Shown here one piece after another: positions 1-64,000 of a stretch of 64,000 nucleotides of DNA; position 1 is the stretch's first letter, and each line of letters begins with the position of its first letter. This DNA is from Gammaproteobacteria bacterium. Lineage in GTDB: Bacteria; Pseudomonadota; Gammaproteobacteria; HK1. Location: assembly GCA_965222535.1 (NCBI GenBank), contig OZ244957.1, forward strand, positions 1,539,550-1,603,549, given 5' to 3'. A model generated the notes under the pieces. The model ran no database searches. It had not been told where the DNA came from and saw only the letters and a list, made by a program, of their open reading frames with translations. The translations under genes and the position numbers were made by a program.

Positions 1-1
1 C

Positions 2-230
2 GCGCAGATCGTTGAGCAGCCCCATTCAAGCCCGCCAGTTTCGATGATAGGGCACGTCACTTCGGCGTACTGGAGCGCAAGCTTAGGTCATGCGATTGCC
101 TTGGCTTTGGTGCACGATGGGCGTCGCCGGAGGGGAGAGCTGGTACACGTCCAGTTGTCCGATAAGGGCCGGGCGGCACGCGCACGCATCGTCGATCCGT
201 GCTTCTATGATCCCAAAGGAGAGCGTCTCC

Positions 231-238
<8 letters not shown>
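2..238 (+). CDS. soxA: sarcosine oxidase alpha subunit, C-terminal end (5' part lies outside the window)
   Basis: The frame is open from the window edge to TGA 236-238. The tail GHVTSAYWSASLGHAIALALV...ARIVDPCFYDPKGERLRG resembles SoxA/GcvT-type C-termini. A SoxG-like gene follows directly. Confidence 0.6.
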
Positions 239-960
<722 letters not shown>

Positions 961-1386
961 TGATTGACTGGGGCGCGGAGATTATATGCCAGACGCAAAA
1001 CTTGCATTTTAGGCAATCGAGCAGCAACAGACAACGCTAAAACCTGCCTAACGCAAGGGGGCCTCAACTCGCTTGTGAGCCAAAACTCCCCATAAATCAA
1101 AAAAATGCTACACTTAATGCTCCCACAACAAGTCGTCTACGGCGCTATGCGGCGCTTGCGGGTTAAAATAATATCCATAAATATCAATAGGTTATGAATT
1201 CGTTATCCGTCCTCATGAGCTCAAAAAAACTTAATTGGACCTATTGCGGGACTATTAAACTTGGTTCAACCCATCAGTATTGTTGTATACTAGATTGGTG
1301 TACGACCCGATCATTCAATTGCAACGGTTGGATGGTTATATCATGTTTAGATTCGCGTAGTTCTCAAAACCGTCAAGGTTGATATC

Positions 1387-1833
1387 ATGAGCGATTTACA
1401 AGAGACCGATACCGGCACCCCCCCTTATCTTGAGCACTCGAACGCTGAGTCCAAAGAACGACTCCCCGCTGAAGAACAAGGGGGCAGACTGAGTGATAGT
1501 GAGATTGAAACTCGGCTCAAACAAATCAATGAAGCCCGTTATCTTAAGCACTCAGACGATGAGTCCGAAGAACAAGAAGGCCAGTTGAGTCTTAGTGAAA
1601 TTGAAGCTCTGATCACAGAACAGGAACGGGAGCTCAAAATTCCAAACCGTTCCGATACCATTCGGAATGCTATCCTTAGTTTCAATATCTATCCTGAAAG
1701 GGATCCCTCAAGGTACTTCATAAAAGCCAACATTGCCCGTTCGTCCGCAGCCGCACTGGCATCGGATTGGAATAACGTATTTAAGGATTTGCACGTCTCT
1801 TTTTTGAGAGGCATCGCTAAGATTAAACGCTAG
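1387..1833 (+). CDS. hypothetical acidic protein with an internal duplicated motif
   Basis: 148-aa ORF in a low-GC block. It has an internal repeat: YLEHSNAESKE..GGRLSDSEIE and YLKHSDDESEEQEGQLSLSEIE. I recognise no family. Confidence 0.45.
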   Translation: MSDLQETDTGTPPYLEHSNAESKERLPAEEQGGRLSDSEIETRLKQINEARYLKHSDDESEEQEGQLSLSEIEALITEQERELKIPNRSDTIRNAILSFNIYPERDPSRYFIKANIARSSAAALASDWNNVFKDLHVSFLRGIAKIKR

Positions 1834-1872
1834 TTCGTTCGAACAAACAAAAGTCTCCCGGTAACCATTCTC

Positions 1873-2355
1873 ATGGTAGCTAAACGCAGGAAAACCAGAA
1901 ATAGTCGAACAAACAAAAAACACCCGGGGGCGTTAGCACAACCATTACCTGATGAGCGTAGCCCAGAAACCATCAAGAGCGAGCAGTATGGGGGTATTCT
2001 CGCAGTTAAATCTGAGGAGTTCTCCGGTCCCTTACCTCCTCCTGAGCTTCTCAAGCAATACGATGACATTGTCTCAGGTTTCGCTGATCGTATTATCTCA
2101 ATGGCCGAGAAAGAACAGAGCCATAGGCATCAATTAGGGCAATCAGCACTGAGCGGTGTAGTAGCTTCTGCGAAAAGGGGACAAATTCTCGCTTTTACAA
2201 TTTGTTCGCTGCTCCTATCATGCAGTGCTGGACTTATTGCATTGGACCATGACATAGCGGGTGCTATTCTCGGTGGCTCCACTCTCGTCGGATTAGCCTG
2301 CATCTTTATTACTGGACGTCGCAAAAAAAACAGCAACCCAACAAGCGACACCTGA
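1873..2355 (+). CDS. DUF2335-family membrane protein
   Basis: PPPELLKQYDDIVSGFADRIISMAEKEQSHRH is followed by two predicted TM helices (ILAFTICSLLLSCSAGLIAL and GGSTLVGLACIFITG). This is the typical DUF2335 layout. The gene starts 40 nt after the previous ORF. Confidence 0.65.
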   Translation: MVAKRRKTRNSRTNKKHPGALAQPLPDERSPETIKSEQYGGILAVKSEEFSGPLPPPELLKQYDDIVSGFADRIISMAEKEQSHRHQLGQSALSGVVASAKRGQILAFTICSLLLSCSAGLIALDHDIAGAILGGSTLVGLACIFITGRRKKNSNPTSDT

Positions 2356-2523
2356 TCGGATGTCAACGCAAAGCTAAAAGGTTCCCTTTTTTGTCGTAAC
2401 TACCTACCCCCAAGCGATAGGCATAGGGCAACCTAAGGACAGGTTGCTTGAATCCAACGTCAGGTTACGGCACTGACGATCGCTATTACGATACTGATAC
2501 CCGCTATTGCCCACGCTATCTTC

Positions 2524-2976
2524 TTATCGCGCCTTTCTACCCTTTCTCGCTCCTCCGCCTATCCTTTCTCGCTCCTCCATACGATCCGACATTTTCACTA
2601 TTTCGGGCAAGTAGGCATCCTTGAAAGCATTATAATGCTCGATCAATAAGGGGAAATCGCCATATATTTCATCGTATATCTTGTGGCGGTTTTCAGGGTT
2701 CCTACGGGAGTTTGCAACTTTGCTATTAAGGCGGGCGATATCTTTGATTAGATCGGGATATTTTGCTACCAACACTTGATACGCTGCATCCGGGTATTCT
2801 TGGCGAACTACATCCAGCTCTTGAGATAATTCCAATAAGACACCATCAAACAAGTCGTGATACGCACAATAAAGCGCATGTCTTATTCGTTGTATCAGCT
2901 CGGGATGACGGTCTTCCTCTTCACACGTGAGAAATTCCATGACTGCCCGAAGTGCATATCGAAATTCATTCAGCAC
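2524..2976 (-). CDS. hypothetical protein
   Basis: 150-aa ORF with a GTG start in the low-GC islet. I recognise no family. It may be the distal part of a frameshifted larger gene (see findings). Confidence 0.4.
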   Translation of the reverse strand: MLNEFRYALRAVMEFLTCEEEDRHPELIQRIRHALYCAYHDLFDGVLLELSQELDVVRQEYPDAAYQVLVAKYPDLIKDIARLNSKVANSRRNPENRHKIYDEIYGDFPLLIEHYNAFKDAYLPEIVKMSDRMEERERIGGGARKGRKAR

Positions 2977-3080
2977 TTCAGCCGGAAATTCTTTCTGGTG
3001 TGCTCATAGTCCTTACATCGGCCTGCAATCGGATTGTGCAACTGCGCCAGTTGTTGAATTTCCTTCTTTCGATCCATTGA

Positions 3081-3278
3081 TCAGATGCCAAAAAATTCTT
3101 TCAGCCTGACCATGCGCGCCGGTTGCTCTTCACGCATTTTTTGTATTTCTTCATCAGAGGTAACCATGCCCCTTTGAAGCAGAAGATTGCCTCTTGCCAA
3201 GCGCTGCATCCTCGATTCCGATATTTCGTCAAGGATGCGCTGTACCTTCTCCTCAACTGTATTATCTGCTTTTTTCAT
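3081..3278 (-). CDS. hypothetical small protein
   Basis: 65-aa ORF on the same strand as, and upstream of, 2524-2976. No family recognised. Confidence 0.3.
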   Translation of the reverse strand: MKKADNTVEEKVQRILDEISESRMQRLARGNLLLQRGMVTSDEEIQKMREEQPARMVRLKEFFGI

Positions 3279-4007
3279 GTGACTCTTCCAATAGCGTGGA
3301 CAATAATAAAATCAGAGGGGTATGAAAAACCACGAGGATTGCCCGCAAGGACTGAGGGGCAATTCTTTGGAGGGGCGTCAGACTGCATCCGATGTCGGAC
3401 GCAAGTCTGGCTGGGTAGCTTATAGCAAAGCTTAAAATCAAGGTTAGCCCCATTCTCTTCCGCCCCAAAGGCGGGGGCACTGGGCTTGTTGCAGCAGCGC
3501 CGTTCGGCTCCAAAACCGTGTCAAGCTTCGCCTGCCCTCACTCCTGTGGAATGGCTTTCTCCGAATGGGGGGAGGGCAGCGTAGAGAGCTTTTGCATATT
3601 CCTTACTACCAGCCGTATCTTTTATGGCTAGCTTCCGTAAAGTATATTTACAATATCAAGAATCAGCAATAACTTCTGATACTTTCACAAACAATCCATT
3701 TGTTTCTGTTTATGGCGTTATGAGGGCCGATAACAAATCCATAACTTATTGGTATTTATGAGTATTATTCTTACCTGTGAGTGTCGCATATCGCCGCAAA
3801 CGGCTTATTGCGAGACCATCAATGTTGAATTGACCGACACGATTTTGCGCGAAGCCGTGAAGCTGTATCAGGAGTTGATCTTCCCAACCCTACACAGCAG
3901 TGATGCCTAGGGTTGCCAATACAGTGCCGAGAACGTCGCAACGCCAACCGGATTCAAACACATTTACAACACCCTGCGGGAGGGGGCTGGCGCCTGTCGG
4001 GCCGACC

Positions 4008-4064
4008 TTCAACAGCCGGACAAACTCAAGCCAGCTGCAGCTCCTGAAAGCGGCGTTGCGGTGC
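4008..4064 (-). pseudogene. degenerate copy of the 3' end of rsmA
   Basis: About 47 of 57 nt match 4899-4954, the true rsmA 3' end. The minus strand reads APQRRFQELQLA then a stop caused by a 1-nt insertion, against APQRRPQDLQLAEFVRL in RsmA. Confidence 0.6.
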
Positions 4065-4068
4065 TTTG

Positions 4069-4356
4069 TCAGGCGGCGTCGAACGCAACTTTTTGGACAC
4101 CTGAAAGATCGGCTACTTTCCTCGCTAAATATAGGTCATAGTTGTGCTGCATCGCCAGCCAACTCTCTGGAGAGCGGCCCAGCCCCTTGGATAAACGTAG
4201 CGCCATTTCTGGGCTTATCCCGCTGCGCTCGCTAATAATGCGCGTGAGGGTCGAAGGGGACACCCCCAAACTATGTGCCAACGAGCGAATGCTGATACCG
4301 AACGGCTCGATGTAGGTGGCTCGGATAAACTCCCCTGGATGTGGAGGATTGTGCAT
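4069..4356 (-). CDS. higA: HigA-family antitoxin (XRE-type HTH)
   Basis: MHNPPHPGEFIRATYIEP...ISIRSLAHSLGVSPSTLTRIISERSGISPEMALRLSKGLG is the classic HigA/VapI pattern. The ATG at 4356 lies 1 nt after the higB stop. Confidence 0.85.
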   Translation of the reverse strand: MHNPPHPGEFIRATYIEPFGISIRSLAHSLGVSPSTLTRIISERSGISPEMALRLSKGLGRSPESWLAMQHNYDLYLARKVADLSGVQKVAFDAA

Positions 4357-4357
4357 A

Positions 4358-4636
4358 TCAGTGATAATCCGTGTAATCTGAAACGTGTACGTTGCCGCCC
4401 TTGAACTCAAATGTAAGCCGCCAGTTTCCGCTAACCCAAATTGACCAGCGCCCCTTCAAGTGCCCCTTGAGAGGGTGGAGTCGGTAGCCCGGAATATCCA
4501 TATCGTCAACGCTCTGTGCGGTATCTAGCGCCGCCAGTTGTAATCGAAGTCTGCCGGCATGCTGGGTCTGGATCCCAGATCTAGCACCGCTTTCAAAGAA
4601 CCGTCGAAGCCCCTTGTGCTGGAAAGACGTGATCAC
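4358..4636 (-). CDS. higB: HigB-family (RelE-like) toxin
   Basis: 92 aa. MITSFQHKGLRRFFESG...YRLHPLKGHLKGRWSIWVSGNWRLTFEF matches the plasmid-maintenance killer HigB pattern. The toxin precedes the antitoxin, as in hig loci. Confidence 0.85.
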   Translation of the reverse strand: MITSFQHKGLRRFFESGARSGIQTQHAGRLRLQLAALDTAQSVDDMDIPGYRLHPLKGHLKGRWSIWVSGNWRLTFEFKGGNVHVSDYTDYH

Positions 4637-4674
4637 GCACTAAGTATAGCTTGTTGCGCATCACGCAACAAGCT

Positions 4675-4855
4675 GCCTAGCGCCGTGCATGACCGAGGGC
4701 GGTAGTAAGGCTCTGGGATGGTTTAATATTTTAATCCTCAAACTGCACAAGCAATGCTTGGCAGTTGCGGAGAGATTTGCAGAAAAGACGTTTGTATTGG
4801 GGAAAGGGTGAGGGCGTGTTTAACCCACCCAAACGCGGTACCCCCAACTCCCAGT
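4675..4855. repeat. family-B composite intergenic repeat copy
   Basis: Shares long blocks with 52960-53120 (ctctgggat..tttaatattttaatcc..gcacaagc..ggcagttgcggagagatttgcagaaaaga.gttt.tattgggg.aagggtga.ggcgtgtttaac) and with 53148-53168. Confidence 0.8.
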
Positions 4856-4873
4856 ACAGCCTTCGCTTTTGCC

Positions 4874-5692
4874 TTAGCGGCGGCTTAGCGGGGCGACATT
4901 CGACAGCCGGACAAACTCAGCCAGTTGCAGATCTTGCGGGCGGCGCTGCGGTGCGATGGCGGCCATCGCCAAATGCTCGGCGCTGCACAGCGGGCGCAGC
5001 GCATTGGCGATGGTCTTGCGGCGTTTGCCAAAAGCGGCGGCCACCAACTGCGCAAAAGCGGCTTCATCCTCGGCGTGCGGCGTTGATCCCGGCGCATGCG
5101 GCGTCAGTTGCACAAGGCTGGAGTGCACCTTGGGCGGCGGGTAGAAAGCCTGCGCGTCAACCTGCAACAGCGTGCGGATCTCACAATAATACTGCGCCAT
5201 CACGCTCAAGCGACCATACGCCGCGGTCGCTGCCGCCGCGGTCAGGCGCAAAGCGACTTCGCGTTGCAGCATCAGGTACATGGATATAATATGGTGCCGA
5301 CTGCGCAGCAGATAAAATAACAACGGAGTCGTAATGTAGTATGGCAGATTGCCGATCACGCGCAACTGCTGATCGCGGTCGAGAGCGCAATCGTCTGCCC
5401 ACTTCCGAGACAGAATATCGGCGCAGTGTACGCGCAGCCGCTGCGCGTCAATAAACCGCTTGGGGAGCGCTTTGGTGTGCAACTTACGCGCCAAGTCACG
5501 ATCAATCTCGAACACCTCAAGCCGGGCACCGCGTTGCAGCAGCGGCTCGGTCAAGGCCCCGGTGCCAGGGCCGATCTCGACCAGGCGCTCATCTAGGGCA
5601 GGGTTGATCAACGCTACAATCTGCTCAATGACGCTGCGGTCGCGCAAAAAATGCTGCCCGAAACGCTTGCGTATCGTATAACCTTTAGGCAT
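4874..5692 (-). CDS. rsmA: 16S rRNA (adenine1518/1519-N6)-dimethyltransferase
   Basis: KRFGQHFLRDRSVIEQIV, SAM motif VEIGPGTGALT, and GNLPYYITTP. Confidence 0.95.
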   Translation of the reverse strand: MPKGYTIRKRFGQHFLRDRSVIEQIVALINPALDERLVEIGPGTGALTEPLLQRGARLEVFEIDRDLARKLHTKALPKRFIDAQRLRVHCADILSRKWADDCALDRDQQLRVIGNLPYYITTPLLFYLLRSRHHIISMYLMLQREVALRLTAAAATAAYGRLSVMAQYYCEIRTLLQVDAQAFYPPPKVHSSLVQLTPHAPGSTPHAEDEAAFAQLVAAAFGKRRKTIANALRPLCSAEHLAMAAIAPQRRPQDLQLAEFVRLSNVAPLSRR

Positions 5693-5709
5693 CGCTAATA
5701 GGTGCCGTG

Positions 5710-5852
5710 GGAAACCCGCTGCGCCCGCTTTTCGAGGCCCCAGCTTATGCGGTTGGATTGGGGAAAGGTAATATTAATCAATGGCTTACGAAATTACTCA
5801 GAGCACCCCTTCCCCTCCATCCTGATCCCCTTCAAGGTTTTTTTTAGGTTCC
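5710..5852. repeat. family-A MITE-like element (full length)
   Basis: Contains the internal boxes cttttcgagg, attggggaaaggtaatattaatcaa and ccccttcccc, and the terminal box ggttttttttaggttccc. It matches the copies at 31120-31270 and 36054-36218. Confidence 0.8.
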
Positions 5853-6093
5853 CTGATGTAATTATTTGACGCCGCAACGCGCTTGTCGAGTTAAAATGCC
5901 GCGATGACAGCCGCGGAAACATGCCGCAGGTGCTTGTGCTTCGCATCGGGTGGCTGGGTTTGCCGCTCGGATTTGCCGCTCATTGGGGTAGATGGAGCGG
6001 CTGATCTGCACCGCTTAGCATGGGGGTTTTGCGCACCGCCCGCAAGGGCAACGGCAAGGGCGAATGACTGACTACGATACCGTCATACTACAG

Positions 6094-6140
6094 GGGGCCT
6101 CGAAAAACCTTTCTAGGATGAGGATTGGGGGAAGGGGCAC
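6094..6140. repeat. family-A MITE-like element, partial, inverted relative to 5710-5852
   Basis: ggggcctcgaaaaacctttctaggatgaggattgggggaagggg is one terminal arm of the family. Confidence 0.7.
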
Positions 6141-6176
6141 CATGCAAAGATACATAGTCGAGCAAGGGAGAAGATA

Positions 6177-6734
6177 ATGGCAAGAGGCATCAACAAGGCA
6201 ATCCTGATCGGTAATCTTGGTGCCGATCCAGAAACCCGCTATACCGCCAATGGCAGTGTGATCACCAATATCCGTATCGCCACAACCGATCAATGGCGCG
6301 ATCGTCAAAGCGGCGAGTTGCAGGAACGCACTGAATGGCATCGGGTGGTGTTTTTCGGTCGCCTCGCTGAAGTCGCCGCGGAGCACATGCGCAAAGGATC
6401 GCAATGCTACATTGAAGGCAGGATCCAGACGCGCAAATGGCAAACGCAGGATGGGCAGGATCGCTACAGCACTGAGATCATCGCCAGTGAGTTTCAATTC
6501 CTCGGCGGGCGCCCGTCCTCTGGCTGGCCCCCTGCAACCGACCACGGCGCGGGGGCGGCCCACGGCATGCCTCAGGAGGAGGTGGAGGGGGGGCTTGCGC
6601 CGGCGCCGCCTGAGCAAGCATCAAGCAATCCCCCAGCGGAACCACACCAGAGGCAAAGCCAGCCCCCAAGCCAACCCCAACCCCGAGCAGCGACCGGCGC
6701 CCCCCCCTTTGACGATGATGATATTCCGTTCTAA
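6177..6734 (+). CDS. ssb: single-stranded DNA-binding protein
   Basis: [25 protein letters not shown]-fold N-terminus, a Gly/Pro/Gln-rich linker, and the C-terminal DDDIPF tip. An RBS (GGGAGAAG) lies upstream. Confidence 0.97.
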
Positions 6735-6815
6735 GGGGGAAGTGTGGAGTGCGCTGCGGCACTTGATCCGCCGCGCCAGCGGCGTTCAAGGATCGGGCAA
6801 GCGTGTACCGGGTTT

Positions 6816-9602
6816 TCAGGATTGAGGCTCTTTGCTGACCGAAACGCAGTTATTGATTCCCAGATCTTCGATGATCTGTATGAGTTCGCTCTGGAAGGCG
6901 TTGGCGATCGCCGCGTCAACGCTGACGCTGAGAGTGATGGCCGCCTTCAGGCCGTCGCCGGAACGCAATTTCGGGATTAGCTTGCTACCCATGCGGTTCC
7001 ACATTTCCGGCGGCACCTTGCCCGCAATGCAGATAGTGTGGCGCGCCCCAGCAATTTCTGGTGCGCCCTGCGCGGCGGGTTGCGGGGCGTCTGCTACGCC
7101 GCCCCCCTGAGGGTGCACGGTCGCCGCCGCTGCCGCCGCCACTTTGAGCGGCGTGGCGGGCATCGTCAGTGCGGCGGCTGTTTCCTTGCGCAACAGGAAC
7201 ACCCCGGCCTCGAACGTTACCTCGTCGGGGTCGATCGCTTCCTTGAACCAGATGCGTTGGTAGGTAGCGTCTGGCTGTTCCCCAGAGGCGAGGCCAAACT
7301 CGCCCTTTTCCACGCATTCGACGATCTTATTTTTGAGGGTGTGGTCGGGATCGAACAGCCGTGTCAGGGTGCCGTTGAGGAAGCTCTGGCGCAGGCCCGA
7401 GAGCGGCCAAGCACCCGTCGCTATAAGCGCGGGCGGCCAGTTGCGCTCCACATAGCCTGCGCCGACGGATTCGCTGAGCAGCGCCTGCGATTTGAGTGCC
7501 GTGGTGATGCGTCCGCACAGGCTCTCGCTGCTGCTGGCGTGCCCCACGCCAAGGTCATAGTGCGCGATCCCGTCCGTTTGATCCTTATCAGCCAGCACCA
7601 CATAGCGGTAGTCGCCCCAGATCTGGTCGCGGGCGACATCCTTGGCCTCGGCCGTCTTGTGCTTCAGGTCGGTTCGATCAAAATCGCTGCCCAAGGTGCC
7701 GGCGGCGACCTCTTGGGTGACGCGCTGCCAAGCCAGCCAGCGCGCTACCTTCTCTTGCAGCGTGCGCCCCGGTTCCTTGAGCGTGAACACCAACGCGCCC
7801 GGATAGAGGCGCGGTGCGGTGCCGCGGTGCTGCGTCCATTTGGCGATCTCCTTGCGCACCGCGGCATCATCGCCACTGGCGTTTTCTGGCTCGCTTACCA
7901 CCAAGGTCAGCCGCGGTAGGTCGGTGATGGCGCTGCTGTCGGTGGGAAAGAAGACACGCGGGATATTCGCCCCCGCATTGAACTCCCCCTCGATCAGATC
8001 GCGCAGGGCGGGTTTGATCTCGCTGTCTTCATCGAGTGCCGCGCGGCGATCGTTGACCACCTTTTGCAATGTCGGCGTGTGACCTATCTTGAAGCCATCG
8101 CTACCGACTTTGCGCAGGTAATAGGCGCGGCCTTCTAGGGTCAGGGCCGCATTGTCCACCGAGGTGGTATCAACCCCGGGCTCACCGAGGGCAAAGCGCA
8201 ACTCCATCCGGTGGGCGACCTTGTTCACCTGACCGCCAGAGGACTCGAACAAGATGGTAGTGCCGACGCGGCGGTGGATATCGCGCAGCGCCCCGGTGGC
8301 GTCCGCATCGAGGGCGCGTGCGTGGGCTTGCTCGCCGGCGATGTCGGAGTGGATAGCGGCAGATAGGCGCTCCTCGCCGACCTGCCCCAAGACCGTGCTG
8401 AGGAATTGCGGATCGTCGAGCGGTGCTGAGCCGAGGGTAATCAACGGCTCGTCGCGTGCCTTGGAAAAAGCGTCCCGGTAGGCACCGGAGAGCCACTGCG
8501 CCAGCATCGCCAGCGTGCCTCGCGTCTGTTGGAACTGCGCCAGCGCCTGCCATTTGCGCTGAAACACCGACAGCGTGGCGGGATGGAAGGGGTAGCAGGC
8601 GGCAAAGCGTTGGCGCAGGCGGGTACGCGCTTGGGTCTCGGTATTGGCGCTGTCCACCGCCGTCCACTCGGGCGGCAACTGCGCGCGGCGCTCGAAGCAC
8701 CAGTCGGCGTAAGCCTTGGCGACCTTGGTGCGCGTCCGCTCGTCGCCCAGCGTATCAAACAGGCGGCGGCGCACCACCTCGCTGATTTCGGCCTCGTCGT
8801 TGGCGATCAAATCCTTGGCAACGCGGCGCACCACTTTGGTAATCCGCTCCTGCCACAGTAAGTCGAAGTCGGTCATCTCAACTTCGCTGCGCGGCAGGCT
8901 GATCACCGCCGCGCTATGGGTGGTGGCTGTCATGGCGATGGTCAGGTTCTGGATGAAGGCATGAAACGGCTCGGCCAAGGTACGGTGGCGGTTGATGAAG
9001 TTCAACACTTCGTCAAACAGGACCAGCACCGGCGCGTCCGCGGCGGCGAAAATGCGCCCGAGCGCGGCGGTGCCGGGCGGCGCCTGCCTGGCATCCTTGC
9101 CCAGTGCGGCAACGCCGGCATCCCCGGCGATCTGCCGCGCTAAGTCGATCCACGGCATCTCGTGCCCGGCCTGCGGATCCCAAGCGCTGCCGACAAACAC
9201 CGCCACCTTGGCGTGGGGTGCTTTGCCGATCCGTGCCCGCTGGAGCAGCTCTGCCACCCCATCCAGCTTAGCGACGTCCGTACCCGCGGTGGCGATATGA
9301 TACAGCGTCGCCAAGGTGTGCGTTTTGCCGCCGCCGAACTGGGTCATCAGCGCCGTTACTGGCGGGGCGTTGAGCGTCTGCCCAGCCAAACGCCGCAGCA
9401 CCATGCCGGTGTGTTCGCGCAGCGCCCGCGTAAAGCAGGTGCGGGCGAAGAACTGCCGCGGGTCGAGGTAGTCGGCGGGTGCGTTGCCCGCCACCACTTG
9501 TTCAAGGTCGATGGCGAACGCGGCGGGGTCGAAAGAGCGCCCCTCGCGCACCTCCGCACGCGGGATGGCAGCGTGGTACCAAGGGGTTAGTTTGGACGGC
9601 AT
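6816..9602 (-). CDS. DUF499-type (BrxC/PglY-like) AAA+ ATPase, last gene of the defence operon
   Basis: 928 aa. N-terminal LTPWYHAAIPRAEVREGRSFDPAAFAIDLEQVV and Walker A TQFGGGKTHTLATLYH are DUF499 hallmarks. GGAG lies 7 nt upstream of ATG 9602. Confidence 0.85.
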   Translation of the reverse strand: MPSKLTPWYHAAIPRAEVREGRSFDPAAFAIDLEQVVAGNAPADYLDPRQFFARTCFTRALREHTGMVLRRLAGQTLNAPPVTALMTQFGGGKTHTLATLYHIATAGTDVAKLDGVAELLQRARIGKAPHAKVAVFVGSAWDPQAGHEMPWIDLARQIAGDAGVAALGKDARQAPPGTAALGRIFAAADAPVLVLFDEVLNFINRHRTLAEPFHAFIQNLTIAMTATTHSAAVISLPRSEVEMTDFDLLWQERITKVVRRVAKDLIANDEAEISEVVRRRLFDTLGDERTRTKVAKAYADWCFERRAQLPPEWTAVDSANTETQARTRLRQRFAACYPFHPATLSVFQRKWQALAQFQQTRGTLAMLAQWLSGAYRDAFSKARDEPLITLGSAPLDDPQFLSTVLGQVGEERLSAAIHSDIAGEQAHARALDADATGALRDIHRRVGTTILFESSGGQVNKVAHRMELRFALGEPGVDTTSVDNAALTLEGRAYYLRKVGSDGFKIGHTPTLQKVVNDRRAALDEDSEIKPALRDLIEGEFNAGANIPRVFFPTDSSAITDLPRLTLVVSEPENASGDDAAVRKEIAKWTQHRGTAPRLYPGALVFTLKEPGRTLQEKVARWLAWQRVTQEVAAGTLGSDFDRTDLKHKTAEAKDVARDQIWGDYRYVVLADKDQTDGIAHYDLGVGHASSSESLCGRITTALKSQALLSESVGAGYVERNWPPALIATGAWPLSGLRQSFLNGTLTRLFDPDHTLKNKIVECVEKGEFGLASGEQPDATYQRIWFKEAIDPDEVTFEAGVFLLRKETAAALTMPATPLKVAAAAAATVHPQGGGVADAPQPAAQGAPEIAGARHTICIAGKVPPEMWNRMGSKLIPKLRSGDGLKAAITLSVSVDAAIANAFQSELIQIIEDLGINNCVSVSKEPQS

Positions 9603-9618
9603 CGTGGTTCTCCTTAAG

Positions 9619-9712
9619 GGGCTTGTCTATTGGGGGAAGGGTTATAAGTCAATAGCTTACGTTACAGGTGATCATGCCCCTTTTCCCAAACCCGCAGTTT
9701 TTCGAGGGGCCT
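9619..9712. repeat. family-A MITE-like element (short form) inside the defence operon
   Basis: ggggcttgtctattgggggaagggttataagtcaa...gccccttttcccaaacccgcagtttttcgagggg. It fills the whole gap between the stop at 9713 and the ATPase start at 9602. Confidence 0.85.
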
Positions 9713-10654
9713 TTAGGGGCAACGCACTTTAGCGAAAAAATCCAGTGCCGGTTTTTTCAATCGGGCGAGGTTAGCATAAGCCACCGGCGCAAAATCCTGC
9801 TGCTGATCGCAGACGTGGTAGCGCAGCCCGTCGGTAACGATGAAGTCGCAGCCGACACCCAGACGGGTTACGTAATCCTGTGCTTGCTGTTTTGCACCTT
9901 CAAGGCCACTGCCAAAGCGTTTGGCTTCGAGCACGAAACGGCAGTGCGCCGAAGTACGCGGCAGCGTGCCAAACAGCGCGACGTCAATGTGGTGCCATTC
10001 CACGGCGATCCGCTCGGGCGGCCAGCCGAGGGCACGCAACAAGGGCACGACCAAATGGGTGACAATCTCGCTCTCGTTGGGTGCCTCGCCAAAACACGCC
10101 GGATCAGCGTAGAGTGCGGCGAGGTCGCACGCCAAACCGACCACCTCACGGAGTGCCTTGGGTGCCTCGTCAAGCGCCTCTTGGACGGGCGGCAAAGCCG
10201 GCAGCGGTGCCGTCTGCCAGTGGGTGAAGCCGGAGGCCAGGTAGGTCTTGGCATAGTTTGCTACCGCCCTATTTTGCACCAGCGAGCAGGGGTTGGTGCC
10301 AAATACGGGGCTGTCAAAGCGGTACGGCTCGGGCAGGCGAAACCAGCGTACGCGGCGGGCATGGCGCAGATCCAAACCGTCCACGTCATCAAACGCCTCA
10401 AGGCATTGGTAGCCGCCGGCAACCAGCCCGATTGCCTCCACCGTGTCATTGGCGGTACGCAGCAGCACTAGGTCGCCTTCACGCAGCGCCGCGGCAAAAC
10501 GCCGCACGGGATCCGCTGATGGGCCACTATCGCGCTGATCCGGACGGCCTTTGCCAATCAGTGCCACGCCGTACTTCAGGAAAACCTCGGCATAACGGCG
10601 GCGCTGCATTCCGCCGCAGATCTGCCACACCGCTGGGGGGCGTCCAGCGTTCAT
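9713..10654 (-). CDS. PD-(D/E)xK nuclease-fold protein (HsdR_N-like C-terminal domain) with an unassigned N-terminal domain
   Basis: The C-terminal half, SEIVTHLVVPLLRALGWPPERIAVEW..IDVALFG....FVLEAKRFG..LEGAKQQAQDYV, fits the type I R-subunit N-terminal / Mrr-like D...ExK pattern. ATG 10654 has GAGG 6 nt upstream and lies 13 nt after the methylase stop. Confidence 0.6.
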   Translation of the reverse strand: MNAGRPPAVWQICGGMQRRRYAEVFLKYGVALIGKGRPDQRDSGPSADPVRRFAAALREGDLVLLRTANDTVEAIGLVAGGYQCLEAFDDVDGLDLRHARRVRWFRLPEPYRFDSPVFGTNPCSLVQNRAVANYAKTYLASGFTHWQTAPLPALPPVQEALDEAPKALREVVGLACDLAALYADPACFGEAPNESEIVTHLVVPLLRALGWPPERIAVEWHHIDVALFGTLPRTSAHCRFVLEAKRFGSGLEGAKQQAQDYVTRLGVGCDFIVTDGLRYHVCDQQQDFAPVAYANLARLKKPALDFFAKVRCP

Positions 10655-11155
10655 CGGTACCTCGCGCTCATCGCGGCAGCACCAGCAGCAGCGCATCGAG
10701 CAGGCGCCTTTCCTCGCAGCCCTTGGGGTAGAGTGCCGAGAGGGCGTTGGCGAGGCGCAGGAACCCCCCGCCGCGATCCTGCTCGGCTTTCAGCAGGGCG
10801 CGCAAGGCGTGGGCGTGCCCGGCACGCTGCAACAACATCGCCGTATGCACGCGATCCAGCGTGGTGACGCTGCTCTGTACCGCGGCAGCGGCGTCAATCG
10901 CTGCCTTCTTTGCGGTGGGGCGGGTGCGCTTTGCGGCGGCGGCGCCCCTGTCGAGGGATAGCTCGCCCTGCGTGCTGCTCTCTAGCCGCGCGGCAGTGGC
11001 GCTGGCACCCGCTTTGCCGAACAGTTGTTCGGCACGCTTAGCCACCGGCAGCAGGTGCACCACGCCTTTGTCAAGTTTGATGATACGCTGGCTCGCAAGA
11101 TCGATCCCCATCGGCTGGGCGATGCGGCGGACGATGTCAAACGGCAGGCTGAAGC

Positions 11156-11250
11156 TCTTGCCGTTACCGTTGCTCTTGCCGTTGCCGTTACCGTTACCAT
11201 TGCCGTTGCCGTTGCCTTTGCCCTTGCCGTTACCGTTGCCGTTGCCGTTG
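11156..11250. repeat. in-frame (GCCGTT)n-type microsatellite encoding an Asn-Gly/Lys-Gly tract
   Basis: The plus strand is cttgccgttaccgttgctcttgccgttgccgttaccgtt... On the minus strand it encodes NGNGNGNGKGKGNGNGNGNGNGNGKSNGNGKS inside the methyltransferase. Confidence 0.9.
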
Positions 11251-13191
11251 GCGGGCGTGCTGCTCCGCAGCGTCCACAGGAACAACGCCGTCAGGCGTGC
11301 GTCCGCTTCTAGGGCGTCGGTGGTCGCCGCGTCGCTGCCGAGCACCCGCTCCAGGGCCGCACGGCTCACCACTTCCCAGACTTTTTCGAGGTATTCGGGC
11401 AAGCCGACCGCGTGGCCGGCGGCAGTCTCGACTGCGGCGTAGCGGCTAAACACCTCCAGTGCCGGGCCGATGCAGGCAAACACTAGGTCAGCACCATGAA
11501 TCCCCTCGCCCTGCAAGCGTTCAAACCACGCCGCGACACGCTGCTGCAACCCGCGCAGCACCGCTGCCCATTCGCCGATCGATGCCTCCTTGGGGCGCGG
11601 GCGGCAGATCAGATGGATACTGGTGGCAAGCGCCGCGGAGTCGCGTGCCCGCAGGCGCGATGCCATCTCGGTGGCAATTGGCCAAGAGGCGGTGATCGTC
11701 CAGCCGCCGCGGATCAGGCCAGACAGCAATGCCTCCCAGCCGGCGGTGGTCTTGTGGGCGAACACCACCGTACCGATGCCGTCCTCGCGCAGGATGCGGC
11801 GTCCTTCGGCAAAGGCTGCCGCCATGCCGCCTTCAAAGAATTGTTGGTCTTTTTCTGGGTAGCGCACCGCGTCCCAGTGCCTCATCTCGCACAGTTCTAA
11901 CCTTTTGGGGGTTAGTTGGTTGTCGGGGTCAAAGGGGTCACGTAACAGTGGATGGTTGGGCAGCGCACGCTTCAGCCAGACGAAAAAGAAATCCGAAAGA
12001 TCTGCGTAGGGAATGGCAAAGTAGTAGGGCGGGTCGGTGAACCACACCCCGGCGCTGTGGTCAGGCAGTGGATGCTCGGTGGCATCCGCGGATTGGACTT
12101 GGGCAGGTTTTTGCAATGGCTGATTGACCACCTGCGTAAGCCACTCAGTCTGCGTCTGAAAATCACCAGTAGAGCCACCAATGGGGTTAGACTCAGCAAA
12201 ATCCCATACGATTGGTAACGCTTGACGACCAAATGTGTCCATAAGTGACTCTCCAGAGGTCTTCCACCGGCAACCAGTGCTGTTCTGCATGGAAACCTTA
12301 TCCACGCAAAACGCCATTGTTGTCCGTACCACATCGCCGTCCTCACTGGACCACTTCCGCACCAACCTCACCAACGCCACCAACGCTACCTTCTGGCGGG
12401 CGGTGAACAGGTCGCCCCAAGTATTCATTCCATAAAGCGGTACGTTGAAGACCCCACTCATCAACGGCAAGGGCTCATCCGGTATCGGGCACAGCCCCTG
12501 CCGACCGCCCTGCTGCCACTCCGCTAGGATCGTCGCTGCCCGCTGCTGGGCGTGGTACACCGCGGCGTAGTCAGCAGCATTCGGCAGGCGGTAATGGCGT
12601 CCGCTCTGGCCGGGGCGCAGGGTTACCACCGCCGTCAGGCGCGCCCCGCCGCTGCGCTTGCCTTGCGCATCAAACACCGCATCGGCCCCGCCGCGTTGCG
12701 CCGCCAGTTGTGCCCGCACCCGCGGCGGCGGCAGCACCGTGCTGCAACACAGGCAGCGCGCCTTGGCACGTTCCACCGTGCCGCCGGCGACCGCGCTGTC
12801 GCTCACGGGGGCAAAGATCTCAAACGCGACCTGCGGCGGTGCACCTTCGGGGCGCACGACAGTGGTACGCAGCGCCCACTTGCGCTGGGGCTTCTTGCAC
12901 AGCCACAGCGAGCGCAGCAGCGGCATCTCGGCACCGCAGTGGGGCGCTTCACAGCGCACCGTACGCGCCCACAGGTAGGCAATCGGCGTGGCACCGAAAG
13001 GGTCGCTTGGGTACAGGTCGGCGAGCTCTTTTTCAGCCGCCGCCTTGATTGCCGCACCGGCGGTACGCAACTCGTGCGCCAGCCCCGCCCCGTGACGCGG
13101 GATGTCCGAAAGCATCACCTTCAGGATCAGCAGGGCGACCGGGTTCAGGTCGCTGGCAAATGCCTCGCAGCCGAGGCGCAACGCCTCCAGC

Positions 13192-13237
13192 GGGATCGAT
13201 CCGCCGCCGGCGAAGGGATCGATCCGCCGCCGGCGAA
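13192..13237. repeat. perfect 23-bp tandem duplication (2 copies)
   Basis: gggatcgatccgccgccggcgaa at 13192-13214 is repeated exactly at 13215-13237. It is followed by gggatcga (13238-13245), an 8-nt microhomology. Confidence 0.97.
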
Positions 13238-13659
13238 GGGATCGACCACCAGCGGCGACTCCTCGGGATGGGCGGCGCGTACCAGGGTGCGGGCGGCGGC
13301 GAGATAGGCGGGATTGGCAGCGTTGTCCCAGTTGGCACAGTCGGCAATGAAGTCCAGCAGGATCTGCCGTAGCCCCTCATCCGACTCGACTTTCTGCGTC
13401 CACCCCGCGGGGCGACCGTGCAGTGCCAGCAAAGCGGCGCGTGCGGCGGGCTTGAACGCCGGCGGGCAGTGCGTATCGCACGGGTCGGGCAGCAGCAGTG
13501 CCAGCAGCACCGCGCGCGATGAAGCCAGCGGGCGCCGTGCCCACCACAGATGCAGCGTCGAGGGATGCCCGTGGCGGATCGATTTTTCGCGTGCCGCGTG
13601 TTTCGATACCGCCGCAATCGGAAAATCGACCTCGGCGAGGCGCTTGCATTCCTTAGGGA

Positions 13660-16600
13660 TCATGGCGGCTCTCCATAGGGCGTCTCGCCCTCGTTGACCT
13701 GCATCGGTTGGGTCATGGCATCTACGTTTAGATAGTAGTGCTGCACCTTGCTGACCTCGTGCCAAGGATGCTTGGCGGGATCAAAGATCGGCTCTTGCAG
13801 CCGCGGTGTGGTGGCGCAGTGGGTAACAATGTAGAGCCAGTAGCAGTCGCGCCGATCCTCGGCCACGCGGCGCTCGTTGGGCGTTAGCAAGATGGTGCCG
13901 CTGGGTGCCGAGAGCCCTTTGACCTCGATCAGGCGCATCTCGCCCGAGCGCGTATCGAGGCTGGTGAGATCGTAGCCAACATTGCGGGCGCTGACATCCG
14001 TAACGCTACAGCCGCGGGCGCGCTCGTACCCTATCACCCGCTCCATGGCGAGGCGCTCGACGCTCAGATCCTGCCGCAGTTGGGTGATCTCGCGCGATAA
14101 ACGCTCAGGGTGAGGCAGTACCAGCACGCTGGTCAGGCGCTCAACCGCCTGCAACGACAGCGCCCGCTGGCGTTGCAACGCCAAGCGCCGCTGCGCACGC
14201 CGGGCGGTCAGATCGGCGTGCCGTTTCTCGGCTTTGGCAAGCCGCCCCTCGGCACCCTGTTTGTTGTCCTCAATATCGCCGACAGCACGCCCAATCTCGT
14301 CATCGGCGCGCGTAAGCAGCGCGGTCAGCGATAGCTCGACATGCTGTTCAATGCGCGCAACCTCGCTGTTGCGCTCGGCGCGCGTGGCCGTAAGAAAGGC
14401 CAGCAAGGCGTGCTGGTACAGCCAATCGAAGGGCTCTGGATCATCGGCAACGGCAGGCCGCTCGCACGGTGCCGCGGCGGGGCTGAAGTTCCCCAGCGCA
14501 CTTGGCTCGCGCAGTTGTGGCTCGGCACCGTGGCGTAGCTCGACGGCGAAAAGATTCTCGTGCACGACCTGGCCTAAGCCGTCCACCACCCGCGCGCGGA
14601 AAAAATCAATGCGTGCGGGCGCGGCGTGGGAGAGGGAGTAGAAACAAGCACCGTGACCGAAGGCTTCCGTGGCTTGAGCGCGTACATGGCGGCGGATCGA
14701 CTCGAACAGCGGGTGACCGGGCGTTACCCATTCAAGGTTGTGTTGCTCGGCGGTTTGCCGATCGGTGGAACAGCGCGGGTAGCGATCGGCGAGCCGCGGC
14801 AGCTTCCAATCCGGGGCGCGCTCGTAGCGCCGCAGCACCGCGGGGGTACGCGTCGGCTCGAAGGTATGCGGGCGATCGCCAACGACCTTAAGCGCGATGC
14901 CAGCGAAGCGTGCCGCCTCGCGCAAAAAACGCGCGATGCTCTCGGGCACCAAGCGGCGCTCTTGGGCACGTGCGCGGCGCTCAATAAGCATCGCCAAGTT
15001 GAGTTTTTTGGCAGCCAGCCCCTCTAAGGCATTGTGGCAGATGTTGCGAAAGCGGTGCTCGTCAACATCCCTTAGCAGGCGCTCCTCAAGGTCCGCATCG
15101 CCCAACTGACCGGCGTAATAATCGCGCAGCACGCGCTCGACATGCGCCGCAGGCAGCACCTCGCCGATCACGTTGAAGACCGCGTCATCGTCAAGCGCAT
15201 CGCGGATCTCTTGCAGCTTGTCGAACAGCCGTTCCAGTACCCGCCCCTCAATGGTGTTGGTGGCAACAAAGTTGAAGATCAGGCAATCCTTGAGCTGCCC
15301 ATAGCGGTGGATGCGCCCCATGCGCTGCTCAAGACGGTTGGGGTTCCACGGGATATCGTAGTTGAAGAGGATGTTGCAGCATTGCAGGTTGATGCCCTCG
15401 CCAGCCGCCTCGGTGGCCACCAGCACCTGGATCTGGGCTTCACGGAACTGCTGCTCAGTGTGGATGCGGGTGCCCTCCTGATCGCGCGATCCGGGTTTCA
15501 TCCCACCGTGGATGACCCCTACGCGAAACCCCCAGTGGTTAAGATTCTCGACCAAGTAATCAAGGGTGTCTTTGAACTCGGTGAAGATCAGCAGGCGGCG
15601 CTCGCGGTCGCCAAAAAAGCCTTCGTTTTTTAGCAGCGCTTTGAGTTTTGCCAGCTTCGCCTCGGCGTGACAACGCTCGACACCCACGGCTGCTTGGGTC
15701 AGCTCGCGCAGTTCATTGATCTCCTCATGCACCAGATCGGCGCTGTCAGCGAGGGTGATGGCTTCAAGCAGCCGCTCCAAGCGCTCACGCTCGCCTTCCT
15801 CCATCTCCTCCATCTCCTCTAAGTCGGGGATCTCTGGCGGAGCCCTCTTGGCGAGGCCCTGCGCTTCTTTGAGACCGTGCGCAAGACGCCCGGCGCGATT
15901 CTCAAGGCTGCGCCGCATGGCGCGGGTGCTGGAAGCCAAGCGCCGCTGGTAGAGCGCCATCAGGAAGCCCACGGCGCGCGCCCGCCGATCGTTACCGCGC
16001 GCCGCTGCGCGGGCGCTCTGGCGCTTTACAAAGCGCGTGATGTCGCGGTACAGATCAAGCTCCGCGGCGTCAATCAAAAACCCGACAGTGCGCGGAATGC
16101 GGCGCGTGAAGATCTTGCGTGCGACAAAGGTCCCGGCGGCGGTGCGCTCGGGAAAGTCGATCATCGCCTCCTTGGTGCGGCGCAGGTAAAACGGCGCACG
16201 CTGGTGCTTCATCGCCTCTTTGATCGACGAAACGTCAGCGTAGGCGTCGCGGTCGAGTAACTGCAAGAAGAGGGTGAAGTTGAGCGGATCGCCTTTGTGC
16301 GGCGTGGCGGTCAGCAGCAGGCAGTGATCGGAGGTATCGCGCAGTAGCTCGCCGAGCTTGTAGCGCTGGCTCTTGTGGCTCTCGTCGCGCGCTGACATGC
16401 GGTGCGCTTCGTCGATGATCACCAAGTCCCAGTGCACCTGCTTGAGCCCCGGCAGGATGTCGTGGCGCTTGGCGAGGTCGAGCGAGGTGATCACCTTGTT
16501 CTGCTCAAGCCACTGGTTGACGCCGAACTGGTCGCGCAGGTCGCTGCCCTTGAGCACCAAGAAGGGCTCGTCGAACTTCTCCTTGAGCTCGCGCTGCCAC

Positions 16601-17079
16601 TGGAAAGCCAAGTTAGCCGGAACGACAATCAGGATGCGTTCGGCAAGGCCGCGCAGTTGCAGCTCGCGCAGCAACAGCCCGGCCATGATGGTCTTGCCAG
16701 CGCCAGCATCGTCAGCCAACAGGAAACGCACGCGGGCGAGCTTCAGCAAGTGCTCATAGACTGCCTCAAGCTGGTGCGGCAGCGGGTCAACACGCGAGAT
16801 CGAAAGGCCGAAATAGGGATCGAACTCCCAAGCAATAGCGAGCGCCTGAGCCTGCAAGCCGAGCCGCAGCAAGGCACCGTCGGCACCGTAATCAAAGGCC
16901 GCCTCTTGGATGGTAAGCGACTTTAGCTCCTCCGCCGACAGGTTGACCTTGCGAAAACGCTCGCTCTGGACGCCGACCAAGCCAACGCTCCAAGTGCCGC
17001 TGGGGGACAAGCGCACTGTCTCAACCCGCATCGGCTCACTGAACAGGTCGCCGGTCAGGATTTGGCCGGTGCTGATCAC
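13660..17079 (-). CDS. SNF2-family helicase fused to a C-terminal DUF3883 (PD-(D/E)xK-like) domain, first gene of the defence operon
   Basis: 1139 aa. Helicase motifs LLADDAGAGKT, VIIDEAHRM, LLLTATPHKG and QRMGRIHRYGQ. C-terminal GYDLTSLDTRSGEMRLIEVKG...LTPNERRVAEDRRDCYWLYIV matches DUF3883. Its stop overlaps the methylase ATG as ATGA at 13660-13663. Confidence 0.9.
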   Translation of the reverse strand: MISTGQILTGDLFSEPMRVETVRLSPSGTWSVGLVGVQSERFRKVNLSAEELKSLTIQEAAFDYGADGALLRLGLQAQALAIAWEFDPYFGLSISRVDPLPHQLEAVYEHLLKLARVRFLLADDAGAGKTIMAGLLLRELQLRGLAERILIVVPANLAFQWQRELKEKFDEPFLVLKGSDLRDQFGVNQWLEQNKVITSLDLAKRHDILPGLKQVHWDLVIIDEAHRMSARDESHKSQRYKLGELLRDTSDHCLLLTATPHKGDPLNFTLFLQLLDRDAYADVSSIKEAMKHQRAPFYLRRTKEAMIDFPERTAAGTFVARKIFTRRIPRTVGFLIDAAELDLYRDITRFVKRQSARAAARGNDRRARAVGFLMALYQRRLASSTRAMRRSLENRAGRLAHGLKEAQGLAKRAPPEIPDLEEMEEMEEGERERLERLLEAITLADSADLVHEEINELRELTQAAVGVERCHAEAKLAKLKALLKNEGFFGDRERRLLIFTEFKDTLDYLVENLNHWGFRVGVIHGGMKPGSRDQEGTRIHTEQQFREAQIQVLVATEAAGEGINLQCCNILFNYDIPWNPNRLEQRMGRIHRYGQLKDCLIFNFVATNTIEGRVLERLFDKLQEIRDALDDDAVFNVIGEVLPAAHVERVLRDYYAGQLGDADLEERLLRDVDEHRFRNICHNALEGLAAKKLNLAMLIERRARAQERRLVPESIARFLREAARFAGIALKVVGDRPHTFEPTRTPAVLRRYERAPDWKLPRLADRYPRCSTDRQTAEQHNLEWVTPGHPLFESIRRHVRAQATEAFGHGACFYSLSHAAPARIDFFRARVVDGLGQVVHENLFAVELRHGAEPQLREPSALGNFSPAAAPCERPAVADDPEPFDWLYQHALLAFLTATRAERNSEVARIEQHVELSLTALLTRADDEIGRAVGDIEDNKQGAEGRLAKAEKRHADLTARRAQRRLALQRQRALSLQAVERLTSVLVLPHPERLSREITQLRQDLSVERLAMERVIGYERARGCSVTDVSARNVGYDLTSLDTRSGEMRLIEVKGLSAPSGTILLTPNERRVAEDRRDCYWLYIVTHCATTPRLQEPIFDPAKHPWHEVSKVQHYYLNVDAMTQPMQVNEGETPYGEPP

Positions 17080-17129
17080 GCCGCACCCCGCACGCTCGCA
17101 CGCGCCGCTGCACTAGCGGGTAGCAGGTG

Positions 17130-17660
17130 GCGGTGGCATAGCGGCTGCGGTTGACGCTCTGGCATAGTGGTAGGCGGGGGCTCTGGAAGGGCCGCTCTGA
17201 AAAATCACTCCCCCTTGAGGGGGAGTCGGCAAATCAAGGGCAAAGCCCACAGATTAGCCGGTGGGGGGCTTTGGGCGCAAGGCTCTGGGATCTTTGATAT
17301 TTTTAATCCTGATATATCAGGAGAATAAGGAGGGTAACGACGTTTGTATTGGGCCTGCTATTGGCAATGCGCCGATGTATCGGAGAAGAAGAACCCTCCA
17401 GCGGTAATTTCATGGTGCCGCTGAGCGGTCTATGCCGGTCAGCGAACGATGCACCGTTAGGCGCTCCTTATTAAAAAATTAAAAAACACAGGCGTGTTTA
17501 GCACCCCTAAACACGGTACTCCCTTCCCCCAAGCCCCTAACCCCAGGATCTCCTGTGCCCTTGCCTCGACGCCGTGCAGAGCCGAGGAAGGGTGAACGCT
17601 CTGGCATTGTGGCGGGCAGTGCTCTGGAAGGGCCGCTGGACTTTCGCCGTTAGGCGCACC
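17130..17660. repeat. stack of family-B composite repeats upstream of the defence operon
   Basis: Repeated GCTCTGG(C/A/G)A subunits. The block 17382-17558 is about 95% identical to 27284-27460. The block 17540-17640 matches 32310-32380 and 53130-53190. There is a perfect hairpin, actcccccttgagggggagt, near 17208. Confidence 0.8.
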
Positions 17661-17741
17661 TTATTCCAGAGCCTTACCCGTGTCGATACGGAACAGATAA
17701 CATGGAGCGCAGCTAAATTGTCGTCCGAGCGCAACGACTTA

Positions 17742-18536
17742 TTATGTTTTATTTTTCGCATTGGTAGGAATTGAAATAGATGAGTTAAACTCTACAAGAT
17801 TCTTCCAATCAATTGCTCCATTGCTATCAAAAAACATGTTTCCAAATTCCAATGTGAACATATTGATTCGATTTGAATATGCATTAATAAAGTCATCATT
17901 TCTTTCTTTAGCTTTGTGACCTAGCGGTTCTATTATATTGGTATAAAGACTCTTGTTGCCTGATATGAATTCCCAAAAATTTTGACCGCAGTATTTGTAA
18001 TAATCTCCTTTATCTGATTTGTTATCACGACCATAACAACATCCATTCACACATACGATATTCAATTTTGAATTACTAGTTCTTAATATACGCTGTGCTG
18101 TTTTAAAGTCAGATTTCATCTTGGATATTTGACTGCTATTTCCCCAATTAGGCCCAGATTTTATATTCACAATATATCTTATATTATCGTAGTCAAATTC
18201 TAAGTCTATTCCTTGTATGCCTGATTTCCATCCTCCATAAATTTTGTTATTTATGAATATTGCAAGCCCCTCTAACCAGTCGCCAAATATTGTCTCTTCA
18301 TTAGATGAAATATGCGCATCAACAAGCCCCTTAACTATTTCTTCAGATGTCAAAACATGCTTTGCTCTAAATAAATATGGATTTTTTCTTTTGAGGACTT
18401 TGCTAAGACTCAGAGTATCAAGGTTTGATATTCTTTTCTCATGAAAAATTCCGATGGTGTCTTCAACGTACTTGATTACATCATTCAGATCGATTGGTTT
18501 CATATTTAACCTTTGGTTCAAGTAAGAATAGCTCAA
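17742..18536 (-). CDS. putative type II restriction endonuclease (family not confidently assigned)
   Basis: Low-GC ORF lying immediately downstream of, and overlapping, a DNA methyltransferase gene. ATG 18503 (MKPIDL) is an alternative start. KRKNPYLFRAK and IDLEFD...IVNIKSGPNW resemble small type II REases I recall from the Eco47II/TdeIII/PmeII-like groups. Confidence 0.55.
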   Translation of the reverse strand: MSYSYLNQRLNMKPIDLNDVIKYVEDTIGIFHEKRISNLDTLSLSKVLKRKNPYLFRAKHVLTSEEIVKGLVDAHISSNEETIFGDWLEGLAIFINNKIYGGWKSGIQGIDLEFDYDNIRYIVNIKSGPNWGNSSQISKMKSDFKTAQRILRTSNSKLNIVCVNGCCYGRDNKSDKGDYYKYCGQNFWEFISGNKSLYTNIIEPLGHKAKERNDDFINAYSNRINMFTLEFGNMFFDSNGAIDWKNLVEFNSSISIPTNAKNKT

Positions 18537-19395
18537 CAGATGGAATTTGAGCTTTCACCATTTTATAATATTCTGGGACTACTTCTATCCCAATCGAATT
18601 TCTATGCATTTTATTTGCAACAATATTGGTTGTTCCAGAACCCATGAAAGGGTCTAACACCGTGTCGCCAACTTTAGTAAATAACTTTATAAACCATTCT
18701 GGTAAACTTTCAGGAAATGCAGCACTATGATTTTTATTGTTACACTCTGTAGATAAATGAAGAACATTTGTTGGGTATGCTTTATCTCTTGTTAGCCAGT
18801 TAGATATATTTTTTCCGAAACCACTTCCAACCTTAGACTCATCCCTTATTTTATCTGTTTCACTAAGATTTTTTAATCTTGTTTTTGCCCAGTCTCCCAT
18901 AGGCACCATGACCGCTTCTTGATACATGTTAAAATTTTTATTTTTATTAAATTGTAGTAACCGCTCCCAGGCATCCCTGAACCTATTTGGCCACTTACCG
19001 GGGTAACAGTTTTTTTTGTGCCAGATAAATTCTTCCGTCCACAACCATCCTTGCTTTTTCATGGCAAGGATTAGTTCCATTATATATGTACTCCTTTCGC
19101 CACTTACCACTTTCTCTTTGATATTGAGAACAAAGGTTCCTTTTGGTTTAAGAACCCTCAACATCTGTTCCGTCTTGGGTAAAAACCAGTCTACATAACC
19201 ATCGGGATGAATTCCTCCATATGTTTTTTTTCTCTGATCAGCATATGGTGGAGAGGTAAAAATAAAATCCACTGAATTATCAGATATTTCTCTTAGAATA
19301 TTCTGACAGTCTCCAAGGTACAAATCGTGTTTTATTTCCATTCTAATCTCTTCAAATCTGTATCTTTCTTGTGTTTCTATGGAACACTTACTCAT
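18481..19395 (-). CDS. beta-class N4-cytosine or N6-adenine DNA methyltransferase (SPPY type)
   Basis: Motif IV DFIFTSPPY precedes motif I DPFMGSGTT, which is the beta-class order. ATG 19395 is the IS256-derived start codon (MSK...). An internal ATG at 19341 (MEIKHDLYLGDC) may be the native start. Confidence 0.85.
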   Translation of the reverse strand: MSKCSIETQERYRFEEIRMEIKHDLYLGDCQNILREISDNSVDFIFTSPPYADQRKKTYGGIHPDGYVDWFLPKTEQMLRVLKPKGTFVLNIKEKVVSGERSTYIMELILAMKKQGWLWTEEFIWHKKNCYPGKWPNRFRDAWERLLQFNKNKNFNMYQEAVMVPMGDWAKTRLKNLSETDKIRDESKVGSGFGKNISNWLTRDKAYPTNVLHLSTECNNKNHSAAFPESLPEWFIKLFTKVGDTVLDPFMGSGTTNIVANKMHRNSIGIEVVPEYYKMVKAQIPSVELFLLEPKVKYETNRSE

Positions 19396-19497
19396 AGTGG
19401 CGACTCTTCTTATATTGATGGGGTGGTTTATAACTTCCAATCAATCAGAGTCGCCGCTCTTTTTCAATCCCTCATACACCACTTTCAGTTATAGCTC
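19387..19497. mobile_element. solo end of an IS256-family element (IR plus 5' leader and the first 3 transposase codons)
   Basis: About 90% identical to 47716-47827, the transposase-proximal end of the intact IS at 46441-47827. Homology stops after ATG AGT AAG. Confidence 0.85.
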
Positions 19498-19723
19498 CTA
19501 CTTCATTTTCGGATCGTGAGTCAACTAACATTGTATTGCTTGGTCATGATCCGCTCGAACAACGAATTCTTTTGGGTTCCATGACGCAGGCATGGGCACT
19601 CTACAGTTAGAGTACTCCATAGAGTTTCACGAGCCACTAATAGCCGTATGCTATTATACAGAAGTCCTCTGTCGATACAGAACAGATACGAAACATCGAG
19701 CGCAAAACCCTCTTTAATAAAAA

Positions 19724-19771
19724 AACTGGCTGTGCCCTCCTTTCCCTAAGCGCTATCCTATCTCAGGGTTT
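19724..19771. repeat. family-A MITE-like element, partial arm
   Basis: ccctcctttccc...tctcagggttttgaggttccc matches the terminal arm of the other copies. Confidence 0.6.
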
Positions 19772-19939
19772 TGAGGTTCCCAGAAAATAGTGGGTGATTG
19801 GCGAGAATGTGTCAATAGTGCTCGCCGCAGGGCGGCTGCACGCCAGTGCTTGGGGTTGATAGGGGAGAAGGTTGGCGCTGGACTTTCGCCGTTGATTTGG
19901 TTATCTTTGGTGCACTTGCCAACCCCAGAGAATAAACCG

Positions 19940-20272
19940 ATGCGCCTTGTTGTTGATGCAAAAACGATCGCCGTGGATGAGGACGGCTACCTTGCCTGCG
20001 CCGCCGATTGGAACCCCCAGGTCGCCGCTGTCATCGCCTGCGGGGACGATTGCGAGCTTAGCCCCGACCACTGGGAAGTGATCCATTTTCTGCGCGAGTA
20101 CTATGCCGAACATCAGATGACGCCGGCGATGCGCGTACTGACTCAGGCGATCGCCAAGCGCTTGGGGCACAGCAAAGGCAATACCCGCTATCTGTACCAA
20201 CTGTACCCTGCGGGGCCGACTAAACAGGCCACCCGCTACGCGGGCCTGCCAAAGCCGATCAGCTGCATTTGA
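19940..20272 (+). CDS. TusE/DsrC-family sulfur-relay protein
   Basis: 110 aa. VDEDGYL...W...A, HWEVIHFLREYY, and a C-terminal GLPKPISCI with one conserved penultimate Cys. True DsrC has a second Cys about 10 residues upstream, so this is closer to TusE. Confidence 0.75.
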   Translation: MRLVVDAKTIAVDEDGYLACAADWNPQVAAVIACGDDCELSPDHWEVIHFLREYYAEHQMTPAMRVLTQAIAKRLGHSKGNTRYLYQLYPAGPTKQATRYAGLPKPISCI

Positions 20273-20281
20273 GGCGGCGCA

Positions 20282-21118
20282 TCAGTTGACGATGCGGGCG
20301 GCGGCGGTCGATAAGCGGAGGTGGGTCGCGCCCGCAAACGCGGTGGTGCTGAATACGGCGTTGCCGAGCATGATCATCGATGCTGCGCCGCCGTTTTGCT
20401 GAATCGCTGCAATGGTGTCGCACACCCGCGGGTCATGCAACAAACCACTGTCTAGGGCAAATTGTCGGGCAACCTCTATGTACACTTCAAGGCCATTGGT
20501 CGGTGCCTGCGCTAAGCGGGTCATGCGTTGCAGCGCGGTGCTGGCGGCAGCGTTGATGGTGTTGCGCCGCGCCACATCGCCGATGATGCTGCGGGTCAGC
20601 AGCGGGCTGAAGTACCGATACCAGATCGGTTGTTCAGGGATTGCCAAGCGCGTTGCGGACAGCGGCGCACCGGCGGTGTTTTTCAGATTGCAGCCGCCGA
20701 GGAGCTGACCGCATACGTCACCCAGTCCAGTCAGGTTGGAGACCTCGGCAACATGGGCGATCATCCCCAACTGTTCACGCGAAAGCGCAAGTTGGAGCAG
20801 CTGATCGATAGCCAAGGCGCTGGCCAATGCACTCGCCCCGCTCAAACCAAAACCGGCGCTGAGCGGTAACTTCGATTCGATGGTAACATGCATCGGGTGA
20901 TTGCTCATCTGCGCAACCACTGTCCTAACGGTGGGAAAGTTGATCTCACGGTGGTTAAACCAGACACGTGTATCCTGCGCCGCGCGGACACTGACCAAAG
21001 CGCCGGCGGAAACGGTGAACCCCATACCCAAGGCGTGCATTCGGCGCGGATCGGCGTTAGCTACGATTTGAAACACCATCGATACATTGCCCGGAGCAAA
21101 GGCGGTTGCGCTATTCAT
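20282..21118 (-). CDS. GHMP-kinase-fold protein, pantoate-kinase-like (COG1829-like)
   Basis: APGNVSMVF at the N-terminus and a GHMP phosphate-binding-like loop, LPLSAGFGLSGASALASALA. The size (278 aa) and motif spacing resemble archaeal pantoate kinase. Confidence 0.45.
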   Translation of the reverse strand: MNSATAFAPGNVSMVFQIVANADPRRMHALGMGFTVSAGALVSVRAAQDTRVWFNHREINFPTVRTVVAQMSNHPMHVTIESKLPLSAGFGLSGASALASALAIDQLLQLALSREQLGMIAHVAEVSNLTGLGDVCGQLLGGCNLKNTAGAPLSATRLAIPEQPIWYRYFSPLLTRSIIGDVARRNTINAAASTALQRMTRLAQAPTNGLEVYIEVARQFALDSGLLHDPRVCDTIAAIQQNGGAASMIMLGNAVFSTTAFAGATHLRLSTAAARIVN

Positions 21119-21119
21119 C

Positions 21120-21284
21120 GGGAACCTCGAAAGGCCTTGAATGGGCTGGCGGCTGGGGGGAGGAGAGGTGCCCCTCTCTTCTGTAACCTAAGCCAATGAT
21201 AAATAACCTTATCCCCAATAGACAAGTGCCGCAGAGCGCCTCGCAGAAGCCACTTTGCTTCGTTTTTCGAAGCGCCTCGTTCCT
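21120..21284. repeat. family-A MITE-like element (full length)
   Basis: Starts gggaacctcgaaagg, contains ataaataaccttatccccaatagacaag, and ends cgtttttcgaagcgcctcg. Confidence 0.8.
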
Positions 21285-21552
21285 TGAGGCAGCAACTTGC
21301 AAGGTGCCTAAGGCGGATAACGGCAAGCGTGCCCTCACGCGCCACTAAAGAAGATGAAAGCTGGCGGGCGGCGCGGATAGGCACTTGAATCACTGCACCG
21401 TAAGCGATATTCTTCCCATTGTTGGCGATAACCCACAACCCATGGACGGCGGCTTTGGCGCTGCACCGTTTGCCGGCTGACGGCTTGGCGCGCGTGCGGC
21501 GGCGCATTCAGCCTTAGGCTCCGTACCAATACCTCGAAATAGCCCCTGTCAA

Positions 21553-24309
21553 ATGACCGATATTGCAAAAGAAATCCTCCCGATCAACATTGAAGAGGAG
21601 ATGAAACAGTCGTATCTCGATTATGCGATGAGCGTAATCGTCGGGCGTGCGCTTCCCGATGTGCGGGATGGCCTGAAACCAGTGCATCGCCGCGTATTGT
21701 ATGCGATGAGCGAACTCGGTAACGACTGGAATAAGCCGTATAAGAAATCGGCCCGCGTGGTGGGCGATACGATCGGCAAGTACCACCCTCACGGCGAGGC
21801 CTCGATCTATGATGCCCTCGTGCGCATGGCGCAGCCGTTTTCGATGCGCACGCCATTGATCGACGGGCAGGGTAATTTCGGCTCAGTGGATGGCGATTCC
21901 CCAGCGGCGATGCGTTACACCGAGGTGCGCATGGCGCGGGTAGCGCACGAGATGCTGCACGACCTCGATAAAAACACCGTTGACTTCGCTCCCAATTACG
22001 ACGAATCCGAACACGAGCCACAACTGCTACCAACGCGCGTGCCCAATTTGCTGGTCAACGGCTCGGCTGGCATCGCGGTGGGTATGGCGACCAACATCCC
22101 GCCGCATAACCTGTCTGAAGTGGTCGACGCCACGGTGGCGCTGCTCGACCAGCCGGCGCTTGGCATCGACGAGCTGATGCACTATCTGCCGGGGCCGGAT
22201 TTCCCGACCTGTGGCATCATCAACGGCGCTGATGGCATCAAACAGGCGTATCACACGGGACGTGGGGTTATTTATGTACGCGCCCGGGCGGGCTTGGAGG
22301 AGGACGAAAAAAGCGGGCGTCAGCGGTTGGTGGTAACTGAGTTGCCGTATCAGGTCAATAAGGCGCGCTTAATCGAGAAGATCGCCGATCTGGTCAAGCA
22401 GCGCAAGTTAGAAGGGATCGCCGAGTTGCGCGATGAGTCCGACAAAGACGGCATGCGGATGGTCATTGAACTTAAGCGCGGCGAGCAAGCAGAGGTGTTG
22501 CTCAACAACCTGTATCTGCATACGTATATGACGAGCAGTTTCGGCATCAACCTAGTGGCCCTGGTGGATAACCGCCCACTGTTGCTGAACCTGAAGCAGA
22601 TCCTGTCGGCCTTTATTCGCCACCGCCGGGAGATCGTTACCCGGCGCACACGCTTTGACCTGAATAAGGCGCGTGAACGCGCGCATGTACTGGAGGGTTT
22701 GGCGATTGCGCTGACGAACCTCGATGCGATCATCAACTGCATTCGCGACAGCGCTAATTCGGCGGCGGCGCGTAGTGCGCTGACCGCACGCAACTGGGCT
22801 GCAGGAGAGATCGAGGAACTGCTTGAACGCGCTGCTGACACTATGCTCAGTCGCACGGATACAGCAGCGGATGCGCCGCGCATCCGCGAAATGGGCCACG
22901 CAACGGGACTTGTCGAGGGCGGTTACCGCCTGTCAGGCCCGCAGGCACAGGCCATCTTGGATTTACGTCTGCATCGTCTGACCGCCCTTGAGCAACATAA
23001 AATCACTGAAGAATACCAGCAGATATTGCGCCACATTGAGGAGCTGATCCAGATCCTGGGGAATCCTGAGAGGCTGCGCACGGTGGTGCGCGAAGAATTA
23101 ATTGCGGTGCAGCAACAATACGCTGACAGCCGCCGCACCGAGATCCTCAAGCACCCCATTGGTCTCGAAACTGAGGATATGATCCCGCGCGAAAACGTGG
23201 TCGTTACGCTGTCCAAGGTCGGCTATATTAAATGGCATCCTTTGGACGCCTACCCCTCGCAACACCGCGGCGGCAAGGGGCGCGTGGCAGCCACGATCCG
23301 CGAGGCCGACCTGATCAAGCACGTTGTCGTTGCGCATACCCACGATACCGTGCTGTGTTTTTCCAGCCATGGGAAGGTGTACTGGAAGCGGGTGTTTGAG
23401 CTGCCGCAGGCGACCCGCACCGCACGCGGCAAACCGATTGTCAACTTGTTGCCGTTGGCAGCAAACGAACGCATTAATGCGATCTTACCGCTGACCTCGT
23501 GTCACAGCGGTGGCTATCTGCTGATGGCTACGGCGCGCGGCTTGGTCAAGAAAACACCTCTTGCGCAGTTCCAGAGGCCGCGCTCCACAGGATTGATCGC
23601 GCTCAGTCTGCGCCCCGACGATTACCTGATCGGCGTCTTGGTAACGGAAGGCCGCCAAGGGCTGATGCTGGCTTCAAGGAATGGTCGCCTGATCCACTTC
23701 GACGAGCAGCAGATCCGACCGACCGGTCGCGGCTCTCAAGGGGTGCGCGGCATGCGTATCGCGGCTGACGATGAAATCATTGCGCTGATGGTTGCCAACC
23801 CGGATGGGATGGTGCTGAGCGCCACCGAGTACGGCTTCGGCAAATGCACCAAGGCGACCGCCTATCGTCAGCAGGGGCGTGGTGGGCGCGGGCTACTGTC
23901 GATCCGCGGCAGCGAGCGCAATGGGCGCGTGGTTAGCACGTTGTTGGTCGCTCCAGACGATGAGATCATGCTGATTACCGATAGCGGCAAACTGATCCGC
24001 ATGGCGGTCAGCGGCATCAGCGTCCTGGGTCGCACGACCCAAGGCGTGCGCTTGATCCGACTGGGAGACAACGACCTGCTGGCCGATGTTCAGTCGATCA
24101 TTGAAGCCGATGAAGGCGGTGCTGATGAAGGCGGTGCTGATGAAGGCGGTGCCGATGAAGGCGGTGCTGATGAAGGCGGTGCTGATGAAGGCGGTGCTGA
24201 TGAAGGCGGTGCTGATGAAGGCGGTGCTGATGAAGGCGGTGCTGATGAAGGCAGTGCTGATGAAGGCGGTGCCGATGAAGGCGGTGCCGATGAAGGCGGT
24301 GCTGCATGA
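21553..24309 (+). CDS. gyrA: DNA gyrase subunit A with a repetitive acidic C-terminal tail
   Basis: The N-terminus [39 protein letters not shown] and the QRDR-type [23 protein letters not shown] are present, and the gene is full length. The tail is (ADEGG)13. Confidence 0.97.
24106..24300. repeat. 13 x 15-bp tandem repeat (gc[tc]gatgaaggc[ga]gt) encoding (ADEGG)n
   Basis: Thirteen consecutive units with only three variable positions. The array ends 9 nt before the gyrA stop. Confidence 0.97.
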
Positions 24310-24478
24310 CCCGACTTGACCGCATGGTCGGCGCGCCATACGCGCCGCCGCAGGCGGTTGCTTTGCTCCTATTGCGGGCTGCCCGGCGTGGTGCCGCAGC
24401 GCCTGCTTGTGCGCCCGCCGCCCAGTGCCGCTGCGCTCCCTGACTACCATCCAAAGCAGCCCCTGCGAAGGAAACTCC

Positions 24479-25696
24479 GTGCCCCCCATTTCCTATGGTC
24501 ATCAACGTGTATTGTCTGGTATGCGCCCCACCGGCCCGCTGCATCTGGGGCATTACCACGGCGTATTGAAAAATTGGATTCGCTTGCAGCACGAGTACGA
24601 ATGCTTCTTTTTTGTCGCCGACTGGCATGCGCTGACAACGCATTACGATGCCCCTCAGGATATTCAGCACAACACCTTGGATATGGTGATCGATTGGTTA
24701 GCGGTGGGGATCGATCCCGGTGATGCGGTGCTGTTTATTCAATCCAGAATACCAGAACACGCAGAGCTGCATCTGCTGTTATCGATGGTTACCCCGTTGG
24801 GGTGGCTGGAGCGTGTACCGAGCTACAAAGAGCAGCAGGAGCGGCTGCATGATCACGACCTGAACACGTACGGTTTTCTGGGGTACCCCGTGCTGCAAAG
24901 TGCGGATATTCTGATTTACCGCGCAACGCAGGTGCCGGTCGGTGAGGATCAGGTTGCTCATATCGAGCTCACCCGCGAGCTCGCGCGCCGTTTTAATTAC
25001 CTGTTCGGGCGCGAAGTGAACTTTGAAGAGCGCTGCCAGGCGGCGCTGAGGAAAATCGGCGGCAAAAACGCCAAGCGCTATGAAGCGCTGCGCAACGCGT
25101 ATCAGGAACAGGGCGACGGCGAAGCCCTAGTAACCGCCAGAGTCCTAGTGGAAAACCAGAAGAATATCAGCCTCGGCGATCAGGAGCGGTTGCTCGGCTA
25201 TCTCGACGGCAGCGGCAAGGCGATCCTGACCGAGCCGCAGGCCTTGCTGACCGATGTTGCAAAATTGCCGGGGCTGGATGGTCGCAAAATGTCAAAGTCC
25301 TGCGACAATACGATCCACCTGCGCATGGCACCCGATATCCTGCAACGCAAGCTGCGCACGATGCCCACGGACCCGGCGCGGGTGCGCATTAGCGATCCGG
25401 GGGACCCGCAAAAATGCCCAGTGTGGCAGTTGCATCAATCCTACACCGATGACGCCACGCGGCAATGGGTGGAAAACGGCTGCCGCAGCGCGAGTATCGG
25501 CTGTATCAGTTGCAAGCAACCGCTGATCGATGCGATGGTGGCGGAATTACAGCCGATCAGGGAACGCGCCAAAGAGTATCAGGCGCAGCCGGATAAAGTG
25601 CGCTCGATCATCACGGATGGGTGCGAACGGGCGCGCGATGTCGCACGCGAAACGCTGACCGACGTGCGCCAGGCGATGGGGCTTGGCTATCGTTAA
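24479..25696 (+). CDS. trpS: tryptophan--tRNA ligase
   Basis: VLSGMRPTGPLHLGHYHGVLKNW (HIGH-type HLGH), a KMSKS motif, and VGEDQVAHIELTRELARRFN. GTG 24479 has AAGGA upstream; the maximal ORF starts at 24407. Confidence 0.9.
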   Translation: MPPISYGHQRVLSGMRPTGPLHLGHYHGVLKNWIRLQHEYECFFFVADWHALTTHYDAPQDIQHNTLDMVIDWLAVGIDPGDAVLFIQSRIPEHAELHLLLSMVTPLGWLERVPSYKEQQERLHDHDLNTYGFLGYPVLQSADILIYRATQVPVGEDQVAHIELTRELARRFNYLFGREVNFEERCQAALRKIGGKNAKRYEALRNAYQEQGDGEALVTARVLVENQKNISLGDQERLLGYLDGSGKAILTEPQALLTDVAKLPGLDGRKMSKSCDNTIHLRMAPDILQRKLRTMPTDPARVRISDPGDPQKCPVWQLHQSYTDDATRQWVENGCRSASIGCISCKQPLIDAMVAELQPIRERAKEYQAQPDKVRSIITDGCERARDVARETLTDVRQAMGLGYR

Positions 25697-25841
25697 TCGG
25701 CCTTTGCTGCAGCGCTGAAAAATGGGCACGGCACACAGGCGAGAACGCAAAGGCGTCTTTTTTATCAGGACGCCGCGGTAGTGGCTTGCTGGTAGCGCCT
25801 GACTTTGGCGCGTGGCTTTAGTGAAGGATCATAAAGATCGG

Positions 25842-27203
25842 ATGACGGATCTGCACATAACGGCCGCGCCGGACGGGGCCGCAGCACACGTCAGAATACA
25901 CCGCCTGGATCGCTTGTCAGCCACCGAGCGGCGCTGCCTGCTATCCCGCAGCGGTGCTGATCTGAGCGCGTTTATCCCCAAAGTCGAGGCGATTGTTGAG
26001 CGCGTGCGGCAGCACGGTGATGCGGCGCTGGCGCACTACGCCAGAGAATTTGACGGCGCTGCGCTGAGCGGCGCTGCGATCGCTGCCACCCAAGCCGACT
26101 TTAACGCGGCTTTTGAGCGGCTTGACCCAGCGCTGATCGACACGCTTGAGTACGCGGCGGAGAACATCCGGCGCTTCCACCAAGAACAGTTGCCCGGGCC
26201 GATGTGGCTGTGCCCCATCCGCCCGGGGGTATTGGCTGGTCAGCGCTTCACCCCGATCGACAGCGTTGCCTGTTATTCACCGCGCGGCAAAGGATCGTTT
26301 CCATCGGTTACCCTGATGACCACGATACCGGCGGTGGTCGCCGGGGTGAAGCAGCCGATCGTGCTGACCCCCGCCGGCCGTGATGGCGAAGTGGATGCAG
26401 CGACGCTGGTGGCGGCGCGCATTGCCGGCGTTGAACGCGTGTATAAAGCCGGTGGCGCAGCGGCGGTGGCCGCAGCGGCGTTTGGCACCGCAACGATTCC
26501 GCGCTGTGACAAGATCGAAGGCCCCGGCGGGTTGTGGTTTATGGCCGCGCGCCGGGTGCTTGCCGAGCGCATCGATTCACGCCTGCCCGCGGGCCCGAGT
26601 GAGAGCATCGTCCTCGTTGACGATTCGGTTGACCCTCGGCTGGCCGCCCTAGATGCCTTGATCGAAGCCGAGCACGGTGCCGACAGTTCGGTGTTTCTGG
26701 TGACTTGGGATGCACACATCGCAGCGCAGGCGGCGGCGGCGATTAGCACTTACCTGCAGTTGATGAGCACTGAGCGTGCGGCCTATGCCAGCGCCGTGCT
26801 CAGCGGCGATAACGGTGGCATTGCCCTCGCCAGCAGCGCCCAACAAGCCTACGATTTCATTAACGACTACGCCCCCGAACATCTGCAAATATTGTCACGC
26901 CAGGCATTTGACCACCTCCCGCAGATCACCCATGCGGGTGAGATTTTATTGGGAGAATACGCCCCCGGCTCGATCGCCAACTACCTGATGGGCGCGAACT
27001 GCGTCCTGCCCACCGCTGGCACCGCCCGCACGCACTCGCCACTTGGCGTACATGATTTCCTCAAAGGTTCATCGATCGGGCACCTGACGCGCAGTGGCTA
27101 CCGGCAACTTGCCGCGCATACCCACCGCTTCGCAACCTACGAGGGTTTTGACGCCCACGCCAATGCCGTATCAGAAATGCGTGAGGAAATTCTTGAAAAA
27201 TGA
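25842..27203 (+). CDS. hisD: histidinol dehydrogenase
   Basis: VEAIVERVRQHGDAALAHYAREFDG, the YSPRGKGSFPSVTLMT and EGPGG regions, and HLQI. The start is uncertain: ATG 25842 or GTG 25812. Confidence 0.9.
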   Translation: MTDLHITAAPDGAAAHVRIHRLDRLSATERRCLLSRSGADLSAFIPKVEAIVERVRQHGDAALAHYAREFDGAALSGAAIAATQADFNAAFERLDPALIDTLEYAAENIRRFHQEQLPGPMWLCPIRPGVLAGQRFTPIDSVACYSPRGKGSFPSVTLMTTIPAVVAGVKQPIVLTPAGRDGEVDAATLVAARIAGVERVYKAGGAAAVAAAAFGTATIPRCDKIEGPGGLWFMAARRVLAERIDSRLPAGPSESIVLVDDSVDPRLAALDALIEAEHGADSSVFLVTWDAHIAAQAAAAISTYLQLMSTERAAYASAVLSGDNGGIALASSAQQAYDFINDYAPEHLQILSRQAFDHLPQITHAGEILLGEYAPGSIANYLMGANCVLPTAGTARTHSPLGVHDFLKGSSIGHLTRSGYRQLAAHTHRFATYEGFDAHANAVSEMREEILEK

Positions 27204-27283
27204 GCCGCGTGGCCCATTAAAAAAAGCTCTACCCCCTTCCATCTATTTTAATCCGCAACTGCACAAGCTACGCTTGCTTTTCA

Positions 27284-27460
27284 GGAGAAGAAGAACCCTC
27301 CAGCGGTAATTTCATGGTGCCGCTGACCGGTCTATGCCGGTCAGCGAACGATGCGCCGTTAGGCGCTCCTTATTAAAAATTAAAAAACACAGGCGTGTTT
27401 AGCACCCCTAAACGCGGTACTCCCTTCCCCAAAACCCCTAACCCCAGCATCTCCTGCGCA
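27284..27460. repeat. family-B long module (about 95% identical to 17382-17558)
   Basis: ggagaagaagaaccctccagcggtaatttcatggtgccgctgaccggtctatgccggtcagcg...acacaggcgtgtttagcacccctaaacgcgg...ccccagcatctcctgcgca. It contains a perfect 10-bp-stem hairpin, cgctgaccgg/ccggtcagcg. Confidence 0.9.
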
Positions 27461-27575
27461 CGCTATCCTCGCCGCCTTGTTCAATCTCGTGCAGCATGGT
27501 TTGCACGACCTGGCGGGTATCGTCTTCGCCGGTGGTCGGGTTCTTAACGTTGGATTTAATAATCTGAATTGCCAT
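27438..27575 (-). pseudogene. N-terminal fragment of a HisD-family (histidinol / sulfopropanediol dehydrogenase-like) gene, truncated at a repeat
   Basis: The minus strand reads MAIQIIKSNVKNPTTGEDDTRQVVQTMLHEIEQGGEDSVR and then runs straight into the family-B repeat end. The V..ML.EI...G..(A/S)V pattern resembles HisD-family N-termini. Confidence 0.4.
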
Positions 27576-27797
27576 GAGAATGAGAGATGACTGGACGCCG
27601 GGGGGCTCCTGACTCAGCGCTATCAGTGAGGATAAGCAATTCGGTGGGCTACACGGTCAGCCCACCGCGCTATTACTCGAAATCCTGCCGTTCACGGTCT
27701 CAAATCGTCGTTTCGTCGCTTATCGCAGGAAAACTCATCAATTCGGCCGTAAGGTTGTGGTGTGCAACAAACAGCCCATCACCCTGGAGGACGAACA

Positions 27798-28274
27798 ATG
27801 ACTGCAAATACCCCTTCCCCTTGTAAAGCCATTCGCCAATCCGGTCAACGCAAAAATCTGCGTTGCCTGGGGTTACTCACCGCTGCGATCGTGCTGTCAG
27901 TATCCACCCCGGCGCTGGCTGCTGATCTGGAACTGAAGGTGACTAATATCGAATCGGGCACTGGCGAGATTCTAATCTCCCTTTATTCCAATGAAGAAGC
28001 ATTTCGGTCCGAACCGCTTAAAACCCACAGACAAGCCGCGCAAACCGGTGACATCGCGGTATTGCTTAACGACCTGCCAGTTGGTGACTACGCTGTTATG
28101 CTTTTCCACGATATCAACAGCAACGGAAAATTGGATACCAATTTGATTGGCATACCAAAAGAGCCATGGGGTGGGTCCCTGAACGGCACACGCGTATTTG
28201 GCGCACCAAAATGGCAGGATGTAAAATTCACCCTGCCGGCTGAAGGCGTCTCCGTCAGTATTGAATTGCAATAA
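27798..28274 (+). CDS. DUF2141-family exported protein
   Basis: Signal peptide LGLLTAAIVLSVSTPALA. ILISLYSNEEAF, FHDINSNGKLDTNLIGIPKEPWG and FGAPKWQDVKF are typical of DUF2141. GGAGG lies upstream of ATG 27798. Confidence 0.75.
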   Translation: MTANTPSPCKAIRQSGQRKNLRCLGLLTAAIVLSVSTPALAADLELKVTNIESGTGEILISLYSNEEAFRSEPLKTHRQAAQTGDIAVLLNDLPVGDYAVMLFHDINSNGKLDTNLIGIPKEPWGGSLNGTRVFGAPKWQDVKFTLPAEGVSVSIELQ

Positions 28275-28308
28275 TTCAAACTACAGATAGCCGCCGTATA
28301 GAGTTAAT

Positions 28309-28414
28309 GGCTTGTCTATTAGGGGAAGGGTTATAAATCAACTCCTGTACGTTACAGGTAATCATCCCCCATCCCCCATCCTTCCTATCCCGTTCAAGGT
28401 TTTTCGAGGTTTCC
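28309..28414. repeat. family-A MITE-like element (short form)
   Basis: ggcttgtctattaggggaagggttataaatcaa...cccccatcccccatcc...caaggtttttcgaggtttcc. Confidence 0.85.
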
Positions 28415-28442
28415 TTAGTATTTTCAGTAGTCGGATCAAATC

Positions 28443-29966
28443 ATGTTAAGACGGGACTTATTAAAAGTGCTGGGAGCCGCGAGCCTATCAACCATTGGTG
28501 GCACGGTGCCCTATTCAGCACTGGCCAATACGTCCACTAACTGTGTTGAGAGCGAGCGTGCAACTTTACAACGCGCCTTTCGAAGCAGTTTTGACGGGGT
28601 GGCAGAGACACTGGGCCCCACTCACATAAAATTCGACGCACCATTACCACAAGGACTGACCGGCACCTTTTATCGCAACGGGCCGGCGCGGATGCAACGA
28701 GGCGATACACAATACAAGCACTGGTTTGACGGCGACGGAATGATACAGTCGTTCGCGATTTCGGCAGACAGACTGACCCATCGGGCCAAAATGGTACGCA
28801 CCAGCCGCTATGTTGCCGAAGAAAAAGCCGGGCGATTTTTGTGGAGTGGTTTTGGTACCGCCTTCGCAGATGGGTTGTCAGTAAAAAAACCCGACGACGT
28901 AAACGTTGCCAATATTTCCGTGCTACCCGTCGGGGATGAATTGCTGGCCCTTTGGGAAGCGGGCTCTGCATGGGAAATCGATCCAGATACACTGGAAACC
29001 ACCGGCAGGAAAGTGCTATCACCCGACACTGACGGTGTACCCTTTTCAGCTCACCCCCGCGTGGACCCCGGTGGGCGAATCTGGAATTTTGGCTATTTGA
29101 GCGGTAGCGATAAACTGGTTTTATATGATCTGTCTCCAGCCGGCAAGCTTAACAGAGCCACCGTCATCGATGCACCCAATACTAATATGGTGCACGACTT
29201 CGCCGTTACAGAGCGCTACCTCGTGTTTGCACTGATGCCGATCACCTATACTCCAATGGAGTCAAATAGTGCTAACGCATTTGCCGACCTACTCGGCTGG
29301 GACGCGAATGGAACGGTGGATATACTGCTGATCGATAAACAACAGTTAACGATTGCGCACCGATTTGAACTGCCCCCTTTTTTTGCCTTCCACTTTGGCA
29401 ACGCCTGGCAAGACGGGAATCAGATAAGGCTCGAAACCGCCGTCGCGCCACCATGGGATGAACTCAATGAAACGATTATGCGAGCCACGATGGGGCACCC
29501 TCAAAAGGATACATTCGACGAACCACCGGCGCTGGACATCATACTGAATCTGAAGACCGCTACCGCGAGTGTTGAGCAACTACCACACGCTGGAGCGGAG
29601 TTTCCGGTATACGACAACCGCTTTACCGGGTTAAAGACTTCGCGACTGGTCATGTTAGCGCGTAGCGAGCAAATGCCGCCGGAAGTATTTGGTTTTAACC
29701 GCGTGCAGTCATTTAATCGAAAAACAGATCAGCTTCAGGCCTTTGACTATGGTCCCCACACAATTGCAGAGGAGCATGTATTTGTTGCCAAATCCGGGGC
29801 CACAGAAGGTGAAGGCTGGCTTATAGGGACAAGTTTCAACTGGAAAACCCGTCGCACTACTTTAACAATACTCGACGCAAGCCATTTGGAAGACGGGGCC
29901 ATAGCCAGTGCAACATTACCCTACCACTTGCCATTGGGCTTGCATGGGAAATTCGTTGAAAGCTGA
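28443..29966 (+). CDS. carotenoid/apocarotenoid cleavage dioxygenase (RPE65 family)
   Basis: FYRNGPARM, HWFDGDGMIQSF, VHDFAVTERYLVF and FHFGNAW are family hallmarks. The N-terminus MLRRDLLKVLGAASL looks Tat-like. Confidence 0.85.
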   Translation: MLRRDLLKVLGAASLSTIGGTVPYSALANTSTNCVESERATLQRAFRSSFDGVAETLGPTHIKFDAPLPQGLTGTFYRNGPARMQRGDTQYKHWFDGDGMIQSFAISADRLTHRAKMVRTSRYVAEEKAGRFLWSGFGTAFADGLSVKKPDDVNVANISVLPVGDELLALWEAGSAWEIDPDTLETTGRKVLSPDTDGVPFSAHPRVDPGGRIWNFGYLSGSDKLVLYDLSPAGKLNRATVIDAPNTNMVHDFAVTERYLVFALMPITYTPMESNSANAFADLLGWDANGTVDILLIDKQQLTIAHRFELPPFFAFHFGNAWQDGNQIRLETAVAPPWDELNETIMRATMGHPQKDTFDEPPALDIILNLKTATASVEQLPHAGAEFPVYDNRFTGLKTSRLVMLARSEQMPPEVFGFNRVQSFNRKTDQLQAFDYGPHTIAEEHVFVAKSGATEGEGWLIGTSFNWKTRRTTLTILDASHLEDGAIASATLPYHLPLGLHGKFVES

Positions 29967-31170
29967 GACCCATGAATGGCTGCGGACACTGCAACCTCAG
30001 AAGTTGTTCAGCGCAAGGGCACTTATTGTTCTGCTAATTAACTCGCTAATCTGCACCGGGGTGGCAGTTGCTCTGTGGCTCATCGTGCCAGGGCTTACCA
30101 GACACAGTTTGCTTAACAGTTGGGTGTTTGCGCAGTGTATTGGCCAGTCTATTTGCCTACTCTATTTGTTGACTGGCCAATTTGTGCGCTCAAGTCTGAT
30201 CAGCTATCCACAACTCATTATTCTGTCTCACCCGGCGATCGTATTGTCTGGATTTTTAATCGGTAGCTCGCTTGGCAAGTTCTTCCTGAACGTGCCACAC
30301 GGAATATGGGTTGACCGACAAACTATAATTGCCTCACTGTCAATTACGATACTGGTTTCAGTAGCCTCAACCTGGTTTTATTCCACTCGTGAACAGCTAG
30401 CATCCCTAAAACTGGCAGTGGCTCAAGAGGCCGCACAAGCATCACAAGCGCGGCTGGCAATGTTGCGCGCGCAGCTTGAGCCACACATGCTTTTTAACAC
30501 GCTGGCCAACCTTCGCACACTGATGGGGGTGGACCCGCAGCGCGCCCAGTTGATGCTGGATCAACTGATAGAATTTCTGCGTGCTACCCTCGATAGCTCC
30601 CAAACCACCCACAATACCCTCCAGGCTGAATTCAACACCTTGCAAAACTACCTCTCCCTGATGCAAGTCAGGCTAGGTAATCGATTGACTTTTACCCTCG
30701 ATCTACCCTCGCAACTGGCCCTATGCCAGGTGCCGACCCTGTTACTCCAGCCACTGGTAGAGAATGCCATTGTGCACGGAATAGAGCCCTCTATTGATGG
30801 CGGCTCTATTTCGGTGCAAGCACGTATGCTCGATGATGACAGTTGCCAAAATGCCGTGTCCGTCGAATACAGTATGGCGAATGACGGCACACTACTGGAG
30901 TTAAAAGTCATTGACACGGGCATCGGCATGAAGACGGATAATGTCCAGTCCGCCAACGGATTTGGTTTGCACAGTTTGCGCGCGCGTCTTCCTGAACTTG
31001 CAAATAGGGGTCACCAGCATGATCACTATTTACAAATAGAATCTCCACCGGCTAATTTGCCTTCAGGCACGGCGGTAACAATAATAGTGCCTTTCTCACC
31101 AGCCTTATCATTCACTCTTGGGAACCTCGAAAAATGGCAATGGGATGGGGGTTTGGGGGGAGGGACATGA
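29944..31170 (+). CDS. LytS/YehU-type sensor histidine kinase
   Basis: Multi-TM N-terminus, then LEPHMLFNTLANLRTLM (His_kinase/LytS domain), LQPLVENAIVHG and DTGIGM (HATPase). The start overlaps the dioxygenase stop by 23 nt. The last ~17 codons lie inside a MITE. Confidence 0.85.
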   Translation: MGNSLKAETHEWLRTLQPQKLFSARALIVLLINSLICTGVAVALWLIVPGLTRHSLLNSWVFAQCIGQSICLLYLLTGQFVRSSLISYPQLIILSHPAIVLSGFLIGSSLGKFFLNVPHGIWVDRQTIIASLSITILVSVASTWFYSTREQLASLKLAVAQEAAQASQARLAMLRAQLEPHMLFNTLANLRTLMGVDPQRAQLMLDQLIEFLRATLDSSQTTHNTLQAEFNTLQNYLSLMQVRLGNRLTFTLDLPSQLALCQVPTLLLQPLVENAIVHGIEPSIDGGSISVQARMLDDDSCQNAVSVEYSMANDGTLLELKVIDTGIGMKTDNVQSANGFGLHSLRARLPELANRGHQHDHYLQIESPPANLPSGTAVTIIVPFSPALSFTLGNLEKWQWDGGLGGGT

Positions 31171-31270
31171 GCACCTGTATCGTAATCCGTTGATTTATAA
31201 CCCTTTCCCCAATAGACAAGCCCCGCAGGGTATCCCGAAAAGCTAGCGAAGCTGGTTTTTCGAGGTACCC
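31120..31270. repeat. family-A MITE-like element (full length, clear TIRs)
   Basis: Starts gggaacctcgaaaaa and ends tttttcgaggtaccc. The core is ttgatttataaccctttccccaatagacaagcccc. Confidence 0.9.
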
Positions 31271-31284
31271 TCCTGTTACAGCCA

Positions 31285-32136
31285 ATGCCAATGGCAGCCA
31301 GAGCCATGCCTGAATCAATATCCACAGATACTTACACACCGATTGCACTGATAGCCGACGACGAACCTCTGCTACTTAACGCACTGGCTGCAGAGCTTGC
31401 GCGGGCCTGGCCGGAACTGAAAATCGTCCACACGGTTGAAAACGGAACACGCGCCATTGAACAGTTACTTTCCAACCCGGTTGATATCGCGTTTCTGGAT
31501 ATTCGCATGCCAGGTGCCACTGGCATTGAAGTGGTGCAGGAGATCGTTGAAGAATGGCCCGACTCAAGCATCATTATCCCGCCGCTTGTTGTGTTTGCTA
31601 CCGCTTATGGTGACTACGCCGTTGATGCGTTCGACCTTTCTGCGATCGACTATATCCTGAAACCCTTTACATCAACTCGCCTGGATCAAACTGTAGAACG
31701 GCTAAAAAAGCACCTTGAAGACAGAAGCAACAGCCAATCGATCGAGGTGCTTGGTGAGCGATTTAAAACCCTGCTTGATAACAGCACCCGCGATACAGCG
31801 GAGCAGGACTTTTTGCAACACATACGAGCCAGCGTCGGTGACACCGTACATATTATCCCGATAGACGATGTGGTTTTGTTTCAGGCATCCGATAAATATG
31901 TAGAGGTGCACACGGTCGATCAGCAGCAACTATTGATACGCGAGTCACTGCGAGATTTGCTGCCAAAGCTCAATCGCTCCCGTTTCGTACAGGTTCATCG
32001 TAGCAGTATCGTCAATCTTGGATTTGTTGCTGCAGCCACTCGAAGAGAGAATGGACAGTTAACTCTGTGTCTTAAACACAGTGAACAGCAGCCGGTTGTT
32101 AGTCGACTGTATCGTCATTTATTTCAGGCGATGTAG
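31285..32136 (+). CDS. LytR/AlgR-family response regulator (REC + LytTR)
   Basis: IALIADDEPLL...DIAFLDIRMPGATG (REC domain), then a C-terminal LytTR domain (VLFQASDKYVEVHT...FVQVHRSSIVN). Confidence 0.9.
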   Translation: MPMAARAMPESISTDTYTPIALIADDEPLLLNALAAELARAWPELKIVHTVENGTRAIEQLLSNPVDIAFLDIRMPGATGIEVVQEIVEEWPDSSIIIPPLVVFATAYGDYAVDAFDLSAIDYILKPFTSTRLDQTVERLKKHLEDRSNSQSIEVLGERFKTLLDNSTRDTAEQDFLQHIRASVGDTVHIIPIDDVVLFQASDKYVEVHTVDQQQLLIRESLRDLLPKLNRSRFVQVHRSSIVNLGFVAAATRRENGQLTLCLKHSEQQPVVSRLYRHLFQAM

Positions 32137-32282
32137 AGGACTTACAATCTCAAGCGGGCCGCTAATCTTCAAAAAGAATGTTAGGCGCTGACGGGATAAG
32201 TGCGTCCACAATAGGGAAATTGAACCGAAAATGGCTGGTTTTAACCGTTGATTTCCAACCAATGAGGGCATCACTGCCTCTT

Positions 32283-32465
32283 TTGTACTCCCTTCCCCAA
32301 AACCCCTAACCCCAGCATCTCCTGTGCTTTCGGCTCGACGCCGTGCAGGGCCGAGGGCAGGTGAAGGCTCTGGCATAGTGGAAGGCGGGGGCTCTGGCAT
32401 GGCTTCGGGCGGGGGCTCTGGGATTAGCGTACGGCGCGCCGCTAGGCGCTCCTGATTAAAAATAG
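32283..32465. repeat. family-B composite repeat copy
   Basis: tcccttccccaaaacccctaaccccagcatctcctgtgc...cgacgccgtgcagggccgagggc...ggctctggcat (x2)...ggctctgggatt...ccgctaggcgctcctgattaaaaat. Modules are shared with 17440-17640 and 27340-27460. Confidence 0.8.
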
Positions 32466-32549
32466 AAATAACGCATTTTTACTTTTATGCTGAACGCTGA
32501 TCTTCTATGCTAACGCCTATCCTGTTACACTTTTCTCAAGGAGCGCTCC

Positions 32550-32873
32550 ATGACCTTTGTTGTTATTGACAGCTGCATCAAATGTAAATACACCGATTGC
32601 GTTGAGGTATGCCCGGTGGATTGCTTCCACGAGGGGCCTAACATGTTAGTGATCGATCCCGAAGAGTGTATCGACTGCACCTTGTGCGAGCCGGAATGCC
32701 CGATCAACGCTATCCTCTCGGAAGATGAACTGGAAGCAGATCAGCACCATTTCATCGAGCTCAACGCTGAACTGGCGCAGCAATGGCCGGTACTCACCGA
32801 AAAGAAAGACGCGCCGACAGATGCCAGCGATTGGGAAGGGGTGGCGGATAAGCTCCAGTATCTGGAGCGTTGA
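32550..32873 (+). CDS. fdxA: 7Fe ferredoxin (FdxA type, 3Fe-4S plus 4Fe-4S)
   Basis: [51 protein letters not shown] is the canonical Azotobacter-type ferredoxin I pattern. Confidence 0.93.
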
Positions 32874-33156
32874 TCATGGGATACGCGCCAGCCGCCATCA
32901 TCATCTTGCCAACTGATCGCGGTGTGTCAGCAGCATGTCCACTGACGCCCTCCGCACGGCGGCGGCGCGGCGCGATTTGAGCGCATTGCTTATTGTTGCT
33001 TCAGTACTTACAGGCATACAACAGCCCTCCGATGGCGCAACCAGCGTAAAGCCCTGTTGCCATCAGCAGGCGGCATCTGGCTTGGCGCTTGCGCCGCGCA
33101 AGATTGTGCCCCTGCCCCCACTTTGACCAACAACTAGCCATGGAGTCGCACAGCCG

Positions 33157-34047
33157 ATGAAGCTTAGCTTGCCTCGCCGTGGGATTTCCCTGTGGTGGCG
33201 CAGCGAGCAAGGTCTCAGCGTATTACTCATCAGCCCGGCGCTGTTGTATGCGATTGCGTTGCTGGCGTTCCCGTTGCTGATGGTGTTTGCCTTCAGCTTC
33301 TGGACCGAGAATTATCTTGAAATTGACCGTACGCTAACACTGAAGAACTATATTGCGGTATGGACCGAGCCGATCTACCGCGTACTGATGGGGCGCTCGA
33401 TAATAATCGCTCTTAGCGCAACCTGCATCACGCTTATCCTCGCCTATCCCATTGCCTATTATGTTTCGTTCCATGTCACTAGCAACAAAGGGCTATGGTT
33501 ATTACTGATCACGATTCCATTTTGGACCAGCTACCTGCTACGGGTATTCTTATGGAAAGTGATCCTCGGCTACAACGGCGTACTCAACAGCTCACTGCAA
33601 TGGCTTGGGATCATCGAACAACCGCTGACGTTTATTCTTTACAACGCCAATGCGGTGGTGATTACCCTAGCTCATGCGTGGGCGCCATTCGCCATCCTGC
33701 CGATTTATGTCGCACTGGAGAGGATTGACCGCCGTCTGCTTGAAGCGGCTACCGATCTGGGTGATGGGCCAGTGAGGCGCTTTCTGCGCATTACCCTGCC
33801 GCTGTCCATGGCTGGCGTGATCGCCGCCTTTCTGATCGTCTTCATTCCGACCATAGGCGACTATGTGACCCCACGCTTAGTGGGCGGTACCGACGGCCTG
33901 ATGATCGCCAACATCGTGCAAGTGCAATTTGGCAAGGCGAATAACAAGCCGCTTGGAGCGGCGCTTGCGATCACCTCGATCGCGCTGGTGACTTTAATCT
34001 CGATGCTCGTGGTATGGCTGAATAAACGCTATGTCAAAGGGCAATAG
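33157..34047 (+). CDS. ABC transporter permease (PotB/polyamine-type)
   Basis: Six predicted TM segments, and an EAA-like loop LEAATDLGDGPVRRFLRITLPL. Confidence 0.8.
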   Translation: MKLSLPRRGISLWWRSEQGLSVLLISPALLYAIALLAFPLLMVFAFSFWTENYLEIDRTLTLKNYIAVWTEPIYRVLMGRSIIIALSATCITLILAYPIAYYVSFHVTSNKGLWLLLITIPFWTSYLLRVFLWKVILGYNGVLNSSLQWLGIIEQPLTFILYNANAVVITLAHAWAPFAILPIYVALERIDRRLLEAATDLGDGPVRRFLRITLPLSMAGVIAAFLIVFIPTIGDYVTPRLVGGTDGLMIANIVQVQFGKANNKPLGAALAITSIALVTLISMLVVWLNKRYVKGQ

Positions 34048-34049
34048 CC

Positions 34050-34877
34050 ATGGATAGCACGATTGCCCGCAGGCCATCAAAACTGCGGTTCTACGCCTAT
34101 GCTTATCTGATCTTCTTGTATGCGCCGGTGCTGCTGCTGCCGGTTTTCTCCTTCAACAACAGCCCGATCATCAGCTTTCCACTCAAAGGATTTACGCTGC
34201 ACTGGTTTTACGTCCTGACCGCCAATCAGACCCTGCTCATAGCGCTGAAAAACAGTTTGTACATTGCTTCTGCGACGGCGCTTATCAGCACCATGCTGGG
34301 GGTGCTTGCCGCCCGGGCGTTATCCCGCGGCGTGCTCTTCGGGCAGCGTCCGATCACCGGGTTTGTCATGCTGCCGCTGTTCTTACCTGAGATCATCATT
34401 GCGGTATCGATCCTGGTGGTATTGCTGCAATTGGGGTTCAATCTGTCGTTGTGGAGCGTGGTCCTTGGTCATGTGCTGATCTGCATCCCGTTTTCCATTG
34501 TGGTGCTACTATCTGCTTTTCGTGGACTCGATCAATCCTTGGAAGAAGCCTCAATGGATTTAGGCGTGGGACGGATGCAGACTTTCTTGCGTGTTACCTT
34601 GCCATTGGTGCTGCCTGGCATCGTTTCCAGCCTCCTGATCACGTTCACCTTGTCGTTGGATGAATTTATTATCGCTTTCTTTCTGACTGGCACCGAGCCG
34701 ACGTTGCCGGTATATATCTGGAGCCAACTGCGTTTCCCAGCCAAGCTGCCGAGCATCATGGCTTTGGGCACGATCCTGCTGCTCTTTTCATTAATCATGC
34801 TACTGCTGGCCGAAAGGTTCCGCCGCCGCTCGGCGGCGCGCACCGGCACCGCCAGCGCGCCTACAGGGATGATATGA
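34050..34877 (+). CDS. ABC transporter permease (PotC/polyamine-type)
   Basis: EAA-like loop LEEASMDLGVGRMQTFLRVTLPL. The gene starts 3 nt after the previous permease. Confidence 0.8.
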   Translation: MDSTIARRPSKLRFYAYAYLIFLYAPVLLLPVFSFNNSPIISFPLKGFTLHWFYVLTANQTLLIALKNSLYIASATALISTMLGVLAARALSRGVLFGQRPITGFVMLPLFLPEIIIAVSILVVLLQLGFNLSLWSVVLGHVLICIPFSIVVLLSAFRGLDQSLEEASMDLGVGRMQTFLRVTLPLVLPGIVSSLLITFTLSLDEFIIAFFLTGTEPTLPVYIWSQLRFPAKLPSIMALGTILLLFSLIMLLLAERFRRRSAARTGTASAPTGMI

Positions 34878-36004
34878 CCGCCGCCGCCCTCGCTGCCAAC
34901 GACCACAGTCGCCCGGTGCCAGCGCCGATCATCGAAATTCGCGGGGTACATAAGTTGTTCGGCGACGTGGAGGTGATCAAAGGCATTGACTTTGATGTCA
35001 ACCAAGGTGAATTTCTCTCTTTGCTGGGTGCCTCGGGTTGCGGCAAAACCACGCTACTGCGTCTGATAGGCGGTTTTGAGGAACCCTCCAAGGGGACTAT
35101 TGCGATCGCTGGCAAGCCGATGGCCGGGATTTCCGCCAACCACCGCCCTACCAATATGGTATTCCAAAGCTATGCCATCTTTCCTCATCTGAACGTCGGC
35201 GACAACGTAGGCTATGGCTTGCGCGCGAAAAAACCAAGCCGCAGCGCATACCAACGGCAGATCAAGGATGCCCTGGAGATGGTTAGCCTGGATGGCTACC
35301 AAAACCGCGCCGCCCATGAATTGTCAGGCGGGCAGCGCCAGCGGGTCGCCTTGGCGCGCGCCTTGATCATGCACCCTGAAGTGCTGCTGCTGGATGAACC
35401 GCTATCCGCACTCGACCGCAAGCTGCGCGAAAACATGCAGATAGAGTTGCGCCGACTGCAACGGGCGGTAGGTATCACCTTTATTTTGGTAACCCATGAT
35501 CAGGAAGAAGCGCTGATCATGTCTGATCGTGTGGCGGTGATGCACGATGGTCAGATTGAACAGTTGACGACACCGCAGGAGCTCTATTGCCGTCCGATCA
35601 ATAAACGTGTTGCGACCTTTATCGGTACGATGAACTTATTCAATGGCCGGGTTATCTCCGCTGATTCAGACACCGTATCGATCGACGCAGCACCCTTTGG
35701 GCAGGTTACCCTACCGCGTGCGCAATGCAATACCATCAAAGTGAGCGGGGCGGTGGTTGTCGGCGTACGCCCCGAAATGTTCAGCGTTTTGATCGATCCC
35801 GAGGATCGGGCCGAGCAAGAAACTAAGGCGACCGTAACCAATGCTTGCTACTATGGTGATATGACCTATTATAATCTCCGCCTTGCGGGGTTTGATGGTA
35901 ATACGGTGATTGTATCGATGCGCAACACCGCTGGACGGCGCATCTTGCAGCCTGGAGAGCACGCCCGCATTGGTTGGGGCAATGAATCGCTGATCGTACT
36001 CTAG
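34874..36004 (+). CDS. ABC transporter ATP-binding protein (PotA-like)
   Basis: Walker A GASGCGKTT, signature LSGGQRQRVALARAL, Walker B LLLDEP. ATGA start/stop overlap with the permease gene. Confidence 0.9.
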   Translation: MTAAALAANDHSRPVPAPIIEIRGVHKLFGDVEVIKGIDFDVNQGEFLSLLGASGCGKTTLLRLIGGFEEPSKGTIAIAGKPMAGISANHRPTNMVFQSYAIFPHLNVGDNVGYGLRAKKPSRSAYQRQIKDALEMVSLDGYQNRAAHELSGGQRQRVALARALIMHPEVLLLDEPLSALDRKLRENMQIELRRLQRAVGITFILVTHDQEEALIMSDRVAVMHDGQIEQLTTPQELYCRPINKRVATFIGTMNLFNGRVISADSDTVSIDAAPFGQVTLPRAQCNTIKVSGAVVVGVRPEMFSVLIDPEDRAEQETKATVTNACYYGDMTYYNLRLAGFDGNTVIVSMRNTAGRRILQPGEHARIGWGNESLIVL

Positions 36005-36053
36005 CGGTATCGCCCTCTTACGGGATAAACTACTGATGGACGAACGGTCATAT

Positions 36054-36218
36054 GAGGGTGCCTTGAAAAACCAGCGTCGCCAGCTTTTCGAAGCACCCTC
36101 CTAGTGTTATATTGGGGGAAGGGTATATTAATCCATAACTGATAGGGGCTTACGAAAATTGCTTATCGCACCCCTTTCCCCGAACCCCCATGCCATTTCA
36201 GGGTTTTTCGAGGTTCCC
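36054..36218. repeat. family-A MITE-like element (full length)
   Basis: Starts gagggtgccttgaaaaacc, contains gcttttcgaagcaccc and tattgggggaagggtatattaatcc, and ends cagggtttttcgaggttccc. Confidence 0.9.
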
Positions 36219-36339
36219 TTGAGGCTACACCGACTTTAAACACCCACAGGACATGCTTGCAAGCAACCACCGCTTTTGGCGTTGCTTGGCGCGCCGCCAT
36301 GATGGGTGCAGTTAAAACCACACATTTTGAGATGAGCTT

Positions 36340-37464
36340 ATGCGATTTAAGATCGACCGGGAAAAGTTACTAAATCTGCTGCAGACCGTGCAAGGCGCTG
36401 TTGCTGTAGAGCGCCGCCTGCCGAAGCCGATATTGTCCAATCTTTTACTCACAGTAAAAGACAACACGCTGGCCATTACGGCCACTGATCTGGAAGCTGA
36501 GATTATCGCTTGGACCACTATCAACGATGTATCGCAAGAAGGAACGACGACCGTATCGGCGCGCAGAATGATAGACATTGCACGCTTGTCGCCAGAAAAC
36601 ACGCCGATTGACTTTGCCTTGGAAAACGACCGGCTGCTGATCCGATTTGGTCGCAGCCGATACAATCTGAGCACTTTGCCGGCAGACGATTTCCCGACCA
36701 CCAGCACCATAACTGACCAGCAGACGGTGCAATGCCCGGCAGCCGTACTCAAGCAGTTGCTCCAGTTGGTCCAGTTCTCGATGGCGCAGGAAGCCGCTAG
36801 GCCGGCGCTGATGGGGACCTTAATCGAGCTCAACCCAGGGAAAATAAAAACCGTAGCCACCGATGGTCACCGCTTGGCATTGGCTGAACACTCGCTGCAA
36901 TGCGATGTCAGCGAGCAGCACCAGATCACCGTGCCGCGCAAACCGATCACCACTTTGAATCGGTTGCTGAGCAACAGCGATGCAATGGTCAATATCGATA
37001 TTGGATCAAACGTGGCGCGATTTAATCTCGATCATGCGGTGCTCACCAGCAAACTCATTGACGGCGCTTTTCCCGATTATGAGGACGCTATTCCGGATAT
37101 CAGTACAAGCAATCATAAGCTCAATATCAACCGCGAGGACTTGCGCACGGCATTGAACCGCATCTCGGTCATGTTCGGCGATGCCAACCGTAGCGTCAGA
37201 CTGTCACTGGCGGAAGAAGACACCCCTTTACTGTCCCTGTCCGCTGAAGACATTCAGGCCGGCGATGCGCAAGAGGAATTGGATGTTGCCTATTCAGGTC
37301 TGCCGATACAGATTAACTTTAACGTCACTTACCTGATTGACATCCTTTCAACACTCTCCCAAGAAACCGTTGAGCTGATATTTTCAGACGCTTATAAGGG
37401 CTGCCTTATGCGCCCACAAGACAGCGCTGGATGCCTCTTTGTGGTGATGCCGATCCGCACCTAA
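36340..37464 (+). CDS. dnaN: DNA polymerase III beta sliding clamp
   Basis: MRFKIDREKLLNLLQTVQGAV...LPILSNLLL...ATDLE, the RYNLSTLPADDFP loop, and the C-terminal FVVMPIR. 374 aa. Confidence 0.9.
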   Translation: MRFKIDREKLLNLLQTVQGAVAVERRLPKPILSNLLLTVKDNTLAITATDLEAEIIAWTTINDVSQEGTTTVSARRMIDIARLSPENTPIDFALENDRLLIRFGRSRYNLSTLPADDFPTTSTITDQQTVQCPAAVLKQLLQLVQFSMAQEAARPALMGTLIELNPGKIKTVATDGHRLALAEHSLQCDVSEQHQITVPRKPITTLNRLLSNSDAMVNIDIGSNVARFNLDHAVLTSKLIDGAFPDYEDAIPDISTSNHKLNINREDLRTALNRISVMFGDANRSVRLSLAEEDTPLLSLSAEDIQAGDAQEELDVAYSGLPIQINFNVTYLIDILSTLSQETVELIFSDAYKGCLMRPQDSAGCLFVVMPIRT

Positions 37465-37649
37465 CATGCCCATGGTCGTGGCATCGCATCGCTGACAAAT
37501 CAACAAAGAAGCCTGTATTCACAGCCACATTCAGATTCGCTGCTGCTGCGCTCACCAGCAGCGTAGCGCTGCGCTGCCACCTACGGTTACGCAGCCCGCT
37601 TGCCGACTATCGAAAGCGGTGCGCTGCTTGAATTCAGGATTAAAAACAG

Positions 37650-39560
37650 ATGACTTCGCCCATGGCTGCCCCAACCGCCCCGTGGTCAGATGCTACCGAG
37701 AACGACAGGATCGATCGGCTTAGGCGCGATATCGCCGCCACCGGTCGCGCTTTGTCGCATAACGCAGCGTTGGATTTGCAGTTCTTGGTTCAGGATGCAC
37801 CGCCGCAGCACCACACACTGCGGCTGCAAAAACCAAAATGGCCGTTGCAACACCCGCAGGTCGATCGCATTCGTGGCGCAGTGGACGCGGTGGCACTGCA
37901 CCTCCTGCATCACGACGCCGCCATCCATGATCGCTACCGGCTGCAAGCTAGCGATGCCCAGCAGTTGTTTGATATCCTTGAGCAAACGCGCTGCGAAGCA
38001 CTAGGCGCACGGTATATGCTGGGGGTTCAGGGGAATCTTGGCAGTGCGCTGGCGTTTAGTCTGCAACAACAGGGGATCGATACAACTGCGTGCGATAAGG
38101 TCCCGTTGCCAGTAGTGATGCAACTACTCGCAAGTGAGGATTTATATCACTGCCGACCGTCATCAGCCGCTGCTGTGATCGACCACTGGCGTCCCAAGAT
38201 CGAGAGCAAGATCGGCGGATTGCTGGCGCAATTGCAACAGTCGGTTGCCGATCAGGCGAAATTTGCGCAGCTCTCACTCAGTGTGCTTGAGGGCTTGGGG
38301 TTTGTTATGCCCCCGCCCGTTAGCGATGACCTCGGCGCGGCATCCGACGATGCGCAGCCAGACGCTGACGAGAGCCGCAGCGGTGATAATAACGATGCCT
38401 TGGATCAGTGCCTTGATGAAGTCTTGGAGGCGGTTGATGGGAGCGCCGAAGAAGCCGCCGATACGCTCGCTGTAACGGTTCCTGACAGCTTCGATTCCAG
38501 CGCTAAGAAGGTTCCCGGCGAGGTCGCACCGCAACCGTTTGTAGCGCCGCGCAATGAGCCTGAAACCAGCCCCCCCCAGTATAAAATCTATACCACTGAA
38601 TTTGATCGTGTTGCCCCTGCCAATGAGCTATGCGAAGCAGCGGAACTGGCGCGTTTGCGCGGTTGCCTCGATCAACAATTGGCGGCTTTTTCGGGGGTTA
38701 CCAGTAAGCTCGCCAACCGCATGCAGCGGCAGTTGTTGACCCGGCAATTGCGCGCATGGGAATTCGATTTGGAGGAAGGCTATCTGGACACTAGCCGTTT
38801 GGCGCGGGTGATCGCTAACCCAACGCATGCGCTTTCTTACAAGATGGAGCAGGAAACCAGCTTTCGCGATACCGTGGTGGCGCTGCTGATCGACAACTCT
38901 GGTTCAATGCGCGGGCGCCCGATCTCCATCGCTGCGATAACCGCCGATATCCTAGTGCGCACCCTTGAACGTTGTGGCGTGAAAACCGAGATCCTGGGTT
39001 TTACTACCTGTGCTTGGAAAGGTGGTAAGACGCGCGAACGCTGGTTGCTTGAAGGCAAACCAGCGAATGCCGGGAGGCTCAATGATTTACTGCATATCAT
39101 CTACAAATCAGCCGATATGCCGTGGCGCCGCGTACGTAACAACCTGGGTCTGATGCAACGCGAGGGAATGCTCAAAGAAAACATTGATGGCGAAGCGCTG
39201 CTGTGGGCGCATGAGCGATTGCTCCGTCGGCCTGAGCAGCGGCGCATCCTGATGGTGATCAGCGATGGTGCGCCGGTCGATGATTCCACTTTGTCCACCA
39301 ACCCCAGCAGCTATCTTGATCGCCACTTGCGCGAGGTTATCAGCACCATCCAGAATCAGCGATGCGTCGAGCTACTGGCTATCGGTATCGGGCACGATGT
39401 CACCCGCTACTACAAACGTGCGGTGACGTTAGTCAACGCCGAAGAGCTGGGTGGCGCAGTGATAGAGCAGCTGGTAACCCTGTTCGATAACGATTGGGAA
39501 CAGCGCAACAGGCGGCGCCAAAGGCACTTGCCCGCCACCCCATTGTCACAGCGCGCCTGA
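37650..39560 (+). CDS. cobT: CobT-like vWA-domain protein (aerobic cobaltochelatase CobT family)
   Basis: Acidic central region, then the vWA MIDAS motif [19 protein letters not shown], and the [11 protein letters not shown] pattern typical of CobT. Confidence 0.75.
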
Positions 39561-39671
39561 TCTGTCAGAAGGCCATGCAAAACTGGCCTGACGATACTCC
39601 CTAGGAGTTCTCAAAAGCACTCTCGCCATGCGGGATGTGACGAGTTCCCCGCAAAGCGCTTAGTACGCATC

Positions 39672-40436
39672 ATGAGCCCAGTTTACGTTATATCACTCAA
39701 ATGGCAAACGGCGCTGCGCGAGCGCCTTAAAGCGCGATTGGAGTCGCTGGGGATTGAGCACGAGATTGTCGATGCGCTCGATGGCGCAACCATTGAGCCG
39801 TCGCAGTATGCCCACCGGTTACAGGATCAGCCAACCGCCGTGCTGCGCGGAGAAGGATTAACTCGAGGTGAAATTGCTTGCTATCTGAGTCATTATCGGT
39901 TGTGGGGCAGGATCGCTGACGAAGGCATCCAACACGCTGTTATCCTTGAAGATGATGCCGTCTTAGCAGACGATTTCCGGGATATCATTGAAGCCTTACC
40001 CAACCTCGGCTGGTATTGGGATATCGTACGCATGTCGGCTACCCAGCCATGCAAAATCACGCGGGTATTGTGCCCGGTGGTGCGCAACCGGATACTGGTG
40101 CGTTACCGTGAGCCAGTATGGGGCGCGGTAGCGTATGCAATAACGTTGAACGCGACCAAGGTGCTGCGCGATTATTGTTATGTGATGCGACAACCCATCG
40201 ATATGGCGTACGAGGAGTGGTGGAAAGCCGGGCTGCATTTTTTTGCGGTTCAACCACCAGCCGTCAGGTTCACAACCGAACACAGTGCGCTTGAGGAAGA
40301 ACGCAATGCCACCTGGAGCAGAACCGATTTCTCGCCTCGCTACTTGGCGCAAGTCCGCCGGCAGGAAAGGCTTCGTTCAGCTCAGCGCTACTGGTGGGGA
40401 TTCCTCCATCCGCCTAAGAGGATCCGCTGCCCATGA
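39672..40436 (+). CDS. glycosyltransferase family 25 (LPS/LOS beta-1,4-galactosyltransferase-like), copy 1
   Basis: VYVISLKWQTALRERLKARL, LTRGEIACYLSHYRLW and VILEDDAVL are GT25 hallmarks. Confidence 0.8.
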   Translation: MSPVYVISLKWQTALRERLKARLESLGIEHEIVDALDGATIEPSQYAHRLQDQPTAVLRGEGLTRGEIACYLSHYRLWGRIADEGIQHAVILEDDAVLADDFRDIIEALPNLGWYWDIVRMSATQPCKITRVLCPVVRNRILVRYREPVWGAVAYAITLNATKVLRDYCYVMRQPIDMAYEEWWKAGLHFFAVQPPAVRFTTEHSALEEERNATWSRTDFSPRYLAQVRRQERLRSAQRYWWGFLHPPKRIRCP

Positions 40437-40608
40437 GCGGCAACGCAGCGCCCCCCGCTGATCCCCGCGCAAGTTGGGGTCGGTAAGGCCGGTATGAGAT
40501 GCTTGGCTGTGCTGTGCTGTGTTGCGGTGTGCTGGCGGCGCGCTGGCGGTGCGCTGAGAGCCCACAGGCGTTAGCGGTCAGCGCCAATTATTAGCCATCG
40601 GTTTACCC

Positions 40609-41364
40609 ATGCCCCCGGTTTACGTTATATCCCTCAAATGGCAAACGGCGCTGCGCGAGCGCATTAAAGCGCGATTGGAGGCGTTGGGGATTGAGCACGA
40701 GATTGTCGATGCGGTCGATGGCACAACACTGGATCTGTCGCAATACGCTGATCGTTTAGATGATCGCAAGATCATTAAACTGCGCCAACAAGGGCTGACC
40801 CGCAGTGAGATTGGATGTTATCTGAGCCATTATGGTATGTGGCAGCGGGTCATCGCCGATGGTTCCCCGTACGCTGTTGTTCTTGAAGACGACGCCCTCC
40901 TGGCGGACGATTTCCCGGCTGTCATTGCCGCGTTGTCCAGCATCGGCTGGTACTGGGATGTGGTGCGACTGTCTGCCACCCAGTCGTGCACAGTCACGCG
41001 GGTGTTGTGTCCGATTGGGCGCAACCGCGTACTGGCGCGCTACCGCGATCCAGTATGGGGATCGGTAGCCTATGCAATAACGCTGCATGGCGCGCGGGTG
41101 TTGCGCGATTATTGTTACCTTATACAACAACCGATCGATATGGCGTACGAGGAATGGTGGATATCTGGACTGCATTTTTTCGCGGTGCAACCGTCTGTCG
41201 TCGATTTCTCAACGCAGCATAGCGTTCTTGATGCAGATCGAACGGCCGCTTGGCGGGAAACCCGCTATCCACTCCATCGGCGCGCGAAAAGCTTCCTGAG
41301 GCGCAGGTTCAGCCTTGTTCAGCGTTACCTGTGGGGGCAGCGCAATCCCCCCAGAAGGGTTTAG
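40609..41364 (+). CDS. glycosyltransferase family 25, copy 2 (tandem paralog)
   Basis: About 70-75% aa identity to copy 1 across the full length (VYVISLKWQTALRERIKARL..., VVLEDDALL). Confidence 0.8.
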   Translation: MPPVYVISLKWQTALRERIKARLEALGIEHEIVDAVDGTTLDLSQYADRLDDRKIIKLRQQGLTRSEIGCYLSHYGMWQRVIADGSPYAVVLEDDALLADDFPAVIAALSSIGWYWDVVRLSATQSCTVTRVLCPIGRNRVLARYRDPVWGSVAYAITLHGARVLRDYCYLIQQPIDMAYEEWWISGLHFFAVQPSVVDFSTQHSVLDADRTAAWRETRYPLHRRAKSFLRRRFSLVQRYLWGQRNPPRRV

Positions 41365-41387
41365 CGCCGCCCACCAATCACAGCGCG

Positions 41388-41493
41388 GCTTATCTATTGG
41401 AGGAATGGGTATAAATCAACGGCTTACGCTACAGATGAATGCCCCTTCCCTTCCCCCCATCCCTCCATCCCATTGAGGTTTTTCGAGGTCCCC
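41388..41493. repeat. family-A MITE-like element (short form)
   Basis: gcttatctattggaggaatgggtataaatcaacgg...gccccttcccttcccc...ttgaggtttttcgaggtcccc. Confidence 0.85.
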
Positions 41494-41500
41494 TAGCGTG

Positions 41501-44212
41501 ATGACTGATAGCGAAACCGCTATGAACGCAAAAACCGAACTTGTTGATCTTGATCCATTGGAAACCGCGGAATGGATCGCATCGATTCAGGCGGTGCTTG
41601 AACGCGATGGGCCGGAAAGGGCGCATCGGTTGCTGGAACGCTTGATCGATCATACCCGCCGCACTGGGGTGCATATCCCCTATTCGCCTAACACCGCATA
41701 CCTCAACACCATCCCCGAGACAGCGGCGGAGCATACCCCCGGCGATCCAGCACTTGAGCGGCGTATTCGCTCCCTAGTGCGCTGGAATGCGTTGGCAATG
41801 GTGGTGCAGGCGAATCGCAAAGCACACGGTTTAGGGGGGCATATCGCCAGCTTCGCTTCCGCCGCTACGCTTTACGATGTCGGCTTTAATCACTTCTGGC
41901 ATGCCCCAAGCGCTACCCACGGTGGCGATATGATCTACATTCAGGGGCATTCCGCGCCTGGCATTTACGCCCGCGCCTACTTGGAGGGGCGGATCAGCGA
42001 AGAGCAACTGCATTCCTTCCGTCAGGAAGTGGGGTGCGACGGTTTATCCTCCTACCCGCACCCTTGGTTGATGCCCGATTTTTGGCAGTTTCCCACTGTG
42101 TCGATGGGGCTTGGACCGATCATGGCGATTTACCAAGCGCGTTTTATGCGCTACCTGCAACACCGCCGTATCCTCAACACCGAGGGGCGCAAGGTCTGGG
42201 CTTTTATGGGAGACGGCGAGATGGACGAACCGGAATCCTTAGGCGCGATCACGCTGGCCTCGCGGGAATCGCTGGATAATCTGATTTTTGTGATCAACTG
42301 CAACCTGCAGCGACTGGACGGGCCGGTGCGCGGTAATGGCAAAATCATCCAGGAGTTAGAAGCAGCGTTCCGCGGTGCCGGTTGGAATGTCATCAAAGTC
42401 ATCTGGGGATCGTATTGGGATCCATTGCTGCACCTCGATACCAGTGGCCAGTTGCGCAAACGCATGGAAGAAGCGGTGGACGGCGAATACCAGGCATGCA
42501 AGGCTAAGGGAGGGGCTTATACGCGCGAGCATTTTTTTGGCAAATATCCGAAGCTGAAGCAGCTGGTATCCAATCTGACCGACGAAGACATCTGGCGCCT
42601 GAACCGCGGCGGTCATGATCCGCACAAGGTATATGCCGCGTATGCAGTAGCGGCCAAGCACCGTGGGCAACCAACGGTGATCCTGGTCAAAACCGTCAAG
42701 GGCTACGGCATGGGCGAGGCCGGTGAAGGACAGAACATCACTCATCAACAGAAGAAAATAGGCGAAGCGGCACTGAAGGCGTTCCGCGATCGCTTTGATG
42801 TTCCGATATCCGATGACGCCATCGCCGAAGCGCCGTTTTATCGCCCCCCAGAAGACAGCGCTGAGATCCAATACCTCAAGCAACGGCGCCAGGCTCTGGG
42901 CGGCTACCTGCCGGCGCGCTACCCGAGCGCTGAGCGCCTGAAGATCCCTGAACTCCAAGCGTTTGCAGCGATGCTGGCAGGCTCTGGAAAGCGTGCATTT
43001 TCCACCACAATGGCGTTTGTGCGCATCTTGTCAACCTTGGCGCGCGATGCTGCTATCGGTCAGCGCGTGGTGCCCATTGTTCCCGATGAGGCGCGCACCT
43101 TCGGCATGGAGGGCCTATTTCGCCAATTGGGGATCTATGCTAACCGTGGGCAGCTCTACAAGCCGCAGGACGCCGAACAGTTGATGTTCTACCGCGAGGC
43201 CATTGATGGTCAGATTCTCGAAGAGGGGATCAATGAAGCGGGCGCGTTTTCGTCGTTTCTGGCAGCGGGCACTGCGTATGCCAATCATGGGGTGGCGATG
43301 ATCCCGTTCTATATTTTTTACTCGATGTTTGGTTTTCAGCGAATCGGCGATCTGGCCTGGGCGGCGGCGGACAGCCAGACGCGTGGGTTTTTGCTCGGCG
43401 GCACCTCGGGGCGTACGACCCTTGCGGGCGAAGGCTTGCAGCACAACGACGGGCATAGCCATATCCTAGCGGCCACGATCCCCAACTGCATCTCCTACGA
43501 CCCGACCTACGCTTATGAATTGGCGGTTATTATCCATGATGGGCTGCGCCGCATGCTGCATCAGCAGGAAAATGTGTTTTACTACATCACGCTGACCAAT
43601 GAAAGCTACCCCCATCCCGCGCTGCCGGCGGGATGCGAGGCCGGCATCGTGCGCGGGATGTACTTGCTGCAACCGGCAGCCGCTGCGGATGGCAATGAAA
43701 CCCTTGGCGAAGCGCGAGCGCAGGTGCGCTTGCTGGGTAGCGGCGCGATTCTGCTCGAAGTCGTCGAAGCCGCCAAGCGGTTGCGCGAGGATTTCGCGAT
43801 CAGCGCCGAGGTCTGGAGTGTGACCAGCTTCACCGAGCTGTATCGGGATGGCATGGCGGTTGAGCGTTGGAACCGTCTGCACCCACAGCAACCGCAACGC
43901 TGCTGTTATGTACAGCAATGCCTAGCAGCAACGCCGGCACCGGTGGTCGCCGCATCGGATTATATGCGCCTGTTTGCTGAACAAATTCGCCCGTTTATAG
44001 CAGGCCGCTATGTGGTCCTCGGCACCGATGGTTTCGGTCGCAGCGATACGCGCGAAAACCTGCGCCGCTTTTTTGAGATTGACTGCTGCTATATCGTGAT
44101 CGCCGCATTACGCGCGCTGGCTGACGAGGGCGTCATCGAGCTTGCCGTGGTGTCGGTCGCGCTTGCCCGTTACCGTATTGACGCTGAGCTGCCGCCGCCA
44201 TGGACGGTATGA
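41501..44212 (+). CDS. aceE: pyruvate dehydrogenase E1 component
   Basis: DLDPLETAEWIASIQAVLERDGPERAHRLLERLID aligns with the AceE N-terminus. About 900 aa with TPP-binding region GDGEMDEPES. The start is ambiguous: 41498, 41501 or 41522. Confidence 0.93.
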   Translation: MTDSETAMNAKTELVDLDPLETAEWIASIQAVLERDGPERAHRLLERLIDHTRRTGVHIPYSPNTAYLNTIPETAAEHTPGDPALERRIRSLVRWNALAMVVQANRKAHGLGGHIASFASAATLYDVGFNHFWHAPSATHGGDMIYIQGHSAPGIYARAYLEGRISEEQLHSFRQEVGCDGLSSYPHPWLMPDFWQFPTVSMGLGPIMAIYQARFMRYLQHRRILNTEGRKVWAFMGDGEMDEPESLGAITLASRESLDNLIFVINCNLQRLDGPVRGNGKIIQELEAAFRGAGWNVIKVIWGSYWDPLLHLDTSGQLRKRMEEAVDGEYQACKAKGGAYTREHFFGKYPKLKQLVSNLTDEDIWRLNRGGHDPHKVYAAYAVAAKHRGQPTVILVKTVKGYGMGEAGEGQNITHQQKKIGEAALKAFRDRFDVPISDDAIAEAPFYRPPEDSAEIQYLKQRRQALGGYLPARYPSAERLKIPELQAFAAMLAGSGKRAFSTTMAFVRILSTLARDAAIGQRVVPIVPDEARTFGMEGLFRQLGIYANRGQLYKPQDAEQLMFYREAIDGQILEEGINEAGAFSSFLAAGTAYANHGVAMIPFYIFYSMFGFQRIGDLAWAAADSQTRGFLLGGTSGRTTLAGEGLQHNDGHSHILAATIPNCISYDPTYAYELAVIIHDGLRRMLHQQENVFYYITLTNESYPHPALPAGCEAGIVRGMYLLQPAAAADGNETLGEARAQVRLLGSGAILLEVVEAAKRLREDFAISAEVWSVTSFTELYRDGMAVERWNRLHPQQPQRCCYVQQCLAATPAPVVAASDYMRLFAEQIRPFIAGRYVVLGTDGFGRSDTRENLRRFFEIDCCYIVIAALRALADEGVIELAVVSVALARYRIDAELPPPWTV

Positions 44213-44318
44213 GCCCTGCTGCGGCTTCAAGCACAACCGGGCGTTCGCCGCTCGTGCGCCGCCGCCAAGCGGATAATGGCTGACAACCACTAGCCCCCTC
44301 GGATAATGAATAACCTCA

Positions 44319-45968
44319 ATGCCTGCCCTGATCGAAGTCGTCATCCCCGATATAGGTGATATCAGCGCGGCGGTGGTGAGCGAGATCGCCGTTGCTGAAG
44401 GCGCGCAGGTGACCCGCGACACCACGCTGGTGGTGCTCGAAAGCGACAAGACCGCGATAGAAATTCCAGCTTCAGTGGCCGGTACGGTACACGCGATCGG
44501 TGTTGCGCTTGGCGACAGCGTGAGCACTGGTACGGTAGTGGCACTGATTGCTGCCACAGCACCAGCACCAGCGTCAGCACCAGCACCAGCGCCCGCCGTA
44601 CCCGAGGAAGCCCCTGCCCTGATCGAAGTCGCTATCCCCGATATAGGTGATATCAGCGCGGCGGTGGTGAGCGAGATCGCCGTTGCTGAAGGCGCGCAGG
44701 TGACCCGCGACACCACGCTGGTGGTGCTCGAAAGCGACAAGACCGCGATAGAAATTCCAGCTTCAGTGGCCGGTACGGTACACGCGATCGGTGTTGCGCT
44801 TGGCGACAGCGTGAGCACTGGTACGGTAGTGGCACTGATTGCTGCCACAGCACCAGCATCAGCGTCAGCACCAGTATCAGCACCTGCATCTACGGCGCAA
44901 CCCGGCGACGACCCAATCGCCGTTCCACCGACCGCAGCATCGCTTACAGGTGCGCTCAAAATCCATTACGCAAGGCAACCGCAACCGCAACCGCCGCCCG
45001 GGGCGCATCTGGCCCTGCCTCCAGCACCTGCCTTGTTGCCTTATGCGACTCCAGAAGTATACCGCTATGCCCGCCAACTGGGTGTTGATGTGGCGCACGT
45101 GTCTGGCAGCGGTCGCCAGCAGCGCATCCTGCGTGAGGATATCAATAACCATGTCAAACAACGGCTTGTAAGCACATCCTCGGAATCATCAGCGCGCCCG
45201 ACTGAAAATCGCCCGTCCGCGTCCGCATCCGCGTCAGTGCCAGCCGTTGATGCGGCGCGCTGGGGTGCTGTGGAATCTCGACCGTTACCGCGCATCAAAG
45301 TTATTTCAGGGCAAGTGCTGACTGAGTCGTGGCGGACGATTCCACATGTAACACACCATGACGAGGCCGATATAACGGCTTTGGAAACCTTCCGCAAGGC
45401 CGCCCGCGCATCGCTGCAAGCCATGGGCGAGGGACGTTTAAGCTTACTGCCGTTTATTACCAAAGCCTTGGCGCTGACGGTCAGGGCCTATCCGTTGTTC
45501 AACACCAGCCTAGCCGCCGATGGGCGTCAGTTGCATTGGCGTCAAGCGCTGCATATCGGCATCGCTGTTGATACCGCTGAGGGGCTGGTGGTGCCGGTGC
45601 TGCGTGATGTCGTTCAACGGTGCGTGCGCGACATCGCGCAGCAAATCGAGGCGCTGAGCGCTAAAGCACGCGATGGCAAGCTGCGCCTAGAAGAGATCCA
45701 GGACGCTGGAATCACAATATCGTCACTGGGTGGGATCGGCGGGGTCGCGTTCACGCCCATCATTAACCCGCCGCAAGTCGCCATCTTAGGCGTATCACAG
45801 GCAAAAACCGCTGCAGTGTGGGATGAAGCGGCACGCACATTTACGCCTAAGCGGATGCTGCCATTGAGTCTGTCCTATGACCACCGTGTCATTGATGGTG
45901 CTGAAGCGGCGCGCTTCATGGTACGCCTGAGACAAATTCTGAGCACTGAAGTGGCAACGCTTGATTGA
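44319..45968 (+). CDS. aceF: dihydrolipoamide acetyltransferase (E2) with two lipoyl domains
   Basis: Two LESDKTAIEIPA lipoyl-lysine domains, Ala/Pro linkers, a peripheral subunit-binding domain (ATPEVYRYARQLGVD), and a catalytic domain ending DHRVIDGAEAARF. Confidence 0.93.
   Translation: MPALIEVVIPDIGDISAAVVSEIAVAEGAQVTRDTTLVVLESDKTAIEIPASVAGTVHAIGVALGDSVSTGTVVALIAATAPAPASAPAPAPAVPEEAPALIEVAIPDIGDISAAVVSEIAVAEGAQVTRDTTLVVLESDKTAIEIPASVAGTVHAIGVALGDSVSTGTVVALIAATAPASASAPVSAPASTAQPGDDPIAVPPTAASLTGALKIHYARQPQPQPPPGAHLALPPAPALLPYATPEVYRYARQLGVDVAHVSGSGRQQRILREDINNHVKQRLVSTSSESSARPTENRPSASASASVPAVDAARWGAVESRPLPRIKVISGQVLTESWRTIPHVTHHDEADITALETFRKAARASLQAMGEGRLSLLPFITKALALTVRAYPLFNTSLAADGRQLHWRQALHIGIAVDTAEGLVVPVLRDVVQRCVRDIAQQIEALSAKARDGKLRLEEIQDAGITISSLGGIGGVAFTPIINPPQVAILGVSQAKTAAVWDEAARTFTPKRMLPLSLSYDHRVIDGAEAARFMVRLRQILSTEVATLD
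44322..44875. repeat. 291-bp tandem duplication (two lipoyl-domain units, near-identical DNA)
   Basis: 44322-44584 and 44613-44875 differ at only a few positions. Confidence 0.9.
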
Positions 45969-45996
45969 TAGGTCGCAGGGCACCTCGAGAAACTAG

Positions 45997-46440
45997 GGAA
46001 CTTACGAATAAGGCTGATAGGATTTCGCACATTCGTGTAAAATGGTTATTCCCCCTCGAAGGAGCGCGCTTTTTGTCTGATTCTCAGCGTTGCCATGCCG
46101 ATTTTCCAACCTGTAGACATACTGCTCCTGCGTTGCAGCAACACGGCGCTCGGAGTATCTGTTCCATCCTGATAATATTCTGCTAAAGGGCACCACCAAT
46201 AGTTTTGGATTCAAGTTGTAAGTGCCATGGATTGCCTTTCTTGGTCTGGTGCATCTCGGGATATCGCCCATTGGTTTTGTTCTTGGTCGATGTGGGTGCT
46301 TCAATAATGGTAGCATCGTCATCAATGGGTATGGGCGATGGTCGTTATCTGCCTTGGGGTAGTACGGCTCAATCACTGCCGCTAGTTTCCCCCCATGGCA
46401 CAAGCTTTCCCATACGGCATGGAAACCTCTCTTTGCGGGT
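45997..46440 (-). pseudogene. IS5/InsH-like element remnant, distal part (internally deleted and frameshifted)
   Basis: The end ggaacttacgaataagg resembles the IS5 IR and is preceded by ctag. Minus-strand frames read [22 protein letters not shown] and [32 protein letters not shown], both InsH-like. Confidence 0.7.
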
Positions 46441-47827
46441 GAGCTATAGTCAAATCTGGTGTATGGGAAGATTGGATCAAGCGGCGGTCTGATTAAATTT
46501 TGTCACTTCAATACCATCTTTGAATGTCACTCCAGTGATGACTGCAGGCAGTGCCTCAAAGCCTCTCAAACGGTTCCATTTTTTCTCGGCACACTGGCCT
46601 AATTTGAATATCATGTGAAGCATTCCCTCACGAGAGAGGCAGCCTTTTGAGCGCCGCGTCCGATGTCGAATAGTGCCGAAACTCGATTCAATAGGGTTGG
46701 TGGTGCGGATGCTTTGCCAGTGTGGTGCGGGGAAATCATAGAAGGTTAGTAACGCGTGGCGGTCATTTCTCAAGCAGGCGGTTGCCTTTGGGTACTTTGC
46801 TTCGTAGGTTTTGAGAAACAGGCCAAACCCCTTCTCTGCTTCCTTTTTGGTGGCTGCCTGCCAGATTTCGTGTAGCGCTTGTTTGGCTTTTGGCTGACCT
46901 GATTGGGGGAAGCGGTTCAACACGTTGACCGTCTTGTGTACCCAGCAGCGCTGCTGGCGTGTCGTTGGGAATACCTCCTCAAGGGCTGCCCAGAACCCCA
47001 TAGCACCATCACCAATCCCTAATTCCGGGGCATCCAATCCGCGCGCTTTCCGCTTCAACAACACCTCCCGCCAGCTTTGCGTTGATTCTCTTACCCCATC
47101 CTCAATGGCCAGAAAGTGCTTCTGACCGCGCTCATTCACACCGATAACTACCAGTGCACACAGTTTCGCATTCTCGGCTCGAAGGCCACTGTAAATGCCA
47201 TCAGCCCAAATATAAACCCAGCGCGCATCATCCAATCTCTGTTGCATCCAGCACCGGTACTCATCAGCCCAACACTGCTTCAAGCGCGACACCGTGGTGG
47301 CTGACAAGCCCGCTGCATCCGGGCCCACCAGTACTTTCAGTGCTTCACTCATGTCACCCGTTGAGATGCCTTTTAGATACAGCCACGGCAGCGCCGCTTC
47401 CAGAGAGCGGGTTTTGCGAACATACGGTGGTACCAGCAGTGAGTGGAAAACCACTGGCTCTCCAGTCCGTGAGCGTACCTTCGGCACTCTCACAGAAACC
47501 GCGCCAACCCCGGTTTGTAGGGTGCGCTCCGGGAGGTAACCGTTACGCACCACCGCGGCATTGCCATCCTGTGTACGGCAATGCTCAAACTGCCGCAGCA
47601 ACTCGTGCAGCTCGGCGTCCACGGCTTGGTGAACCAACTGCTTCGCTCCCTGCAGCAGCAGTTCACTCAATGGGTCAAAGGGTTCCTCTACACCTCTTGG
47701 GGCAATTGCGTTATGCTTACTCATAGTGGCGACTCTCCTTAAGATTGATGGGTTTGTTCACAACTTCCAATCAATCAGAGTCGCCGCTCTTTTTCAACCC
47801 CTCATACACCACTTTCGGTTATAGCTC
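46441..47827 (-). mobile_element. intact IS256-family insertion sequence (1387 bp) with a 9-bp target-site duplication
   Basis: The imperfect terminal IRs GAGCTATAGTCAAATCTGGTGTATGGG and GAGCTATAACCGAAAGTGGTGTATGAG match at 21 of 27 positions. TTTGCGGGT occurs at 46432-46440 and again at 47828-47836. Confidence 0.9.
46477..47724 (-). CDS. IS256-family (mutator-type) transposase
   Basis: 415 aa. ELLRQFEHCRTQDGNAAVVRNGYLPERTLQTGVGAVSVRVPKVR, YIWADGIY, and the CWVHKTVNVLN pattern are typical of IS256 transposases. Confidence 0.93.
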   Translation of the reverse strand: MSKHNAIAPRGVEEPFDPLSELLLQGAKQLVHQAVDAELHELLRQFEHCRTQDGNAAVVRNGYLPERTLQTGVGAVSVRVPKVRSRTGEPVVFHSLLVPPYVRKTRSLEAALPWLYLKGISTGDMSEALKVLVGPDAAGLSATTVSRLKQCWADEYRCWMQQRLDDARWVYIWADGIYSGLRAENAKLCALVVIGVNERGQKHFLAIEDGVRESTQSWREVLLKRKARGLDAPELGIGDGAMGFWAALEEVFPTTRQQRCWVHKTVNVLNRFPQSGQPKAKQALHEIWQAATKKEAEKGFGLFLKTYEAKYPKATACLRNDRHALLTFYDFPAPHWQSIRTTNPIESSFGTIRHRTRRSKGCLSREGMLHMIFKLGQCAEKKWNRLRGFEALPAVITGVTFKDGIEVTKFNQTAA

Positions 47828-47940
47828 TTTGCGGGTTGGATGTCACTTGGAGTGATATTAACTATAGGCAAAACTCAGTTGGTGTTCCATCGTATAATCC
47901 TCTTAGAGCGGTATACTTCAGACTTTTATTCACGAATAAA
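47828..47940 (-). pseudogene. IS5/InsH-like element remnant, transposase-start part
   Basis: Minus-strand ATG 47890 reads MEHQLSFAYS then a stop (compare InsH MSHQLTFADSEF). It continues across the IS256 insertion into FHAVWESLCHGGKLAAVIEPYYPKA. Confidence 0.6.
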
Positions 47941-47957
47941 AATTAAGGTAAAAACAG

Positions 47958-49277
47958 ATGGGTTACAGCCAATTATCGTCATGGAGAAGATACTTAATTT
48001 TGTTCTTGGGTTCAGTTGCGATGCTGGCGGTTGTATTCGTTTATTACCAGAAAATCTCAGGCTATTATCAAGTTGATTTTTCAGCCTACTACGCTGCCGC
48101 CGTTTCGTTGAGTCGCGGTGAAAATCCTTATTCCAACTCACCAGAGTTTGCCAGTGGGCAACGGTTTGAACACAGCCAGTTTTTACAATCACCGATAGTG
48201 GCCAGATTTTTCAGACCGTTTGCGTGGCTTCCTTACCATCAAGCCAAAACCTTATGGTTGGTGGTGCAATTTTTGCTAATCGTTGCAGTGATAGCCCTGC
48301 AAGTCCGTGATCCCGTCAAAACAGTTATCGTTGCGAATGTGCTGTTGATTTCTGTTCCACTACTATTCTGGCCAATCTATGCTCATTTTGAACGAGGTCA
48401 AACCGATTTGCTGGTGCTGTTTTTCATTGCGTGCAGTAAGTTTTTCTGGGATAGAAAAAACAGCGGGCTGGCAGGCGCATTGCTGGCATTTGGCGCCATC
48501 CTTAAGCTACCGACTGCTTTTATCTTCCTTGTCCCGCTTGCTGTTAAGGATAGAAAATTTGTGATGGGCGGGGTCGTATCTGTTGCATTGTTGTTGTTTG
48601 TGTCGGTTGCCATTGATGGCGCAGCGATAAATCAAGCGTATTTTTTGAAGTACTTGCCGAGTATTGGAAGCAGCGGGAAATTGCCAGTCGAAGTTTACGA
48701 TAGCGAGCAACAACAAAGCGGGCTTCGCGCCGGTCGCTATATTTGGGATGGTAGAGAATATGCGGTAGCCATGGAGCTTCAAGCGGCTAGAGGTGCCCTT
48801 CGCATCCTTAACCCAGTGAGCGGAATTTTAGGATTTCTACTATCGACCAGTATGATCATCTTCTTTCTGAGGCGAAATGACTCGGCTGCGTCACGCAAGA
48901 TAGCTTGGGCATTTGCAATGCTTTCGGTTCTTCTGTTTCATCCTATCTCTTGGGTGATGAACTATGTTTGGCTGCTTTTTATCGCTTTGGCGCTTTTGAG
49001 TTTGATACAGGACAATTTGGGCGGGTATGAGCAGTACCCGAAAATTATGCTTTACGGGATCGTGCTGGGCGGGTTGTTACTTATCGGAATGGGCGATTCA
49101 GTTGGCACACTGATACGCCAAGTAATCGTCTGGATAAACGACTTGTGGACTCACCCTTGGGAAGAAAATCTTATCAGAATAGTGAATGCCTGCCTGACTT
49201 ACCGCGTACGAATGGGTGGGTTGATCTTATGGTTATTCCTGCTGGGTATAATCTTACGTTGGCGACGTGTTCCCTGA
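47958..49277 (+). CDS. polytopic membrane protein, GT87/DUF2029-like glycosyltransferase
   Basis: Lower-GC gene with about 10 or more TM helices. The N-terminal loop DFSAYYAAAVSLSRGENPYS is characteristic of DUF2029-type lipid-linked-sugar glycosyltransferases. Confidence 0.6.
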   Translation: MGYSQLSSWRRYLILFLGSVAMLAVVFVYYQKISGYYQVDFSAYYAAAVSLSRGENPYSNSPEFASGQRFEHSQFLQSPIVARFFRPFAWLPYHQAKTLWLVVQFLLIVAVIALQVRDPVKTVIVANVLLISVPLLFWPIYAHFERGQTDLLVLFFIACSKFFWDRKNSGLAGALLAFGAILKLPTAFIFLVPLAVKDRKFVMGGVVSVALLLFVSVAIDGAAINQAYFLKYLPSIGSSGKLPVEVYDSEQQQSGLRAGRYIWDGREYAVAMELQAARGALRILNPVSGILGFLLSTSMIIFFLRRNDSAASRKIAWAFAMLSVLLFHPISWVMNYVWLLFIALALLSLIQDNLGGYEQYPKIMLYGIVLGGLLLIGMGDSVGTLIRQVIVWINDLWTHPWEENLIRIVNACLTYRVRMGGLILWLFLLGIILRWRRVP

Positions 49278-49389
49278 TTGTTATGTACCTGAATCCGTGG
49301 GTTTGTTTCTTATTTTATCACTCTAAGATATTGATTTTATGCACATTATATGGTGGATTCAAATCACAAGTGCGACAGTTGGATTGATG

Positions 49390-49476
49390 CCAGAACAGAC
49401 TTTGAGGAGTCTTCAGACCGAGGCATTTTCGCGAGCGGTGGTTCAATTCATCGATTAGCGTAACGCCTTTTGCCGA
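49390..49476 (-). pseudogene. IS30-family transposase C-terminal fragment
   Basis: LIDELNHRSRKCLGLKTPQSLFW resembles the conserved IS30 C-terminus (LN.RPRK.LG.KTP.E.F). Only about 29 codons remain. Confidence 0.35.
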
Positions 49477-49492
49477 TTGTTGGCGGGCGGCG

Positions 49493-50032
49493 TTACTTGC
49501 GGCGTAGCTGCGCCAATACGGCGAACGGTGATGGCGTGGCGTGTTGCCGGTCAACGGGCGTCGCGCTGTGTGGCACCTCACCGGTCAACGGGGGTACCTG
49601 ACAATCCGCGCCAGCGTGCCTCGGTGCAAACGGCAGCGCCAAGATGATCTCATCGGCTATCAGCTCCTGCAGCGCGGCGTTGTGGCGGTTATCGACCCAC
49701 CACACCTCGGTGCTTTGCGCCGCGGCGTGCTTTCCCTCACTCGCTGCGCTATCGACGACGATCACGTGTACCGCCGCCTGTAGCGACCACTCCATCCCCG
49801 CTAGGCAGCGTTGGCATTGCAGCCGCAGCGTGGTATCGATAGCGCCACTGATCAGCGGTTCGCCGCAGGCATTGAGCGTGAAATCAAACCAATAGCGCAG
49901 ATCGCCGTCTGGTGCGCCACCGACAAGCTCGATAACCCGTGGCAATGCGGTAAGCGACAGCACCCCAGACAAACGCTGGTGTTCCCGCGAAAGCGCTATA
50001 ATATCAACAACATTGTGCATGGCTACAAGCAC
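49493..50032 (-). CDS. yceD: YceD/DUF177 family protein (large-subunit rRNA accumulation)
   Basis: LQCQRCLAGMEW, a second Cys pair region, and an acidic C-terminal part. The size fits. Confidence 0.75.
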   Translation of the reverse strand: MLVAMHNVVDIIALSREHQRLSGVLSLTALPRVIELVGGAPDGDLRYWFDFTLNACGEPLISGAIDTTLRLQCQRCLAGMEWSLQAAVHVIVVDSAASEGKHAAAQSTEVWWVDNRHNAALQELIADEIILALPFAPRHAGADCQVPPLTGEVPHSATPVDRQHATPSPFAVLAQLRRK

Positions 50033-50167
50033 CCATCAGCCGCCGGGTGTACGCGCCCGCGCCCGCGCCCTTTGTATCACGCTACGCTTCTTGAGCCGCG
50101 CCAGCCGCTCAACGCCAGAGTCCTGCATCGCAGGATAGGGACGCAGCGCGGCGCTTATGCGCACGCC

Positions 50168-51484
50168 TTACCCCAGCCTGTCGCGCAAGGCATAGTACAT
50201 CATCCCTACGGCGAGCAGCGGCTGGCGCAGGGCGTTGGTGAGCGGAAAACTGCGGTGGCGCAGTTTGGTGAGTACGTCAAAGCGCTCGCTGCTGCCAGCG
50301 ATCGCATCGGCAACCAGTTTGCCGACGGCTTGCGTGAGTGCCACACCGTAGCCTGAATAGCCGTGGGCGTACAACGCATTGGGTTGCAGATAGCCAACTT
50401 TTGGCATGCGGCTTGAGGTGATCGCCAATTTACCGCCCCAGGCATAATCGATCGGCACGCTGGCGAGTTGTGGGAATACTTTCAGCAGGTAGCGGCGGAC
50501 GAAGGCTTTGAGGTCTTTGGGGTAGCGCATGGTGTAGATTTCCCCGCCACCAAACAGCAGGCGGTTGTTACCGACTAGACGATAATAGTCAACCACAAAG
50601 TTGGTTGAATGGACGCAGCAGCGGCTTGGGATCAGGCGCTTCGCGGTAGCCTCTGGCAGTGCCGCGGTGGTGAGGATATAGTTGTGGATCGGCATGATGC
50701 TCGATGCGATCCGCGGCTCCAGTCGCTCAAGGTAAGCGTTCACCGCGAGCAGCAGGAACTTTGCCTCAACGCTGCTGCCGTTATGACAGCCAACGCGCAG
50801 CGTTGTGCCGTAGTCAATGCTGACCGCGCGTGTGTTCTCGTAGATCTGGCCGCCGTTGCCGATCACCGCCTGCCCCAGCCCCAAGGCGAGATTGAGTGGA
50901 TGCAGATGCCCGCCGCCGCTGTCATAAAGACCGCCGCAGTATTGATCGCTATCGACCCACTGGCGCATCAAAGCGGTGTCCAGCAAGGTGTATTGCTGGT
51001 AACCGTAGCGCTTCTCGCAAAACTCGGCCTCTTTACGGATTAGCGGCATAGCGCTGGGTTTGGTGCAGGCCAGCAGATTACCGCTTTGCCAGTCGCAGTC
51101 AATGCGCTGTTGCGCGATCAGGTTGCGGATGCTCTCCTTACCGCTTTCGCTGATTTCCCACAGCGCGTTGGCGATCGTCTCTCCGTAGCATAAATCGATC
51201 TCGGACATCGGCTGGCGCAGCGCGCTGCCGACCTGCCCGCCGTTGCGCCCAGAAGCCCCCCAGCCGATGCGCTCGGCCTCCAACACGACCACGGCGTAGC
51301 CGCGCTCGGCCAATCGCAGCGCGGCGGACAAACCGGTGAAGCCGGCACCGATAATCACCACATCGGCGCGCTTGCGGCCTTGCAGCGGTGGTTGGCGTTG
51401 ATGCGCAACGGCACTCGCCGCATACCACGAGCGTGGATAGGATGGAAACGGTTGCGCCGCCGCCGTTGCTGCTGTCATTGGCAT
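50168..51484 (-). CDS. FAD-dependent oxidoreductase (DAO family, gamma-glutamylputrescine oxidase-like)
   Basis: Dinucleotide fold DVVIIGAGFTGLSAALRLAERGYAVVVLE, and GASGRNGG. The start ATG at 51484 or 51478 overlaps the upstream stop at 51475-51477. The longer ORF to 51718 is probably not translated. Confidence 0.8.
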   Translation of the reverse strand: MPMTAATAAAQPFPSYPRSWYAASAVAHQRQPPLQGRKRADVVIIGAGFTGLSAALRLAERGYAVVVLEAERIGWGASGRNGGQVGSALRQPMSEIDLCYGETIANALWEISESGKESIRNLIAQQRIDCDWQSGNLLACTKPSAMPLIRKEAEFCEKRYGYQQYTLLDTALMRQWVDSDQYCGGLYDSGGGHLHPLNLALGLGQAVIGNGGQIYENTRAVSIDYGTTLRVGCHNGSSVEAKFLLLAVNAYLERLEPRIASSIMPIHNYILTTAALPEATAKRLIPSRCCVHSTNFVVDYYRLVGNNRLLFGGGEIYTMRYPKDLKAFVRRYLLKVFPQLASVPIDYAWGGKLAITSSRMPKVGYLQPNALYAHGYSGYGVALTQAVGKLVADAIAGSSERFDVLTKLRHRSFPLTNALRQPLLAVGMMYYALRDRLG

Positions 51485-52629
51485 TGCGCCCCTGACGATG
51501 CGACCATGGCTGCCATGGAGGCAGGGAACGGCAGGGTGCAGGAGGTCGCCGCAAAGACGCCGTTTGGGGTGTGCACTGACACCGTGGTGTTGGGTTGCCA
51601 GAACGGCGTTTGCAGCATTGCAATGGCGATGCCGCATTGCCGATGCGGCGCAAAGGTAGCTGAGCTGATGTTGCCGATCAGCTGCGCGCCGTGATACACC
51701 GGCCAGAATTGAGCGCACACGGGTAACCCGGCGGCGCTGTCAATAGTTACGCCACAAATGCGCCGGCGCAGTGGCTCGGCGCGAAGGCGCTGCAGCGCCT
51801 TGCGCCCCATGCAGGGCGCTTCATCAGCCAAATCGCAATACGTCTCAAGGCCGCACTCCAGCGGGTTGTGCTCGCGCGTCATATCGCTACCATAGGATAA
51901 TAACCCCCCTTCAATGCGTTCAATCAGGTTAGGGCAACCCGCACTGACCGACAGATCATCACCGGCGCTCATCAGCGCATCCCACAGCGATGCACCACGC
52001 GCAGTATCATCCACATAGATCTCAAATCCACCCTGTTTGCTCCAGCCGCTACGCGATACCAACAACGGTTTGCCATCAAACGACAGGTATTTAAAATTGA
52101 ACGTGCGGATAGCGCACACCTCGGGACCAAACACGCGCGCCATCAGGGGATCCGCTTTAGGTCCCTGGACCGCCAGTGGCGACACATCCGGTTCGTTCAG
52201 GCGGACCTTAAGCCCCAGTCCATACGCAATCCCTTTCGCCCACAGCAAAACATCGGAATCGGCGATCGACACCCAGAAGTGATCGGGTGCTAGGCGCAAT
52301 ATCAGGGGATCGTTGATCATCCCTGCCTCTTCGTCGATAAGCGGGGCGTACGCACAACGCCCGACGTTAAGGCGCGATATGTTCCGCGGTGTCATCAACT
52401 GCACTAGTTGCAGCGCATCTGCGCCACGAATATCAACTTGCCGCTGGCAGGACACATCCCACAGTTGAACATGGTTCTTGAGGCACAAATAGTCGTTCCT
52501 GAGCGATTCAAACGTACTCGGCAGCAACATGTGGTTATAAACCGTATATTCCGTGACCTGCGGCTCAATCCGTGGGGTGAACGGTGTCGGTCGCAGACGC
52601 GGTGATAAGCGAATCAGAGGGGTATCCAT
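51475..52629 (-). CDS. GcvT-family aminomethyltransferase (folate-dependent demethylase-like)
   Basis: VQLWDVSCQRQVDIRGADALQLVQ, PLAVQGPKA, and a C-terminal barrel region. Translationally coupled to the oxidoreductase. Confidence 0.75.
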   Translation of the reverse strand: MDTPLIRLSPRLRPTPFTPRIEPQVTEYTVYNHMLLPSTFESLRNDYLCLKNHVQLWDVSCQRQVDIRGADALQLVQLMTPRNISRLNVGRCAYAPLIDEEAGMINDPLILRLAPDHFWVSIADSDVLLWAKGIAYGLGLKVRLNEPDVSPLAVQGPKADPLMARVFGPEVCAIRTFNFKYLSFDGKPLLVSRSGWSKQGGFEIYVDDTARGASLWDALMSAGDDLSVSAGCPNLIERIEGGLLSYGSDMTREHNPLECGLETYCDLADEAPCMGRKALQRLRAEPLRRRICGVTIDSAAGLPVCAQFWPVYHGAQLIGNISSATFAPHRQCGIAIAMLQTPFWQPNTTVSVHTPNGVFAATSCTLPFPASMAAMVASSGAQCQ

Positions 52630-52653
52630 AAAATAGCGCTTCCTGCTTGGTTT

Positions 52654-53348
52654 GGGTACCTCGAAAACCCTGAAATGGGATGGGGGCGGGGGGTGCTATA
52701 AACAATGCCATAAGCGTTTGATTAATATACCCTTCCCCCAAAGGACTTCGGGCAGTGCTCTGGAATCTGAACGTTATTTAATCCTGAAAACAAGCGGTGC
52801 TGGCTTTTGCAGGAGAATAAGGAGGGTAAAGCCGTTTATACTCATGTTACTTGAAGATGCTTGATGGGTGAGGGAGACCGTTTTGTGCACCTCGTTGAGT
52901 CGCGCTGCGTTTGACGCTCTGGAAAGGGCTTCGGGCAGTGCTCTTTGGGATGGCTTCGGGCGGTGTCTCTGGGATCTTTAATATTTTAATCCGCAAACAG
53001 CACAAGCTGCGCGTGGCAGTTGCGGAGAGATTTGCAGAAAAGAGGTTTATATTGGGGGAAGGGTGAAGGCGTGTTTAACGCACCTAAACGCGGTACCCCC
53101 TTCCCCTAAACCCCTACCCCCAGCATCTCCTGCGCCCTTGCCTCGACGCCGTGCATGACCGAGGGCTTCGGGCGGCGCTCTGGAAAAGGGCTGGGGGCGA
53201 GGCTTTGGGATGAGAGCATGACTTTAGCCCTTTCTTGCATCTTCAAGTAACGCCGGTATAAGCGTTTGATTAATATACCCTTCTCTCAATATAACACCCT
53301 ATTTTAGTGCCTCCGAAAGCTGGCAATAACCAATTTTTCGAGGTACCC
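52654..53348. repeat. stack of family-A and family-B repeats
   Basis: Family A arms at 52654-52743 and 53257-53348. Family B modules lie between them; 52960-53120 matches 4705-4855, 52745-52870 matches 59505-59620, and 53195-53256 matches 59775-59835. Confidence 0.85.
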
Positions 53349-53722
53349 GTTTGCAAAATGAATTATCCAGTGTTTTTCTGATCATCCCCAACGCGCACCG
53401 ATTATAACAGTTTGATGGATAACCCCTCGTCTCATAAAACACGCATCCGACGGTACGAAAAAGGAAAATCGCTGGCAGGGCGAGATGCCCAGCGTGGTGC
53501 GGGAAAGGAATTATAGCGGCATGTATTATGCTATCTGCAACGCTCGCCTGACTCCCAAAGCTTTGGGTTTGTACGCCAGTGCGCCAGTGTTGCGGCAACA
53601 CGCTGCACCCATGGCGTTAGCGATGCTTTGTTGGCTGCTTTTTGCGCCGTGCTTACGCCCATTGTTGCGGTACCGCGGCGTTGCGGATTATCATCAGCTA
53701 GCTGCATCATTGTTCCCAAAGG

Positions 53723-53833
53723 CATATCGAAAAACCTTGAATAGGATGGGGGGCAAGGGAGGCGTTCACCAGTAACGTAAGCCCCCATATTCTATTACGG
53801 GTTTTTAACCCTTCCCCCAATAGGCAAGCCCCC
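53723..53833. repeat. family-A MITE-like element (short form)
   Basis: atatcgaaaaaccttgaataggatgggggg...taacccttcccccaataggcaagccccc. Confidence 0.8.
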
Positions 53834-53927
53834 AAGCGTTGCGCGAACGCTGCGGTGCGGCAAAAGATACGGCGACATTCTTATGCACATTTTTTACACC
53901 CCAGTGCCAACGGTTGCGCTGCCCCTG

Positions 53928-55067
53928 ATGCGCCGCGCGATCCTGCTGTTGCTGCTGAGCGGTTTTGGCTATGGGGTGATGGCCGTCGCTGAAGTACAAA
54001 TTAATGATGTGCGGATCTGGTCAGGACCGAGCCATACGCGAGTAGTGTTCGATACCACCGCAGCCGTCAGGCACGAGGCGTTTATGTTGTCCTCTCCAGC
54101 ACGTGCGGTGATTGACTTTGAAGCGGCGCGGCTCAACACGCGTTTGCCTGCGATAGCAAACGGTACGCGCCTGCTTGAGCGTATGCGCTCAGCGGAGCGC
54201 AGTGGCGGCGTGCTACGCGTGGTGCTGGATCTGAAGGCTGCGGTGCGACTGAAAAGCTTTACCTTGTCACCGAATAGCGACTACGGTTATCGCTTGGTGG
54301 TGGACCTGATCGCGGCTGACAGCGATGCCGCCCCGCCGCCGCCACCGAAGCGCAGCGCACGATCGCACGACATTGTCGTGGCCATTGACGCCGGTCATGG
54401 CGGAGAAGATCCAGGCGCGATCGCGGTCAATGGTGATTACGAAAAAACGGTTGTGTTGCAGATCGCGAAGTATTTGGCGGCGATGGTTAACCAAGCGCCC
54501 GGCATGAAGGCGGTGCTGCTGCGCAAGGGAGATTATTATATTGGGTTACGCAAACGCACGGCGTTGGCGCGTCAATACCGCGCCGATATGTTCATCTCGG
54601 TCCATGCTGACTCGGCACGTAACCGCAAAGCGCGCGGTGCCGGCGTCTATGTCTTGTCCACCAAAGGAGCCAGCAGCGAGCAGGCGCGCTGGTTGGCCAA
54701 TAAGGAAAATGCCGCCGATCGGATCGGTGGCGTTAGTTTTGACGATACCGTCCCCTTCCTCAACACGATGTTACTCGATATGTCGCAGACGGCAATCGCC
54801 AAGTACAGTAGCGACTTTGGCACCCAAGTGCTCAAATCGCTCAACCGCCAGCTCAGAAAAGTCCATAAAAAGCGCATCGAAAGAGCCGGTTTTGTCGTAT
54901 TGAAGTCGCCCGATATTCCCTCAATACTGGTGGAAGCTGGCTTTCTCAGCAACCGCAAGGACGCCGCGCGTTTACGCACCCGCGAAGGCCAGCGCACCGT
55001 GGCGCTGGCGATTCTCGCGGGCATCCATGATTTCTTGCCGGCCCTGCGCCTTGCGAAGGGAGGATAA
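53928..55067 (+). CDS. N-acetylmuramoyl-L-alanine amidase (AMIN + Amidase_3, AmiC/AmiB-like)
   Basis: Signal peptide MRRAILLLLLSGFGYGVMAVA, an AMIN-type N-terminal domain (VRIWSGPSHTRVVFD), and the catalytic VVAIDAGHGGEDPGA, FISVHAD and LVEAGFLSN. The maximal ORF starts at 53883. Confidence 0.85.
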   Translation: MRRAILLLLLSGFGYGVMAVAEVQINDVRIWSGPSHTRVVFDTTAAVRHEAFMLSSPARAVIDFEAARLNTRLPAIANGTRLLERMRSAERSGGVLRVVLDLKAAVRLKSFTLSPNSDYGYRLVVDLIAADSDAAPPPPPKRSARSHDIVVAIDAGHGGEDPGAIAVNGDYEKTVVLQIAKYLAAMVNQAPGMKAVLLRKGDYYIGLRKRTALARQYRADMFISVHADSARNRKARGAGVYVLSTKGASSEQARWLANKENAADRIGGVSFDDTVPFLNTMLLDMSQTAIAKYSSDFGTQVLKSLNRQLRKVHKKRIERAGFVVLKSPDIPSILVEAGFLSNRKDAARLRTREGQRTVALAILAGIHDFLPALRLAKGG

Positions 55068-55189
55068 TGGGGGAGGGGAAGGAACATGAACACCTGTAAC
55101 GTAAGCCGTTGATTTATAATCCTTCCCCCCATAGACGAGCCCCGCAGGACCGCTCAAAAAGCTAGCGAAGCTGGTTTTTCGAGCGGTCC
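55065..55189. repeat. family-A MITE-like element
   Basis: taatgggggaggggaagg...ccgttgatttataatccttccccccatagacgagcccc...gctagcgaagctggtttttcgagcggtcc. It is close to the 31120-31270 copy and contains the amidase stop codon. Confidence 0.85.
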
Positions 55190-55190
55190 T

Positions 55191-56780
55191 TCAGTCATTG
55201 CTGCGGTAGCGTCCGCGTTGGAGCACGAACACCGCAACGCACGGCATCACGACGGTCAGCAGCGCCACGCTGATCAACAACAGCCCGAGCTCAGAGTAAT
55301 CGGCGGCGATGGTAAGAGCGTCCGTTGTTTGATCGCGCACTTCGCGGGAGACGACAAAAATCTCGTTCAGATAACGCGAACCAAGGCTGCTTGCCGACAA
55401 CGCGAGATTGGCGAAAGACGTGAACACCGCGAAAAAGGTGGCTTTCAGGTGATCAGGGGCGTTCCTTGCGATCCACGCAAGGAGCGGGATCATCGTCAAT
55501 TGGAACAGCGGAGATTCTACAGCGCTGTTAATAAGGGCGATAAAGTGCGCATCCACGACGGGTGAGATGTTGGCGATCGTCCACAGCTGAACGCCGTAAA
55601 ACAAGCCGATCCCAGGGAGGGCTAAAAGCCCTGAAAGCAGTGACAGGGTAACAATCAGGCCGGCGATCCGAATACGACTCAGCAGCGGCAAGAGGAACAC
55701 GATAGCCGCCAACGTAGTTAGTGATCCGATCAGCGACAGATAGGACAGAAACGCTTCATCAAACCCCAGCTGATCGATGTGGAACCAAGCTTCTCCGGGG
55801 CCGACCGTCGGTACGGCGCGGAAGGCAAACAGGATGACGGCAGTGCCGATCAGGGTTGTGCGTCCACTTGGCGGCAGTTCAACGAGTAGGATCCCCATCA
55901 GAAAAACGATGATGGCCATCGAGCCTGTGAACACGATTTCCTGCGCGTAAGCGATGTCAGAAGCGCCAGTGCCGACGATAAAAACAACGAATGCCGCACT
56001 CCCGCCCACGATCCACCAGTTCATCGATGGCGTTGATTGCTGGCGCAGATCCTGCAAGTGACCGAGCTTTTTCAAGCACTCGGAAAACAGTACGCCGAGA
56101 ACCGATACCAGCGGGATGCTCAACGCCAGCAGATAGATATCGGCGTAAACCTGTGCTTTTTGCGGGGTGTCGAGTTCATCCACCGAGGCAAACGCAATCA
56201 CATTGATCAGGGAGACCAGCGCTGCGCCGCCGATGACGGCGAAACGGCTCAGCGACTGCATCAATGTATGGGCGCTTTTGATGGTTGCGGCGTCAATGGG
56301 GTTCCCTTGATGATCGGTGAGTGGAACCGCCTCAACGCTCATTGCATCCGCAACCACATCTTGCAGTACGTAGCCGATCGGGCTGATCAGAACACTGATG
56401 ACGTACCACGTGGTGAGCGGCATCATCGCCTCCATGCGTGCGGTATGGGCGATCAGCGCATAGATGATCAGCAACCCCAGCGCGATCAATAAAGCCCCCA
56501 AAAACACTAGAATGCTTTTCCAGCGCCATATCAGATCGACCAAGTGCCCGAGGGGGATCTTCAGCACCCACGGCAGACCAGCCCAAAAGCCAAGGCCCGC
56601 AAGAAAAGCCGCCGACAGGTCAAGATAGTCTTTGACGATGAAAGTGCCGGCGATGGCAGTCAGTCCAGAGATCCCCGCCGCGAGGTAGACCATCAGCGGG
56701 GGGATGAAGCTGAGGCGCATCTGGTGCAGTACATGCCCCCAGTTGAGGGCATAAGATGCCAAATGCTGCATCGTCTTCAT
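55191..56780 (-). CDS. BT1-family (folate/biopterin transporter-like) MFS transporter
   Basis: About 12 TM segments. The N-terminal GLPWVLKIPLGHLVDL resembles the BT1 signature. It lies in the same transcriptional direction directly after folC. Confidence 0.6.
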   Translation of the reverse strand: MKTMQHLASYALNWGHVLHQMRLSFIPPLMVYLAAGISGLTAIAGTFIVKDYLDLSAAFLAGLGFWAGLPWVLKIPLGHLVDLIWRWKSILVFLGALLIALGLLIIYALIAHTARMEAMMPLTTWYVISVLISPIGYVLQDVVADAMSVEAVPLTDHQGNPIDAATIKSAHTLMQSLSRFAVIGGAALVSLINVIAFASVDELDTPQKAQVYADIYLLALSIPLVSVLGVLFSECLKKLGHLQDLRQQSTPSMNWWIVGGSAAFVVFIVGTGASDIAYAQEIVFTGSMAIIVFLMGILLVELPPSGRTTLIGTAVILFAFRAVPTVGPGEAWFHIDQLGFDEAFLSYLSLIGSLTTLAAIVFLLPLLSRIRIAGLIVTLSLLSGLLALPGIGLFYGVQLWTIANISPVVDAHFIALINSAVESPLFQLTMIPLLAWIARNAPDHLKATFFAVFTSFANLALSASSLGSRYLNEIFVVSREVRDQTTDALTIAADYSELGLLLISVALLTVVMPCVAVFVLQRGRYRSND

Positions 56781-56853
56781 AGCGTATGCGGTGCGAAGCG
56801 ATCAGCGCTGGTTGACGACCTAGCGCAGGGTGGGTGGAGCGGTGTCGGCAGGT

Positions 56854-57099
56854 TCATGGCACCAGCGGTGGTGATATGATTTCGGCAGGGAGGTTGTCGG
56901 TAAGCGGCGTGATGCTCTTTTGCGGCTCGATAATAGCGAACGGCAGCGCTGTGAGTCTGGTCGGTAGCGCTGGGATATCGAATTCACCGCGGGTTGTTGG
57001 CCCCGGGCTGGGGCGATCAAGCACCAAAGGGCTGGCGAGGGCACCGATGAACGCCAGCAGCGCGCCGGCCAGCAAGCGGTGCTTAAGAAACCGTGTCAT
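56854..57099 (-). CDS. small membrane-anchored or exported hypothetical protein
   Basis: Its ATG overlaps the folC stop as ATGA (57096-57099). It has an N-terminal hydrophobic segment, LLAGALLAFIGALA. Confidence 0.45.
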   Translation of the reverse strand: MTRFLKHRLLAGALLAFIGALASPLVLDRPSPGPTTRGEFDIPALPTRLTALPFAIIEPQKSITPLTDNLPAEIISPPLVP

Positions 57100-58412
57100 T
57101 GCTGGCGGTCATGTTGTAAGGCCTGGCGCTGTTCGAGCCGCAGCGCCTCAGCGACCACCAGCACCGAACCGAAAATAATAATGCGATCGTTGCTGTCGCA
57201 GCGCTGGTAGGCAGCTTGATAGGCGCTCGAAAAAGTATCAAACGCGCTTGACGGACCGGGGCAGTGGCGGCATAGCGCCTCTGCCGCACGCCCGCGCGGC
57301 GCATCCAAGGTAACACAATACCAGTGCGCTACCTGCCAGCGCAATGCGGCAAGCATTGCGCTGGCGTCTTTGTCCTGCAGTACCGCGACGATCGCCAGCG
57401 TGTAGCGTGGGGACTGGTGTTTTTCCGTCGCACGTAAAAACGCAGCTAACGCCGCTGTCGCCTCTGGGTTATGTGCGATATCAACGATTACCTCGGGGGC
57501 TGGGGTGTTCTCTGATACCGGCGCTGTGGGTGCCAAGTGCAACTGCTGGCAACGGCCGCGGATGTTGGCCGCGGCGATTGCCGGGGCGATCGACATGGCG
57601 TCTGGACGCCATGCTTCAGGCAGCGCAAATACCGCGGCGATCGCGGTGGCGCAGTGTAAATGACGGTAGGTATCGGTCAGCCCCGGTTCGGGTAGCGACA
57701 GGCACCGCTGGGGGTCTGACCAGCACCAGCCATCGGCCTCGCGGTGATAGTGGTAGTCAACCCCGACGCGGGTCAACAACGCGCCGCGCGAAGCCGCCGT
57801 CGCAAGCAATGATCGCGGTGGGGCTGGATCACCGCATACCGCGGCGCGTTGCGGGCGCATGATAGCGGCCTTTTCCGCCCCGATCTGCTCGCGGTCAGCA
57901 CCCAGCCATTGGCAATGGTCGAGCGCAATACGGGTAATCACCGCAACCGCAGGAGAGAAAACATTAACGGCGTCTAAGCGCCCTCCTAAACCGACCTCGA
58001 GAACCGCTATCGACACCTGTTGATGGCAAAAGTACAGCATCGCCATCAGCGCGCCACATTCAAAATACGTTAGCTCAACGGTGCCACGTGCGGTGTCCAC
58101 CTGTTCAAACAAGCGCTGCAAAGCGGCGTCATCCACGTTTTTACCGGCCACCCGGATACGCTCACCAAAGCGCAACAGATGAGGTGAAGTCCAGGTGCCG
58201 GTGCGCTGGCCGGCGCTGTGCAAGATGGCCTCAATAGCGGCGACCGTTGAACCTTTGCCGTTGGTGCCGGCGACACTTATCAGCGGAAACGGCGGCGGCA
58301 ATAACCCAAGCCGCCCAGCGACCGTATGGCAGCGCTCAAGCCCAAGCTGTATCGCGCTGTTGGGACGCAAGGCTTCCTGACGGTTAAGCCATTGCTCCAG
58401 AGTCTGCGACAT
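57096..58412 (-). CDS. folC: bifunctional folylpolyglutamate synthase / dihydrofolate synthase
   Basis: VAGTNGKGSTVAAIEAIL P-loop, TSPHLLRFGERIRV, and the VLEVGLGGRLDAVN pattern. ATG 58412 is the likely start; the ORF extends to TTG 58460. Confidence 0.9.
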   Translation of the reverse strand: MSQTLEQWLNRQEALRPNSAIQLGLERCHTVAGRLGLLPPPFPLISVAGTNGKGSTVAAIEAILHSAGQRTGTWTSPHLLRFGERIRVAGKNVDDAALQRLFEQVDTARGTVELTYFECGALMAMLYFCHQQVSIAVLEVGLGGRLDAVNVFSPAVAVITRIALDHCQWLGADREQIGAEKAAIMRPQRAAVCGDPAPPRSLLATAASRGALLTRVGVDYHYHREADGWCWSDPQRCLSLPEPGLTDTYRHLHCATAIAAVFALPEAWRPDAMSIAPAIAAANIRGRCQQLHLAPTAPVSENTPAPEVIVDIAHNPEATAALAAFLRATEKHQSPRYTLAIVAVLQDKDASAMLAALRWQVAHWYCVTLDAPRGRAAEALCRHCPGPSSAFDTFSSAYQAAYQRCDSNDRIIIFGSVLVVAEALRLEQRQALQHDRQQ

Positions 58413-58460
58413 GTCAGAGGGTTGCGTCCAAGCCGCGCCACGGTGGTGGCGGGTTGCCAA

Positions 58461-59318
58461 TCAGTTGCCGTTTGCCAGCAATGCCAGCAGGGAAGCGATG
58501 CGGTCACGCATTTGCCGCCTGTCAATGATCATGTCAATCGCGCCATGCGCCAATAAGAACTCACTGCGCTGAAAATCATGCGGCAGTTTCTGTTTGATCG
58601 TTTGCTCGATGATGCGTGGACCAGTGAAGCAGATTAAAGCTTTTGGTTCGGCGATATTGATGTCGCCCAGCATCCCGATGCTCGCTGAGACGCCGCCGCT
58701 GGTGGGATCGGTGAGCACCGAAATATACGGCAGGCGGTGGCTGCGCAGGCGCGCTACTGCAGCGCTGGTTTTTGCCATCTGCATTAGCGCCAGCAGGCCC
58801 TCTTGCATCCGTGCTCCGCCACTGCAGGAGAAGCAGATCAAGGGCGTTTTATGCGTGATCGCGCTATCGACCGCTCGCACAAACCGCTCGCCAACCACTG
58901 AGCCCATTGAGCCTGCCCTGAAACCATACTCGAAGGCGGTGACTACGAGTGGCAAACCTTTGAGTCGGCCCATGATGACGACCAGCGCATCACTCTCGCC
59001 GCTGGTTGCCTGATCGGCTGTCAACTGCTCTTGGTAGACCTTATTGGCTTTGAAGTGCAGCACGTCCACCGGTTTTATATCGGCACCGATCTCAACGCGT
59101 GGTTGCGCATCCAAAAACAAATCAAGGCGGCGGCGCGCATTCTGGCGTATATGATGATCACACTTTGGGCAGACATCAAAGCTATGCGCAAGTTCAGTCA
59201 CGTGCAGCACCGCATTGCAATGCGGACACTTGTTCCACAGCCCTTCCGGGATTTGGCTCTTGATGCGGTTGCTTTGGGTGCGGATGCGCTCCGGCAGTAG
59301 TTTCTGAAACCAGTTCAA
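58461..59318 (-). CDS. accD: acetyl-CoA carboxylase carboxyltransferase beta subunit
   Basis: Zn ribbon CPHCNAVL...CPKCDHH, and GGARMQEG. Confidence 0.95.
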
Positions 59319-59469
59319 GGTTGGTTATCCGGCCGTTTTACAGCACATGGCGGTGTATGGATTGGCATCAACAGCAGCATTGCCGTATAATAGCAGATAC
59401 GATTGGCATAGGTTGCCGCTTTACTGCCGGTAGCATCAGCAGCGCTGCATGCTAAGTACCTTATGCAGC

Positions 59470-59979
59470 ATTATATACCGGTGTTACTTGAAGATGCTTG
59501 ATTGAGCACGCCCCCATGCTTCGGGCGGTGCTCTGGAATCTGAAGCGTTATTTAATCCTGAAAACCAAGCGGCGCTTAGCTTTCAGGAGAATAAGGAGGG
59601 TAAAGCGGTTTATATTGGGGAAAGGGGGGGGGACTATTGGATCGACTGTAATCAGTCCACGAAACGCCCCCTTCTCCCCAACCCCCTATCTCCTTTCCTT
59701 GTATGACCGGCTCTTCTGAATTTTCGCCTACAAATTGGGCTTCGATAAACGCTCTGTAAAAGGGCTTCGGGCGAGGCTCTGGGATGAGAGCATGACAATA
59801 GCCCTTTCCTGCACCTTCAAGTAGCATGAGTATATATGATGCGTTACAAGCGCCCCTTGGCAATACCTAGGTGATGCGTGTCTTATTGAGGAAAATGATT
59901 GCAAATCACATGGTTATGATCAACATTGAGTGTTGCCCCTTTCCCTCCCGCCTCCCCGAAAAGTTTTTCGAGGTCCCCT
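59470..59979. repeat. stack of family-B and family-A repeat modules
   Basis: 59470-59620 matches 52745-52870. 59605-59695 and 59936-59979 are family-A arms. 59750-59835 matches 53170-53256. Confidence 0.8.
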
Positions 59980-60122
59980 AGGGGGTAATAGCGCAAGGAG
60001 CGGAGCAGAAAAACCGCCAGCGCCGTTGCGCGCCACCACCGTTTTTCTATCACCACTGTTTGCTTGCTCGATGTCAAGCCTGCCCGCGTAACACGCGACC
60101 TGATTTTTATTCGATTGCCATT

Positions 60123-60707
60123 ATGCCAACCGCCATTATAAATAACGGCAAACCCAAGGCAGATGGCTTTGCGTCCGAAAATGGTGCATTGGAGCGCACC
60201 ATTACCACCTTGGAAATGCACCATCCACCCGATTGCCCACCACCACTGTACCAGATGCAGCCTTTGACGGTAATTGAGGCCAAGCAGTGCACGGTTTCTT
60301 TTTATCGTTACCTCTATGACGCCGTAGGAGACAAATGGCTGTGGTATGACCGGCGCTATCTGAGTAATGCACAGTTGAAGGCGATTATCAGCGATCCACA
60401 AGTCACTGTCTGGGTGCTTTATGTGGAAGGCGTACCGGCGGGCTATGCAGAGCTGGATGGGAGACGCCAAAATGAGATCGAATTGGCCTATTTTGGCCTG
60501 ATCCCAGAATTTATCGGGAGGAGGCTTGGGCAGCCGTTTGTCGATTGGGCGGTACACAAAGCATGGCAGGCGAACCCCAAACGGGTATGGCTGCATACGT
60601 GTAATCATGATCACCCCGCAGCGCTTTCTGTTTACCGCCGCGCTGGATTCACCCCCTGCCGCCAAGCAACCCACTGGGTCAGAGCACCACGGGCAATGTC
60701 AGATTGA
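60123..60707 (+). CDS. GNAT-family N-acetyltransferase
   Basis: AGYAELDGRRQNEIELAYFGLIPEFIGRRLGQPFVDWAV...WLHTCNHDHPAALSVYRRAGF is a GNAT motif A/B region. The start is uncertain between 60060 and 60123. Confidence 0.75.
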   Translation: MPTAIINNGKPKADGFASENGALERTITTLEMHHPPDCPPPLYQMQPLTVIEAKQCTVSFYRYLYDAVGDKWLWYDRRYLSNAQLKAIISDPQVTVWVLYVEGVPAGYAELDGRRQNEIELAYFGLIPEFIGRRLGQPFVDWAVHKAWQANPKRVWLHTCNHDHPAALSVYRRAGFTPCRQATHWVRAPRAMSD

Positions 60708-60736
60708 ACCACTGCGATAGAATCCAAGAGGCACAC

Positions 60737-61054
60737 ATGCAAATTAATATTACCGGTAAGCATTTCACTATCTCTGAGAGCTTGCAGCATTATGTGGAAC
60801 AAAAACTGAAACGCTTGGAGCACCATTTCGACTACGTAACCAATGTGCATGTGGTACTCAGCAAGATCGAAAAAACACGGATGAAAGCGGAAGCTACAGT
60901 GCATATTACAGGTGGCAATCTGTTTGCTGATGCTTCAGAGGAAACCATCTACGCGGCGATTGATATACTGGCTGACAAACTTCACCGACAGGTCATCCGA
61001 CACAAAGAAAAGCTCACTAACCACCATCCGCATCGCAGTCTGGGGAGCACCTAA
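60737..61054 (+). CDS. hpf: ribosome hibernation promoting factor (short HPF/YhbH type)
   Basis: MQINITGKHFTISESLQHYVEQKLKRLEHHFD...AEATVHITG...LYAAIDILADKLHRQVIRHKEK. Confidence 0.9.
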   Translation: MQINITGKHFTISESLQHYVEQKLKRLEHHFDYVTNVHVVLSKIEKTRMKAEATVHITGGNLFADASEETIYAAIDILADKLHRQVIRHKEKLTNHHPHRSLGST

Positions 61055-61084
61055 TGCCCGCATCTGGCAGGCAGGTGCGGTGGT

Positions 61085-62293
61085 TCAGGGGGGTGCAGCA
61101 AGCAGAGGGGATGCCGCTGCGGGGAGTTTATGGACGAGGCGGTTGAATAGCAGTTGCAATGCGCGGTCGCTGCGAATAATCAGGTTGGAGCCAGCGATAA
61201 CCAGCTTCACGCTGGTACGCGAGATCTTGATCTGGCGGGAGTGGGTGAATTGCGGGTGTGCGTGAATGTTGCGCAGCGTCAGCACCGCCATTGCCAATGC
61301 CCAGATACAGAAACGACGCATCCCGGTTTCACTGCGGGGCAGGATTAGGGTGTAGGTCAGCGCATTATGCAGGTGCTGCCTGACGATGCTGAGGAGCTTG
61401 TAAAATCCTGTCTGGTACTGTTGATTTAGGTTATCGGGGCCGAGATCACAGAGATTATAGCCAGCACTTTGGAATACATCCTGCGGTAACCAACACGTAC
61501 CGCGTTGCTGATCTTCCCAGATATCTTTGATGATATTGGTCATCTGCAAAGCCTGACCGAATGACACCGCCAAGGGTAACAATTCCTCTTGGCGAGGGCG
61601 CAGTTGGTTGGTATAGTCACAGAATATCTCGGTCAGCATCTCGCCGACGACACCAGCGACGCAGTAGCAATAACGATCCAGTTGCGCCAGGTCAGGGAGT
61701 CCGTGAGTCGGTGCGGGGTGCTGGAACTCAAGCATCCCAGTTGTCATGATGCGCAAACAGCGCAGGATCGCTGCGCGCTGGGTTTGATTGAGAGCGTGGG
61801 TGATGTGGATCACCGATTCGGTATGCGCCACCAACTGACGTGCTGCGGTCGCGGTAGCCGTAGCCGTAGCAGGCAGGACGGCAAGACATCCAGCGGCGAA
61901 GCACTGCGCTGGCAGATCTCCAGCAACCGCTTCGATGAGTTGCTGCAACAGCGTCTGCTTGCGTTGCCAGTCGATAGTGGGTTCGTCTTCAACGGTATCT
62001 GCGAGCCGACACAGCAGATAGGCGTTTCCAACGGCTATCGCTAATGGTGCCGGCAGGGATGGGATGGTGAGGGCGAACGTACGCGAGACGCGCTGCAGCA
62101 ACCAATCTTGGCATTCCAGAGCAGGATCTGGTAAGTGAGTACTCACTAACACATCACTTCTGACAGGCACTGCTGTTGGACGAAACCGCGCAATCGCGCT
62201 GCCGTCATTCCAAGGACGCTTAAAAACAAAGGCTGTATTTGTTGCATAGCTTTGATATATGCGAGAAATAGATGCACCTACATGGTATTCCAT
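61085..62293 (-). CDS. squalene/phytoene synthase family protein (squalene synthase-like)
   Basis: VSRTFALTIPSLPAPLAIAVGNAYLLCRLADTVEDE and CYCVAGVVGEMLT are Asp-rich-motif regions of the trans-isoprenyl diphosphate synthase head-to-head family. The true start is probably internal (GTG 62152 or 62146), because the maximal ORF overlaps the divergent TPR gene. Confidence 0.75.
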   Translation of the reverse strand: MEYHVGASISRIYQSYATNTAFVFKRPWNDGSAIARFRPTAVPVRSDVLVSTHLPDPALECQDWLLQRVSRTFALTIPSLPAPLAIAVGNAYLLCRLADTVEDEPTIDWQRKQTLLQQLIEAVAGDLPAQCFAAGCLAVLPATATATATAARQLVAHTESVIHITHALNQTQRAAILRCLRIMTTGMLEFQHPAPTHGLPDLAQLDRYCYCVAGVVGEMLTEIFCDYTNQLRPRQEELLPLAVSFGQALQMTNIIKDIWEDQQRGTCWLPQDVFQSAGYNLCDLGPDNLNQQYQTGFYKLLSIVRQHLHNALTYTLILPRSETGMRRFCIWALAMAVLTLRNIHAHPQFTHSRQIKISRTSVKLVIAGSNLIIRSDRALQLLFNRLVHKLPAAASPLLAAPP

Positions 62294-63495
62294 ATCGGCG
62301 TCATACCGGCCTTGAGGTGACGCGCCAACACAGGTTGCATAGACACCGCTGCAGAAGCCCCGGCAGGGGTGTCCGGCGTTATCTGCTGCTTGTCTTGTGG
62401 CTGCTTCCAGTTTCGGCTTTGGGTGGCGGCTTTACGCGGTGCGCTGACGATACACTGACCCCTAACAACCGCATCAACGCCTGCACCATATTTTTACAAG
62501 CCGCCCAGACAGCCACAAACATCGCCAACGCATACAGTAACCGCGGGGTTGCTCACCACCATAAGGGAGAGTATCACTTGGCGATCACCGATTACAACCG
62601 CGCCCTGAAGCAGGCACCCGGCAATGCCCACACTCTCAATAACCGCGGCAGCGCCTACCAGGCCTTAGGTAATATCGCCAACGCCATGCGGGATTACGAT
62701 CGCGCGCTCCGATTGCATCCGCGACTCGCTTCAGCCTACAACAATCGTGGCAACATCTATCGCGGCGACAAACAGTATGAACGTGCGCTGGATGACTACA
62801 ATAACGCTATTCAGATTGAGCCTCAGATGGCTATCGCGTTTTACAACCGTGCTTATACTTATCGCCTGCAAGAGCAATTCGATAAGGCTGTTGACGATTA
62901 CAACCGGGCGATCCAATTGAATGCGGATTATGTCAAGGCGTACATCGGTCGCGGGCGCCTGTTCAGCCTGCAAGGGGAATACCAAAGCGCGCTGGATGAC
63001 TACAACCAAGCCCTGCGCATCGACCCCGAAAATCCTTACGCTTACAACAACAGAGGGGATTTGCATCGGCAGCAAAACCGCTTAGCCGATGCGGTGCGGA
63101 ACTATCAGAAGGCGATTGAATTGTTGCCGCGAAACGCCGAGTTCTATAATAACCTAGCGTGGTTGTTGGCGACGACCAGCGAATCCTACAGCAGCGAGCG
63201 TGCGATTGACCTCGCCCAACGGGCTATCCAGCTCAACACCTATGGCCCCAATCGGCGAAATGCTGTCAGCGTGGCATTTCATTATGACACCTTGGCGGCG
63301 GCTTATGCCAAGATTGGACACTTTGACCACGCGCTAGAAGCACAGCAACGGGCGATCGACAAGATGCGCGAAAGCGGTGCAGAAGACTATATCGCTGATA
63401 TGGAATATCGCTTAAAACTTTACCAGAAGCGGCACCCTTACATTGAAAAAGCCAGCGATATAAGGCGCGCAGAGAAGCCCCGCGAGCCGCAGTAA
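62272..63495 (+). CDS. TPR-repeat protein with an N-terminal hydrophobic (signal or anchor) segment
   Basis: At least 8 consecutive 34-aa TPR units (A.NNRG..Y...G.Y..A..DY..AI...P). LLLVLWLLPVSALG lies near the N-terminus. Confidence 0.8.
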   Translation: MHLHGIPYRRHTGLEVTRQHRLHRHRCRSPGRGVRRYLLLVLWLLPVSALGGGFTRCADDTLTPNNRINACTIFLQAAQTATNIANAYSNRGVAHHHKGEYHLAITDYNRALKQAPGNAHTLNNRGSAYQALGNIANAMRDYDRALRLHPRLASAYNNRGNIYRGDKQYERALDDYNNAIQIEPQMAIAFYNRAYTYRLQEQFDKAVDDYNRAIQLNADYVKAYIGRGRLFSLQGEYQSALDDYNQALRIDPENPYAYNNRGDLHRQQNRLADAVRNYQKAIELLPRNAEFYNNLAWLLATTSESYSSERAIDLAQRAIQLNTYGPNRRNAVSVAFHYDTLAAAYAKIGHFDHALEAQQRAIDKMRESGAEDYIADMEYRLKLYQKRHPYIEKASDIRRAEKPREPQ

Positions 63496-63618
63496 ACAAT
63501 TATCTTTGACGGTCTCGCAAGAAGTCCAATGCAGTCTTTTTCCGGCATTATGAAGGCCAGCGAATCTATACCCCTTTCCTCGATAGAGATGCCCTGTATT
63601 GTTCAAACGGAGTCCCCA

Positions 63619-64000
63619 ATGTTAGGCAGATCAGAAACCACCGCCCCTGCACCGAGCGCTGAAGCGGGGGCGGATATCGACCGTATCATCCATTGGGATC
63701 GTGAGTCATTCCTGCATCCGTGGCAGGCAATGACCGATGCGCCGACAAAGCGCATCGTCTTTACCAAAGGAGAAGGTATTTACTTGTATGACAGCGCTGG
63801 GCGCCGCTACATAGACGGCCCGGGGGGGATGTGGAATGTCCAGATAGGGCATGGCAATGAAGAGATGGCGCAGGCGATCGCCGCCCAAGCCGTCGCTCTG
63901 TCTTACGCCTCGCCGTGGTCCTCGACCTCCGCACCAGCGGCTGCGCTGGCGCATCAACTTGCTGAGCGCTCGCCTGGCGATTTAAATACGGTGTTTTTTA
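63619..64000 (+). CDS. class-III (omega) aminotransferase, N-terminal part (3' end lies outside the window)
   Basis: My own translation from ATG 63619 is MLGRSETT...FLHPWQAM...IVFTKGEGIYLYDSAGRRYIDGPGGMWNVQIGHGNEEMAQAI. This is the typical PLP aminotransferase class III N-terminus. There is no stop before the window end. Confidence 0.8.
   Translation, partial: MLGRSETTAPAPSAEAGADIDRIIHWDRESFLHPWQAMTDAPTKRIVFTKGEGIYLYDSAGRRYIDGPGGMWNVQIGHGNEEMAQAIAAQAVALSYASPWSSTSAPAAALAHQLAERSPGDLNTVFF

Follow-up and report, generated by a model that had tools for sequence, protein, structure and literature searches.

Within the 64,000-nucleotide stretch of DNA analysed here (the window), we identified a four-gene operon that, judged by its sequence, is an Hma anti-phage system, alias Type-1 BREX-related, and thus belongs to an already known kind. 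We read it as an Hma operon with three core genes, a captured Type IV-like DUF8426 nuclease and a recently broken hmaB, and give this whole reading a probability of about 0.7. The locus is a useful but unsurprising example and does not overturn current understanding.

Architecture and identity of the operon

ORF calling on the window places four co-directional genes on the minus strand at 6816-17079. In order of transcription these are hmaA (13660..17079; 1139 aa, GTG start), hmaB, which specifies a DUF1156 amino-methyltransferase and appears as two ORFs in different frames (10668..13663), an embedded gene of the DUF8426 family (PF28530; 9713..10654; 313 aa), which sits between hmaB and hmaC, and hmaC itself (6816..9602; 928 aa). 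At 13660-13663, the sequence ATGA combines the start codon of the methylase gene with the stop codon of the helicase gene; downstream of the methylase TGA come GAGG and the ATG at 10654 that opens the 313-aa gene. This start was adopted because homologs and the database entry P0001 begin there; the mechanical ORF list runs to 10696. The spacer between the embedded gene and hmaC (9603..9712, minus strand) is 110 nt long and has an AAGGAG ribosome-binding site at its end, upstream of ATG 9602; the corresponding spacer in relatives usually measures 5-42 nt. These genes, together with all junctions and motifs listed in the original prediction made for this locus, are present in the window.

The operon is flanked by ssb on one side and by a separate, low-GC Type II R-M cassette on the other (17742..19440, minus strand, 38% G+C), which confirms the proposed location between ssb and a second R-M cassette. 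On the minus strand, the cassette contains an EcoO109I-like endonuclease (17742-18536; Pfam RE_EcoO109I, 1.9e-92) and an N6/N4 methyltransferase (18481-19440; Pfam N6_N4_Mtase, 7.4e-44). Between this cassette, which lies upstream on the same strand, and the Hma operon stands a terminator-like hairpin called by consensus scan only (ACTCCCCC-TCAA-GGGGGAGT, then a T-run; 17207..17226, minus strand), 128 nt upstream of hmaA.

Each core protein aligns with its PADLOC Hma profile over nearly the full length, in line with the Hma type named in the original prediction: HmaA matches PDLC00659 at 8.7e-172 (residues 48-1086 of 1139), HmaC matches PDLC00662 at 7.7e-95 (residues 4-818 of 928), and the repaired translation of HmaB matches PDLC00661 at 6.2e-115. 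PADLOC further requires that the Hma genes share a strand and that no more than three embedded genes separate neighbours; in this operon every gene is on the minus strand and a single embedded gene intervenes, between hmaB and hmaC. Payne et al. 2024 admit no system with an hma pseudogene to their curated high-quality set, and the frameshifted hmaB keeps this operon out of it.

The assignments to SNF2/DUF3883, DUF1156 and DUF499 were likewise recovered by Pfam profile search. HmaA contains SNF2-rel_dom, Helicase_C and NOV_C (DUF3883; 2.9e-19), with the helicase motifs DEAH at residue 223 and QRMGRIHRYGQ at 585. Its C-terminal NOV_C/DUF3883 PD-(D/E)xK nuclease domain (residues 1007-1094) keeps GYDL...IEVKG (1035-1055) intact; the C-terminal PD-(D/E)xK nuclease required of a Type-1 BR helicase (Rakesh & Krishnan 2026) is therefore present by motif. 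HmaC is a DUF499 ORC/Cdc6-like AAA+ ATPase (Pfam DUF499, 7.9e-12) with Walker A GGGKTH at residue 90 and Walker B LFDEV at 195, and has no N-terminal HEPN domain.

The window thus shares with Hma (PADLOC; Payne et al. 2021) an SNF2 helicase-NOV_C/PD-(D/E)xK protein, a DUF1156 methyltransferase and a DUF499 ATPase on one strand, and like about 63% of those systems it contains an embedded gene. It differs in its hmaB pseudogene, in the DUF8426 identity of the embedded gene and in an HmaC without the HEPN fusion, which is carried on DUF499 in about 56% of Type-1 BR taxa. The original prediction had considered the extra gene a possible undescribed variant architecture, but embedded genes are the rule, being found in 62.7% of 1,485 Hma systems (Payne et al. 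2024 preprint). It had also known of no mechanistic study; a partial one exists, in which an HmaA homolog was sufficient on its own to protect E. coli against T4 and both the helicase and nickase domains were needed (Liu et al. 2024, PMC11232893).

The proposed relationship to BREX holds; this kind of system has been renamed Type-1 BREX-related and the whole family dissected as 'Type-1 BR' (Rakesh & Krishnan 2026, PMC12839542). That work describes an N-terminal TUDOR and an inactive REase in the helicase, and wHTH and RRM domains at the DUF499 C-terminus. Hma/Type-1 BR is spread over 26 phyla (Payne et al. 2021) and 2446 taxa (Rakesh & Krishnan 2026). DUF499 had been taken for the ATPase domain of BrxC/PglY; according to Rakesh & Krishnan 2026 it is a family sister to BrxC and not that protein's own domain, BrxC itself matching DUF6079 best. 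Type-3 BREX (BrxC, PglXI, BrxHII, PglZ and others) has a homologous ATPase, N6-methyltransferase and SNF2 helicase, and in PADLOC the BrxHI/HII models match HmaA at 4e-105 and PglXI matches HmaB weakly. In contrast to Type-3 BREX, the operon is without PglZ, BrxA, BrxB and BrxL, whose models found no match among the four operon proteins, and has a nuclease fused to its helicase instead. BREX proper was ruled out, as there is no PglZ or BrxA/BrxB and the flanks are ssb and the Type II R-M cassette. The SNF2 core of HmaA also resembles DrmD of DISARM (PADLOC 1e-122; NCBIfam NF038317, 352.8 bits); membership in DISARM was rejected, the NF038317 score being below the 610-bit cut-off and DrmA, DrmB and DrmC being absent.

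A tandem duplication disrupts hmaB

In this genome hmaB is a pseudogene. A perfect 23-bp tandem duplication (GGGATCGATCCGCCGCCGGCGAA x2; 13192..13237, with copies at 13192-13214 and 13215-13237 that are 100% identical) lies directly after the DPFAGGGSIP codons, and removing one copy restores a 990-aa reading frame, so the earlier claim that the duplication breaks the methylase was correct. The repaired protein matches Pfam DUF1156 (2.4e-22) and contains motif I (DPFAGGGS) and motif IV (DPPY, within DPPYY); apart from the lesion, no other stop occurs in 837 codons. An 8-nt microhomology, TCGATCCC as read on the minus strand, borders the 23-bp unit, and at the level of sequence the duplication is a recent slippage event. 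The lesion is dated as recent because in L164, a relative whose other three operon genes are at least 99% identical to those of the window, the 23-bp unit occurs once and hmaB is intact (985 aa). With hmaB a pseudogene, the system is probably not working as a modification-restriction pair. Overall, the original interpretation of the locus is partly supported.

Sliding-window identity and protein alignment against L164 further delimit a mosaic block in hmaB (11550..12730, minus strand; about HmaB residues 390-625, motif IV included), in which identity falls to 55-86% compared to at least 99% for the rest of the operon. A hexanucleotide array, (TTGCCG)x15.5 (11158..11250, minus strand), encodes an (Asn-Gly)n linker in HmaB that is 10 aa longer than in L164.

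The embedded DUF8426 gene

PF28530 is a precomputed match on P0001, which is identical to the 313-aa protein of the window, and on all listed homologs; the family comprises 1039 clusters at 50% identity. A direct Pfam search with the window's protein, using a Pfam copy without the PF28530 model, returned no match, and the nuclease assignment consequently rests on family-level evidence. More specifically, a D...ExK...Q motif is invariant, HSDR_N matches were obtained for 22 of 24 members (best 1.1e-5; the window's own copy is below threshold), and one member, P0139, matches HSDR_N_2 at 37 bits against a 25-bit cut-off. The C-terminal half is accordingly predicted to be an HsdR_N-type PD-(D/E)xK nuclease, with D224, E243, K245 and Q257 in the window's copy. 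A structure model of the C-terminal part by itself was poor and its fold search not significant.

For the N-terminal half, an AF2 model of the protein (pLDDT 80) was compared using Foldseek, which retrieved the EVE-HNH enzyme VcaM4I (best, 4.5e-4), EVE proteins, YTH m6A readers and the McrB N-domain of T. gammatolerans. The EVE/YTH matches have target-normalised TM values of 0.55-0.63, come from one predicted structure and carry modest E-values; sequence profiles for EVE, ASCH, YTH and SRA do not match the protein. We predict an EVE/YTH-like PUA-fold reader in this half. The original prediction had correctly placed a D...ExK motif (D224...E243-x-K245) in the C-terminal half but had missed this predicted reader. 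The window's copy is without two near-invariant tryptophans and a GPW segment, and may be altered or weakened. None of the PADLOC v2 HEC/PDC models matches it convincingly (best PDC-S02, 4e-4 over about 55 residues), and the homolog P0002 has no match among them.

The neighbourhood check suggested for orthologs of the 9713-10654 gene showed that close relatives lie between hmaB and hmaC in 80/80 loci sampled through the DUF8426 gene, wherever flanks exist, but only 22 of the 73 loci sampled through HmaC carry the gene. Three loci otherwise without it keep C-terminal remnants, and other cargo at this junction in relatives includes HEC-01-like, PDC-M24 and GmrSD-like genes. The divergence of DUF8426 tracks that of HmaC (r = 0.72, Mantel p = 0.001) and of HmaA (r = 0.79). 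Distant members are solitary genes outside Hma loci, and the module can therefore probably act alone. The gene is best read as a putative Type IV-like accessory nuclease captured by Hma.

Proposed roles and alternative readings

In the mechanism we propose, HmaB would mark host DNA, HmaC would serve as sensor and scaffold, and HmaA, which joins an SNF2 translocase to a PD-(D/E)xK nuclease, acts as the effector. The hmaB frameshift switches off the modification arm, and as long as the 23-bp duplication persists the whole system is probably inactive or impaired. The layout of DUF8426, a predicted modified-base reader joined to a nuclease, would be that of modification-dependent (Type IV) restriction enzymes. 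One DUF8426 clade has become resident at the hmaB-hmaC junction and is co-inherited with the core genes; there it probably serves as a second layer, directed at phages that evade the methylation-based core by carrying modified DNA, in parallel to BrxU/GmrSD in BREX.

Type IV PUA-reader enzymes such as VcaM4I (EVE-HNH), T. gammatolerans McrB (YTH-like N-domain) and the MspJI type (reader and PD-(D/E)xK) have the same plan of N-terminal reader, predicted in DUF8426, and C-terminal endonuclease, and are solitary genes like the distant DUF8426 members. DUF8426 differs from them in having an HsdR_N-type rather than an HNH nuclease, in matching no EVE/YTH/SRA profile and in the confinement of its close clade to Hma. 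Co-oriented modification-dependent nucleases nested as a second layer in methylation-based systems are exemplified by BrxU/GmrSD in BREX and the candidates HEC-05/HEC-06 in Hma (Payne et al. 2024), an arrangement that DUF8426 would share; GmrSD-like genes occupy the same hmaB-hmaC slot in some relatives. DUF8426 belongs to another protein family, however, and its close clade was never seen outside Hma, whereas GmrSD-like genes are common outside host systems.

The close clade resides strictly within Hma and always abuts hmaC, a pattern as compatible with a dependent subunit as with an independent passenger. DUF8426 could be an integral fourth subunit of this Hma lineage, one whose YTH/EVE-like domain reads the m6A mark of HmaB for self-recognition and which works via HmaC, licensing or executing cleavage, as the positional equivalent of the fused HEPN. 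We consider this unlikely, although the 80/80 loci, the position directly upstream of hmaC (5-42 nt gap in most loci) and the co-divergence with both core proteins favour it. Further points in its favour are the m6A-reading YTH domains among the structural neighbours, the amino-methyltransferase motif DPPY of hmaB, the 1370 taxa in which DUF499 bears a fused HEPN domain at its N-terminus and, in Type-2 BR, the fusion of reader modules (ASCH/PUA, RAMA) to DUF3780. Yet some 70% of equally close Hma operons dispense with DUF8426, hmaB directly abutting hmaC in some of them, and its presence is patchy on HmaC clustering. Moreover, distant members stand alone, no DUF8426-DUF499 fusion was found among the best 150 of the 1039 family clusters, and the invariance of the catalytic triad speaks for an active nuclease rather than a pure reader. 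Rather improbable, too, is a bolder version in which the Hma-resident DUF8426 clade is no passenger Type IV enzyme but a dedicated reader-nuclease of the HmaB mark, or of its absence, acting via HmaC in the slot of the fused HEPN; together with the mosaic hmaB block and the reversible 23-bp frameshift, this would make a four-component system whose specificity is swapped and activity switched through the methylase alone.

The operon might instead be decaying in this strain, the hmaB frameshift being the first step of loss and the other genes no longer under selection. Besides the frameshift itself, the deviations of the DUF8426 copy at near-invariant positions and the unusually long 110 nt spacer before hmaC point this way. 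We regard decay as very unlikely: the other three genes are full-length and intact with catalytic motifs kept, DUF8426 and HmaC are as long here as in L164, whose hmaB is intact, the broken gene has accumulated no further stop, and a perfect tandem duplication can revert by slippage or recombination.

The Hma-only DUF8426 clade lends itself to testing whether embedded genes act independently of their host system or depend on it. L164 and the window form a natural pair, with intact and frameshifted hmaB and different central hmaB alleles, that could address whether HmaB is needed for restriction as well as modification and whether the mosaic block sets sequence specificity.

Operon identity and precedent

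The four minus-strand open reading frames were listed at the positions given in the original prediction: hmaA, encoding a helicase-nuclease of 1139 aa (13660-17079), hmaB, encoding a methylase and split between two reading frames (10668-13663), a 313-aa gene referred to here as the DUF8426 gene (9713-10654), and hmaC, encoding a 928-aa ATPase (6816-9602). The junctions are likewise as described, with an ATGA overlap at 13660-13663, GAGG before ATG 10654 and AAGGAG before ATG 9602, and translation recovered all the quoted motifs in the four products. A Pfam scan matched the assigned domains, namely SNF2-rel_dom, Helicase_C and NOV_C (equivalent to DUF3883), DUF1156 and DUF499. By its DPPY motif, a well-established signature, HmaB is an amino- (N6A/N4C) methyltransferase.

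HmaA (8.7e-172), HmaB (6.2e-115) and HmaC (7.7e-95) each match their PADLOC model over almost the full length. Among the NCBIfam models, DrmD (NF038317) scores 352.8 bits, under its cut-off of 610, and the 'anti-phage' equivalogs for DUF1156 and DUF499 of the PLD-helicase system score far under theirs. Profile scans found no PglZ, BrxA, BrxB or BrxL in the operon. By these profile matches, the operon is an Hma system. The original prediction was right in its observations and family assignments and overstated the novelty, as this kind of operon is already known.

The definition of Hma as a candidate system, with members in 26 phyla, comes from Payne et al. (2021, PMC8565338). It has since been reclassified as a 'Type-1 BREX-related system', with an N-terminal HEPN-DUF499 fusion in 1370 of 2446 taxa and a catalogue of auxiliary nucleases, among them PD-(D/E)xK enzymes that carry a sensor module at the N-terminus (Rakesh & Krishnan 2026, PMC12839542). 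Embedded genes occur in 62.7% of 1,485 Hma systems, and several have been validated as defences (Payne et al. 2024, bioRxiv 10.1101/2024.01.29.577857); in archaea, standalone EVE proteins have been noted beside such operons (Bell et al. 2020, PMC7641849). According to Liu et al. (2024, PMC11232893), Halomonas HmaA by itself protects E. coli from T4, this protection depends on the helicase domain and on the nuclease domain's nickase activity, and propagating T4 on an HmaB-overexpressing host made no difference to the effect. Thus, systems of this kind and the nesting of an extra gene in them have both been described already; a literature search returned no mention of DUF8426. What is of interest here lies in the details: a clade of predicted reader-nucleases confined to Hma, a recent methylase knockout and a mosaic methylase allele.

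The DUF8426 gene as probable cargo of the hmaB-hmaC junction

Using the DUF8426 protein as query, we sampled 80 genome loci from many bacterial phyla and archaea. Wherever the flanks sufficed, the orthologs of the 9713-10654 gene kept the expected company, with hmaB, DUF8426 and hmaC on one strand; variable inserts in these loci lie mostly between hmaA and hmaB. Such an arrangement could be that of a core component defining this Hma lineage. The converse sample rules this out: among 80 metagenome loci retrieved via HmaC proteins 60-67% identical to that of the window, 73 were testable and only 22 of these carry the DUF8426 gene, which in 18 cases lies 5-42 nt from hmaC. In the remaining loci, hmaB abuts hmaC or other cargo takes the place between them, comprising HEC-01-like ABC-ATPase pairs with a partner, PDC-M24A/B pairs, GmrSD/HEC-06-like genes and several unassigned small proteins of 123-177 aa (cargo-bearing loci L089, L092, L132, L157, L110, L118, L145, L148 and L134). 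The hmaB-hmaC junction is a cargo hotspot in relatives.

Three Hma loci (L107, L118 and L148) are without the DUF8426 gene yet keep its last ~25 codons directly before hmaC, and L118 retains the first ~27 residues as well; these remnants mark where the gene was internally deleted or replaced. Over the HmaC clustering, the presence of the gene is patchy and carries some phylogenetic signal. Where the gene is present, correlation of pairwise distances gives r = 0.72 with HmaC (Mantel p = 0.001) and 0.79 with HmaA; the value between HmaA and HmaC is 0.94.

Exclusive association with Hma would be another reading of the forward sample. For the family as a whole it is ruled out by distant DUF8426 proteins (336-375 aa), which are encoded by lone genes whose neighbourhoods are unrelated or rich in mobile elements, and it is kept for the clade at ≥45% identity only. 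No DUF8426 gene occurs in the plasmid-borne Hma systems whose HmaC is ≤34% identical. Taken together, the comparisons point to an autonomous-looking family of putative reader-nucleases, one clade of which has settled at the hmaB-hmaC junction, where it is largely co-inherited with Hma but appears dispensable for it.

A separate observation concerns the other end of hmaB. Five relatives (L019, L039, L050, L101 and L160) carry a second copy of its first ~41 codons, corresponding to the DUF1156 N-terminus, which lies 1-3.5 kb upstream of the complete hmaB, with inserted cargo bracketed between the two. These duplicate starts may be a signature of cargo exchange between hmaA and hmaB.

Predicted domains of the DUF8426 protein

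The 313-aa protein has at least 720 homologs in a 90%-clustered collection, all bearing the precomputed Pfam label PF28530, and among 1.84 billion representatives a profile search returned 1039 DUF8426 clusters (238 at E ≤ 1e-30), nearly all of 310-390 aa. The window protein itself had no match in local Pfam and NCBIfam scans, its sole PADLOC match is weak (PDC-S02, 4e-4, over ~55 residues), and a profile search against the sequences of solved structures gave nothing meaningful. In the family alignment, a D224...E243-x-K245...Q257 block in the C-terminal half is invariant. Pfam HSDR_N matches 22 of 24 members, albeit weakly (best 1.1e-5), and a distant member, P0139, scores above the curated cut-off for HSDR_N_2.

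In an AlphaFold2 (AF2) model of the protein (pLDDT 80, pTM 0.72), the N-terminal half contains a β-barrel domain. The best PDB neighbours that Foldseek gave for it belong without exception to the PUA-like modified-base readers: VcaM4I, a Type IV enzyme of EVE-HNH architecture (4.5e-4), several EVE proteins, YTH m6A readers and the N-domain of T. gammatolerans McrB, which is YTH-like. Sequence profiles gave no support for the reader assignment, and we regard the N-terminal half as a predicted modified-base reader on structural grounds. When the C-terminal half was modelled by itself in another AF2 run, the result was poor (pLDDT 61), and Foldseek found nothing significant for it, Hjc and RecU resolvases appearing only at E ~1-2. 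Fold-level confirmation having thus failed, the assignment of this half as a putative nuclease domain rests on the sequence profiles.

A near-invariant G-P-W segment (residues 36-46) is missing from the window copy and from P0121, its mate in the 90%-identity cluster, and both have Leu at residue 94, which is Trp in 90% of relatives. Both positions coincide with low-confidence regions of the model, and the reader pocket may be altered in the window copy.

The hmaB lesion and the surroundings of the operon

hmaB is split because a 23-bp stretch is perfectly duplicated in tandem (13192-13214 and 13215-13237), and deleting one copy in silico restores a continuous HmaB of 990 aa. An exact look-up of the window's own DUF8426 protein gave no contig; via its cluster mate, we found the metagenomic contig L164, which has the same ssb-ksgA context, the same operon, a single copy of the 23-nt unit and an intact hmaB of 985 aa. 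An 8-nt repeat, TCGATCCC, bounds the unit in the window, which is the signature of replication slippage. Given the perfect duplication and its bounding microhomology, a homopolymer-type sequencing error is an unlikely source of the frameshift. Of 103 complete hmaB genes in relatives, 86 are single-frame. The knockout in the window is recent and potentially reversible.

The window and L164 are at least 99% identical over hmaA, the DUF8426 gene and hmaC. Within hmaB, identity falls to 55-86% over a ~1.2-kb block at about 11550-12730, which corresponds to residues ~390-625 around motif IV; both versions are in frame and Hma-like. This mosaic looks like an allelic exchange, which may set or change target specificity. 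The two proteins also differ by 10 residues in the length of an (Asn-Gly)n linker, encoded in the window by a (TTGCCG)x15.5 hexamer array (11158-11250).

We propose that HmaB would mark self DNA, that HmaC would act as sensor and scaffold, and that HmaA would translocate and then cut unmarked DNA, while the DUF8426 protein could read modified bases and cut as a second layer. In the window strain the modification arm would be off, and the strain is evidently viable with intact hmaA and broken hmaB. In BREX, PglX is needed for target recognition; were HmaB required in the same way, viability would also be expected. It agrees as well with the tolerance of HmaA alone in E. coli, as reported by Liu et al. 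(2024, PMC11232893).

The operon lies in a chromosomal housekeeping region, in the order tRNA-Arg, ksgA, ssb (6177-6734), Hma, a Type II R-M pair, a DsrC/TusE-like gene, a GHMP kinase gene and gyrA. The complete-looking R-M pair (17742-19440), which encodes an EcoO109I-like endonuclease together with an N6/N4 methyltransferase, has 38% G+C and is clearly foreign to the ~55% G+C chromosome, a replicon of 2.76 Mb; its two ORFs share 56 nt when each is listed mechanically from the earliest start codon that follows a stop. Hma has 62-65% G+C, versus about 47-59% in the flanks. Because both systems deviate from their surroundings, the region is a small two-system defence islet of foreign composition, which bears out the predicted defence island, with Hma between ssb and the R-M cassette. 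No att-like direct repeats of ≥11 nt flank the island, and no integrase was found among the flanking genes scanned. An Rfam scan of the window returned one tRNA and nothing else; this tRNA-Arg (884-960) lies ~6 kb past the end of hmaC, with ksgA and ssb in between.

A terminator-like hairpin lies between the R-M cassette and hmaA. A dispersed intergenic repeat of ~200 nt, with no Rfam family match, occurs at 17382-17576, 27284-27479, 32285-32403 and 53067-53164; its first two copies are 92% identical, it terminates in a hairpin followed by a T-run, and the L164 contig breaks exactly within it. The segment from tRNA-Arg to ksgA, where a DUF2335 membrane protein is encoded at 1873-2355 and which adjoins the tRNA, is strain-variable, differing between the window (960-4050) and L164 (13455-14769).

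Follow-up and report, generated by a model that had tools for sequence, protein, structure and literature searches.

A 23-bp tandem duplication in the SAM-binding motif of hmaB in a gammaproteobacterial Hma operon looks like an ordinary, recent and in principle reversible slippage mutation

A perfect 23-bp tandem duplication interrupts the methyltransferase gene of a defence operon in the 64 000-nucleotide stretch of gammaproteobacterial DNA analysed here (the window), and the locus raises the question of whether this is an inactivating mutation, a reversible switch or an error of assembly. A sequence-only reading had left these three options unranked; the comparisons described below favour the lesion, the switch lacking both a conserved substrate and a second two-copy allele. 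The factual statements of that reading were all upheld on checking, whilst two of its interpretations were not.

The 23-mer GGGATCGATCCGCCGCCGGCGAA (coding strand TTCGCCGGCGGCGGATCGATCCC) was present twice in perfect tandem on the minus-strand gene, at 13192–13214 (copy 1) and 13215–13237 (copy 2), and was followed at 13238–13245 by GGGATCGA, an 8-nt partial third copy (coding strand TCGATCCC) lying in V-D-P codons. The coordinates reported earlier were reproduced, and Tandem Repeats Finder agreed with them (period 23, 2.3 copies, 100 % matches, no indels, score 108); the duplication amounts to 2.35 copies with 31 nt of perfect tandem homology in total. Copy 2 holds the FAGGGSI codons of the upstream frame, the preceding D and P codons of which lie in the partial copy (13238–13243) and the last base of its final P codon in copy 1, and copy 1 encodes FAGGGSIP in the downstream frame. 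By chance, 64 kb of the window's base composition would be expected to contain about 1e-12 perfect self-matches of 31 nt offset by 7–60 nt. The only other perfect tandem of the same class in the window was an in-frame 15-bp array at the end of gyrA. The genome thus has other tandem arrays, in gyrA and in the hmaB linker.

The minus-strand coding sequence across the site reads GTG GTC GAT CCC TTC GCC GGC GGC GGA TCG ATC CCT TCG CCG. As 23 is not divisible by three, translation of hmaB leaves its frame, and the conceptual translation agreed with the earlier account in losing the frame after GGGSIP and terminating, 22 out-of-frame residues further on, at the TGA at 13147–13145. The 5′ fragment as assembled (13145–13663, minus strand; 172 codons plus TGA) comprises the DUF1156 domain and is native as far as motif I, ending with the 22 out-of-frame residues. 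The 3′ remainder in the shifted frame (10668–13214, minus strand; 848 codons plus stop) is wholly open up to its stop at 10668 and holds the target-recognition insert, motif IV (FTDPPYY) and the C-terminal helical domains. Deletion of one copy restored a continuous 990-aa ORF from the ATG at 13663, as had been claimed, and homologues of 976–1000 aa aligned over 100 % of this repaired length. The earliest possible start in the downstream frame is a TTG at 13181, which is past motif I, so that no product can combine the SAM-binding loop with the catalytic DPPY motif; judged from its reading frames, hmaB as assembled would be a null allele.

The identification of the gene as a defence methyltransferase was borne out by the repaired 990-aa protein, which matched the PADLOC HmaB profile (383 bits, E = 6e-115) and Pfam DUF1156 (E = 2.4e-22) and is predicted to be an N6-adenine DNA methyltransferase carrying DUF1156 at its N-terminus. 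The repeated stretch codes for the conserved (D/E)PFxGxG loop that precedes the catalytic motif IV, (D/N/S)PP(Y/F), and thus falls, as had been proposed, in the invariant SAM-binding motif I of HmaB. DPF(A/S)GGGSIP was found in 79 of 79 related loci, always once, with the A form in 77 and DPFSGGGSIP in two. In a 21-sequence alignment, residues D141–R155 were invariant except for A144, which was nearly so, and the same applied without exception to F534–Y540 (FTDPPYY). Motif I was also covered by a weak, below-cut-off match to Pfam UPF0020 (RMKL-like methyltransferase; residues 124–157, E = 5e-4) and by a weak local match to the methyltransferase PDB 1ws6 (residues 127–185, E = 0.07). Sequence searches of PDB with HmaB otherwise returned low-complexity noise from an NG-repeat, a profile search of PDB matched nothing, and an AlphaFold2 model built on the 21-sequence alignment was poor (pLDDT 47, pTM 0.34).

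By its gene content and order, the operon (17079–6816, minus strand) is assigned as a Hma, or Type-1 DUF499-centred BREX-related (BR), system with the arrangement hmaA-hmaB-orf327-hmaC, in which the helicase with its NOV_C nuclease, the DUF1156 methyltransferase and the DUF499 ATPase are co-operonic. The hmaA gene (13660–17079, minus strand) looks intact and encodes the predicted effector of the system, a SNF2 helicase with a C-terminal NOV_C (PD-(D/E)XK) nuclease (Pfam SNF2-rel_dom at residues 118–291, Helicase_C at 477–594 and NOV_C at 1007–1094), which matched the PADLOC HmaA profile over positions 54–1131 of 1176 (572 bits, E = 8.7e-172). The ATG of hmaB overlaps the hmaA stop codon (ATGA at 13663–13660). 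Downstream, orf327 (9713–10696, minus strand), for which neither Pfam nor NCBIfam has a family, overlaps the end of hmaB by 29 nt, and hmaC (6816–9602, minus strand), which also looks intact, encodes a DUF499 AAA+ ATPase (Pfam DUF499, E = 7.9e-12; PADLOC HmaC, 317 bits, E = 7.7e-95) with full-length homologues of approximately 52–64 % identity that follow hmaB in most related loci. The three proteins fell far below the NCBIfam equivalog cut-offs for the anti-phage type with DUF3780 and a PLD-helicase (DUF1156_antiphage, 183 versus 1000 bits; DUF499_antiphage, 105 versus 1200 bits; helicase, 179 versus 1100 bits for the PLD model), and thus appear to be related to, but not members of, that subtype.

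The gene order hmaA-hmaB-(variable)-hmaC was common to 80 related loci. In 76 of these, one of them cut at a contig end, hmaB had a stop-to-stop frame of at least approximately 980 codons containing the signature, and the remaining four missed the signature but aligned full-length by tblastn; the intact frames ranged from approximately 980 to 1270 codons. The sequence-only reading had proposed that orthologous methylases be compared for the copy number of the 23-mer, and the 23-bp site was single-copy in all 79 related loci in which it was scored. No two-copy allele was present among these 79 loci or in 241 million metagenome records searched with a degenerate pattern of two DPFAGGG-coding units 23 nt apart, which matched the window once as a positive control. 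Metagenome contigs contained no exact match to the 31-mer that the two alleles have in common. Exact-protein look-ups with HmaC, GyrA, the 172-aa HmaB fragment and orf327 returned no records, and a scan of a genome collection recovered only relatives at 66 % identity or less. The closest HmaB homologue was 69 % identical and the closest GyrA, besides the source's own, 72 %; the protein, genome and metagenome collections thus yielded no near relative of the source.

An origin for the duplication is suggested by the reconstructed one-copy allele, in which two 8-bp direct repeats TCGATCCC, one in the VDP and one in the SIP codons, stand exactly 23 nt apart and form the longest exact direct repeat at any offset from 6 to 35 nt. 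Two such repeats at this distance are a classic substrate for slipped-strand duplication. The ancestral choice of codons for V-D-P (G TC GAT CCC) and S-I-P (TCG ATC CC G) would have created the two TCGATCCC repeats, and a nascent strand slipping back from the second to the first during replication would have recopied the interval, leaving both the 23-bp duplication and the apparent 8-nt third copy. At the same offset of 23 nt, the repeat was only 2–4 nt long in 62 of the 79 related loci and reached at least 8 nt in a single one (L056). Two other routes were considered and rejected: hairpin-assisted slippage, the single-stranded one-copy DNA folding no better than shuffled sequences (z = −1.7 and −0.7), and gene conversion, no further copy of the 23-mer being found in the 64-kb window even with three mismatches allowed and hence no donor. 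The allele is probably a real, recent and spontaneous loss-of-function mutation in hmaB of the Hma operon.

Several observations bear on its age. The 848-codon shifted frame is still open, even though 2.9 % of point substitutions in it would create a stop, which corresponds to a 50 % chance of a stop at approximately 0.9 % divergence and a 95 % chance at approximately 4 %. HmaA, HmaB and HmaC retain all residues that were invariant across 48, 74 and 55 full-length homologues, respectively, and no secondary damage was seen in hmaA or hmaC. The apparent intactness of hmaA and hmaC makes a young lesion probable; an undamaged downstream frame and undamaged partner genes would, however, be equally expected of a locus that reverts regularly. 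Residues deviating alone at otherwise invariant columns numbered six in HmaB (median one), four in HmaA and four in HmaC, a measure that is biased, and hence uninformative, as the sequences compared include no close relative of the window lineage; the raised numbers in all three proteins fit an isolated lineage better than decay specific to HmaB. As to the consequences, approximately 2.45 kb of untranslated mRNA would probably have a polar effect and reduce expression of orf327 and hmaC, which are co-transcribed, whilst hmaA, upstream of the lesion, should be unaffected. No minus-strand promoter-like site was found inside the operon, which is weak evidence against transcription of hmaC independently of hmaB. 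With 31 nt of perfect tandem homology, exact loss of one copy should be much more frequent than the original duplication, and rare revertants would be expected in any large population; such reversibility is a generic trait of tandem duplications and does not point to selection for switching.

Phase variation through addition and removal of the 23-bp unit, which would toggle hmaB and, through polarity, orf327 and hmaC, is the strongest of the alternatives and yet an unlikely one. The locus would alternate between an active, methylation-guided state and a state that is either OFF or dependent on HmaA only, and the benefit could lie in reduced cost or autoimmunity or in the uptake of foreign DNA. 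Precise loss of one copy does yield the full-length 990-aa gene, the 31 nt of perfect homology favour reversion, neither the 848-codon frame nor the other genes of the operon show damage, other tandem arrays (gyrA and the hmaB linker) are tolerated by the genome, and there are precedents in pneumococcal capsule genes (PMC4243769) and in pglX (PMC4365076, PMC9122589). Against this, the ON allele possesses only the 8-bp microhomology and no tract, so that steps from ON to OFF would be rare and switching strongly asymmetric; the microhomology arose by accident of codon choice and was found in one of 79 homologous loci, and no further two-copy allele turned up in the 79 loci or in the metagenome collection. 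Moreover, three copies (46 additional nt) are again out of frame and four (69 nt) insert 23 residues into the SAM loop, so that copy number would not cycle cleanly as it does in simple-sequence contingency loci. A hypermutable tract in the ON allele, conserved in orthologues, is the mark of such loci, and here there were only the two 8-bp repeats. The fuller claim that the unit is gained and lost appreciably in nature, with hmaB toggling the system between methylation-guided Hma at one copy and, at two copies, an HmaA-only nuclease mode in which hmaB is off and orf327 and hmaC are lowered through polarity, is improbable. Were it true, no earlier Hma/BR system would have been phase variable, and the methyltransferase switch would operate by duplication rather than by a simple repeat, and it would provide genetic proof that the methylase is dispensable for self-protection.

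That the organism really carries one copy and an intact hmaB, the second copy being an artefact of assembly, polishing or consensus calling or else a minority allele, is improbable. The source is apparently one contig of 2.76 Mb and hence a long-read assembly. Polishers working window by window or in chunks now and then introduce short duplications, and where there is microhomology, local alignments become ambiguous. An independent assembly of the same genome was not found for a cross-check, and neither hmaB fragment was in the protein collection, whereas the GyrA of the source was; a missing HmaB record would, however, also be expected if a real frameshift had been annotated as a pseudogene. 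A perfect duplication bounded exactly by a pre-existing 8-bp repeat is the signature of biological slippage, and a repeat of 8 bp is much too short to mislead modern assemblers. In addition, all nine of the other long genes of the 64-kb window with Pfam families matched these essentially end to end, which gives no sign of pervasive frameshift errors and indicates that indel errors are uncommon in this sequence.

A split hmaB that still functions, through programmed ribosomal frameshifting or as two cooperating polypeptides, is highly improbable and was rejected on the position of the start codons and the geometry of the motif: motif I is complete in both frames, as the duplicated unit spans it, and a GGAGG stands just upstream of the TTG at 13181, but the downstream frame has no start before motif I, the TTG lies after the motif and 2 nt from the GGAGG, a +1 shift would add eight residues to the invariant SAM-binding loop, no slippery heptamer was evident, and no homologue split at this site was found among about 200 examined.

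The mutational reading also bears on what loss of the methylase would mean. The earlier suggestion that such a loss implies that restriction is also off, since the cell would otherwise restrict itself, is not required by what is known of related systems. HmaA alone was non-toxic and provided defence in E. coli, HmaA of Halomonas meridiana being the only component with experimental tests, and approximately 15 % of hmaA loci lack hmaB (PMC11232893). For BREX, whose systems are the closest relatives to have been studied, defence itself is reported to require the methyltransferase and the SAM cofactor (10.1101/2024.04.12.589305), so that loss of the methylase would simply be an OFF state; the BR methyltransferase has been described as architecturally close to that of Type-3 BREX (PMC12839542). 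If the allele is real, the cell is viable with an intact HmaA helicase-nuclease and a null cognate methyltransferase, which would support the view from BREX and from Halomonas HmaA of the methylase as recognition machinery and not merely an antidote. Otherwise, the locus is a further example of a defence gene put out of action, in a system that has been little studied.

Phasevarion mod and hsd genes resemble the locus in that repeat copy number within a DNA methyltransferase ORF toggles the frame. Those loci carry long arrays of 1–5-nt (occasionally longer) units that are conserved between strains and vary in number, whereas the window shows a 23-mer in two copies that no relative has. Nor is a duplication-based switch as unusual as had been supposed. 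Reversible intragenic duplications control capsule expression in pneumococcus, in cap3A, cap8E and tts (Waite et al., 2001, 2003, as summarized in PMC4243769). The hmaB duplication is of the cap3A type: an ORF is inactivated by a perfect tandem repeat of part of its own sequence, precise excision restores the frame, and no pre-existing simple-sequence tract is needed. In this respect it is an ordinary instance of a known pattern. In pneumococcus, however, switching was seen experimentally and many independent duplications occurred in genes for a surface structure, whereas the window offers a single allele, in a single genome, of a defence methyltransferase gene. In pglX, as here, the component turned off by frameshift is the methyltransferase of a BREX-type system: a G-tract in the Streptomyces coelicolor gene makes Pgl phase variable at 1e-2 to 1e-4 in both directions (PMC4365076), and frequent pglX disruptions have been interpreted as phase variation (PMC9122589). 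The pglX switch relies on a homopolymeric tract, in contrast to the one-off 23-bp duplication of the window, which has no tract in its ON allele and a repeat substrate that is not conserved in homologues.

With Hma and Type-1 DUF499-centred BR systems (PADLOC; PMC11232893; PMC12839542), the locus shares the three core proteins, their domains and order and the variable slot before hmaC, and differs in that hmaB is intact there and frameshifted here. The slot is occupied by the 327-aa accessory gene, which roughly one in four related loci keeps directly before hmaC. A further difference from these relatives is an unrelated, low-GC type II restriction–modification system beside hmaA, which consists of an EcoO109I-like restriction enzyme (17742–18536) and an N6/N4 methyltransferase (18481–19440), both on the minus strand. 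The per-codon-position GC content of this pair (0.30–0.41, compared with 0.56 for the window) marks it as a foreign insertion of its own within this defence island.

The Hma operon (hmaA-hmaB-orf327-hmaC), a Type-1 BREX-related anti-phage locus, is encoded on the minus strand of a defence island bounded by ssb (6177–6734) and a dsrC-like gene (19790–20272). By its PADLOC profile matches the locus is an Hma system: hmaA (13660–17079; E = 8.7e-172) carries the Pfam domains SNF2-related, Helicase_C and NOV_C, hmaB with one repeat copy deleted (10668–13663; E = 6e-115) matches DUF1156, and hmaC (6816–9602; E = 7.7e-95) matches DUF499. Such systems were renamed ‘DUF499-centred BREX-related (BR) systems’ in a recent comparative study (PMC12839542). 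Scores against the NCBIfam ‘anti-phage-associated DUF1156/DUF499’ equivalogs were below both cut-offs (183 bits against 1000 and 105 against 1200), and the locus therefore does not belong to the DUF3780/PLD subtype. The hmaB start overlaps the hmaA stop (ATGA at 13663–13660), and at its other end the hmaB stop lies inside the beginning of orf327 (327 aa; 9713–10696, minus strand), to which neither Pfam nor NCBIfam assigned a family and which gave no more than a marginal PADLOC match, to PDC-S02. As about one in four of 80 related Hma loci also have orf327 (45–60 % identity) directly before hmaC, it may be an accessory component, as yet uncharacterised, of these loci. No minus-strand promoter-like site was found within the operon by a promoter scan, which is weak evidence. 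Directly upstream of hmaA in the same island lies a type II R-M pair, an EcoO109I-like restriction enzyme with an N6/N4 methyltransferase (17742–19440, minus strand); judged by GC content per codon position (0.30–0.41 in this pair compared with 0.56 in the window and a GC3 of approximately 0.75–0.79 in the hma genes), the pair is a compositionally foreign cassette inserted upstream of hmaA.

The plus strand at 13192–13245, within hmaB, reads cagc GGGATCGATCCGCCGCCGGCGAA GGGATCGATCCGCCGCCGGCGAA GGGATCGA ccacc, and was reported by Tandem Repeats Finder as 2.3 copies of period 23 with 100 % matches, no indels and a score of 108. This repeat is real and not a chance match: perfect 31-nt self-matches at offsets of 7–60 nt are expected approximately 1e-12 times per 64 kb at the base composition of the window, where an in-frame 15-bp array at the gyrA 3′ end was the sole comparable perfect tandem and where no further copy of the 23-mer was found with up to three mismatches tolerated. 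Perfect tandems of period 17–60 nt were similarly rare in 1.34 Mb of related loci (about four, including one simple run that scored under many periods), and none of these lay in the methylase motif. From the ATG at 13663, the hmaB frame enters the second copy in the wrong phase (SPAADRSRWRRCASAARHLPAT) and ends at TGA 13147–13145, while the other frame runs on uninterrupted for 848 codons and ends at 10668. Removal of one copy gave a single ORF of 990 aa, whose product was 62–69 % identical to its 120 best database homologues (nearly all 976–1035 aa), with alignments covering 100 % of the repaired protein in all but one, where coverage was 98 %. The factual statements of the sequence-only reading on repeat and frame were all borne out by these sequence, repeat and ORF checks.

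In amino-methyltransferases, (D/E)PFxGxG constitutes motif I, the SAM-binding loop. All 79 related loci, which came from archaea as well as from many bacterial phyla, had the motif I segment of HmaB in a single copy, identical in 77 (DPFSGGGSIP in the other two). Invariant columns of a 21-sequence alignment comprised D141–R155, except the nearly invariant A144, and F534–Y540 (FTDPPYY, motif IV). The segment was also covered by two weak local hits, to Pfam UPF0020 (residues 124–157) and to the PDB methyltransferase 1ws6 (residues 127–185); PDB sequence and profile searches were otherwise empty, and the AlphaFold2 model of HmaB was too poor (pLDDT 47) to confirm the motif structurally.

The reconstructed one-copy coding strand (GTG GTC GAT CCC TTC GCC GGC GGC GGA TCG ATC CCG CTG) contains TCGATCCC twice, 23 nt apart and in differing codon phases (V-D-P and S-I-P codons), and no direct repeat at offsets of 6–35 within the segment is longer. 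Slipped-strand mispairing is the textbook origin of a duplication whose unit matches the distance between two short direct repeats and which ends in a partial extra copy of the microhomology length, and mispairing between the 8-nt repeats would have produced the duplication. Hairpin-assisted slippage was not indicated (DNA folding z-scores −1.7 and −0.7).

A stop would be created in the 848-codon shifted frame by 2.9 % of possible point substitutions, so that some 23 substitutions (0.9 % divergence) would give an even (50 %) chance of a stop and about 4 % divergence a 95 % chance; as the frame is still open, the lesion is young on this scale. All residues invariant across full-length homologues were kept in HmaA (48 homologues, 348 columns), HmaB (74 homologues, 174 columns) and HmaC (55 homologues, 193 columns). 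The window protein was the sole deviant in four to six otherwise invariant columns in each of the three, similar counts that point to lineage isolation rather than HmaB-specific decay. The two-copy allele is probably a recent, slippage-generated hmaB null allele in an otherwise intact operon.

Biologically meaningful reversible switching of hmaB is considered unlikely. With 31 nt of perfect tandem homology the allele is intrinsically revertible, but the copy-number arithmetic is unfavourable, three copies still being out of frame and four inserting 23 residues into the SAM loop. Nor was the microhomology kept: the longest offset-23 repeat was 2–4 nt in 62 of the 79 related loci, 7 nt in one and 8 nt only in L056, itself single-copy, so that on this comparison it arose by chance from the choice among synonymous codons. 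A comparison of copy number in orthologous methylases, proposed in the sequence-only reading, gave no two-copy allele in any of the 79 loci, and a degenerate pattern of two DPFAGGG-coding units 23 nt apart, which matched the window as positive control, had no match in 241 million metagenome records. A signature-bearing stop-to-stop hmaB frame of at least about 980 codons was present in 76 of 80 related loci (one cut by a contig end), and the remaining four, in which the signature was missed, nevertheless gave full-length hmaB tblastn alignments; disruption is therefore uncommon in the family. The comparative evidence for an evolved switch was negative.

That the second copy is an assembly, polishing or consensus artefact, or a captured minority allele, is quite improbable. 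No independent assembly or related strain was found in protein, genome or metagenome collections, the source GyrA having a single protein record, from a contig of 2.76 Mb, and a next best match of 72 % identity. The exact microhomology bounding the duplication favours biology, however, and nine other long window genes with a Pfam family match were all matched essentially end to end, so that indel errors are not pervasive. A split, still functional hmaB is scarcely credible, since the first ATG/GTG/TTG of the downstream frame (TTG 13181) lies past motif I, just 2 nt from GGAGG.

For the favoured null allele, the most economical reading is that it simply disables whatever in the system depends on the methylase. 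A BREX study (10.1101/2024.04.12.589305) states that methyltransferase site recognition and SAM are needed for both defence and methylation. Polarity across 2.45 kb of untranslated mRNA would reduce orf327 and hmaC expression, whilst HmaA would still be expressed. The earlier claim that methylase loss implies an inactive restriction arm is not compelled, given that Halomonas HmaA alone, under its native promoter, was non-toxic in Escherichia coli and protected against T4 via its nickase domain, and that hmaB is absent from about 15 % of hmaA loci (PMC11232893). T4 propagated on HmaB-overexpressing cells was unaltered in sensitivity (PMC11232893), and self-DNA protection by the BR methyltransferase was inferred by the classification authors without experiment (PMC12839542).

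A duplication-based switch in the modification gene of such a system had also been called unusual, a view that precedents do not support. Phase variation of pneumococcal capsule genes by reversible intragenic duplication has been described (PMC4243769, citing Waite et al. 2001, 2003). In Streptomyces Pgl/BREX type 2, the methyltransferase gene pglX phase-varies at 1e-2 to 1e-4 via a G tract rather than a 23-bp duplication as in hmaB, and frequent pglX disruptions were interpreted as phase variation (PMC4365076, PMC9122589). Tandem-repeat copy-number variants were seen at 1e-2 to 1e-3 per chromosome in isogenic Mycobacterium tuberculosis populations (PMC12817950). The frameshifting duplication in a BREX-related methylase is therefore a new instance, not a new kind of phenomenon.

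Other repeats were also present. Within hmaB (11158–11250, minus strand), 15.5 copies of a hexanucleotide (plus-strand unit TTGCCG; 82 % matches) code for a low-complexity linker of NG/NGK type (approximately residues 797–828) that varies across the family, and this array is thus a second, in-frame slippage-prone tract. In the related loci L036, L053 and L066, hmaB tblastn spans extended 1.2–1.4 kb beyond the gene length despite an intact frame of about 1000 codons, and extra partial hmaB-like sequence or insertions may lie nearby. The 3′ end (24109–24309) of gyrA (21553–24309, plus strand) comprises 13.3 copies of a 15-bp unit (96 % matches) encoding a (DEGGA)x13 acidic C-terminal tail, which results in a GyrA of 918 aa compared with about 842–860 aa in most homologues. 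A stretch of lower GC at approximately 1000–4700, beside a tRNA gene (887–960), contains short ORFs, one with DUF2335 and the others without family, and a near-perfect 22-bp repeat (2537–2578; 1.9 copies), and may be another integrated element. The pyruvate dehydrogenase (PDH) E2 gene (44319–45968, plus strand) carries 1.9 copies of a 291-bp unit (44322–44881; 98 % identity), the duplicated lipoyl domains of dihydrolipoamide acyltransferase, and this near-identity suggests that the duplication is recent or homogenised.
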